Assembly: GCA_021129655.1 (NCBI GenBank)
Contig: JAJOLC010000043.1
Location: 1-38,177, forward strand
Direction: 5' to 3'
Length of the DNA stretch: 38,177 nt
Origin: Minisyncoccota bacterium
GTDB lineage: Bacteria; Patescibacteriota; Minisyncoccia; Phycocordibacterales; UBA918
Positions 1 through 38,177 of this stretch are shown here, in pieces. The notes under the pieces are model-generated. The model did not search any database. It was not told the origin of the DNA and saw nothing but the letters and a program-made list of their open reading frames with translations. Both the position numbers and the translations under genes were made by a program. Every line of letters starts with the position of its first letter. Position 1 is the first letter of the stretch.

Positions 1-58
1 TTAAATCCGAGTGCGCGCACAAGAAAAGGAAATTTTATTTTATATACGAGGCGCTTGG

Positions 59-105
59 GGGAAATTTTATGAGACGTATTCTACATACGTTGAGTAAAAT
101 TTCCC
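59..105. repeat. Extended inverted repeat or hairpin. Outer stem GGGAAATTTTA/TAAAATTTCCC, inner stem ACGTAT/ATACGT, with a symmetric TGAG/TGAG internal loop. A further direct copy of GGAAATTTTAT lies at 28-38.
   Basis: Read directly from the sequence. 59-69 pairs with 95-105, and 74-79 pairs with 85-90. On the + strand the internal loop can form G.U and tandem G.A pairs; on the - strand these become mismatches. Confidence 0.6.
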
Positions 106-131
106 TAGGCAACAAAGTAGATAAGATGAAA

Positions 132-617
132 TTACGCTTTCTTTTCTGCGATAGCGTTTAGTCCTAGAACTAGACCCTGGATTGGTGAGTTAATAACATT
201 CAAGAACATGCCTCGCAATACTGGTAGAGCTGGGATTGATGCAATCTCAGTCATTTCTGCCGCATCTTTGTAGACACCTTGGAAAACTCCTCCGGCGATA
301 GCGATGTTCTCTTTGTATTGCCCAACAAATTCTTTAATTTGTTGTGCGGGAGCAATTGCATCAGCACTGTATGCTAAAGCTATTTCTCCTTCTAGGACAG
401 GCATTTCACCTTCGTAAGCTCCGTCAAACGCTCGCTTCATGAGTGTCTTCTTAGCTACAAAGTAACCTACCCCTTCTTCTCGTAACTTAGCTCGCATCGC
501 AGTGTCGTCGCCAACTTTCATACCGTTGAACTTCACGAACACGATTGATTCAGAGTCATCCTTAACCCCATCAAGCTTAGTTAGAATTGTTGTCTTCTTT
601 TCTTTTGTAATTGCCAT
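132..617 (-). CDS. rplJ: 50S ribosomal protein L10
   Basis: The 161-aa ORF has the length and sequence pattern typical of uL10 (MAITKEKK..., FVKFNGMKV..., LR..L...GV.Y.V.KKTL..RA, C-terminal helix region). Confidence 0.88.
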   Translation of the reverse strand: MAITKEKKTTILTKLDGVKDDSESIVFVKFNGMKVGDDTAMRAKLREEGVGYFVAKKTLMKRAFDGAYEGEMPVLEGEIALAYSADAIAPAQQIKEFVGQYKENIAIAGGVFQGVYKDAAEMTEIASIPALPVLRGMFLNVINSPIQGLVLGLNAIAEKKA

Positions 618-780
618 TTAAAAATATGGATTACTTAATTAAAAACAGGCCCGACATAAAATTATGAGGGGCTCGACCACGTATCCAAAAAATAGGAGTA
701 CGACCTCGGCCGGCGAAACTTGCGTTTCATTACCGCACTAGGTGCGACCAACTGTCATGAGCCTGTTACGAAACACTATA
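618..780 (-). promoter_or_regulatory. Structured 5' leader of rplJ; candidate L10-type autoregulatory leader or attenuator
   Basis: A 163-nt untranslated spacer lies between the upstream terminator and the rplJ ATG. The minus-strand RNA contains a GAAAC-GCAA-GTTTC hairpin (GNRA loop) and a CGCAC-CUA-GUGCG hairpin. There is a long-range ACAGGC...GCCUGU pairing with a competing GGCUC...GAGCC pairing. An imperfect hairpin followed by CUGUUUUU sits ~30 nt before the start codon. Not matched to a covariance model. Confidence 0.3.
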
Positions 781-822
781 GCAGAAGGCCTGCAAAAGTA
801 AACACTTTTGCAGGCCTTCTGC
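781..822. terminator. Intrinsic terminator hairpin (19-bp perfect stem, 4-nt loop) downstream of the FAD oxidase gene
   Basis: GCAGAAGGCCTGCAAAAGT-aaac-ACTTTTGCAGGCCTTCTGC, starting 9 nt after the stop codon at 832. A/T tracts flank it. Confidence 0.7.
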
Positions 823-831
823 GCAAAAAAT

Positions 832-2511
832 TTAGTCCTTCACATTCTTTTTGATTGAGGAAAACAACAAATCCATATCGCCATTCACTTTCTTATGTGG
901 ATTAAATATACCCTGTGGATCTAATATATTTTTGGCTTGTTGAAATATCATCAACATCTCATCAGAAAACATTCGATTAAGGTAAGGAGTTCTAATCAGT
1001 CCGTCGTTATGCTCTCCGGTAATAGAACCGTCGTACTCTCCGACTAATGTATAAACTCTTTCTGATAAGTCCTTGATAATGTCAGTGAAATCAGGTCGAG
1101 AAAAATCCATCAGTGGAATAATATGAAAATTCCCGTCTCCAATATGACCAGCAATAGTAAATAGCAGCTTATAGTCAGCCATTATTTCATATAGCTTAGG
1201 CAAGAATTCTGGCAGCAATTCTGGTCGCACTGATATGTCGTCAATAAACGGAGCTGTGTGTTTGCCGTGCACATTTTCTCGCAATAACTTAAAGCTCTCA
1301 CGCCGGATAGTCCAGAATTTCTGCGCCTCATTTTTAGTCCTAGTTACATGAGTAGACACTGCGTAATTCTCCAAAACCTCAGCCTCAGCCTTCTTGGCAG
1401 CAGCAATCACCCCTTCCTCTGTGTCGCCAGCAAACTCGGCCATCAGGACCATTTTTGGGATTCCACCGGTCAGTATCATTTTAGTTTCGGGCAGGAAGCC
1501 CCATAATACCTTAAAAGGATTGCCGCCCAATTTACCTATTAGTTTAGGGAAGATACGCAACATCACACTGAAAGTTTTGTCATCATATGACTCAAAGCTT
1601 TCAGGCTTTTCTTTCAATACAATATTCACCAGGTCCCCCAATACTTTCATGTGTCGCTTACGCAAGAACATTACCAACATTCGGGAATGTGGCTTTGGCT
1701 TTATTAGGTCAAAGGTGATTTCAGTTATCAAGCCCAGTGTTCCTTGAGAACCAACAAAAAGCTGTATCAAATCAAAAGAGTCTTCTTCCCTATCCCACAC
1801 ATTCCATACAGCGTAGCCGGCGGAGTTTTTTGACACGGTTGGAGCCTCACTTTCAATCAAGTCTATATTATCTTTGATCAAAGATTCCATTTCTCGGTAA
1901 AACTGACCTTCAAAATTATCCTGTGCTTTCTTAGCCTGTAGCTCGTTGAAAGAAAGTTTCTTAAACTCGTATTCATTACCGTCACTCAAAACCACCTTAA
2001 GCGCTCGGACCCAACGTTCAGTCTTACCGTAGATGAGCGACTTCTCCCCCGCTGAGTTGTTGGCCACCATTCCTCCCACTGTGTTTAGTTCTCTTGAGGC
2101 TGTATAGCTAGGCAAAATTACTCCGAATTTCAAAGTTTCTTTATCGAAGTCACGATAAAACACTCCAGGTTCAGCAGTGGCTTGGGTAGCGGACACATCT
2201 TTAATTTTAGTAAAATGCTTCAAGAAATTAACCGCTACAGAATTAGTCAGTGGACCACCGGACATATCAGTTCCGGCCGAACGAGCGGTCAGAGAAACCA
2301 TTCCGCCAGAATCAGCAGCGTAGTTAACTAGCTTTTTAACGTCTTCGGTATGCTTCGGGTACACCACACAAGTGGGTTCAATATGGAAAATACTAGTGTC
2401 TTCACTATGTTCTTGAATAACGTCAGTTTTGACACTAACCTCTCCCTCCAATATATCTGTTAGTGATTTTTCTAAACTCATAGACAAATCATTACTCAGA
2501 TTTGTTACCAA
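832..2511 (-). CDS. FAD-binding oxidoreductase (FAD-linked oxidase / GlcD, D-lactate dehydrogenase-like family)
   Basis: 559-aa ORF. The N-terminal FAD_binding_4-like region includes ARSAGTDMSGG, NTVGGMVANNSAG and GSQGTLGLITEITF. The C-terminal oxidase region has GSITGEHNDGLIR. Confidence 0.8.
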   Translation of the reverse strand: MVTNLSNDLSMSLEKSLTDILEGEVSVKTDVIQEHSEDTSIFHIEPTCVVYPKHTEDVKKLVNYAADSGGMVSLTARSAGTDMSGGPLTNSVAVNFLKHFTKIKDVSATQATAEPGVFYRDFDKETLKFGVILPSYTASRELNTVGGMVANNSAGEKSLIYGKTERWVRALKVVLSDGNEYEFKKLSFNELQAKKAQDNFEGQFYREMESLIKDNIDLIESEAPTVSKNSAGYAVWNVWDREEDSFDLIQLFVGSQGTLGLITEITFDLIKPKPHSRMLVMFLRKRHMKVLGDLVNIVLKEKPESFESYDDKTFSVMLRIFPKLIGKLGGNPFKVLWGFLPETKMILTGGIPKMVLMAEFAGDTEEGVIAAAKKAEAEVLENYAVSTHVTRTKNEAQKFWTIRRESFKLLRENVHGKHTAPFIDDISVRPELLPEFLPKLYEIMADYKLLFTIAGHIGDGNFHIIPLMDFSRPDFTDIIKDLSERVYTLVGEYDGSITGEHNDGLIRTPYLNRMFSDEMLMIFQQAKNILDPQGIFNPHKKVNGDMDLLFSSIKKNVKD

Positions 2512-2947
2512 TAAAATTAGTCAGTAACTGCAAGAAAGTGGCCACTCCGGACAGAGCTAGCAGCACGACCGGAAAAACAGCATATGGAGTAATAAGATAA
2601 ACAAATATTACAAATGAGGCCGCCAGTACTCCTGTACACCAAGGACAAGACAAGAAGTCAGCAATGGTTCGACGCGGACCATGTTTTGGTTTTTCTAACC
2701 GGTGTCCCTTCCCTGCTTTCTTAGCATCCCAAAACTGTTCCCGGAAGAATTTAGTGACTGAGTCATACACAAATAGTTGTGTCATGCGCCAGGCCGCCAG
2801 AGTGATTAAGACATAGTCAACTAGAGCTAAATCTTGCAGCGGTATTCGAGACTCAGTCTCAAGAATAATCGCCCCCATGATTATGAGCACTAAGAAAAAT
2901 ACTGAAAAAACAAAATTCCAAAAATACTGATCTGTGATGCGTATCAT
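2492..2947 (-). CDS. DUF1360-like integral membrane protein
   Basis: 151 aa with about 4 hydrophobic segments. The LSCPWCTGV motif matches my recollection of DUF1360. It overlaps the downstream oxidase gene by 20 nt, suggesting co-translation. Confidence 0.5.
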   Translation of the reverse strand: MIRITDQYFWNFVFSVFFLVLIIMGAIILETESRIPLQDLALVDYVLITLAAWRMTQLFVYDSVTKFFREQFWDAKKAGKGHRLEKPKHGPRRTIADFLSCPWCTGVLAASFVIFVYLITPYAVFPVVLLALSGVATFLQLLTNFIGNKSE

Positions 2948-3185
2948 AATTAATTATTATTGTAACACTCGACAGTAACTAATTATCTTCGTTTAGTATT
3001 TCTTCCTTAATCTCCTTTAATATTCTGTATCCTTGCTTTGCCATATTCTTTGTATTAGTTAGGTAATAATACTTAGAATTGTTGTCTTAAGAAAAGGGCA
3101 CATTTAGGCTCCTCCACTTATTTTTTTAATGTAATTTATCATTTTAACTTCTGTTCATTCCTGGCACCCAGAGGGTCACGCTAAG

Positions 3186-3575
3186 TCACTCCACTCTATG
3201 ATAAAATCTTTGCACCAAAGAAAATATTAACGTCCCCAGTACCATAATACTACCGGTTGTGATTGCTAGGGACGTCCGTGTTGGCCAGCTATAACTAATC
3301 TCAGTAGCCCCGGATATGATTATGAGGATGGACAATGGCAGAAACCAGAACATGAACTTTCTTTTCCATAGTGAGAAGATTTTCTCACTGAAAAATAGGA
3401 GAATTAGGGTTGATACGACTACTGAAATAATAAGAAAAAAAAGTGGTTCCAATACTGAGGCTTCAAGACCATAAAATGTCCCTTTGTGTATTTTATAAGT
3501 AGCAGGTTCAGTTAAAAAAAGTAGGAGTGCTAAAAATAATGAGCCGCCGATTATTATGTATCTTCTATTTTTCAT
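3186..3575 (-). CDS. Hypothetical small polytopic membrane protein
   Basis: 129 aa with about 4 hydrophobic helices. Its start overlaps the stop of the upstream 844-aa gene by 11 nt (translational coupling). No family recognised. Confidence 0.5.
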   Translation of the reverse strand: MKNRRYIIIGGSLFLALLLFLTEPATYKIHKGTFYGLEASVLEPLFFLIISVVVSTLILLFFSEKIFSLWKRKFMFWFLPLSILIIISGATEISYSWPTRTSLAITTGSIMVLGTLIFSLVQRFYHRVE

Positions 3576-6099
3576 ATTGTTTTATATTTTTTATTATTTT
3601 TTTAATTAAAAAAATATTATCATCAGTGATTTTACCCTTTTTGTGGTACCTATTCAGCTTTCTTTCTACATATTTTAAGATTCTACTCTCAACTCGATAA
3701 AAAACTTTGTCGTGTTCCGCTATTTCAGAAAATTTCTGGGCCAGACGGACTCTTTTTAACAGCCTCCTCTCTACTGATTTCTTAAGGTTTAATTCTCTAA
3801 TTAAAGTTTTTAAGTCCTTATAATTATATATTTCTTTCTCTTCTAAAATAACTACTCCTTCGAGAGTTTGTTCTAGCTCGAAGTTTTGGTCTCCATCAAG
3901 GTCCGTTTTTAAGGAGGTATATACACCACCCTTAATTGAAAACACAGCCCTCATAGTTGAGGTGGTAGTTGCTCCAGACAAGACGGACACTTCTTTCTGC
4001 TCACCAAGACCATCAAGCTCATCCACAGTGAGTGTGTATACTCCATTACCTGTACCACTTAACACAATCTCTACATCTTCTTCACTAGGAATGATCACAT
4101 ACTTACTTCCACCCAGTTCAAAGTATTGCGAGTTAGTAATATCCTTCCTAACTTCTCCATCAACCACTCCAACTTGCTTACCGCTCTCTGCTGTTGCTAA
4201 CAATGATACAGGTGAGTGTACTGCGATAATCCTGTATCTACTGCTGACTTCAGTAAATTCTGGAATTACTAAAGAATCTGAGAGATACGGATATCTTATT
4301 ACTGAATCCAAAAATGCTTGCACCGCTTCACTCTCGGTAAGGTTCTTATGGGCTCGATTTTTAGATGTTATACCTAGGTTTTCCAAAAATAAATTCACTT
4401 TCATTGTGGTCTTATCACCCTCATATCCCTCTGAGGAAACAGTCACGACAGTCTGATCTCCTTTATTTGTCATAATCGGAAAGGGCTTCAAGTATGAATC
4501 TATGATGCAGAATTCATTATCCACAGAACAGTCATACTCTCTATACTCATAACCTTTAATTGTTGGTAGTCCTGTCCCTACTATTTCATAAACCTCTACT
4601 CCAGCTGGAGCCGCCCAATTATCTTGAGCCTCTTGAATCTTGGATGCATCAGAAAAAATCTGTGTATTTAAAACAATCGCTTCATTTAAGCCCACAGCTT
4701 CTTCTCGATTATTAAGACTGTTCAAAAGAAAATTTGATAGGTTTAATTGAGAATTAATTTCTCCGTAAGTTGAGACTACTTTCGCTAGTTCCGAACCATC
4801 AGTGCTTATTACTGCCTCGGATACCGATTCGAAATATCTAGAAGACGGTAATAACGTATAAGCTCCTGGCATATTTTTTGTAACATCTCTTGCTGTGTTA
4901 GCACTAGACACTAAACTTAAGCCTAAATTTTGATCTAAGCCGTGCAACATAGAACCAATTGCTTTGGGTGTACCAAGTTGAGGGGTCCCTATCATTATCA
5001 GTTTATCAATCTTATTTTTCAGTATAGTATCCCCATATTCCGCAAGAAGGGACTTGGCTACTAGACCACCGTTTGAATGAGCTATCAACGTAACTTTTCC
5101 CGTATAAGATTTATCTGCTAAGGCTAGGATTTCATCTAAGAGTCTTTTGGACTCATCTTTGTACTTAACCTCCTTAGTGGCAACATCAGTCACACTATAT
5201 CGCCAATCGTAGGCAAAGGCTTTAAATTCTTCCATGACCTCTGGTGATAAGCTGTCCATCTGATTCAGAAAAGACTTATGTATATTAGTTCCGTTTACAA
5301 TTTCACTGATTACATCACTTGTATAAACTTCATTAACACTTGCACCTTCGTTAGTCATTTCTAATTTTTGAACATCTGAATTTATGTTTGGCTCCCAGAT
5401 TTGATTTTCTGTGCCAAATGCTCCTTCAGTGTACAACCGACTCGCTTGGATCCCCGGCAGAAACAAAACACTAGAAGCACCGGCGGGGGCCGGAGTCGGC
5501 GGAGTTTTATAATCTATAGTGAACTGAATCGCCACGACTTCTGTAAAGTCTGGGTAATAAGAATAAACGGTGGTGGGTAGGAATAGATTTTTTAGCCACT
5601 GTTTCCAACCACTTTCTTCTTGGACTAGTACTGGAGCATCCTCATGAACCAAAACTAACGTATATTCTCCGTCTGCTAACGAAGCAAAAGAAGCTTCAGT
5701 CGCTAAGCTATTTGTAGGCGAAGGACCAAATCCGGTTGGCAAGACCCTTACAAAATCCCCATTCTCTTTTTTGAAGAGTTGCATTGGCTCCATGATGAAG
5801 CCTCCCGGCCTATCAATAAAGTAGGTCAATTTAGTGGTACTTGCTTCATATACAGAAACCGTGGTACTAGCCATGACAGCTTGCCCGCCTATCGAGGCTT
5901 GATAAGAAAACGGCACTGGCACATCTGCGTTAAAGGGGTTACTACAATCAGTTATATGCGTAACCACCTCCACTGATCCTTCATAATTATTGACCGTATC
6001 AATAATATTCCCACAAGCCGCTTGGGTAGAATTAGTATAAATAAAGAAAAATCCTACAACCAACAAAATGTGCAGGGGTAATTTTTTAATGAAGAACAT
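3565..6099 (-). CDS. Secreted alpha/beta hydrolase, LCAT-like (lecithin:cholesterol acyltransferase / phospholipase-like lipase) with extra beta-rich domains and a basic helical tail
   Basis: An N-terminal signal-like segment is present (MFFIKKLPLHILLVVGFFFIYTNSTQA). FAYDWRYS matches the YDWR motif of the LCAT family. The nucleophile elbow is LIAHSNGG (AxSxG). Candidate Asp is in KGDQTVV and candidate His in RAHKNL. Confidence 0.6.
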   Translation of the reverse strand: MFFIKKLPLHILLVVGFFFIYTNSTQAACGNIIDTVNNYEGSVEVVTHITDCSNPFNADVPVPFSYQASIGGQAVMASTTVSVYEASTTKLTYFIDRPGGFIMEPMQLFKKENGDFVRVLPTGFGPSPTNSLATEASFASLADGEYTLVLVHEDAPVLVQEESGWKQWLKNLFLPTTVYSYYPDFTEVVAIQFTIDYKTPPTPAPAGASSVLFLPGIQASRLYTEGAFGTENQIWEPNINSDVQKLEMTNEGASVNEVYTSDVISEIVNGTNIHKSFLNQMDSLSPEVMEEFKAFAYDWRYSVTDVATKEVKYKDESKRLLDEILALADKSYTGKVTLIAHSNGGLVAKSLLAEYGDTILKNKIDKLIMIGTPQLGTPKAIGSMLHGLDQNLGLSLVSSANTARDVTKNMPGAYTLLPSSRYFESVSEAVISTDGSELAKVVSTYGEINSQLNLSNFLLNSLNNREEAVGLNEAIVLNTQIFSDASKIQEAQDNWAAPAGVEVYEIVGTGLPTIKGYEYREYDCSVDNEFCIIDSYLKPFPIMTNKGDQTVVTVSSEGYEGDKTTMKVNLFLENLGITSKNRAHKNLTESEAVQAFLDSVIRYPYLSDSLVIPEFTEVSSRYRIIAVHSPVSLLATAESGKQVGVVDGEVRKDITNSQYFELGGSKYVIIPSEEDVEIVLSGTGNGVYTLTVDELDGLGEQKEVSVLSGATTTSTMRAVFSIKGGVYTSLKTDLDGDQNFELEQTLEGVVILEEKEIYNYKDLKTLIRELNLKKSVERRLLKRVRLAQKFSEIAEHDKVFYRVESRILKYVERKLNRYHKKGKITDDNIFLIKKIIKNIKQYEK

Positions 6100-6114
6100 A
6101 TTTTTATAAACTTT

Positions 6115-6260
6115 TTAATTTTGAATCTTTCCCCCGTCTCCAACTCCCAACACCAGTAACATCACCCCAGCAATTACTTCAAAAAGCGAAAGAAGCTTTT
6201 GCTTACAATTTTCTGCTTAATGGAGTTATTTTTCCGGTTTTCCACTGGATCATTACCCAT
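6115..6260 (-). pseudogene. Frameshifted paralog of the small membrane ORF at 6365-6520
   Basis: ATG at 6260 gives MGNDPVENRKNNSIKQKIVSKSFFRFLK, stopping at 6174-6176. The next frame, from 6177, continues VIAGVMLLVLGVGDGGKIQN*. Together these parallel KKIVNKTFYQFL...VVAGVLLFILVLGVGSGVQ* of the neighbour. Confidence 0.4.
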
Positions 6261-6364
6261 AATTATAACAGTTCCTCCCCTCTCACCCGATAACTATCAA
6301 CTTTAAACCACCCCAAAGGAGAGTCGCCCCTGGGTAAGACCTGGGGAGGTTACTAATTAAATTT

Positions 6365-6520
6365 TTATTGCACACCACTACCCACCCCCAAAACTAAAAT
6401 AAACAACAACACTCCAGCCACTACCGCTATAAAGCTAAACAGGAACTGGTAAAAAGTTTTATTGACTATCTTTTTCGGAGCTCCCAAAAGTAGTTTTTCT
6501 GTTTTTTGCTTAGGATTCAT
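6365..6520 (-). CDS. Small single-pass membrane protein (51 aa), hypothetical
   Basis: The internal Met (MNPKQKTEKLL...) is taken as the start. The longer 81-aa ORF would read through the terminator hairpin at 6560-6592. The C-terminal helix is hydrophobic. Confidence 0.4.
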   Translation of the reverse strand: MNPKQKTEKLLLGAPKKIVNKTFYQFLFSFIAVVAGVLLFILVLGVGSGVQ

Positions 6521-6559
6521 GATTAATATAAGTATAACAAATAAATTAATGCAGAAACA

Positions 6560-6592
6560 AGAAAGGCCGCCAGCTTTGCTGGCGGCCTTTCT
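6560..6592 (-). terminator. Intrinsic terminator after the transposase-like gene
   Basis: GAAAGGCCGCCAGC-ttt-GCTGGCGGCCTTTC. On the minus strand it is followed by the T-rich TTGTTTCTG. Confidence 0.7.
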
Positions 6593-6605
6593 ATAAACAA
6601 AGTGT

Positions 6606-6626
6606 TCCACAGGTCTTTCCTGTGGG
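6606..6626. repeat. REP-like hairpin copy 1 (CCACAGG-tcttt-CCTGTGG), inverted relative to copies 2 and 3
   Basis: Read directly. It lies 16 nt downstream of the stop of the 6642-7316 gene. Confidence 0.75.
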
Positions 6627-6641
6627 AAGTTTTTGTTGCGT

Positions 6642-7316
6642 TTAATTTTCTTCCTCGTATTCTAGCCACTCAATAATGTCGGTTATCCCTCCTTTCAATT
6701 CTTCACTGTAATCAGGAAACGGGCTTGTATTAATAATAGCCGACTCACTCCTCTCCCCACAGGAAAGACCTGTGGGGATTTGGTCAATATAGCTTGAATA
6801 TTTATACTTCTCTAGATAACTTATCGCGGTTTGTAAGTCATTAATCCCCTTTTCACGCCAATCAAGCTGCAGGAGTTTGACAGGATTTAAGTGAATATAA
6901 GAAAATAAATACTTAAGGTAGGTATCACTGCTCACATGCTTAGATTTAAACTTACCTTCAAAAAGTGAACCTGTTCGCTTATACTTTTTATTAAAATACA
7001 TAGAGTATCCTGTACTCAACTTCTTCATAAAGATACTTATTCCTCCTTCAACCAAGGGCTTAAGCAAAATATGAAAATGATTTGGCATTAAGCAATATGC
7101 CCCAATAGCAACTACAGACTCTCCCATATCAACTTCATAGGGATTTTGCTTCCCTAGTTCACGTACCTTAAATGACTTTGTACCATTCGATAAATACAAA
7201 AGTTGCATGAAGCGCTCATAATCGCAGTCGTTCTTATAGATAATTTGCTTACTGTTTCCTCTATTATAAATATGATAATACTCATCTAGAACAAACGGTA
7301 CAATACGTTGGGCCAT
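6642..7316 (-). CDS. IS200/IS605-type Y1 HUH transposase-like protein (REP-associated tyrosine transposase, RAYT/COG1943-like)
   Basis: The N-terminal motif is YHIYNRGN. The HUH motif is LMPNHFHILL. The catalytic Tyr motif is YIHLNPVK. At 224 aa, the length and motif order fit the Y1_Tnp family. Confidence 0.8.
   Translation of the reverse strand: MAQRIVPFVLDEYYHIYNRGNSKQIIYKNDCDYERFMQLLYLSNGTKSFKVRELGKQNPYEVDMGESVVAIGAYCLMPNHFHILLKPLVEGGISIFMKKLSTGYSMYFNKKYKRTGSLFEGKFKSKHVSSDTYLKYLFSYIHLNPVKLLQLDWREKGINDLQTAISYLEKYKYSSYIDQIPTGLSCGERSESAIINTSPFPDYSEELKGGITDIIEWLEYEEEN
6755..6777. repeat. REP-like hairpin copy 2 (CCCCACAGG-aaaga-CCTGTGGGG), inside the 3' part of the transposase-like CDS
   Basis: Identical 23-mer to copy 3. 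It is translated in-frame as PTGLSCGE. Confidence 0.75.
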
Positions 7317-7368
7317 AGTTTATATTCTACATCAAGCAAACCCCTGCAGATCAAATTGAACAAGAAAA

Positions 7369-7391
7369 CCCCACAGGAAAGACCTGTGGGG
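7369..7391. repeat. REP-like hairpin copy 3 (CCCCACAGG-aaaga-CCTGTGGGG), 53 nt upstream of the transposase-like gene
   Basis: Read directly. T-runs flank it on both strands, so it can also act as a bidirectional terminator. Confidence 0.75.
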
Positions 7392-7398
7392 TTTTTGA

Positions 7399-7438
7399 GC
7401 AAAGTAAAAGCCCCGCTTACGCGGGGCTTTTACTTTGC
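7399..7438 (-). terminator. Terminator hairpin (18-bp perfect stem) after the surface-protein gene, in tandem with REP copy 3
   Basis: GCAAAGTAAAAGCCCCGC-ttac-GCGGGGCTTTTACTTTGC, 44 nt after the stop at 7482. Confidence 0.7.
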
Positions 7439-7481
7439 TTCTTAGCTTAGACTTTCGTCTGCGCTATAACTTCCAATTAAA

Positions 7482-9494
7482 CTAGTTAACTAGAGTTACA
7501 ACGTCAGTTCGGTAGTCAGTAGCTGGTAGAAGTGTTTCTGTAACATCATCAGTGTTAGTAGCAGTTCCAGTTTCATCAAAGATGATTGAACCTAGAAGTA
7601 GACGAGCTGCAGCACCTGTTGATGTAGAGTCGAATGTTACTTGCAATGTGAGTGTTTCAGTTTCACCTTCGTTGATTTCGAAGAATCCACCATTTTCATC
7701 TGCAGTTGATGTAAGAACTGGAGTTGCTGTACCTGCTACAACACTTCCTGAACCGTCAACAATAGAGAATGAAGTTGATGAAGCGTAATCTGTTGAGATT
7801 CGCACATCTTGTTCGAACGCAGTTACTTCTACGTCGATTTCGAATGTAGCGTAATCATCACCAGCATTGTCACCAGTAGTTACAACAGCTGAAGTATCAG
7901 TTGTTTCTGTAACGATACCAGTAGTTCGCAATGTGTGAGCATCACCAGTAGCAGCACCTGAAAGTTGACTGTTACCTAGGTCATCAGCTCCTTCAGCATC
8001 AGCGATAGCTGTTGTTAGAGAGTCGATAGAACCTGCTACAGTAGCACCTTCATCACCTGGAGCTAGAGACTTGAATCGAAGCATCAATTGAGCTTCTACT
8101 CGGTCACCAGCATCGATAGTAACGTCTCCGTCAACATCGAATGTAAGTACAGCTTCGTTTCCTGTAGCAACAACAGTTACGTCGTCGATAGTTACACCAT
8201 CGATAACTAGTTCTGCGTCATCTACAAGAACAGTGTAAGTTGCTCCAGTTGTAGCAACGTTTACAACAAGAGTGTTTAGCTCAATGTCGTTCACTGAATC
8301 ATCAGTATCTAGGTCAAATGAGAATACATTGTACCAGTCTGACTTTTTGTCATCTTCAACTTGGAAAGTTGTAGAATCTGGGTCGTTTGATGAAGACTTA
8401 GCGATAAGCTCATCTTCGTTTCCTTCTTCGTCAATAGTGAATGCTTCACCAACTGAGTCTCCAAGGTCGTCTGTTGATTCCTCTGTTGATGCAACACCGT
8501 CAGCATCGAAGAATCGAAGAGCGTCGAACTCGATAGTCCAAGCTTCTCCATCATTAACACCGTCAAGGTTGTTTTGTAGAGTAGCTGCAACAACGATTTC
8601 TACTTCTTCATCTTCCATTGCGATGATGTCAAGACCAGAGAATCGGAGTGAACCGTTATCTTCGTCTAGGTAATCATCTTCGTCATCTGCATTCTCTTCA
8701 GCAACTTTGTCGCCGTCGATCCATAGAGAGATAGTTTCGAACACGTCCCAAGGGTCTTGCTCGTCACCTGTTCCTTCTAGAGCTAGGTCGATACGTGAGA
8801 TTTCAGCGTCACCATTTGAAAATTCAATAGTAACTTCTGCAATTTCAGCGTCTTCTGCACCTTCTTCTAGTTCATCATCTGAAGCAGAGTCAGTTTCGAA
8901 TGTGTCAAGGTCAGCTTCTCCTGATAGAGAAACAGAACCGTTGCCTTCTTCTTCACCTTCTTCTTCACCTTCTTCACCTTCTTCACCTTCTTCACCTTCT
9001 TCTTCAGCTGGAGCTGATACACATAGTGCATTAGCCTTAGCTAGTGAAGATGGTCCGAAGAATCCTGTTGGATTCACTAGATTTGCTGGTGAAAGAATAT
9101 CTGAACGATACTTCACTTGGAACTTAGATACAGCGGCTGCTGTAGCTGGTCCGTAGTAAGGAGTTTCTAGTCCAGCTGAACCTGCTCCTGATACTCCCAC
9201 TCGAGTGTCAGCGTCAGCGTTTAGGAATTCCTGAAGCTTCATAACATCAGCTCCTTCTGTTCCTGTTGATAGACTTCGTGTCCATGTGTATGGACATACA
9301 CTTGCTGTCATCATTGATTCACCACCACCAATTTGTGATTGTAGACCAGCGATTTGAGCTAGTAGGTCATTGATCATTTGCTGTAGGTCTTCAGAGCTTT
9401 GTGCCTGCGCTGCAGGAGCAAATGCTGAAACAACCATAGCAGCTGCTACGAAAGCTACTGCGAGCTTCGAAGCGAATTCTTTTGTAAGAGTCAT
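7482..9494 (-). CDS. Secreted, extremely acidic cell-surface protein with an N-terminal peptidoglycan-binding (PG_binding_1-like) domain
   Basis: The signal peptide is ...AFAPAAQAQS. The PG-binding-like segment is GADVMKLQEFLN...YYGPATAAAVSKFQ. This is followed by an (EEG)n linker and about 480 aa rich in D/E/T/V. Codon choice is visibly biased toward GGT/GCT/ACT/GAA/TTC/ATC compared with neighbouring genes. Confidence 0.7.
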   Translation of the reverse strand: MTLTKEFASKLAVAFVAAAMVVSAFAPAAQAQSSEDLQQMINDLLAQIAGLQSQIGGGESMMTASVCPYTWTRSLSTGTEGADVMKLQEFLNADADTRVGVSGAGSAGLETPYYGPATAAAVSKFQVKYRSDILSPANLVNPTGFFGPSSLAKANALCVSAPAEEEGEEGEEGEEGEEEGEEEGNGSVSLSGEADLDTFETDSASDDELEEGAEDAEIAEVTIEFSNGDAEISRIDLALEGTGDEQDPWDVFETISLWIDGDKVAEENADDEDDYLDEDNGSLRFSGLDIIAMEDEEVEIVVAATLQNNLDGVNDGEAWTIEFDALRFFDADGVASTEESTDDLGDSVGEAFTIDEEGNEDELIAKSSSNDPDSTTFQVEDDKKSDWYNVFSFDLDTDDSVNDIELNTLVVNVATTGATYTVLVDDAELVIDGVTIDDVTVVATGNEAVLTFDVDGDVTIDAGDRVEAQLMLRFKSLAPGDEGATVAGSIDSLTTAIADAEGADDLGNSQLSGAATGDAHTLRTTGIVTETTDTSAVVTTGDNAGDDYATFEIDVEVTAFEQDVRISTDYASSTSFSIVDGSGSVVAGTATPVLTSTADENGGFFEINEGETETLTLQVTFDSTSTGAAARLLLGSIIFDETGTATNTDDVTETLLPATDYRTDVVTLVN
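8943..9005 (-). repeat. Coding tandem repeat (GAAGAAGGT-type, 9-nt unit) encoding EEEGEEGEEGEEGEEEGEEEG
   Basis: Read directly as TTCACCTTC units on the + strand. Confidence 0.85.
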
Positions 9495-9567
9495 AACTAT
9501 AATTATCTGTAATGTGCGTAATTAACTACGCGTGTCTCTTGCGAGACTTATTTTGATAAGGTCTAAT

Positions 9568-9587
9568 AATATGAATTAATTCATATT
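9568..9587. promoter_or_regulatory. Perfect 20-bp palindrome AATATGAATT|AATTCATATT in the leader of the surface-protein gene; candidate operator
   Basis: Read directly. It lies 74-93 nt upstream of the ATG at 9494 and shares the 8-mer ATATGAAT/ATTCATAT with the palindrome at 9727-9764. Confidence 0.35.
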
Positions 9588-9726
9588 CGCAAACGGACTA
9601 TCAATCCATTTGTAATATCACTAAACTCCTTCTCTCAAACTTTTATTGAATGAGATAAGGAGACTAGCTGTAATGTCAGTCTGTGTGTCTGAGTGTCAGT
9701 TAGCTAAGGGATAAAGTAATGCGGTA

Positions 9727-9764
9727 CCGGTCATCATATTCATATATATGAATATGATGACCGG
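9727..9764. repeat. Perfect 38-bp palindrome (19+19) CCGGTCATCATATTCATAT|ATATGAATATGATGACCGG
   Basis: Read directly. On the + strand it is followed by GGTTTATTTTAT. Its function is unknown (terminator, operator or element end). Confidence 0.6.
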
Positions 9765-10288
9765 GGTTTATTTTATATATGTGAAGACAGGTCTTTATAC
9801 CTACTTGTTATCAAAGAACACTCACAACGTTGAAGCCAAATTCTTGAGTAAAGGTGTCGTTATGCCTAACATATGACACTTGGCTCTACTTAGAAAAAAA
9901 GCGCTCCAGCGCAATACATAAATAGTAACATCTTTTAAACGATATAGGAGTTCACAGACTGTGGATACAATGGTGCTGTATAGCACTAAATGTATTCAAA
10001 ATTAACGTGAATTCGTAATAATCAAAGATGATTCTACGTAGTATCTCTGCTCTATATGACGACGCAACTAGGTCATTCTTACGAGCAAAACAAACTATGT
10101 AATATAAACAGTCAAAATGCAAGCTTATTGCAGGAAACAACCAAAAATCGTAAGTTCGCTAGGGGTGTGTAGGACCTGACTCAGAAGTCCATTAAAGGTC
10201 ATGGCTAGGACGGTTTGTGCCCTTTAAGACAACAAATGAAATTTTTATTGTCAGCACTCTCATCACTGTCTATTACTTTACAAGGACA

Positions 10289-11026
10289 CTACTTAGACAC
10301 AGAGTATCTAGACCAGCGCCTTTCCCCTTCTCTCACTACTTGTCCTTTTTCTATAAGACTATTAAGTTCACGCTGGATAGTCTTTTCACTTACATCTGTT
10401 ACTACTTCGGAAATGTCTTTAACCGTTGCTTGAGGCTTAGCTTCAAGGACTGTCTTTATTCGATCAGCTCTGTCGGTTAACTGGCTGTAAACCAGGTAAG
10501 CGTCCGTACTGATATCTCCAGCTGGGATACTGACTCGCTTTTGTCTCGAGGCGTTTCTACCACCAGACTTAGTTTGAGCTTTGGCTGACATCTTTGTTAC
10601 GACCGTTTCTGTTAATTCCTCGACAGAGATACCTTGGTTATTTAAGTAATGATTATTGATTAAGCGCAACACTGAATCTATCTGATCTGACAACAGCATC
10701 ATTATGTCTTGCGGGATCATCCCGGCCATCTGAGCCACCTTGAGGGTACTTTCTAGAGCCACTAGTCCGTACTGAAAATCTAACAGTCCTTCTGACTGTT
10801 GATGGGGCTGAAGTGGCAGTGTCGCTAAAGACAGTTCGTGTGTCTTTAATGCCCTGTCTCTAATAGACTGTATGTGTGTGTCTATACTGGGAGTTACATG
10901 TATCTCGGACAAGATATAAAAAGTAACGGACACAACCTTCTCTGTCTTTTTAAAGACATTATTATAATAGTTACTATCAGACGATAGTCTTTTTAGTTGT
11001 ATGGAATTGTCTTTTTCTGTTTGCAT
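10289..11026 (-). CDS. Hypothetical protein with a C-terminal winged-helix (DeoR-like HTH) domain; putative transcriptional regulator
   Basis: The C-terminus, TVKDISEVVTDVSEKTIQRELNSLIEKGQVVREGERRWSRYSV, fits the HTH plus wing pattern. The N-terminal helical region (KKTEKVVSVTFYILSEI...) resembles a conserved hypothetical family I recall from small-genome bacteria. Confidence 0.55.
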   Translation of the reverse strand: MQTEKDNSIQLKRLSSDSNYYNNVFKKTEKVVSVTFYILSEIHVTPSIDTHIQSIRDRALKTHELSLATLPLQPHQQSEGLLDFQYGLVALESTLKVAQMAGMIPQDIMMLLSDQIDSVLRLINNHYLNNQGISVEELTETVVTKMSAKAQTKSGGRNASRQKRVSIPAGDISTDAYLVYSQLTDRADRIKTVLEAKPQATVKDISEVVTDVSEKTIQRELNSLIEKGQVVREGERRWSRYSVSK

Positions 11027-11220
11027 AGTTCTGCCTGTTCTTTACAGTTTATTAAAGACTAAGTTTGAGTTGTACTTAACTACTACTATAGAGACATTTA
11101 AGGACTTTGCAAGCCTCGCTGGCATCTAGGACAGCTTTCTATACCGCCACCAAATTACTGCCGCACATGATATTATGTGTGTATCTATTACTGAATATTT
11201 TGATTGATTGAATTAGCTAT

Positions 11221-13440
11221 ATGGCCCGAAAGAAAAGAAAACTAAAAAAGAACAAGACTCCGATGTTTGATGATTTGTCTCCACACGCACGCCAAGCTAT
11301 CTGGGCTGTGGTGATGGGTATCTTGGCGGTCTTCTTCTTGTTCTCGTTGCTCGACTACGCTGGACCGGCTGGTGAGTACACTGAGATTACCCTGCGCATA
11401 TTATTTGGAACTGGTGCTTGGCTGGCTCCGCTTGTGTGTAGTGTATATATATTTGTATTACTAAATCCTCAAGAAGAAACTGAAGAAGTGAGCCGTTCCA
11501 AGGTAATTGGAACTGTGTTGTTGTTCATATCTCTTTTGGGAGGGCTGGAGTTGTATCAGGCTGAGCTTGGAGGTGTGGTGGGTCTAGCTTTGTCTTGGCC
11601 GCTAGCTGCCATGCTTGGTTCGGCTGTAACTGGAATTCTTATTTTTGGCCTAGTACTTATTTCTGTATTTCTACTTTTCAATACTGGTCTCAAGATACCA
11701 TTCCGAAACAAGTCTGAAAAAGCGCTCGAAGACGACAGCGACATTGAGGCCCTAGACCTGCCAGAAAGCGAGTCTGGTGCAGAAACACATGGAGAAGGTG
11801 AGGAAGACGCAGAAGACGGCGGGATTACCGCTGCTGTTACAAAACGAGTAGCGAAGCTAGGCAAACTGAGCCAGAACGAAATTGTTATCAAAAACTTCAG
11901 CGGTACATATATCACCCCTTCTCTATCATTACTCAATAAGGAAAAAAGTAAGGCACAAATCGGTGACGTTAAAGCCAACGCCAACACTATCAAAAGGACA
12001 CTTAAAGAATTTGGTATCAGTGTAGAAATGGACGCGGTTGAAAGTGGACCTACTATTACCCGTTACGCTCTGAAGCCAGCTCAAGGAGTAAAGATTTCTC
12101 GTATTGTTGGTTTGCAACAAGAGCTGCAACTGGCTCTGAAGGCTAGCACGATTCGTATCGAAGCTCCGATTCCCGGCAAGTCATTAGTAGGTATTGAAGT
12201 ACCTAATGAAGTGCGCGCTACTGTCGGCCTAGCCTCAATGTTGGCCAACCCTGAATACACCGACTCACCTAACCCACTGATGGTGGCCCTTGGAAAGGAC
12301 GTAACTGGAAATGTTCACTTCACCAACGTTGCTAGAATGCCTCACGGCCTGATTGCTGGTACTACCGGAGCTGGTAAGTCAGTAGCGATTCACAACATCA
12401 TCATCTCTCTACTTTACAGAAACTCTCCAGAACAACTTCGATTTATTTTGGTTGACCCTAAACGAGTAGAACTTACCCTTTACAACAAAATTCCTCATCT
12501 TCTAACCCCTGTTATCACTCAAGCTAAGAAAGCTATCCAGTCGTTATCTTGGGCAATCAAAGAAATGGAACGACGGTATGACATTCTTCAGTCTGAAAGT
12601 AAGCAGAATATCGCTTCTTATCACGAAGGTGTGTACAAGCCAGCCAAGGAGGCGTGGGAGAAAGATGGAGCTAAAGAGGAGGACCGAGCGAATCTACCAG
12701 AAGCTCTGCCTTACATCGTAATCATTCTTGATGAGCTCAATGACATCATGCAGGCTTACCCGCGAGAACTTGAAGCCAGTATCGTACGACTAGCTCAAAT
12801 GAGTCGAGCGGTAGGTATTCACCTTATTCTGGCTACCCAACGGCCATCAGTTAATGTTATTACCGGAACAATTAAAGCCAACGTACCAACCCGTATTGCT
12901 CTTATGGTAGCTTCTCAGATTGACTCTAGAACTATTATCGATGGTACCGGTGCCGAAAAACTACTTGGACAAGGCGACATGCTCTACCTATCGTCGGACA
13001 ACCCTAAACCTGTCCGACTCCAATCTGCTTACGTGTCAGAAGACGAGATAAAAGAGGTTGTTTCCTACCTAAGGGACCAAGATGCTGGTACTCCAGACAC
13101 TATCGACTTCGACGACAAGGACGAGAATGGTAGCGACGCAGTCTTCAGTTCATTCGTGGGGGGAAATGACACAGACGACGATATGTATGACGAAGCCAAA
13201 CAAACCGTTATTGAGGCTGGTAAGGCTTCAACCTCATATATCCAACGAAAACTTCGGGTTGGTTACTCCCGAGCAGCTCGCCTGATAGATCTGTTAGAAG
13301 AAAATGGTGTTATCGGTCCCGCTAATGGCTCTAAGCCACGTGAGATTCTCACAGTCGAAGCGGAAGAAGCGACCGAGGAAACTGAATATGAGAATGATGA
13401 AGAAAAGGCTGATGAGAACGAGCCGATTGAAAGGTTGTAA
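11221..13440 (+). CDS. ftsK: DNA translocase FtsK
   Basis: N-terminal TM helices are present. Walker A is GTTGAGKS and Walker B is IVIILDELND. The gamma winged-helix is ASTSYIQRKLRVGYSRAARLIDLLEENGVIGP. The C-terminal tail is acidic. Confidence 0.92.
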   Translation: MARKKRKLKKNKTPMFDDLSPHARQAIWAVVMGILAVFFLFSLLDYAGPAGEYTEITLRILFGTGAWLAPLVCSVYIFVLLNPQEETEEVSRSKVIGTVLLFISLLGGLELYQAELGGVVGLALSWPLAAMLGSAVTGILIFGLVLISVFLLFNTGLKIPFRNKSEKALEDDSDIEALDLPESESGAETHGEGEEDAEDGGITAAVTKRVAKLGKLSQNEIVIKNFSGTYITPSLSLLNKEKSKAQIGDVKANANTIKRTLKEFGISVEMDAVESGPTITRYALKPAQGVKISRIVGLQQELQLALKASTIRIEAPIPGKSLVGIEVPNEVRATVGLASMLANPEYTDSPNPLMVALGKDVTGNVHFTNVARMPHGLIAGTTGAGKSVAIHNIIISLLYRNSPEQLRFILVDPKRVELTLYNKIPHLLTPVITQAKKAIQSLSWAIKEMERRYDILQSESKQNIASYHEGVYKPAKEAWEKDGAKEEDRANLPEALPYIVIILDELNDIMQAYPRELEASIVRLAQMSRAVGIHLILATQRPSVNVITGTIKANVPTRIALMVASQIDSRTIIDGTGAEKLLGQGDMLYLSSDNPKPVRLQSAYVSEDEIKEVVSYLRDQDAGTPDTIDFDDKDENGSDAVFSSFVGGNDTDDDMYDEAKQTVIEAGKASTSYIQRKLRVGYSRAARLIDLLEENGVIGPANGSKPREILTVEAEEATEETEYENDEEKADENEPIERL

Positions 13441-13450
13441 TAATTAGACA

Positions 13451-13831
13451 ATGACTGAATCAGTCCCATTTAGAACGGTAGTAAAATTCGCTATTTTGGC
13501 CATCGGTCTACTGGGTGTCATAATTTACCTAACCTTTCAGGCAAGGTATCTGATAATAGGACCCGGTATATCTTTAACCGAACAACAGACACTACTTCAA
13601 AACCAGCGTCAGGTGGAACTGACAGGCTCTGCTTACAACATATCTCACCTCTGGTTGAATGATCGGCCAATTTATACCGATGCTCAGGGAAATTTCAAGG
13701 AGGCATTAGTCTTGGAAAACGGATATACTATAGCTACTCTTAGAGCTGAAGATAGATACGGAAGAGAAACCACAGTGACTCAAGAGTTTGTCTATACCCC
13801 AGCAAGTTTCCTTGAGGAGAAACATTATTGA
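13451..13831 (+). CDS. Hypothetical membrane-anchored protein
   Basis: 126 aa with a single N-terminal TM helix, starting 10 nt after ftsK. It ends in a TGA stop. No family recognised. Confidence 0.5.
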   Translation: MTESVPFRTVVKFAILAIGLLGVIIYLTFQARYLIIGPGISLTEQQTLLQNQRQVELTGSAYNISHLWLNDRPIYTDAQGNFKEALVLENGYTIATLRAEDRYGRETTVTQEFVYTPASFLEEKHY

Positions 13832-13865
13832 GCGAAGAATTTTATTCTAATAAGCACTAAACACC

Positions 13866-14954
13866 ATGGCAGCAAAAGCAAAAAAGGCACCGAAGGAAGT
13901 CAAAGCAAAAAAATCTACTAAAGAAGAAAAGTCAGACGCTAAAGGAACTGACCAGATTTCTGAAACTCTACGCAGCATCAAAACTAAGTTTGGAGACGAC
14001 GCAATCATGACTCTAGACCAAAGTAAGAAAGTAGATATTGCGGCGATTCAGACTGGTTCAATTGGTTTAGACGAGGCACTTGGTATTGGCGGATATCCTC
14101 GAGGACGAATCCTGGAAATCTACGGACCTGAGTCTTCTGGTAAAACCACCCTGGCTCTTCATGCAGTTGCAGAGGCTCAAAAAGGTGGAGGTATCTGTGC
14201 TTTCATTGATGCTGAGCATGCTATGGACCCTGTTTATGCTGGTAACTTGGGAGTTAAGCTGGACGAACTCCTAATCTCTCAGCCAGACAACGGCGAGCAA
14301 GCTCTAGAAATTGTTGAGTCACTGGTACGCTCTGGAAAACTCGATGTTATCGTAATCGATTCAGTGGCTGCTCTAACTCCTCGTGATGAAATTGAAGGAG
14401 AAATGGGGGCACACCACGTAGGAAAACAGGCCCGACTAATGAGTCAAGCCTTACGAAAACTAACTGGCATCGTAGCCAAAAGTAAGACAGTGGTCATCTT
14501 CATCAACCAGATTCGTATGCAGATTGGGGTTATGTTTGGTAACCCTGAAACTACCCCCGGTGGAAAAGCCCTTAAATTCTATACTTCTGTCCGACTTGAT
14601 ATTCGACGTATCGCTCAAATCAAGAAGGGTGACGAAGTGGTTGGAGGACGACACCGAGTTAAAGTAGTAAAGAATAAGGTCGCTTCCCCTTTCCGAACTA
14701 CAGAGTTCGACCTAATCTACGGAGAAGGAATCAGTCGTGAAGGTGAAATTCTCGCTCTTGGTGAAAAGTATGGAATGGTAGCCAAGGCTGGAGCTTCATA
14801 CTCTTACACTCCTCCCGGAGGTGATGAGTCCACTATTGTTAAACTTGGTCGGGGTTATGACGCAGCCCGAAAGTCCCTTAAATCTGACAAGAAACTAAAA
14901 AACGAAATTCTGAAGAATATCCGAAAGGAACTAAAAGCTGAGGCTGATAAATAG
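13866..14954 (+). CDS. recA: Recombinase RecA, with a Lys-rich N-terminal extension
   Basis: [13 protein letters not shown] (Walker A), [17 protein letters not shown] and [26 protein letters not shown] are all present. Confidence 0.95.
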
Positions 14955-14964
14955 CCTCTATAAA

Positions 14965-15003
14965 GTAAAAGGCCTGGCTCACATAGTGAGCCAGGCCTTT
15001 TAC
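14965..15003. terminator. Bidirectional terminator between convergent recA and the 15017-15358 gene
   Basis: GTAAAAGGCCTGGCTCAC-ata-GTGAGCCAGGCCTTTTAC (18-bp perfect stem with A/T tracts). Confidence 0.8.
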
Positions 15004-15016
15004 TAAAGTTAGTTAT

Positions 15017-15358
15017 TTACACTTGATACATAACGATGGCTTTTGGAGCTAGTGCTTGAGTAAGTTTATACCCACACGACATGGTCACTACTCCAGCCAA
15101 CATAAACATAACAACTGTCACCACTTCACCTTGAGTGGCCGCAGCAAAAAAAGAATTAGCAACGTATTGTGGCACATGTCCAACTGGCACAGCAAGTACA
15201 TTTTTGACAATACTGGCCACATGCAACCACTTCGCTAGGAGCAAGGCTGATACACTCAAGAAAACACCCTGCCAAAAGACAACATGAGTGAATATATCTA
15301 CAGCATAACTGTAGTACACGCGACGCATAATATTTGAATGTATTTTTATTGACTCCAT
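15017..15358 (-). CDS. Hypothetical membrane protein downstream of the sigma factor; possible anti-sigma partner
   Basis: 113 aa with 2-3 hydrophobic helices, starting 60 nt downstream of the sigma gene on the same strand. The assignment is by position only. Confidence 0.4.
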   Translation of the reverse strand: MESIKIHSNIMRRVYYSYAVDIFTHVVFWQGVFLSVSALLLAKWLHVASIVKNVLAVPVGHVPQYVANSFFAAATQGEVVTVVMFMLAGVVTMSCGYKLTQALAPKAIVMYQV

Positions 15359-15418
15359 ACTCTTATATACTATTCATTCATGAAAAAAGTTACATGTACT
15401 TGAGAGTGACTCTTGGAA

Positions 15419-16009
15419 CTACATTAACGCTTCTGCTTCTCCATTCTTAGACTCTTTTTTGAATGCCGCCTTAGCTCGATGAATACGTGCTTTGATTGTA
15501 CCCACATTCTCCTCAGTCTTGTTAGCGATATCTTTATGTGACCAACGATCTAAGTAATGCAGCCTGAGAACTAAGGAAAAGTGTCCTGGTAGTCTGTCTA
15601 GAATTCTATCAACTCCGTCTCTCCTTTCTTCAAATCCACTGTGCTCCTTCTCTTCCCCAAACAACTGTTCATACTCTGGATCAATATGACTAAACCGCTG
15701 GCCGTCTTTAACTACTTTTTGGTATCTAGTGAAGGCAGTGTTCATTAAAATTCTGTACGCCCAAGAAGAAAACTTGGCTCCTGCCTGAGGCTCATATCGA
15801 TGAGCGTTAACATAAATCTTTGTAAAAGCGTCCTGTACCACCTCTTCAGCATCAAGAGGGTTATGGATGATTGACCGTGCCTTGCGTAGAAATGGCTCTT
15901 GGTAACGGTTCACTAAAACAGAATACAACCAAGGCGACGATTGTGACTTCATTAAAATATCCTCGTCGCTCCAGTCCGAAGCATCTTCATTAGTAGTGAT
16001 TCCAAGCAT
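15419..16009 (-). CDS. RNA polymerase sigma factor, sigma-70 family (ECF-like)
   Basis: The region 2-like segment is EEVVQDAFTKIYVNAHRY...FSSWAYRILMNTA. The region 4 HTH is HKDIANKTEENVGTIKARIHRAKAAFKK. Confidence 0.8.
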   Translation of the reverse strand: MLGITTNEDASDWSDEDILMKSQSSPWLYSVLVNRYQEPFLRKARSIIHNPLDAEEVVQDAFTKIYVNAHRYEPQAGAKFSSWAYRILMNTAFTRYQKVVKDGQRFSHIDPEYEQLFGEEKEHSGFEERRDGVDRILDRLPGHFSLVLRLHYLDRWSHKDIANKTEENVGTIKARIHRAKAAFKKESKNGEAEALM

Positions 16010-16196
16010 ATTACTTTCATATTATCACTTTTATAATTCTGGGTAAGTTGCGCATTTTTTCTTTCAAGGTAGTATTTGAGTTACTAATTACTAATCTTAG
16101 TTAGGTGACTTACTTCGTCGTCCAGCAATTCGCCCTAGGTCAGGGGCGAATTGGGACATAAATTCATAATAAGCCCTTTGGGCATTTATTCATTCA

Positions 16197-16772
16197 ATGG
16201 CAAAAATAGAATACAACCAAATACTTCCTAAGAAAACTGTAGAAATGAACGGTGATCCTTATTTAGTAATCTCCTCGCACATTGCTAAAAAGGACCGACA
16301 GAAGGCCAGTAATAACGTACGAATGAAAAATCTACGGACTGGTCATGTTATCGACAAGACTTTTCACCAGTCTGACATACTGAAAGATGCTGACATTCTT
16401 AAACGAGAAGTTAAATATCTGTACTCTAGTAAAGGAGAATTCTGGTTCTGTGAACCAAACAACCCGCGTGAGCGATTTAGTTTAGAAGCTGAGGTGGTTG
16501 GCGAACTTGATCTCTTCGTGACTGAAAATAATCTAGTTGAAGCAATTGTATTCAATGATGAAATCATGAGTATCGTGACTCCTATAAAAGTATCCCTTAA
16601 AGTAAAAGAAGCTCCTGACGCAGTCAAAGGCAATACTTCAAGCGGAGCAACCAAAGAAGTGATGATGGAGACAGGACTCACTATTCAAGCTCCACAGTTT
16701 ATTAATCGCGGAGACACGCTACGAATCAATACCGAAAATAAAGAGTACTCTGAACGAGCAGAGAAAGCATAG
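16197..16772 (+). CDS. efp: Translation elongation factor P
   Basis: 191 aa, collinear by eye with EF-P (G.PY.V......K....A..R.K..NL.TG). It has a three-domain length and ends in a ...GD..RINT-type C-terminus. Confidence 0.85.
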   Translation: MAKIEYNQILPKKTVEMNGDPYLVISSHIAKKDRQKASNNVRMKNLRTGHVIDKTFHQSDILKDADILKREVKYLYSSKGEFWFCEPNNPRERFSLEAEVVGELDLFVTENNLVEAIVFNDEIMSIVTPIKVSLKVKEAPDAVKGNTSSGATKEVMMETGLTIQAPQFINRGDTLRINTENKEYSERAEKA

Positions 16773-16774
16773 GC

Positions 16775-16817
16775 AAACAAAAAGAGCGGCTCCCGAAGGG
16801 AGCCGCTCTTTTTGTTT
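16775..16817. terminator. Bidirectional terminator between convergent efp and rpsR
   Basis: AAACAAAAAGAGCGGCTCCC-gaa-GGGAGCCGCTCTTTTTGTTT (20-bp perfect stem). Confidence 0.8.
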
Positions 16818-16818
16818 C

Positions 16819-17025
16819 TTAATGCTGGATGTACGGCATTAGAGACATGAAACGTGCTCGCTTGATTGCTCGTGCGAAGTTTCGCTGCCCCTTAGCTGAT
16901 AGTCCTGTCCGACGACGGCTCATCATTCGAGCGTGTGGATTTACATGATTATTAAGACGTGTGATGTCCTTAAAATCGATGTGGTGCATTGGTGGGTTTA
17001 CGGTCTGTGTTTGTTCTTCAGTCAT
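16819..17025 (-). CDS. rpsR: 30S ribosomal protein S18
   Basis: RRRTGLSAKGQRNFARAIKRARFMSLMPY is the S18 core. The start is placed at the internal ATG (MTEEQTQ...), because the 22 extra residues of the long ORF look non-native. Confidence 0.8.
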   Translation of the reverse strand: MTEEQTQTVNPPMHHIDFKDITRLNNHVNPHARMMSRRRTGLSAKGQRNFARAIKRARFMSLMPYIQH

Positions 17026-17202
17026 GATTTTTATAATTAGATAATAGGAGTGTTTCGGGTAGACGATTTTTCTAGAACTATTTCTAAGCAACAGGGTGCT
17101 TAAGCTGCGAGGAAGGAGGGTGAATTTTTGACGAGACGTACTGATTGTACGGTGAGTCTAAAATTTATTCTTTCTGACAAAGCAGATTGAGTATTCAGTT
17201 GC

Positions 17203-17658
17203 TTAGAAAGGAATGTCTTCGGGATTGATGTCTTCTTCAGGATAAGCTGGTACTGACGGTGCCTTTTCTTTAGTATCGCCTGCTGGCGCAGCGGCTGCTG
17301 GAGCTGAACCAGAAGGTGCTGCTCCTGCACTACCATTCTTTGGACCAAACTGAACTCGATCAGCTACAATCTCTGTACGGTATTGCTTTTGACCTTCTTT
17401 TTCCCAACTTCGAGTCTGGATTCGACCTTCAACATATACTCCGTTACCTTTTGACAGGTACTTTGCGCTGTTTTCAGCTTGATTTCCAAATACTACAATG
17501 TTGTGATAATCGACATTCTCCTGCCTGTTACCATCCCGGTCTTTGTAGACACGATTAGTTGCAATAGACATTGAGCACACGTTCATTCCACTTGGTAGAG
17601 CTTTCAATTCAGGGTCTCGAGTGAGATTTCCGTAAATCATTGCCTTATTAAGATACAT
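17203..17658 (-). CDS. ssb: Single-stranded DNA-binding protein
   Basis: The OB-fold N-terminus is MYLNKAMIYGNLTRDPELK. A Gly/Ala/Pro-rich linker follows, and the acidic tail ends in EDIPF. Confidence 0.9.
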   Translation of the reverse strand: MYLNKAMIYGNLTRDPELKALPSGMNVCSMSIATNRVYKDRDGNRQENVDYHNIVVFGNQAENSAKYLSKGNGVYVEGRIQTRSWEKEGQKQYRTEIVADRVQFGPKNGSAGAAPSGSAPAAAAPAGDTKEKAPSVPAYPEEDINPEDIPF

Positions 17659-17688
17659 AATTTAGATCGTTAGACGTATAGGTTTATA

Positions 17689-18246
17689 TTATACCTTTTC
17701 TGCGTCCGCTTCTCCATCTTCCTTCTTTACCTCTTCTTTTGTTTCTTCAGCAACCTCTTCTTTTGCCTCCTCTTTAACTTCTGGTTTCTTTTTTACAACT
17801 GCCTTTTTATCATCAACCTCGATATTCTCAATTCTTTTTTCTTCAAGAGCTTCGTGGAAGTAAAAAGGATTAGCATCTTCTAGCTTTGTAAGCTTGGTTA
17901 GGAGGTGTCGCAAAAGTTCGTCTACTCCTTCAATTTCTTCCGTAAGAGCCTCTACCTCTGCTGGCTTGGCGGTAAATCGTACCCAGCCAAAATATGCACT
18001 AGTAAACTTTCGATTCCGTCCTTCAAGATGCTTGATTATCTCGTAAGCTAGATCAAAATGAGCCGGAGCTTCTTCAATTGTTACTTCTCCCTTCTTAGCA
18101 ATTATGTCCTTCAGTTTCTGAAAGACCGTCTCTACTTCCCCTTCAGCAATCGTTGGAAGTACGTGGAAAGCAAGTTCGTAGGTAGCGATTTCTTTTTCGT
18201 TTACCTCAACGTCTGCTTCGACTGCTGGCATTTTTGTTTCTGACAT
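17689..18246 (-). CDS. rpsF: 30S ribosomal protein S6, with N-terminal and Lys/Glu-rich C-terminal extensions
   Basis: The core is YELAFHVLP...FDLAYEI...YFGWVRF. The classic rpsF-ssb-rpsR gene order supports the call. Confidence 0.8.
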   Translation of the reverse strand: MSETKMPAVEADVEVNEKEIATYELAFHVLPTIAEGEVETVFQKLKDIIAKKGEVTIEEAPAHFDLAYEIIKHLEGRNRKFTSAYFGWVRFTAKPAEVEALTEEIEGVDELLRHLLTKLTKLEDANPFYFHEALEEKRIENIEVDDKKAVVKKKPEVKEEAKEEVAEETKEEVKKEDGEADAEKV

Positions 18247-18431
18247 TTTAATTGAATGAAATAAGGAGTGTAACGACTATATTGAATTCATGTCTGAATT
18301 TTGACCTTTCCTAGGCAAAATTGCTAGACAGCTCAATAAAAGCAGTCACAACCCTAAATTACTTATAACGGTCGAACGGTACCATAAAAACGCCTTATCT
18401 TCAAGATATACTCCTATGTTAGAATACTGCC

Positions 18432-19358
18432 ATGAAACTCTCACACGATACTATTTTATATATCTGCGGAAGCGTAGCTGTTATTGGTATTCTTTCTACC
18501 AGCTACCTCCTACTAAAGACTCAAGACCAGAAAGATACCATTGAGGGGCTGCTCCAGGAGCGCAATGTCTTTCTTCAAGAGAATAGCCGTAAAGAATCTG
18601 CTTTGGCTAACGCCAGCACCACCATTTCGGAAATACAAAGAGAACTAGCTGATGTACAAGAAGATTTGGAAGATTTGGATGATGATTATCGTGATGAGAG
18701 AAGCAAAAATGGAGAATTTGAAGACCAATTACGTGACTTGGCCGGCACTTTAGGTGACCTCGATAAACTAGCCAAGATTGATGAGGAGCTGCTTCAAAAA
18801 TATTCTAAGGTTTATTTTCTCAACGAAAACTACACTCCAGAGAAGATTAAGCAGATAGACGAAAAATACATCTTAAACGGTAAAGATGTGGCTTTCTTCC
18901 ACGGTCGAGCTATAAAGCACTTGGAAGATATGCTAAAAGCCGCTGCTAGAGATGATATAGACTTAAAGGTAGTTTCTGCTTATCGTTCTTTTGATGAACA
19001 AACGTCCCTTAAAGGGCAATTTACTCAAGTTTACGGTTCTGGCGCCAACACCTTCTCGGCTGACCAAGGTTACTCTGAGCACCAGCTAGGAACCACTTTG
19101 GACATCACAACTCCGGAAGTTGGTGGCACCTATAACAGCTTTGCTAATTCTGAAGCTTATGGATGGCTACTTGATAACGCTTATAAATACGGCTTCATTA
19201 TTTCCTACCCGGAGGGAAATACTTTTTATGTATTCGAGCCATGGCACTGGCGTTTTGTTGGCACTGACCTAGCTAGAGATTTAAACCGCAGCGATGAGTC
19301 TTTCTACGATATGGAGCAGCGAGAAATAGATGAGTACTTGTTAGAGATATTTGATTAG
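18432..19358 (+). CDS. Membrane-anchored D-alanyl-D-alanine carboxypeptidase family protein (peptidase M15B/VanY-like)
   Basis: An N-terminal TM helix and a coiled coil are followed by the motifs SAYRSFDEQ, SEHQLGTTLD and EPWHWRFVG. Confidence 0.8.
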   Translation: MKLSHDTILYICGSVAVIGILSTSYLLLKTQDQKDTIEGLLQERNVFLQENSRKESALANASTTISEIQRELADVQEDLEDLDDDYRDERSKNGEFEDQLRDLAGTLGDLDKLAKIDEELLQKYSKVYFLNENYTPEKIKQIDEKYILNGKDVAFFHGRAIKHLEDMLKAAARDDIDLKVVSAYRSFDEQTSLKGQFTQVYGSGANTFSADQGYSEHQLGTTLDITTPEVGGTYNSFANSEAYGWLLDNAYKYGFIISYPEGNTFYVFEPWHWRFVGTDLARDLNRSDESFYDMEQREIDEYLLEIFD

Positions 19359-20372
19359 TTAAAACCAATTAGGAATATTCTTAAGCTGTTTTATATATTT
19401 CTGTGTGACCTCAGCCTTGTCAGGCAATGAACCAAAGTGAGCTACCGATATCAGATAACTAAAAGCTCTAGTAAAGGCTAGCTCCTGTTCTGATAGTGAG
19501 TCGATTTTGTGATACTTAAGATACCCTGTTTTTACTATGTCCGCCGCTGCGTTTGAATGGAGAGCTTCTATATTAACCATTATATTACTCAAATTCGTGT
19601 GTGGTAATCCGTACCACCAACAACTCATCGGTGGCAACAAATCAATAAAGCTAGGCTTCCCATCCTTAATAAATATGTCCTCGTCATGATTATCTAAATT
19701 TACGGTCAGTTGATCTCCTTTAATTTTTTCATATCTCTCCCTGTTCTCTTCCAAGTACTCATCAAGAACGTCCAAACACTTAGATTCTTCTACAGGACTG
19801 CTGTACTCGTCAGGCAGCCATTCAACAAACTGACGTAAAAAGCCATTCTTTCTTTGGCAATGTTATACCAATTAATATCGCTTGGGACTTCGGCCAAGTA
19901 CTCATCAACTGTTTTCGCTGTTTCGTAACCAAGTTGATACAAATCCTTCTCATTAACCTCTCCGGTCAGAAGTTGTTCATGAAAATTCTGCGAGAAATCG
20001 AGCCTGTCCATTTCAAATAATACATGGATCGAATTGCCGTCATAATCATCAACCTCAACCTTGCCATCATTAAAATAAACGGAGTGTACTTTTTTGTAGA
20101 TTCCTCTACTGAAATGCTGATTCAGCTTGAAATCATGCTCGACAAACTTTTTTCGCCTAATTGTGGGGGCTAGCACGCCTTTAATAAAATGATCTTTATC
20201 AGCATGAGTTTTATACAACTTATAAACTGTGTCTCTATAAAAAAAACACATGAGCTAGGCCTGACTCAACATAGTGGTCAGGTATTCCAGACAGCACACC
20301 TTTAACTTCCCCAGCCTGAATAGCATCGTGTATTAGTTGATCTAATTTATCTGTCCAATCTAGTGTTTGCAT
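19359..20372 (-). pseudogene. Kinase-fold (aminoglycoside phosphotransferase / COG2187-like) gene split into three frames by two frameshifts
   Basis: There are three collinear pieces. Piece 1 (20372-20235) is MQTLDWTD...ESGLAHVFFL*. Piece 2 (20251-19790) contains YRDTVYKLYK...LNQHFSRGIYKKV...FEMDRL. Piece 3 (open from 19862 to 19359) is ...FLRQFVEWLPDEY...NHDEDIFIKDGKPSFIDL.... The joints fall at an A8 run (20239-20246) and at CCAAAGAAAGAA (~19845-19860). Confidence 0.6.
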
Positions 20373-20503
20373 ATTGATTCAAAATATTCTTGATAGTGTA
20401 ACAAAAGACAGCGAAGAATAGCGCCCTCGAGGCGTGACAACCTAAAATTTATGTCGTATAGTCCCTATAGATTTAGAATATTTACAACCCAAAGGAGATA
20501 CAA

Positions 20504-21349
20504 ATGTTCCCAGAAGAACTTACGATCGAAGCTCTAATTGAAGCTGTTATTTTATTCAGTATTCCGATTTCTAAAAACTTTGGCAATGTCATTGCGTATG
20601 ATACGAAGTCGGACAATACACCAGTCAGTGTCATAGACACTGAGATAAATGCGTCTTTTCAGGAGTGGTCCACTCGATTTAAAAACCTTGGTTTTATAGG
20701 AGAAGAAGGTAATGGTGATACTGGCAGTAAATATTTATTGTTGGTAGACCCTCTCGATGGAACTGAGGTGTTTTTACGAGGCATCGCAACCTGCACAACT
20801 ATCGCAACTATACTGGTGGTTAATGACAATGGTATTGGCACGCCGCTTTTATCTGTAATATACAGCCCTCTGACCAAAGAAGTTTGGTACGCAGAAAATA
20901 ATAAGGGGGCTTACAAGATAAGTAATGGTAATGCGGTACGTTTAAGCACAGCAAACCCGTCGGATAAAATTCGTACTGCCATCTGTGCCTGGCCAACAGC
21001 TAGTCACAACCTAGAAAACATTAGCAAGCGAGTTGGTAGTAACCCACTGTTTAGCGACCAGCAAATAGGTGCGCTAGGTATCGGAGGCGCTTTAATTGCT
21101 CAAGGTACATTAGATGCCACCGTTTGTGGGTCAACTAGTGCCACTGAGATGGCAGCGATGACATTACTTGTTAGAGAAGCTGGCGGTGTCAATATCGATC
21201 TAGATAACAAGCCTATTACAAGCTTTCAATTAGGAGTATGGAAAGACAAACAAGAGTTCTTGCTTCCTAATGGTGCAATTGTGGCTGCTAATCAAAAAGT
21301 GGCTGATTCTATGCTTTCGTTCATTAGAGAAAACCGACAGTCTGATTAG
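20504..21349 (+). CDS. Inositol monophosphatase (IMPase/SuhB/CysQ) family protein
   Basis: GFIGEEG and LLVDPLDGTEVF (the DPxDGT motif) are present, with a C-terminal ...LLVREAGG. The usual WD dipeptide before it is not obvious. Confidence 0.72.
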   Translation: MFPEELTIEALIEAVILFSIPISKNFGNVIAYDTKSDNTPVSVIDTEINASFQEWSTRFKNLGFIGEEGNGDTGSKYLLLVDPLDGTEVFLRGIATCTTIATILVVNDNGIGTPLLSVIYSPLTKEVWYAENNKGAYKISNGNAVRLSTANPSDKIRTAICAWPTASHNLENISKRVGSNPLFSDQQIGALGIGGALIAQGTLDATVCGSTSATEMAAMTLLVREAGGVNIDLDNKPITSFQLGVWKDKQEFLLPNGAIVAANQKVADSMLSFIRENRQSD

Positions 21350-21361
21350 GACTGTTTCAAC

Positions 21362-21389
21362 AAAGCCCAGTACTTACGTACTGGGCTTT
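21362..21389. terminator. Terminator between the convergent IMPase gene and the 21395-21664 gene
   Basis: AAAGCCCAGTAC-ttac-GTACTGGGCTTT, followed by TTT. Confidence 0.75.
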
Positions 21390-21394
21390 TTTAA

Positions 21395-21664
21395 TTAGAG
21401 CCATCCTAAATTAGAATCTTCTACATACTGTATCGCTTGACCCTCTGACACATGGCCGTGAGAAAGACACCAATCTACAGAGCTGTTGTTGTCACAGTCT
21501 GAACATTCTCCTGCACAAGGATCATCTTGCCATATTACATATTCCCCATCTGAACGAACAACTAAGTGCGGACCTTTGTGTCCATCACTTCTAATACACA
21601 GAAGAAAATCGTCGGCACCGACAACCTCTTTCTGTACCTGAGCGAGCAAACATCTTTCGGACAT
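21395..21664 (-). CDS. Small Cys-rich hypothetical protein (89 aa)
   Basis: A strong SD (AAGGAGGTG) lies 5-13 nt upstream of the ATG. The protein has six Cys, including C-x3-C-x2-C (CAGECSDC). It is the last gene of the aaRS operon. Confidence 0.5.
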   Translation of the reverse strand: MSERCLLAQVQKEVVGADDFLLCIRSDGHKGPHLVVRSDGEYVIWQDDPCAGECSDCDNNSSVDWCLSHGHVSEGQAIQYVEDSNLGWL

Positions 21665-21703
21665 AATACACCTCCTTATCTATTCAGGAAGATACCAGTT
21701 TTA

Positions 21704-22525
21704 TCAAATTTTGTATAGGTTAGCTGCGTTTTTAAGTAGCTGTTCTCGCACTTCCTCCTCGTCAATATTCTTCATACTAGCGATTGTTTTGTACACTTGT
21801 TTGACCATCCAAGGCTCAGCTCTCTTGCCACGATATGGTGCTGGAGCTACAAAGGGGCAGTCAGTCTCGCCATGAATCATATCGAGTGGAGCATACTCAA
21901 CCAACTCTTGATAGGCAGCTTGAGCAAAAGTAATTACTCCCGTAAAGGAAATTGTGTACCCGATATCAAAGAAAGATTTTGCTTGTTCCTGCGTGCCCGC
22001 ATAGAAGTGAGCATTACCAAGAACCTTAGCTTCTGTCTTTAGAATTTCTGAAGCGTCATCGTAAGCATTTCTTCCCTGCCCATCTTTAGAATTACGCAGA
22101 TGCAGCATGAGCGGCTTGCCTACCTCATTAGCCAAAGCTACTTGCGCCACAAATACTTCACGCTGCTGTTCGTAAGTATCGTCGTTATTATGAAAATAAT
22201 CAAATCCACACTCCCCAATTCCTACTGCGCGACTATCCTCGGCCAGTTCTTTATAAAAATCGTAATCAAAACCAGCTTCTAATTCTTGCCCTTCTCTAGC
22301 CTTGTTATCACTCACTTCTACATTTATAGGGTGCAGGCCAACAATCGCCCAAGCATGCTCATATTTATGAGCTAGCTCAACCGCTAGTTTACTGTCTTTT
22401 CTGCCAGTACCTACAGTTATCATTCCCACATCTTCATCTGCACACTTTTTAAACACCTCATCTCTGTCGTCTGCGAACTTATACAGGTTGAGGTGTGAAT
22501 GAGTGTCTATGTAGCGAATATCCAT
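21704..22525 (-). CDS. tatD: TatD-family metal-dependent hydrolase (DNase)
   Basis: IDTHSHL, GECGFDY and the HLRN.. pattern are present. At 273 aa the length fits. Confidence 0.85.
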   Translation of the reverse strand: MDIRYIDTHSHLNLYKFADDRDEVFKKCADEDVGMITVGTGRKDSKLAVELAHKYEHAWAIVGLHPINVEVSDNKAREGQELEAGFDYDFYKELAEDSRAVGIGECGFDYFHNNDDTYEQQREVFVAQVALANEVGKPLMLHLRNSKDGQGRNAYDDASEILKTEAKVLGNAHFYAGTQEQAKSFFDIGYTISFTGVITFAQAAYQELVEYAPLDMIHGETDCPFVAPAPYRGKRAEPWMVKQVYKTIASMKNIDEEEVREQLLKNAANLYKI

Positions 22526-22528
22526 GAG

Positions 22529-23959
22529 CTATTTTTCTAATCGAGCAAATAAATTTTCGGGTTTTTTGTTCTCCTTAATCGCTTGCAGTATTGTTTCTGC
22601 CGTTTGAGGCATGAACACCACTAATGATTCGGCTATTTCTTGCAAATCCTTAACCAACTTTACAATCATTTCCTTGGCTTGTTCTGGCTCGGTCTTTATA
22701 ACCTTGAAGGGTTCATTCTCAGCAATATATTCATCCATAGCTCCAATCGCGGCCCAAATACCATCCATTACTGCCTGAAACTGATAATGCTTCAAAGCTT
22801 CTGCATCCATCGTAGTTTTGTCGGTCACAGTAACTGGTGACTCGAGGTGTGTTTCTGCCATCTTCATAATCCGAGCGGTCAAATTTCCAAGTCCATTTAC
22901 CAAGTTAGCAGTGTATACCTCGTCCATCTTTTCCCAAGTTAAATCAGAATCATCGACTGGGTGTACGTGACGCAGCATGATGTATCGAGTCGCGTCAGTG
23001 CCATATTTTTTCACCAATTCATACGGGTCAATAACATTGCCCAAGCTCTTACTCATTTTATGCCCCTCGCTATTGATAAAGCCGTGAATAAAAATAGTAT
23101 CAGTAGCTTTTAGGTTCACACTCTTTAGCATAGCCTGCCAGATAACGACTTGAAATCGTACCTGGTCTTTGCCGGCTAACTGCAAGGTTTCTCCCTGTTC
23201 CCAGAACTTAGAGAATTTTCCTTCGAAGTCCTTTGGCCAGCCTAAAGTAGAGATGTAGTTGGTAAGTGCATCAAACCACACGTACATTACATGGTTATCG
23301 TCGCCAGGCACTTCCACTCCCCAGTCCATTCGTGATTTCTCACGTGAAATACTCAAATCCTCTAGACCACCTTGGACAAATTTAAGAGCCTCCTGTCTTC
23401 TCCAGTTTGGCAAAACAGAACCTTCCTTAGATAAAAATTCTTCTAAGAAAGTTTGATATTTGGATAGCCTAAAAAAATAGTTTTCCTCCTCAACTCCTTC
23501 CGGTTCTGTTTTGTGGTCCGGGCATTTTCCTTCCACCAAGTCTGTATCTATTTTAAAAGCTTCACACCCCACACAATACAAGCCGGTGTATTTCTTTTTA
23601 TAAATATCTCCCGCAGCATCACATCGTCGCCACATTTCTTGAGCAGCCTCTTTGTGGGCGGTATCTGTAGTACGAATGAAGTTGTCGTAAGAAAGATTAA
23701 GGGCTGACTTTAGCTCTTTAACTTCGGATGCGTATTTATCTACATAATTCTGTCGAGATACACCTTCCTCATCAGCCTTACGCGATACCTTCTGTCCATG
23801 CTCATCCACACCCATATTGAAGAAAACATCTTCGTCCTGCAATCGCCAAAATCGAGCCAAGGTATCAGCCTGCACAAACTCAAGCGCATGACCCATGTGC
23901 GGGCTAGCATTTACGTACGGCAGTGTAGTTGTTATATATTTAGGTATCTTTTCACTCAT
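22529..23959 (-). CDS. metG: Methionyl-tRNA synthetase (short form, no C-terminal tRNA-binding domain)
   Basis: HIGH-type motif PHMGH, CxxC pairs (CVGC...CPDH) and KMSKS are present. Confidence 0.92.
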   Translation of the reverse strand: MSEKIPKYITTTLPYVNASPHMGHALEFVQADTLARFWRLQDEDVFFNMGVDEHGQKVSRKADEEGVSRQNYVDKYASEVKELKSALNLSYDNFIRTTDTAHKEAAQEMWRRCDAAGDIYKKKYTGLYCVGCEAFKIDTDLVEGKCPDHKTEPEGVEEENYFFRLSKYQTFLEEFLSKEGSVLPNWRRQEALKFVQGGLEDLSISREKSRMDWGVEVPGDDNHVMYVWFDALTNYISTLGWPKDFEGKFSKFWEQGETLQLAGKDQVRFQVVIWQAMLKSVNLKATDTIFIHGFINSEGHKMSKSLGNVIDPYELVKKYGTDATRYIMLRHVHPVDDSDLTWEKMDEVYTANLVNGLGNLTARIMKMAETHLESPVTVTDKTTMDAEALKHYQFQAVMDGIWAAIGAMDEYIAENEPFKVIKTEPEQAKEMIVKLVKDLQEIAESLVVFMPQTAETILQAIKENKKPENLFARLEK

Positions 23960-23965
23960 GTTTGT

Positions 23966-25357
23966 TTATTTAAGGTATTCAATCAAATCTGCAATAGCAA
24001 CTCTTTCCTGTTCTCCGGTGTCTCTATCCCTAACAGTTACAGTGTCCTTTAAGTCTGAATTTTCTTCTCCTAATGTTTCAAAATCTATAGTTACACAATG
24101 TGGTGTACCAATTTCATCTTGACGACGATATCGCTTTCCAACATTTCCATTGTCATCGAATTCAGCTCTCATTTCTTCAGCTACTAAAGAAAATACCTCC
24201 TCTGCTTTTGCAACTAAGTCTGGTTTGTTTTTCAACAATGGGAATACCGCCACCTTAATAGGAGCCAGTTTTTTAGGGAACCTCATAACAATCCTAGTGT
24301 CTCCGCCAAGTTCATCTTCATCATAAAACTCAGTCATAACAGCCAAAAATGTCCGGTCTAGTCCAACCGATGTTTCAACCACGTGAGGAATGTACTTTTC
24401 ATTATTTTTCTGGTCCAAATATTCCATTGATGTATCAGAGAATTTTTGGTGCTGAGTCAAGTCGTAGTCACCGCGAGCATGAACACCCTCTAATTCCTTA
24501 TAACCAAACGGGAAATTGTATTCTATGTCGAAGGCAGCTTTAGCGTAGAAAACTAAATTTTCGTGCTCATGCCAACGCAAATTTTCTGCCTTAAAACCTA
24601 AGTCTAAGTAGTATTGCATTCGTTTTTCTTTCCACTCTTCGAACTTTTCCATACCTGAATCAGGTGACACAAACATCTGCATTTCCATTTGTTCAAATTC
24701 GCGCTTCCTAAAGATATATTGACGAGGAGCAATTTCATTTCTAAACGCCTTACCAATTTGAGCAATACCAAACGGAATTTTCACCCTAGCGCTATCTAGC
24801 ACATTTTTATAGTTAATATAAATACCCTGACAGGTCTCGCCTCTTAAGTAAGAAGGGTCTTCATTCCAGTTATCACTAAAATTACCCAAGTTACTTTTAA
24901 CGAGTAGATTGAGAGCTTTTATTTCACCGAAATCCTTTTGACCGCATTTAGGACAAGTCAACTTGTCTCGATGACTATCAAATAGTTTGTTTATTTCTTC
25001 TTCTGACATTTTCTCATCGGCAAAAATATCCTTGTCTTCCAAAAGATGGTCAGCTCGGGATCGGGTGTGACACTCATTACACTCTACTAAGGGATCAGAA
25101 AAACCTCCAACATGTCCGCTAGCTTCCCAAACCTTAGGATGAGTAACGACTGCAGAGTCTAATCCAACAATATTCTTCTCTTTTTGAACCATTGATTTCC
25201 ACCAAACAGCTTTGATATTGTTTGCCAACTCTACTCCGTAAGGACCGTAATCATACGAACCCACAAAACCTCCATAAATTTCACTGCCTTGAAACACAAA
25301 ACCGCGCCGCTTAGACAAAGCAACAATCTTTTCCATCGTATCTGCAGATTTTTCCAT
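23966..25357 (-). CDS. glyQS: Glycyl-tRNA synthetase (class II, alpha2 type)
   Basis: The N-terminus is KRRGFVFQGSEIYGG. Class II motifs are present (FRNEIAPR, GLDR), along with a C-terminal anticodon-binding region. Confidence 0.92.
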   Translation of the reverse strand: MEKSADTMEKIVALSKRRGFVFQGSEIYGGFVGSYDYGPYGVELANNIKAVWWKSMVQKEKNIVGLDSAVVTHPKVWEASGHVGGFSDPLVECNECHTRSRADHLLEDKDIFADEKMSEEEINKLFDSHRDKLTCPKCGQKDFGEIKALNLLVKSNLGNFSDNWNEDPSYLRGETCQGIYINYKNVLDSARVKIPFGIAQIGKAFRNEIAPRQYIFRKREFEQMEMQMFVSPDSGMEKFEEWKEKRMQYYLDLGFKAENLRWHEHENLVFYAKAAFDIEYNFPFGYKELEGVHARGDYDLTQHQKFSDTSMEYLDQKNNEKYIPHVVETSVGLDRTFLAVMTEFYDEDELGGDTRIVMRFPKKLAPIKVAVFPLLKNKPDLVAKAEEVFSLVAEEMRAEFDDNGNVGKRYRRQDEIGTPHCVTIDFETLGEENSDLKDTVTVRDRDTGEQERVAIADLIEYLK

Positions 25358-25365
25358 ATTAATAT

Positions 25366-27282
25366 TTATCTAATCACTACTCCATTATCTATCTCATGCC
25401 CCATCTCTTCTGATAGTTCTGTTGTAACAGCCTCGTCTCCATCTTGCAAGAGCGCGTTAGTAAATCTATCATTAGCACGCACTTGTTGTCGATTAAGAAG
25501 GGTCACAACCTGACCAACCTGAGAGGTACTCGGTAAAATACTAACCTGAAATGACAAGTCTTTCCGCTGACCAGAAGAGATATCACCGATTGCCCACTGA
25601 ATCTTTTTTGATACTGAATTATAAGTAACCACTCCTTCAGTTTCATATGAATCTAGCCATGTTACATGTAGAGGCAAAGATGTTTCTACTATTGTATTAG
25701 CTAAATCATTGGCCCCAGCCGACACTCCCAAGGAAAGATTATAAACTGTTTCTTCACCCACCTGAGGGGGAACCGGACCGGAAACTAAACTAGCCTGACT
25801 TCCAACACCTACAGTTGAGGAGTATTTTGCTTCAGCTCTAATTGTTCCGATTAAGGTTTCTTGTGCACTACTCTCTGCTACTCTTCGTGCATATACATTT
25901 ACTACCATATCGAATGAAGCAGTGGTGAGCTCTGGCCCTTGATGTACCGCAAATTCTAACGAACGTGAACCTCCAGGCAGGATACGGTCAAATGTGGAAT
26001 TATTAGAAACTTCCCAGCGTACAGTTTCATTATTTGAGTCATAGAATCCGGAAGAGCTTTTAATTGAGTTTTCTGCTAAAGCATTTCCGTTCGGAATGAT
26101 TTCTACCACCATGTCGTAAACTGTCTCATCCAGAGTGTTAGTAATATCTACCCTAACGCTTGATACTTCGTCCTGCCCGATAATAACCTTACGATCTGTA
26201 TCTCCATTAATATCAATTGCCACATCAATGAAGGGTCTCTCAATTATAAAGTCAGCTTTTGCTTCGGCCAATGTCGCCCCAACACTGTTTTGATTGTCTG
26301 GACTAGATGGGCCGGCATTGAAGTTGATTCGGAAAGTTTCTTCAGTCAAGCCTGACACAATTCCTTGCAGCTTAATCACAGCAGTCTGCTCAGGTAGAAG
26401 CTCTTCAATTCGCCAAACATTTTGACCATAAACTGGTGTGGGTTCTGAGGTTTCATAAGTAAAGCCATTAGGATATGAAGCCTCAATCAAAACATCGTGC
26501 AGCGGTGAAGACGCATTTGATACCGCCGTCATTACAATTTCTACCAACTGGCCAGAGGCTACTTTTTCAATACTTTCAATTCTAAGGACTAACGGTGACG
26601 AGCTAATCCGAAGGGCGAACGCTTCAGCATTTTTATAGAACATGCCATTCGAGCCATTAATCCTATATTCAACCGTAGCCTCGATAGATTTTTCTGCATG
26701 CTCTTCTCCAAAAATAGCTACTTTAACCGGTATATTCTGCACTTCTCCCGGGGCAATGTCATCAATAGGAACCCTCTCTTCAAAGAGGTTTCTTGGAGAA
26801 TCGCCCACAGACCTTGTTCCTGTTGGATATTTCAGAATCAGAGTAACCGACTCCATCACTACTGAGTTTTCATTTGAAACAGCTACCTGCAAAGGCACAA
26901 CCTCCCCTCCTCCAATCGCAGACGGGCCCAGCACAGAAATATATATATTGTCATTTGAAATCTTGTTTCCTCCAAAATATAAGAAAAGGCTCGATAGCCC
27001 TACCACAAAAATAAATATCAGCAGACTGCCCAGAAGAATAAAACTTCGGTAGTGACGTTTGGGTTTTTCTTCTGAGGACTGTTCATTACCTCCCGCAGCA
27101 TCTATACCCGATCGTAAATCGTTAGTGTTTCCTTCATTTGAGGAATCTGGAACCCAAGTTTTTGATACTTCTACTGGGGTGTCTGAAAGCTTATGGCGAA
27201 CAGGCTTGCTGTTCGTGGCTCCACGTTGATATAAACGCTTACGCATAGCGTCAATCTGGTCTTGAGAATGAAGATTATTCAT
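25366..27282 (-). CDS. Hypothetical membrane-anchored protein with repeated beta-sandwich (CARDB/DUF11-like) modules
   Basis: 638 aa with one TM helix (SFILLGSLLIFIFVVGLSSLFLYF). Recurring ~90-aa segments follow the pattern G..V.l.V.v.N.s......V.l...yP.G. No catalytic motif was seen. Confidence 0.6.
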   Translation of the reverse strand: MNNLHSQDQIDAMRKRLYQRGATNSKPVRHKLSDTPVEVSKTWVPDSSNEGNTNDLRSGIDAAGGNEQSSEEKPKRHYRSFILLGSLLIFIFVVGLSSLFLYFGGNKISNDNIYISVLGPSAIGGGEVVPLQVAVSNENSVVMESVTLILKYPTGTRSVGDSPRNLFEERVPIDDIAPGEVQNIPVKVAIFGEEHAEKSIEATVEYRINGSNGMFYKNAEAFALRISSSPLVLRIESIEKVASGQLVEIVMTAVSNASSPLHDVLIEASYPNGFTYETSEPTPVYGQNVWRIEELLPEQTAVIKLQGIVSGLTEETFRINFNAGPSSPDNQNSVGATLAEAKADFIIERPFIDVAIDINGDTDRKVIIGQDEVSSVRVDITNTLDETVYDMVVEIIPNGNALAENSIKSSSGFYDSNNETVRWEVSNNSTFDRILPGGSRSLEFAVHQGPELTTASFDMVVNVYARRVAESSAQETLIGTIRAEAKYSSTVGVGSQASLVSGPVPPQVGEETVYNLSLGVSAGANDLANTIVETSLPLHVTWLDSYETEGVVTYNSVSKKIQWAIGDISSGQRKDLSFQVSILPSTSQVGQVVTLLNRQQVRANDRFTNALLQDGDEAVTTELSEEMGHEIDNGVVIR

Positions 27283-27303
27283 AATGTTTAGTATAACACT
27301 GGC

Positions 27304-27882
27304 TTATAAATGACTTATGGACACTGCGTGGGCATACAGGCTGTTTACCTGTTTTTCGATACCGCTAGTATACTGAGCTGCAATATCTGCTGGCCTAGAA
27401 CCTCTAATAGTTTCAGGCACTGACTTAGTGTCTACATAGCCCAAGTGCGCAAGAATTTGCACCTGAACAGTCGTTTGAATAAAGGGGCGTTCTTTACTAG
27501 CACTAGACAACTCATCAAATGCTGCCATTACGTAGTCAAACAATTCTGGAGCCGGCTCTTCCCCTTTCACGAACCGTCGCAACAAACGAGACAGGCTTAC
27601 TACGCTGCCGCGAGCTTCTTTGTCTATTGATTCGTGATAGTAGTTTTTTAATGCTTCGATACTACCAACTTTCCAACTCACTTTACCCTTTATCAAGGAC
27701 ACACGAACCAAGGAAAACTCTTGCAAAGCGTACCGCTGGCGAGACCTCTCTTCACGAGCACTCCTTGCATCGGCATATAGCATACCTGCTTCACGAGTGA
27801 ACATGAGATAAGAACGGTCTGCAGTATTTCGATTATACGTACCGCACACCAAAGCTTTTGTTGTGTACGTTGTATAAGCCAT
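27304..27882 (-). CDS. recO: DNA repair protein RecO (short form)
   Basis: The N-terminal OB-like pattern is ALVCGTYNRNTADRSYLMFTREAGMLYADARSAR...LQEFSLV. Its ATG overlaps the ileS stop (TAATG). The assignment is by pattern only. Confidence 0.6.
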   Translation of the reverse strand: MAYTTYTTKALVCGTYNRNTADRSYLMFTREAGMLYADARSAREERSRQRYALQEFSLVRVSLIKGKVSWKVGSIEALKNYYHESIDKEARGSVVSLSRLLRRFVKGEEPAPELFDYVMAAFDELSSASKERPFIQTTVQVQILAHLGYVDTKSVPETIRGSRPADIAAQYTSGIEKQVNSLYAHAVSISHL

Positions 27883-30800
27883 TAAACTTTACGAATTTCA
27901 AAACAGAAAGAAAACTCGCCGATTTTGACCAAATCTCCTTCAGCTTCACCAAAGCTGACTTTGCTTGCCCCGACTGTTTTAACCAGTAATTCCTGGTGAG
28001 TCTCTACCGCAGCTTGTCCAGCTTCATCAGTATCAATCGTTAATTCAATTTCATCATGTGGTTCAAGCTTTCCTGCTTTCCTCTTGCTTTGAATTGCTCG
28101 CATCAACTCGCGCACAGCCCCCTCTTCCAGCAGAGCTGGTGTCAGCTCAGTGTCTAACTCAACCAGACTGTCGGCCTTCTCTTGAATCACGACTTGCTTA
28201 ACATTGACCTCAGACATAATTATCTCAGCATAGTCATCAGCCAAGACGATTCCTGCCCCGACTGTTAGTTTGGCCAGAGGTTGTCGCACTTTGCTGCTAG
28301 CCTTGGTTCGTAACTCCAAAGCTGCCGTTACCACTTCGCGTGTCTGCTGCATAGCAGTTAACCAACCCACTTCAACCTCTCCTTTGTCAGGCCAGGCTGC
28401 CAAATGAACACTTTCTGCTTCAGAGTCTGTTCGCACTGCTCGCCATAGATATTCTGCATAAAACGGCATAGCTGGAGCCATCACCAAGGCTAGTGTTTTT
28501 AGAGTGTGACGCAAGGTGGCTAAAGCCAGTGTCTTGTCCTCCTGGTCCTCTCCTTTAATTCTGTCACGTGAACGCCGTAGATACCAGACAGACAAATCAT
28601 CGATAAATTCAGTTATTGGTCTGTTGGCCTTATCCAATTCATAATTCTCATAGCCATCTGTCGCATCATTTACCAACTCATTCAAACGAGTCAGTATCCA
28701 CTTATCAAGAACTTGGTCGGAATTAGATGAAGCTTCCGTTCCATCGGCAAACATTTCATACATAGCCAACACATTGTGTAGACGACCTATGTTCTTTCGT
28801 TGTATTTCCAGTACTTCTTTTTCAGAGAAATTCAGATCTTCTCCTTTAACTGCTGATGAAGAGAGCAGGTAGAAACGCATCGCGTCTGCCCCGACAGTAT
28901 CGGCCACCTCCATTGGGTCTGGGTAGTTCTGTAATGACTTACTCATCTTGACCCCTTCTTCAGTTAGGATTGTTCCATTAACAATCACATTTTCGTATGG
29001 AGACTTTCCGAACAAGGCTGTCCCAAGCACTATTAGTGAGTAGAACCACCCTCTAGTCTGGTCTAAACCTTCAGCAATAAACTTAGCCGGGAATCGTTTA
29101 GCATCCACTTCTTCTTTGTTTTCAAACGGATAGTGGTGTTGGGCATATGGCATCGAACCACTTTCAAACCAACAGTCAAAGACGTCTGGTACTCTTTCTA
29201 ATTTAGTCTCCCCTTCAAACAACTCTATATCGTCGATATATGGTCGGTGAAAATCTAGTTCGTAATTATCGTTATGAGGCATCACAGCGAACGATAATTC
29301 CCGTACTTCTGCATTTTTATAGTAAGAATTAAACACCTTTAAACTATCCTTCATAGTCAACCCCTTAGCTGCTGACTCAAGCATACAAAGAGGGTCACCA
29401 TGGGACACGATTAGAATTTTTTTGTCTCGGTATTTTTTCTCTATCTCATAAATAAATTCACCCATTCTAATTCGGGTTTGAAGCAAGCTTTCCATTCCTG
29501 ATTTACTGTTCAGATACTCATCTTCCGTAGATTCAAATACACTCTCCTTTCTGCCCGAAGAAGCACCTTCTAATTCTCCCATTCCTGACTCACGTAATCT
29601 ATCGTCTACAATGACCTGCTCGGGTAACAACCCAAGTTCTGCCGCCAACAAATCAGCGGATTCTTTCGTTCTTTGCAGTGGGGAAGTAAAAATGTAATCA
29701 GGCTTTACTGAAAAGTTTTCCGCGGCCTTCTTTACCTGCTCTTCTCCTTTTTCTGTTATCGGATTATCTATTCCTGTTTCTCCATTCAAAAACCCTTCCA
29801 CGTTTGATACAGATTCTCCATGTCGCATCACAAAATATTCATTACCACTCTTTGGTACAAATTCCTGCAGATCAGACAGTGAGCCGCACACTTTATACTC
29901 TTCTGTCTCGGGATTTCGCCAGATTGGAATTGGTGCACCCCAATACCGCTGCCGACTTACCGACCAATCACGCGCTCCTTCTAACCACTTACCAAACCGA
30001 TTGGTTCCAACGTGGTCGGGCACCCAATTAACTTTTCTATTAGCTTCAACTAAATCATCTTTTATTTTGGTAACCTCAACAAACCACGATGTTGTTGCGT
30101 AGTTCAAAAGTGGGGTTTCGCAGCGCCAGCAATGGGGATAGCTGTGAACGATGTTTTGCTTTTTCAAAACCTTTCCTGATGCTTGCAGGGCTTTTAAGAT
30201 TTCTATATCAGTGTCTTTGTGGTCTACCCCGGCCTCGTCATCGTCTTTTGGTTTAACCAGCTGACCAGCAAAAAGTTCAATGAAGTCCATAAAGTGACCC
30301 GTCGGGTCAACATGGTGAACAATTGGAACCTTATGTTCTTGCGCCAGTTTCATATCGTCATCTCCATAGGCTGGGGCAATATGTACGGCACCAGTCCCCT
30401 CTTCTCCAACCTCTACATAGTCAGCATGATAAATAGTCCAAGCTTTATCTTTATTCTCGAAGTCCTGTTCGGCTAAGTACGGAAATGGTGGAGTGTACTT
30501 TCTGCCTATTAAATCTGCTCCTTTAAACTCATCGACCACCTGATGTTCAAATCCTTCTAGCTGCACCAGTCTATCTTTGGCCAAAATTACAAAACTTTCC
30601 CCAGACTCTTCTGACAGCTTAGCTTTTACATAATCTAGTTCCTGATGCACAGCAGCGGCCATATTGCCGGGCATAGTCCAGGGGGTAGTTGTCCAAATAA
30701 GTAGTGACGTGTCTGTCTCATTTCCAGACTCATCTAATAATGGCAACTTAACTGTAATAGATATATCCTTGATATCCTTGTAATTAAGATTAACTTCAAA

Positions 30801-31418
30801 GTTAGATAACGTAGTTCCGCAGCGCGGACACATGTGCATACTTTTGAACCCTTCATAGACCAACCCTTTCTGGTGCAGAGACTTAAATACCCACCACACA
30901 CTCTCAGTGTAAGTACTATCCATGGTTCTATAATCATCTTCCATATCAACAAACCGTCCCATACGGGGAATAATTTTCTGCCAATCATCAGCGTATTCCA
31001 TTACTGAGTCTCTGGCAGATTCATTGAATTTCTTGACACCATAATCTTCAATATCAAGTTTTGTCGCCAAACCAAGCTTCTTCTCAATCAAGTTCTCAAC
31101 TGGTAGACCGTGACAGTCCCAACCCCACTTTCGTCGAACTCTATAACCGTTCATCGTCCAAAACCTTGGAACAGCATCCTTAATTGTGCCGGCTAAAATA
31201 TGACCATAGTGTGGGAGCCCAGTAGCAAATGGGGGCCCGTCATAAAATTCAAAATCACCCTTAGGTTCCCTACCGGCTGGGTTTTGTACGCTTTTATTAA
31301 AAATATCATGCTCTTCCCAAAAAGCCTGAATCGTTTCTTCCCGTTCTGCAACTTCCGACTTTTTGACCTCTTTTACGACTTCTACAGAGCCGTTTTCTCT
31401 ACCGTTTTGTTTAGACAT
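27882..31418 (-). CDS. ileS: Isoleucyl-tRNA synthetase (type 2-like) carrying an internal histidine-phosphatase domain
   Basis: HIGH motif PHYGH, editing domain WTTTPWTMPGN, WSVSRQRYWGAPIPIW, DCWFESGSMPYAQ and KMSKS are all present. The 1178-aa ORF is a single frame. Confidence 0.95.
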   Translation of the reverse strand: MSKQNGRENGSVEVVKEVKKSEVAEREETIQAFWEEHDIFNKSVQNPAGREPKGDFEFYDGPPFATGLPHYGHILAGTIKDAVPRFWTMNGYRVRRKWGWDCHGLPVENLIEKKLGLATKLDIEDYGVKKFNESARDSVMEYADDWQKIIPRMGRFVDMEDDYRTMDSTYTESVWWVFKSLHQKGLVYEGFKSMHMCPRCGTTLSNFEVNLNYKDIKDISITVKLPLLDESGNETDTSLLIWTTTPWTMPGNMAAAVHQELDYVKAKLSEESGESFVILAKDRLVQLEGFEHQVVDEFKGADLIGRKYTPPFPYLAEQDFENKDKAWTIYHADYVEVGEEGTGAVHIAPAYGDDDMKLAQEHKVPIVHHVDPTGHFMDFIELFAGQLVKPKDDDEAGVDHKDTDIEILKALQASGKVLKKQNIVHSYPHCWRCETPLLNYATTSWFVEVTKIKDDLVEANRKVNWVPDHVGTNRFGKWLEGARDWSVSRQRYWGAPIPIWRNPETEEYKVCGSLSDLQEFVPKSGNEYFVMRHGESVSNVEGFLNGETGIDNPITEKGEEQVKKAAENFSVKPDYIFTSPLQRTKESADLLAAELGLLPEQVIVDDRLRESGMGELEGASSGRKESVFESTEDEYLNSKSGMESLLQTRIRMGEFIYEIEKKYRDKKILIVSHGDPLCMLESAAKGLTMKDSLKVFNSYYKNAEVRELSFAVMPHNDNYELDFHRPYIDDIELFEGETKLERVPDVFDCWFESGSMPYAQHHYPFENKEEVDAKRFPAKFIAEGLDQTRGWFYSLIVLGTALFGKSPYENVIVNGTILTEEGVKMSKSLQNYPDPMEVADTVGADAMRFYLLSSSAVKGEDLNFSEKEVLEIQRKNIGRLHNVLAMYEMFADGTEASSNSDQVLDKWILTRLNELVNDATDGYENYELDKANRPITEFIDDLSVWYLRRSRDRIKGEDQEDKTLALATLRHTLKTLALVMAPAMPFYAEYLWRAVRTDSEAESVHLAAWPDKGEVEVGWLTAMQQTREVVTAALELRTKASSKVRQPLAKLTVGAGIVLADDYAEIIMSEVNVKQVVIQEKADSLVELDTELTPALLEEGAVRELMRAIQSKRKAGKLEPHDEIELTIDTDEAGQAAVETHQELLVKTVGASKVSFGEAEGDLVKIGEFSFCFEIRKV
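29283..29849 (-). other. Inserted histidine phosphatase superfamily (branch 1, PGM/PhoE/CobC-like) domain within ileS (about residues 527-712)
   Basis: The motifs occur in canonical order: VMRHGES, TSPLQRTKESA, DDRLRESGMGELEG and ILIVSHGD. The flanks are the IleRS segments ...PIPIWRNPETEEYKVCGSLSDLQEF and YELDFHRPYIDDIEL.... Confidence 0.75.
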
Positions 31419-31542
31419 AAAAATATTGTATGCATATCAGACATAATAATGCCCCTTTGGCATCGCCATTGGAAATACCCTTGGGGTGAAGCAACGTATC
31501 AGGCTGCTTTTGAATGGTAGCATGATTATTTAGTTTGAACAG

Positions 31543-31576
31543 AAAAACCGGACGTCTTTTTTGACATCCGGTTTTT
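31543..31576. terminator. Orphan bidirectional terminator-like hairpin in the ileS upstream gap
   Basis: AAAAACCGGACGTC-tttttt-GACATCCGGTTTTT (14-bp stem with one C.A mismatch, and A5/T5 arms). No convincing gene ends next to it. Confidence 0.5.
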
Positions 31577-32029
31577 TATAGGGAGCGAAATCTCCAATGA
31601 ACATAATCAACGATTCAGCACTGTCCTCTATATCTACCAAACCGGTGAGGGCCAGACAATTCTGTTTCGGAAACAAGTTCCTATAAATATGATTCTTGTA
31701 AGTCTTTTGTTGTGATAACACTAGCTTTTGCTTGTACAATCACCCATCCTTTACAGAAAATTTTTAATACCGGGACACATCTTGTATCATCAGTACCACT
31801 CCAATACAGAGCCTTTGTCTACTAAAAAATATAGCAGCCAGCATTTTTATGACCAGATGTAATACCCTGACGCGCGCAATTTTGTACGCATATTTATCTG
31901 TAAAATAACTAGCCTAGTGCGTCCATTATTACAAATATACATTTGTACCTCCATTCAACCACTGAATCTTTTTGTAAATTACCCTCAACAAGACCTCATG
32001 TCAAGGTTAGTTCTTATTCGATACTCTTA

Positions 32030-32320
32030 TTACGCAGGATCCTTCTTTTGGTACATAGACTCTTCCCTACTTCCACTCAGCGGCTCATCCCAACCATCCC
32101 TTGTTTTTTCTCCAGGAAAGTTTCCCGGGTTCTCCTCATCATTGGCAGACAAATTCTCTTCTAGAGCTTTTGCTTTCTCAGCAGAGCCTTTCTCGATTTC
32201 TTCAGCATGCTCTTTAGCATAAGCCTCCATCTCTTCGATTGTTTTGCCTGTCCTTGCTTCTGATTCTTTCTTCTCTCGCTTCTCTACTTTACCGAACCCT
32301 TCAAAAAATCCTCCTAACAT
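32030..32320 (-). CDS. Hypothetical small charged protein (96 aa)
   Basis: ATG with AGGAAA about 10 nt upstream. It lies 40 nt downstream of the DUF2914-like gene on the same strand. The composition is low-complexity E/K-rich, and no family was recognised. Confidence 0.4.
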   Translation of the reverse strand: MLGGFFEGFGKVEKREKKESEARTGKTIEEMEAYAKEHAEEIEKGSAEKAKALEENLSANDEENPGNFPGEKTRDGWDEPLSGSREESMYQKKDPA

Positions 32321-32360
32321 AATATCTATTTCCTAAAAATAATCTTTATATAACTATACC

Positions 32361-33440
32361 TTACTGTATTTTAACCACCACCTTTTTAGGGGGGCTGTCA
32401 GTATCAATTCTCACCACCTCTCTTCCCAGCACCTGCCCTCTTTCGGTCTCTACTGAACAGCGCCATACACCATCAAAGAAATTGCTCATAGCTGTATAAC
32501 CACGGTAACCTCCTTTATTGGCACCAGAGATTCCGTATCCTAAACGAAAGTGCTGCTGCCAGTCCCCTGCTTCATCCTGATATTCCCAGCGATGAAATAC
32601 TTCAGTGGATAATCTTGTTGGTGCGTAAACGCGCGCGAAGCAGGCTATGGAATTATTGGTTGGATGTAATACTGGACGCACCAACGGTAACCTTCGATAC
32701 CAAGGCTGAATCTCAATCTCAACTCGGTAACTACCATTACTTAACCTATCTACTGACTGCACCACTTCTAGCTCAGTCAGTGATAGTGGTATAGGAGGTA
32801 TAACATTTGTGAAATACAGAGCATTAAATCCAATATAAATAGCTCCGATTGTAACAATCACTCTGGAGGTATTCGCCTCCATGAAATTTGGAATAATACG
32901 ATATAGGGCTTGTACCAAAAAGGTCACAATCATCAGGGCAATCAGTCCGCTCAAAATAAATATCCCGTCTCCCATTTTTCCGATTATTACCGGGACCACC
33001 AAAACTATGTATGAGTATAGTCCTACGAAATAAAGAGCTATGTGATAAATGAGTCGGTCAGATCGTTTACTAACAAACTCGTTACCGATGATAATAGCCA
33101 AAATCATCAACAGGAACGGCGCACTTGCCAGCCAGTCACCGCTCCGGCCATAGAAAATTAACATTCCAGATAACAAGCCACCAAAAGCATACTGCATCAA
33201 AACTGGTATGTATTTTTTTATCCAAGTCGAAAAGAACCTCGGTCCCTTTTCCGCCACTCCAACGTATAGCAGCAGGATGGTGCTGGTAGAGAGCACTACG
33301 TAGAAGAACAAAATCACGTTGTCTACCACGTCGTCGATTCGATTAAGAAGAATTAAGTCAGTAAGAAAACCGAGCAAGAAGGCTACTGACAACCAGTGCT
33401 TTCTTAACCGACTTACAACCGCTTTAACGTTCTCGGGCAT
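32361..33440 (-). CDS. Polytopic membrane protein with a C-terminal DUF2914-like soluble domain
   Basis: About 8 hydrophobic helices are followed by ...CFARVYAPTRLSTEVFHRWEY...GGYRGYT...GVWRCSVETERGQVLG. This matches my recollection of the DUF2914 pattern (HrW...GyR...G.W.v.v). Confidence 0.55.
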   Translation of the reverse strand: MPENVKAVVSRLRKHWLSVAFLLGFLTDLILLNRIDDVVDNVILFFYVVLSTSTILLLYVGVAEKGPRFFSTWIKKYIPVLMQYAFGGLLSGMLIFYGRSGDWLASAPFLLMILAIIIGNEFVSKRSDRLIYHIALYFVGLYSYIVLVVPVIIGKMGDGIFILSGLIALMIVTFLVQALYRIIPNFMEANTSRVIVTIGAIYIGFNALYFTNVIPPIPLSLTELEVVQSVDRLSNGSYRVEIEIQPWYRRLPLVRPVLHPTNNSIACFARVYAPTRLSTEVFHRWEYQDEAGDWQQHFRLGYGISGANKGGYRGYTAMSNFFDGVWRCSVETERGQVLGREVVRIDTDSPPKKVVVKIQ

Positions 33441-33488
33441 ATCAGCATCATACCAAACAACCTAAGTTGGTAGGTGTGTATAAATTAT

Positions 33489-34757
33489 TTATTCGAACTT
33501 ATCCGGCACTGGAAAGGCCTCACAAAGCTCTGTCACCTCTGCTTTAATAGTCGCTTTTTCTGCTTCGTCGTCTTTAGCTTTCATAGTTCGAATCATGAGC
33601 TCTGCCAATTTCTCAGCCTCGTTCTCTTTCATTCCTCTGGTAGTCATGGCTGGTGTCCCAAAGCGTATTCCTGACGGATCTAGTGCAGTTCTCGGCTCGT
33701 CAGCAATCATGTTTTTATTGAGAGTAATACCAACTTCATCTAGCAGTGCTTCTGCTTCTTGTCCGGTCAAATCGAGTGACGCATGAACATCAGCCAACAG
33801 TAAGTGATTGTCTGTACCTCCACAAAGGAGTCGTATGTCATGTGCCTTAAATATTTTTTCCATCGCCTTGGCATTCTTGAGAATCTGTTCAGCGTAAGTT
33901 TTGAAGCTTGGCCTCATCGCTTCCCCAAAAGCAACTGCTTTGGCAGCCACTGCGTGCATATGAGGACCGCCCTGCATGCCAGGAAAGACGGCTTTATTGA
34001 TACGTTTTGCTATTTCCGCATCTTCTCTCACCATAATCATTCCTCCTCTAGGTCCTCGTAATGTTTTGTGGGTAGTAGTAGTCATCACATCAAATCCAAA
34101 ATCAAACGGGTTCTTGGCTACTCCAGCAGCAATCAAGCCGGCAATATGAGCTACATCAGCCACAGCATAGGCACCCACCTCTTTTGCAATATCAACAAAT
34201 TTTTGATAATCCAACTCGCGGCTGTACGAAGAAAATCCAGCAAGAATGATTTTTGGTTTTTCTTTCAAAGCCACTTCGCGCAGTTCGTCGTAATCAATTT
34301 CCCCAGTATTAACGTCCTTCATTTTGTAACGCACAAAGTTGAACACTTTGTTTATAGCAGTAGTTGGATGACCGTGAGTTAAGTGTCCGCCGTGAGACAA
34401 ATCCATTCCTAGTACAGTGTCGCCCGGATCCATCAGAGCAAAATACATAGACACATTAGCGGCTGCTCCTCCTAAAGGCTGCACGTTTACATACCCGGCA
34501 CTAAAAAGTTTCTTAGCCCGGTCAATTGCCAAAGTCTCAATCGCATCAGTGAATTCCTGGCCGCCATAATAACGACGCCCAGGATAGCCTTCAGCGTACT
34601 TGTTAGTAAGGACAGATCCATTAGCTTCACGAACAGCTCGACTCACGTAGTTCTCACTAGGAATCAGCTCTACACCAGTTCGCTCTCTCTCTTCTTCTCC
34701 TTCCAGAATTTCATATACTTCTTTGTCTTGTTGCTTGATTGATTGATATTCATTCAT
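33489..34757 (-). CDS. glyA: Serine hydroxymethyltransferase
   Basis: LIPSENY, YAEGYPGRRYYGG and the PLP-lysine motif TTTTHKTLRGPRGG are present. Confidence 0.95.
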   Translation of the reverse strand: MNEYQSIKQQDKEVYEILEGEEERERTGVELIPSENYVSRAVREANGSVLTNKYAEGYPGRRYYGGQEFTDAIETLAIDRAKKLFSAGYVNVQPLGGAAANVSMYFALMDPGDTVLGMDLSHGGHLTHGHPTTAINKVFNFVRYKMKDVNTGEIDYDELREVALKEKPKIILAGFSSYSRELDYQKFVDIAKEVGAYAVADVAHIAGLIAAGVAKNPFDFGFDVMTTTTHKTLRGPRGGMIMVREDAEIAKRINKAVFPGMQGGPHMHAVAAKAVAFGEAMRPSFKTYAEQILKNAKAMEKIFKAHDIRLLCGGTDNHLLLADVHASLDLTGQEAEALLDEVGITLNKNMIADEPRTALDPSGIRFGTPAMTTRGMKENEAEKLAELMIRTMKAKDDEAEKATIKAEVTELCEAFPVPDKFE

Positions 34758-34792
34758 GGCTGGTGTTTATTAAACAAATTTATAAATAGCCC

Positions 34793-35215
34793 TTACACTC
34801 CTGTGCTTCCAAAACCTCCTTCTCCCCGCTCAGTATCTGACAATTCATCTACCAACACCATCTCTGGCTGTTCAACCTTCTGAATTAGAATCTGAGAAAC
34901 CTTTTCTCCAATTTCAAATGACTGAGCCTTGTCTGTTGTGTTCAGTAGAGCTACTTTTATTTCTCCTCGGTAACCAGCATCAATAACACCAGCCATTGTT
35001 TTAATACCCCGCTTCACCGCTAGGCCGCTTTTGTCCCAAACTAGTCCCACGTACCCTTCTGGGATAGCCATCGCTATGCCTGTAGACACCAACACCCTTT
35101 CTCCTGGCTTCAATTCGACCGCCTCATCGGCGAATAAATCCATTCCGGCATCTGTGGTGTGTGCGAAAACTGGCACGACAGCAGTTTCTGTAAGTTTTTT
35201 TATTTGAAGTTGCAT
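34793..35215 (-). CDS. dut: dUTP diphosphatase
   Basis: AGMDL, GVIDAGYRGEI and the C-terminal RGEGGFGSTG are present. The start is taken at ATG 35215 (MQLQIKKL); the ORF-track start is a TTG two codons upstream. Confidence 0.9.
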   Translation of the reverse strand: MQLQIKKLTETAVVPVFAHTTDAGMDLFADEAVELKPGERVLVSTGIAMAIPEGYVGLVWDKSGLAVKRGIKTMAGVIDAGYRGEIKVALLNTTDKAQSFEIGEKVSQILIQKVEQPEMVLVDELSDTERGEGGFGSTGV

Positions 35216-35236
35216 GAGCAATGATTATACCAAATA

Positions 35237-35278
35237 GTAACAAGGGTCGGAAAGCTTTCGCTTTCCGACCCTTGTTAC
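35237..35278 (-). terminator. Terminator hairpin (19-bp perfect stem) immediately after the tmk stop
   Basis: GTAACAAGGGTCGGAAAGC-tttc-GCTTTCCGACCCTTGTTAC. On the minus strand it is followed by TATTTGGTATAAT, a -10-like TATAAT 8 nt before the dut ATG. Confidence 0.75.
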
Positions 35279-35944
35279 CTAATTTTTAATTACGTCTACC
35301 ACAGCCAAGTAAACATCCTGATGGATATCTTCTCGGGTACGCAGACTGCCGTCGGCAACACACAAGATTGGGCGCCAAACATTTAGTGACGCCACCAATG
35401 TTCGCGCGGACTGCTCGGTCATAGCCTGGTGGTCAGCGTCAGTTTCAGAAACATCTAAACCTTCTCTGTCTCTGTCACTACCCATCATGTCTTTTCTAGT
35501 CTCATAAGGAATCTCCAAATACAAAATTGAATCTGGGCGAGGCAACTCAAATACTCCATGCTCTATTTTATCCAACCAGACTAAAAATTCCTCTCGCTCA
35601 TCTTCATCAGTAAGCTTAGCTCCCTGATGTAGCATATTCGCACTAACATATCGATCGGCTACCACTATCTTCCCTTCATTCAACCATTGCTTAATTTGCT
35701 TTGAAGACTCAAATCTATCAGCTGCGTACAGAGTCGAAGTGATACGTGGATCAAGTTTCATAAAGTCACCACGTTTGCCATCTAGACATTCTCTAATCAA
35801 CTTTCCAAAGTGATTACTTTCGTACCGAGGAAAATCTATACTCTCCACCACATACCCTTCTGAACGCAGTCGCTCCACCAGCAATTTTGTCTGGGTCGCT
35901 TTCCCCGCTCCATCTGCTCCTTCAATAACTAAAAGTTTACTCAT
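35279..35944 (-). CDS. tmk: Thymidylate kinase
   Basis: The P-loop is LLVIEGADGAGKATQ, and the DRY-like motif is VADRYVSAN. The start is taken at MSKLLVIEG (ATG 35944) rather than the 20-codon-longer ORF. Confidence 0.85.
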   Translation of the reverse strand: MSKLLVIEGADGAGKATQTKLLVERLRSEGYVVESIDFPRYESNHFGKLIRECLDGKRGDFMKLDPRITSTLYAADRFESSKQIKQWLNEGKIVVADRYVSANMLHQGAKLTDEDEREEFLVWLDKIEHGVFELPRPDSILYLEIPYETRKDMMGSDRDREGLDVSETDADHQAMTEQSARTLVASLNVWRPILCVADGSLRTREDIHQDVYLAVVDVIKN

Positions 35945-36121
35945 TAGTATATTTTTATCACAAAGAATGTGTTCTTTAAGTCTATGTCGAGCAATCCCGG
36001 ACATTTAGCCCCTCTGCGACACAGCATAATGGGGTGGTCAATATATACAGCCATTAAAAACTGTTATCTTGGGTTTAGATTCGACTTGAATCAGTTCCTC
36101 ACAAACACAAAGGTTGATACA

Positions 36122-37489
36122 ATGAACGCAATGACAAATATTGAACAACTGAAACATCACACCACTCACTTAGACGGAGGAGGTAAAATTGTAATTCTGG
36201 ACTCGGGGGCAGTTCTGACAGCCGAAATGACTTCGATGCTTCAAGCTCTACACTCACGCTCTACTGGCGGTATCGACGCTCATCTACAAGTATTGGCTGA
36301 ACGCGGTGCTGACAAATTCATGAAAACCTACTACGTTGGCTATGGTCACAAATCTATCGGTGACTGTGGAGCCGCAGTGGTATTTATTGAAGGAGTTTCT
36401 ATGTTGGCAGCTAAAGCCATTCAAGACTCCCCTCTTTATAATGGACAAGAAGCATCAACTCGCTACATCCCTTTTGACCGGCAAGAAATCATCGACCCGG
36501 TTGGCACAGCTGCTAGTAACGCGATATTAGAAAACTGGCGACAGTTCTACTTGAACGCGGTAGAGGAAATGAAAGAAGAACTTCCAAATCGCTATCTAAT
36601 AGCCGATGGCGAAAAAGAGAGTGTTTACACCAATGCTATCCATGCTCGTGCCTTCGACATATGTCGAGGATTCTTGCCAGCTGGTACCAGCACTAATCTA
36701 GCTTGGACAACTACCCTTCGTCAATTTGCTGACCGCATCACTGTCTTGCGGCACCATCCACTAGCAGAAGTACGGGAGATCTCTGCCAAACTAGAGGACG
36801 CTATGATGGAAGTTTACGAAAACTCCTTTAGCAAAGAACGGTTTGATAAAACTGAAGCTTATCTTAGTGAAGCTGCTAAAAGCTACTACTATCACGACCC
36901 GGAGTCTCCTGAAATGGAACTAGTTCACGATGGGATAAACAAGGAGGGACTAAAGCCACACAACGGGCTTTTAAGTAACCGTCCGCCGATGACCGAACTA
37001 CCAAAATGGCTTGGTTCATACGGGGTAGCTAGCTTTGCTTGGACTTTAGATTTTGGCTCCTTTCGAGACGTTCAACGCCACCGGGCAGTTAGCCAGCGAA
37101 TGCCTCTCTTGACTGATGAAATTGGTTTTCATGAATGGTATCTAGACGAACTGACGGACTCGCTTAAAGCTAAGTCTTTAGAATTCATTGAGTCCCAACG
37201 GGTGGCGAGTGAAGGCTTGACTGATGAAGCTACAGCTAAGCAGTACTACTTGCCGATGGGTTACAAAATCAGCAACTTTCTTTCTGGAGACTTGCCAGCT
37301 TTAACCTACTTAGTAGAGTTGAGGTCTTCGAGCAAGGTTCATCCAACTCTAGCCCTTCAGGCGGAGAAGATGGCTAAGTTATTAGCAGAAAAGTATGGTG
37401 ACTTAGGTCTCAAACTTCACATCGGTGAAGTAACTGGTCGTTTTGATATCAACCGTGGCAAAGACACTATTACTCGAGTTGATGAGTAG
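36122..37489 (+). CDS. thyX: FAD-dependent thymidylate synthase ThyX family, long (apparently tandem Thy1) form
   Basis: GHKSIGDCGAAVVFIEGVS...QEASTRY parallels the ThyX core, but without RHR. An RHR signature (FRDVQRHRAVSQR) is found only at residues 319-321. Two ...LR......E.R...-type helices are present. The start is taken at MNAMTNIEQ (36122). Confidence 0.7.
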   Translation: MNAMTNIEQLKHHTTHLDGGGKIVILDSGAVLTAEMTSMLQALHSRSTGGIDAHLQVLAERGADKFMKTYYVGYGHKSIGDCGAAVVFIEGVSMLAAKAIQDSPLYNGQEASTRYIPFDRQEIIDPVGTAASNAILENWRQFYLNAVEEMKEELPNRYLIADGEKESVYTNAIHARAFDICRGFLPAGTSTNLAWTTTLRQFADRITVLRHHPLAEVREISAKLEDAMMEVYENSFSKERFDKTEAYLSEAAKSYYYHDPESPEMELVHDGINKEGLKPHNGLLSNRPPMTELPKWLGSYGVASFAWTLDFGSFRDVQRHRAVSQRMPLLTDEIGFHEWYLDELTDSLKAKSLEFIESQRVASEGLTDEATAKQYYLPMGYKISNFLSGDLPALTYLVELRSSSKVHPTLALQAEKMAKLLAEKYGDLGLKLHIGEVTGRFDINRGKDTITRVDE

Positions 37490-37500
37490 TAGTTAAACCA

Positions 37501-37531
37501 AAAGACGCATTCCTTTTAGGAATGCGTCTTT
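37501..37531 (+). terminator. Intrinsic terminator of thyX
   Basis: AAAGACGCATTCC-tttt(a)-GGAATGCGTCTTT followed by TTTT, 12 nt after the stop. Confidence 0.8.
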
Positions 37532-37790
37532 TTTGAATGAGAAAAGGAGCTGAAGACTACTATTTCGAATTTATGCAAACTCAACAATAATTTAGACCTC
37601 CTTTACAGCCCACTACAGCCTATTTCTTCCTTGGGTCGGGGTTGAGATACACTAAGCATCGTCGCATTTAAACTTTGTGGCAACACCGAGTTTTAAGCAG
37701 CCCGCTGCCACTATATTCTCCCTTGGCGGGTCGAATCTAGTGAAGCGTCTGCATATTTTCGCAATAGTCGCAGCTTCACTACTCCTTTGC

Positions 37791-38177
37791 TCAAACAAAG
37801 TGCTTACTTAGTTTTGGTCCTGACTGCACCAAGTAGTTTGACTGCTTCGTATCATAGTGAAAATCTGGAGTTTCAATCATTTTTTCAAACCGAATCTTAG
37901 CGATTGGTTGTCCCGAACGAACCACCAAGTCTTCAAAGGGGCGGACCTCCAACGTAAATGGTCTACCTTCTCCTTCCCCTTCTGCACCACATCCCCAGCC
38001 CGGGTCCAAGAATCCTGCATAGTGCGAACGGAAGTCTCCGCTTCGCTCGTCCATCGGCACCATCTCTGAAGCTAAGTCAGCTGGTATTCGTACTCGCTCT
38101 GCAGCAGATAGAATATAGAACTTGTCTCGCTCTAGCCTTAAAGCTCCGTCTTCAATACAAATTTTCTTAAAGAATTC
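37791..38177 (-). CDS. dcd: dCTP deaminase family protein (long DCD-type), 5'-truncated by the window edge
   Basis: The frame stays open to base 38177 (EFFKKICIEDGALRLERDKFYILSAAERVRIPADLASEMVPMDERSGDFRSHYAGFLDPGWG...). The HYAGF.DPG.G motif and the C-terminus are typical of dCTP deaminase-like proteins. Confidence 0.7.
   Translation of the reverse strand, partial: EFFKKICIEDGALRLERDKFYILSAAERVRIPADLASEMVPMDERSGDFRSHYAGFLDPGWGCGAEGEGEGRPFTLEVRPFEDLVVRSGQPIAKIRFEKMIETPDFHYDTKQSNYLVQSGPKLSKHFV

Follow-up and report, generated by a model that had tools for sequence, protein, structure and literature searches.

A predicted histidine phosphatase nested in the CP3 subdomain of a type-2 isoleucyl-tRNA synthetase of CPR bacteria

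The window, the whole stretch of 38,177 nucleotides analysed here, contains a single ileS gene, read on the reverse strand as one continuous frame of 1178 amino acids (aa) plus stop (Table 1); the earlier note had likewise reported neither a stop codon nor a frameshift. The product exceeded the cut-off of the NCBIfam ileS equivalog model TIGR00392 (862.8 bits against 621.4) in two stretches lying around an insert, and the Pfam match to tRNA-synt_1 (PF00133, E = 2e-138) was broken into two stretches by His_Phos_1. PF08264 and PF19302 matched aa 905–1048 and aa 1065–1177, respectively, editing-domain chains in the PDB aligned with aa 212–429, and alignment with the IleRS2 of Priestia megaterium (8c8v) gave E = 3e-205. 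The whole synthetase is collinear with the type-2 IleRSs 8c8v and 1ile (Thermus thermophilus), which belong to the mupirocin-resistant, eukaryote/archaea-like type. A full-length AF2 model matched 8c8v with a TM of 0.75 (normalised to the target), and the synthetase core is thus predicted to be undisturbed, as had been supposed before. Judged by sequence, the product is an intact type-2 (class Ia) IleRS with the HIGH and KMSKS signatures, the CP1 editing domain, the anticodon-binding domain and the type-2 C-terminal domains.

The first part of the synthetase comprises the first Rossmann half, the CP core, the CP1 editing domain, CP2 and the beginning of CP3, and the second part comprises the second Rossmann half, the stem-contact fold, the anticodon-binding domain and the type-2 C-terminal domains. 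Among 119 homologs, the editing motif WTTTPWT was unchanged throughout. In the HIGH signature P69, H70, G72 and H73 were invariant and Y71 was conserved in at least 90%; in KMSKS, K824, S826 and K827 were invariant and M825 reached at least 90%, while S828 fell into neither class. Every IleRS and phosphatase motif quoted in the earlier note was located in the translation, including WSVSRQRYWGAPIPIW at aa 485–500 and DCWFESGSMPYAQ at aa 748–760. No tRNA gene or Rfam family was found within the window.

Table 1. Features of the ileS gene and its nested domain (positions in the window; residues of the ileS product)
Feature	Position	Strand	Basis
ileS ORF, type-2 IleRS with nested phosphatase	27882..31418	(-)	TIGR00392; PF00133, PF08264, PF19302
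IleRS N-terminal part, aa 1-519	29862..31418	(-)	8c8v chain 3-476; PF00133 aa 30-519
HIGH signature PHYGH, aa 69-73	31200..31214	(-)	translation
CP1 editing motif WTTTPWT, aa 242-248	30675..30695	(-)	translation
CP3 N-arm, aa 500-523, WRNPETEEYKVCGSLSDLQEFVPK	29850..29921	(-)	comparison with relatives; translation; CP3 per PMC7191050
Nested histidine-phosphatase domain, aa 524-716	29271..29849	(-)	PF00300; Pfam envelope aa 529-709 = 29292-29834
Arg532-His533, RHG motif; His533 predicted phospho-accepting nucleophile	29820..29825	(-)	
Asn539, phosphate pocket	29802..29804	(-)	
Arg583, SPLQRT motif, phosphate pocket	29670..29672	(-)	
Glu610, predicted general acid/base	29589..29591	(-)	
His673, SHG motif, second catalytic His	29400..29402	(-)	
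CP3 C-arm, aa 717-747, DNYELDFHRPYIDDIELFEGETKLERVPDVF	29178..29270	(-)	alignment to 8c8v and relatives
IleRS C-terminal part, aa 717-1178	27885..29270	(-)	8c8v residues 482-1021; PF08264, PF19302
KMSKS signature, aa 824-828	28935..28949	(-)	translation

The earlier note had claimed a complete histidine phosphatase (HP) inside this collinear IleRS, at 29283–29849 (aa 524–712). Our analysis confirmed a complete, in-frame branch-1 HP domain at aa ~520–716: the search against PF00300 gave E = 6e-31 and 108.1 bits (cut-off 21.7) at aa 529–709, covering profile positions 2–180 of 194. The translation carries RHGES at aa 532–536, SPLQRTKES at aa 579–587, RLRESGMGELEG at aa 607–618, which includes Glu610, and LIVSHGD at aa 669–675. 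The AF2 model of the isolated domain had a pLDDT of 95.8, and its top Foldseek matches were histidine phosphatases throughout, the best being iPSP1 (4ij6; TM 0.82, 25% identity). The score, the catalytic core and the modelled alpha/beta fold all place the insert in branch 1 of the PF00300 superfamily; it is ~195 aa long and of the short PhoE/PspA/CobC-like type.

The insert with its PF00300 match was present in all 120 of the closest database homologs (63–72% identity), which were drawn from independent ENA, JGI, NCBI and Logan assemblies with contigs of up to 1.05 Mb. A near-identical twin, with 2 aa differences, lies on an independent ENA contig. These observations, together with the continuous frame and the lack of a sharp break in GC content across the insert, leave a practically negligible chance that an assembly chimera or a frameshift fused a phosphatase gene to ileS. 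At least six insert-bearing loci were among the matches listed when the junction-spanning alignment was compared with genome contigs; the matches listed were mostly LeuRS/ValRS of unrelated bacteria, obtained through the generic RQRYWGAP pattern. A wider search yielded 383 HP-domain representatives at E<1e-30, and IleRS- or ValRS-like flanks were present in 111 of the best 150 of these. On this sequence evidence a nested HP is the rule across a large CPR clade, and hundreds of related genomes have one. When IleRS cores were placed in a rough NJ tree, the insert-less CPR IleRSs fell among the insert-bearing ones, with very short internal branches. The earlier note knew of no described IleRS of this architecture, and this stands, since no description of an HP nested in IleRS, or of a function for it, was found among 8.3 million full texts; the insert is not, however, peculiar to one genome. 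The nested HP is already in public protein databases, unremarked.

The predicted catalytic residues are strictly conserved. R532, H533, N539, R583, E610, E643, R651 and H673 were invariant in the 120 homologs; the two histidines His533 and His673, on which the earlier claim of activity had been made to depend, are thus kept. In the wider set, Arg532 and His533 were retained in every context wherever the copies cover both columns, and Arg583 was likewise retained. A single copy had neither Glu nor Asp at position 610, His673 was replaced by Tyr in one fragment, and Asn539 was replaced by I, Q, H or A in about ten of ~300 copies. The eight-residue pattern was intact in 197 of 203 copies at CP3, and two of about 23 second-site, tandem and ValRS copies deviated from it. 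Free-standing orthologs have catalytic residues identical to those of the nested HP. The insert is therefore apparently a catalytically competent phosphatase, as predicted from these residues. Elsewhere it varies: the substrate-pocket and cap regions were poorly conserved in the 120 homologs, and mean pairwise identity was 42% for the insert against 77% for the synthetase core.

The ileS product aligned with chain residues 3–476 of 8c8v over aa 17–519 and with residues 482–859 over aa 717–1088, and ~197 residues replace ~5 of the solved IleRS2. The site lies in the CP3 subdomain as previously defined (PMC7191050), the root residues of which adjoin the active site (PMC12077802). The site is more than the short linker described in the earlier note: the subdomain forms a Cys4 zinc knuckle in Thermus IleRS and in insert-less CPR relatives. 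The N-arm and the C-arm of CP3 (Table 1) correspond to the places of the first CxxC and the second Cys pair of the knuckle in the insert-less relatives; the first pair, and with it the Cys4 zinc motif of the Thermus enzyme, is absent here. Comparison with relatives suggests that the insert is located at the tip of the former knuckle. Residues at the junctions (N526; P714, H715 and N716) were conserved, and the full-length AF2 model had a pLDDT of at least 89 across both connections of the HP. Because His-Asn is invariant at the C-terminal junction, an intein was considered, but it was rejected: the fold is that of HP instead of HINT, and the +1 residue is Asp717. In P. megaterium IleRS2, H715 has its counterpart in H480, a native residue of CP3, and therefore the His-Asn belongs to CP3.

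Both Cys pairs were lost in 134 of 137 IleRSs with an HP in CP3 and kept in insert-less relatives. This would be expected if a pseudo-enzyme HP had taken over the stabilising role of the lost zinc knuckle. We consider such a structural replacement very improbable, however, as the full catalytic set is invariant while the remaining domain drifts, free-standing orthologs share the catalytic residues, and two IleRSs retain the zinc knuckle alongside the HP.

None of the NCBIfam equivalog cut-offs was reached by the HP domain. The best match was NF038349, the archaeal-type dPGM (92.8 bits against 225), followed by NF005567 (RNase H/acid phosphatase; 74 bits against 326). The scores were 68.6 bits for CobC (TIGR03162; cut-off 162.9), 55.5 for PspA (NF045917; 350), although 4ij6 was the best structural match, 28.1 for dPGM (TIGR01258; 81.7), 20.4 for SixA (TIGR00249; 74.5) and at most 38 for the remaining gpmA models (305–409). 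The best structural matches were all small-molecule phosphatases: iPSP1 4ij6, GpgP Rv2419c, the riboflavin-pathway enzyme 9mmh, CobC and PhoE. In dPGM, the second phosphate or carboxylate is bound by Arg90, Tyr92, Arg116/117 and Asn186 (E. coli numbering). When these residues were mapped by motif rather than by structure superposition, aa 611–613 (after E610) and aa 675 (after H673-G674) were variable, with the commonest residue at 25–35%, and an RR pair was absent from aa 625–645 in the 120-homolog alignment. Long dPGMs matched only the N-terminal half of the HP profile, while the short S. pombe dPGM 1fzt aligned across almost the whole of it. Phosphoglycerate mutase is disfavoured by the sub-cut-off scores and by the mutase-specific positions that are variable or absent.

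These matches bear on the possibility that the HP is an independent metabolic enzyme, captured from an adjacent operon position into a permissive loop of a gene that is essential and constitutively expressed, and having no mechanistic link to aminoacylation. A missing phosphoglycerate mutase, a metal-independent phosphoserine phosphatase and a general sugar/nucleotide phosphatase would be candidate roles, and the ranking of NF038349 in NCBIfam and of iPSP1 and PhoE in the PDB, as well as the alignment of 1fzt, is in keeping with them. The domain is acidic (mean net charge -6.3), as expected of a soluble metabolic enzyme, and CP3 is probably permissive because it is structurally variable among IleRSs. 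Moreover, PGM was not recovered in several shallow Parcubacteria clades (Jaffe et al. 2020; PMC7304191). On the other hand, the NF038349, TIGR01258 and PspA scores are far under the cut-offs, the mutase-specific positions and the half-length matches of long dPGMs speak against a mutase, and at least one complete Gracilibacteria genome has been reported without any glycolysis. A bystander would also not be expected to be the only family seen as an insert at the CP3 site, or to be nested as repeatedly as described below. We therefore regard capture of an uncoupled enzyme as possible but on the unlikely side. If it is correct, it shows that streamlined genomes can store an enzyme within an essential gene, and it may explain the PGM or phosphatase reported missing in Parcubacteria reconstructions.

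Further copies of the HP were found in the same and in a second synthetase. Some IleRSs have two HP domains, either in tandem or at two further loops, and the additional sites B (~aa 762–775) and C (~aa 875–900) flank the KMSKS loop in sequence. Among the best 120 ValRS relatives of P0227, 73 carried one to three HP domains; the ValRSs with HP domains belong to Gracilibacteria/Peregrinibacteria. Most of these HPs are at the CP3 position, beginning ~17 aa past RQxxWG and finishing ~85 aa short of KMSKS, and in a rough NJ tree they formed a clade separate from the IleRS HPs. In one Peregrinibacteria genome, no HP gene adjoined the insert-less valS. It is this recurrence that argues against a bystander: the HP is nested in IleRS at three different sites, can form tandems, reaches three or four copies and has also entered the equivalent CP3 of ValRS independently.

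The position of sites B and C, and of the CP3 roots beside the active site, raises the possibility of a cis-acting protein phosphatase that undoes inhibitory phosphorylation of the synthetase, for example on the KMSKS loop by HipA-like kinases. The superfamily includes the protein phosphatases PGAM5, Sts-1 and SixA, the KMSKS-type motif in GltX and TrpS is a target of the kinases HipA and HipT, and a weakly conserved substrate cap fits recognition of a phosphate on a presented loop. However, near-universal vertical conservation in a large clade resembles housekeeping rather than conflict, several diverged tandem copies would be needless for a cis function, and no kinase partner was present in the neighbourhoods inspected. 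In addition, no PADLOC defence family matched the window domain. Self-protection of this kind is distinctly improbable in our judgement.

Since two tRNA-charging enzymes bear the HP on their catalytic body, and the HP also occurs in an operon with argS and ileS (see below), it could also strip a 2'/3'-phosphate or a toxin-added pyrophosphate from the CCA end of the bound tRNA, restoring a chargeable A76. Some RelA/SpoT-type toxins add pyrophosphate to the CCA end of tRNA, and a phosphatase domain for end repair is present in bacterial CCA-adding enzymes; we take both as a lead only. Such end-healing is improbable, because the close structural relatives are all small-molecule enzymes, the domain is acidic, general tRNA repair is not expected to be restricted to IleRS and ValRS, and PADLOC gave, besides the negative result for the window domain, a single marginal match for the free-standing protein P0171 (E = 4.6e-4, 18 bits). 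The paper on the yeast IleRS-tRNA structure names CP3 only once, without counting it among the tRNA contacts.

The closest free-standing relatives of the HP adjoin ileS in five of six informative contigs; P0190 was left out of this count, as its contig is too short. P0171, P0214, P0220 and P0258 immediately precede ileS, with gaps of 1, 9, 1 and 10 nt, and three of the four are in the order argS-HP-ileS. The ileS gene was demonstrated to be insert-less for three of the four, and the contig of P0258 ends before CP3 can be read. P0210 adjoins an insert-less ileS on the opposite strand, and no ileS is visible alongside P0135. In total, argS was upstream in four of the five contigs with an HP beside ileS. 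In a rough NJ tree, the operonic HPs were placed within or beside the CP3-nested HPs. The fusion and the gene neighbourhood together point to a functional partnership of HP and IleRS, as predicted from gene context. The upstream ORF of the insert-bearing loci L003 and L006 was read by eye as argS. A tandem free-standing HP protein, P0241, lies in an unrelated, non-CPR-like neighbourhood, and the tandem free-standing HPs are therefore considered generic relatives.

We favor, as the probable explanation, a working type-2 IleRS with a competent HP nested in CP3, derived by fusion from an earlier partnership of two genes and functionally coupled to the synthetase. The ancestral form would be an orthologous HP gene 1–10 nt upstream of an insert-less ileS (argS-HP-ileS), as in related CPR. 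The synthetase would charge tRNA-Ile as normal. In the phosphatase, His533 would accept the phosphoryl group while Arg532, Arg583, Asn539 and His673 grip the phosphate, and Glu610 would protonate the leaving group, after which Pi would be released. Because the connections are short, conserved and confidently modelled, the phosphatase may act beside the catalytic body, and the two activities may be coupled beyond mere co-expression. Our best guess at the substrate is a small phosphomonoester related to nucleotides or amino acids, accepted with loose specificity; we think that tRNA as a substrate and phosphoglycerate isomerisation are less likely. Against this explanation, no curated cut-off was reached, the pocket regions are poorly conserved, P0135 has no visible ileS, and the insert-less valS of one Peregrinibacteria genome lacks an HP neighbour; furthermore, streamlined genomes can yield fusion or operon linkage without a mechanistic link.

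A bolder reading, which we hold to be unlikely, is a previously unrecognised translation-associated phosphatase of CPR bacteria that acts on the aminoacylation machinery itself. On two or more separate occasions it would have entered the CP3 of a class Ia synthetase, namely that of IleRS in Paceibacteria and their relatives and that of ValRS in Gracilibacteria/Peregrinibacteria. Such an enzyme could, for example, free the acceptor end of the tRNA, or the catalytic loop of the synthetase, of phosphate or pyrophosphate, or it could rid the active site of a phosphorylated inhibitor. If so, it would be a second built-in quality-control or repair module beside CP1 editing.

Few enzymes have been studied as thoroughly as the aminoacyl-tRNA synthetases. 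To our knowledge, nested catalytic domains in their core are very rare apart from CP1 editing, and we know of no aminoacylation or editing step that needs a phosphomonoesterase. Three kinds of tie link the HP to IleRS, namely nesting in the protein, duplication in some relatives and, in others, a gene of its own next to ileS. This pattern, with the same loop used in ValRS, is a strong comparative-genomics sign of a functional link. If the two are coupled, it points to new chemistry around tRNA charging in CPR, a radiation that reportedly accounts for over 15% of bacterial diversity.

Compared with 8c8v and 1ile, the IleRS of the window differs in having ~197 extra residues, which form a second enzyme in CP3. 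The short HPs Hydrogenobacter iPSP1/PspA (4ij5), Bacillus PhoE (1ebb/1h2e), CobC, mycobacterial GpgP and HFP (9mmh) have the same fold (TM 0.76–0.82), size and Arg-His/Arg/Glu/His set as the insert. In contrast, the insert is only 20–26% identical to them and misses their cut-offs. The known short HPs are also free-standing, unlike this domain with its class Ia synthetase partner, which either encloses it or shares an operon with it. The CP1 editing domain of IleRS, ValRS and LeuRS is likewise a hydrolase nested in the class Ia Rossmann fold beside aminoacylation; however, CP1 is universal and is an ancient ester hydrolase acting on mischarged tRNA, while the nested HP is lineage-specific, with predicted phospho-histidine chemistry. 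The Rv2228c-type RNase H/acid phosphatase (NF005567) also joins a CobC/PhoE-like HP to a nucleic-acid-processing enzyme, but as an end-to-end fusion with another partner, not as a nested domain. Among curated families, NF040702 (ileS_w_GNAT) provides a precedent for an IleRS polypeptide that carries a foreign enzyme domain within it; against this model the window protein scored 317.4 bits (cut-off 1999); there the domain is GNAT rather than HP, and the offsets of the partial profile match place it within the CP1 region.

The ileS gene of the window encodes an uninterrupted protein of 1178 aa in which a branch-1 histidine phosphatase (HP) domain is nested in a type-2 isoleucyl-tRNA synthetase (IleRS); this observation is solid. 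Two stretches of Pfam tRNA-synt_1 (E=2e-138) flank His_Phos_1 (PF00300; aa 529-709; E=6e-31, 108 bits, cut-off 21.7; spanning 2-180 of the 194 profile positions), with further matches to Anticodon_1 and DUF5915, and the protein scored 862.8 bits against the NCBIfam ileS equivalog (cut-off 621.4). Alignment with the solved P. megaterium IleRS2 (8c8v) was collinear on either side of the insert (aa 17-519 with chain residues 3-476, and aa 717-1088 with 482-859), so that about 197 residues replace about 5 of the solved enzyme. GC content showed no discontinuity at the insert. The earlier note had proposed such an in-frame domain at 29283-29849, which is aa 524-712 on translation; the domain search, the continuous frame and the alignment bear this out, and all the motifs that it quoted lie in the translated ORF where it placed them. 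Our results show that two complete enzymes share one polypeptide, joined by short conserved connections.

The architecture is neither an artefact nor rare. A homolog search of a 5.8-billion-protein collection returned, as its best 120 matches, proteins of 1123-1214 aa with 63-72% identity to the query, every one carrying PF00300 together with IleRS domains. They came from assemblies of ENA, JGI, NCBI and Logan and lay on contigs of up to 1.05 Mb, and the named sources were Candidatus Paceibacteria, Kaiserbacteria, Parcubacteria and Pacebacteria; a near-twin on an independent ENA contig differed from the window protein at 2 residues. A profile built from 30 insert sequences gave 383 matches at E<1e-30 among 1.84 billion cluster representatives. 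The best 150 of these, sorted by local HMMs for the N-part of IleRS, the insert and the C-part, comprised IleRS, whole or fragmentary, with one HP (91), synthetases with two HP domains (11: ten IleRS and the valyl-tRNA synthetase (ValRS) P0227), HP with only weak synthetase flanks (9, ValRS P0121 among them), single HP without a synthetase flank (31) and two or more HP matches without such a flank (8). Among the matches listed in a scan of species-representative genomes, insert-bearing ileS also occurred in genomes labelled Taylorbacteria, Falkowbacteria or generic CPR.

The insert belongs to branch 1 of the histidine phosphatases and to none of that branch's characterised equivalogs; the HP domain reached no curated NCBIfam equivalog cut-off. 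Mean pairwise identity among the 120 homologs was 42% in the insert versus 77-78% in the catalytic-core halves; despite this drift, R532, H533, N539, R583, E610, E643, R651 and H673 were invariant, including the RHG and SHG histidines (H533 and H673) that the earlier note had taken as signs of an intact catalytic site. When this eight-residue pattern was scored across all 303 HP segments collected, it was kept in 197 of 203 CP3 copies (CP3 being the connective subdomain that holds the insert), in almost all copies at second sites, in tandem or in ValRS, and in 27 of 34 free-standing copies; the copies that departed from it were truncated, or mostly showed N539 changes or Glu-to-Asp replacements. 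The isolated domain was modelled with a pLDDT of 95.8 and a pTM of 0.92, and its best structural matches were all small-molecule phosphatases: Hydrogenobacter phosphoserine phosphatase iPSP1 (TM 0.82), mycobacterial glucosyl-3-phosphoglycerate phosphatase, the riboflavin-pathway histidine phosphatase 9mmh, CobC, PhoE and TIGAR. A sequence-profile search ranked its relatives as the structure search did. From sequence and model, the domain is predicted to be a catalytically active, PhoE/PspA/CobC-type phosphomonoesterase. It is probably not a mutase: the sites that match the mutase-specific dPGM residues by motif vary in HP. Long dPGMs matched the N-terminal half of the profile only, and the short S. 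pombe dPGM aligned throughout.

By the limits of CP3 in the C. albicans IleRS (residues 473-534), where it links CP2 with the second Rossmann-fold half (PMC7191050), the insertion site lies inside CP3. The topology of this subdomain varies between IleRS structures, and that of Thermus carries a zinc motif (PMC7191050); network analysis of PfIleRS places CP3 root residues beside the active site (PMC12077802). The insert-less IleRS of L081, a CPR contig, has a CxxC...CxC zinc knuckle exactly where the insert sits, and both CP3 Cys pairs are gone in 134 of 137 IleRS with HP in CP3. Two IleRS, P0148 and P0245, keep both pairs alongside HP and may represent an intermediate state. The junction residues N526, P714, H715 and N716 were invariant or nearly so in the 120 homologs, and H715 and N716 align to the native CP3 of P. 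megaterium IleRS2. The full-length AF2 model (mean pLDDT 81, pTM 0.66; 89-97 across the insert and both connections) superposed on IleRS2 with a TM of 0.75; on this confidence and superposition we predict an intact synthetase, in line with the undisturbed core expected earlier.

Further copies of the domain occupy other sites and another host. P0152 (1468 aa) has two HP in tandem in CP3, P0170 has one in CP3 and one in the loop where the anticodon-binding domain begins, and P0162 and P0175 have theirs in the latter loop and in the loop after the DCWFESGSMPYAQ segment, with CP3 remaining an intact zinc knuckle (the Cys check covers P0162). The two non-CP3 loops correspond to window aa ~762-775 and ~875-900. 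Two-HP IleRS also include P0223 and P0138; the main catalytic residues were kept in all copies of this group, one P0138 copy being substituted at two accessory positions. P0227 (1538 aa), which JGI names valyl-tRNA synthetase, and P0121, with at least three HP domains, match valS models. One to three HP domains were present in 73 of the best 120 relatives of P0227 (ValRS set: P0227, P0121 and P0273-P0390), and the HP-bearing ones, where named, were Peregrinibacteria or Gracilibacteria. Most ValRS HPs start ~17 aa past RQxxWG and end ~85 aa before KMSKS, the CP3-equivalent position. Since they form a clade of their own in a rough tree, these sequences suggest that HP was recruited independently to the corresponding loop of ValRS, the paralog of IleRS.

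The free-standing proteins most like the insert, which scored 160-190 bits with the insert HMM, were examined in their own contigs (see table). HP adjoined ileS in five of six informative contigs, all five being related CPR contigs in which it is a separate gene of 188-195 aa; in four, a gap of 1-10 nt separates it from the downstream ileS, which was shown to lack the insert in three of those four. An argS gene stands upstream in four of the five. In the insert-bearing contigs L003 and L006, the ORF directly upstream of ileS reads, by eye, as argS. The synteny downstream of ileS in L081 is that of the window, and the operonic HPs branched within or beside the CP3-nested ones in a rough NJ tree. 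Judged by these comparisons, the partnership of HP with ileS appears to be older than the fusion. That the two are fused in some genomes and closely adjacent in others is a classic sign of a functional link. Our analysis shows that HP is evolutionarily tied to ileS and, in parallel, to valS.

The main rival reading is that HP is an independent metabolic phosphatase or mutase merely housed in the synthetase. Several shallow Parcubacteria clades are reported to have yielded no PGM (PMC7304191), which lends this reading some weight; however, it leaves unexplained the repeated, multi-copy nesting of one family in two synthetases. In the favored reading, in which the two activities are linked, the synthetase would aminoacylate normally, and HP, working beside its catalytic body, would accept a phosphoryl group on His533, Glu610 serving as the acid, and then hydrolyse the phospho-enzyme. 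We favor a small phosphomonoester as the substrate, because the close structural relatives of HP all have small-molecule substrates, the domain itself is acidic, its cap regions are variable, and tandem copies have diverged from each other. End-healing of tRNA and cis-dephosphorylation of the synthetase are possible alternatives.

A full-text literature search turned up no account of a histidine phosphatase within an IleRS or ValRS, in agreement with the earlier note, which knew of no described IleRS so built; public databases already include HP-bearing sequences, labelled generically, for example as "class I tRNA ligase family protein". The nearest architectural precedents include the CP1 editing domain, the NCBIfam family NF040702 ("ileS with GNAT domain"), of which the window protein is not a member (317 bits versus 1999), and RNase H/acid phosphatase, which is an end-to-end fusion.

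The remaining window genes (recO, proS-like, metG, tatD, glyA, dut, tmk, thyX, recA, ftsK, efp, ssb, rpsF and rplJ) are an ordinary housekeeping set of a small genome; no tRNA genes or Rfam families were found within the window. The order ileS-recO-DUF11-proS is common to the window and L081, which has one extra small ORF after ileS. In split-gene relatives, and seemingly in some of those with the insert, argS abuts ileS, which it does not do in the window. In this otherwise housekeeping region, the Y1 transposase ORF might be either a mobile element or a copy that has been domesticated.

Coordinates of features in the window and in contigs of related proteins
Sequence	Positions (strand)	Feature	Details
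Window	3565-6099 (-)	844-aa protein	LCAT/PGAP1-like lipase domain
Window	6642-7316 (-)	224-aa ORF	IS200-like Y1 transposase domain, E=4e-8
Window	7482-9494 (-)	670-aa ORF	No Pfam match
Window	21704-31418 (-)	Same-strand translation/repair block	ileS, recO (192 aa), 638-aa DUF11 surface-type protein, class II synthetase (proS-like, 463 aa), short MetRS (476 aa), tatD
Window	27882..31418 (-)	ileS	
Window	31419-32029	~600 nt upstream of ileS	No ORF >=90 aa on ileS strand
Window	35279-36004 (-)	tmk	Divergent; start overlaps that of thyX
Window	35969-37489 (+)	thyX, 506-aa ORF	GTG start; ThyX (Thy1) sole domain, aa 103-282; ~2x usual ThyX length
L081	6001-9367	P0171	argS, HP (189 aa), 1-nt gap, ileS (931 aa, insert-less), 154-aa ORF, recO, DUF11-like, proS-like
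L083	5001-8471	P0214	argS, HP, ileS (962 aa, insert-less)
L085		P0135	HP not adjoining ileS
L086	581-3866	P0210	argS C-terminus, HP, then insert-less ileS on opposite strand
L087	2120-5663	P0220	argS, HP, 1-nt gap, ileS (984 aa, insert-less), 100-aa ORF, recO
L089	4001-5132	P0258	HP, 10-nt gap, ileS N-terminus (contig end)
L090		P0190	Contig too short for neighbourhood
L093	162-596	PemK/MazF-type toxin gene	~100 nt upstream of two-HP ValRS gene P0227
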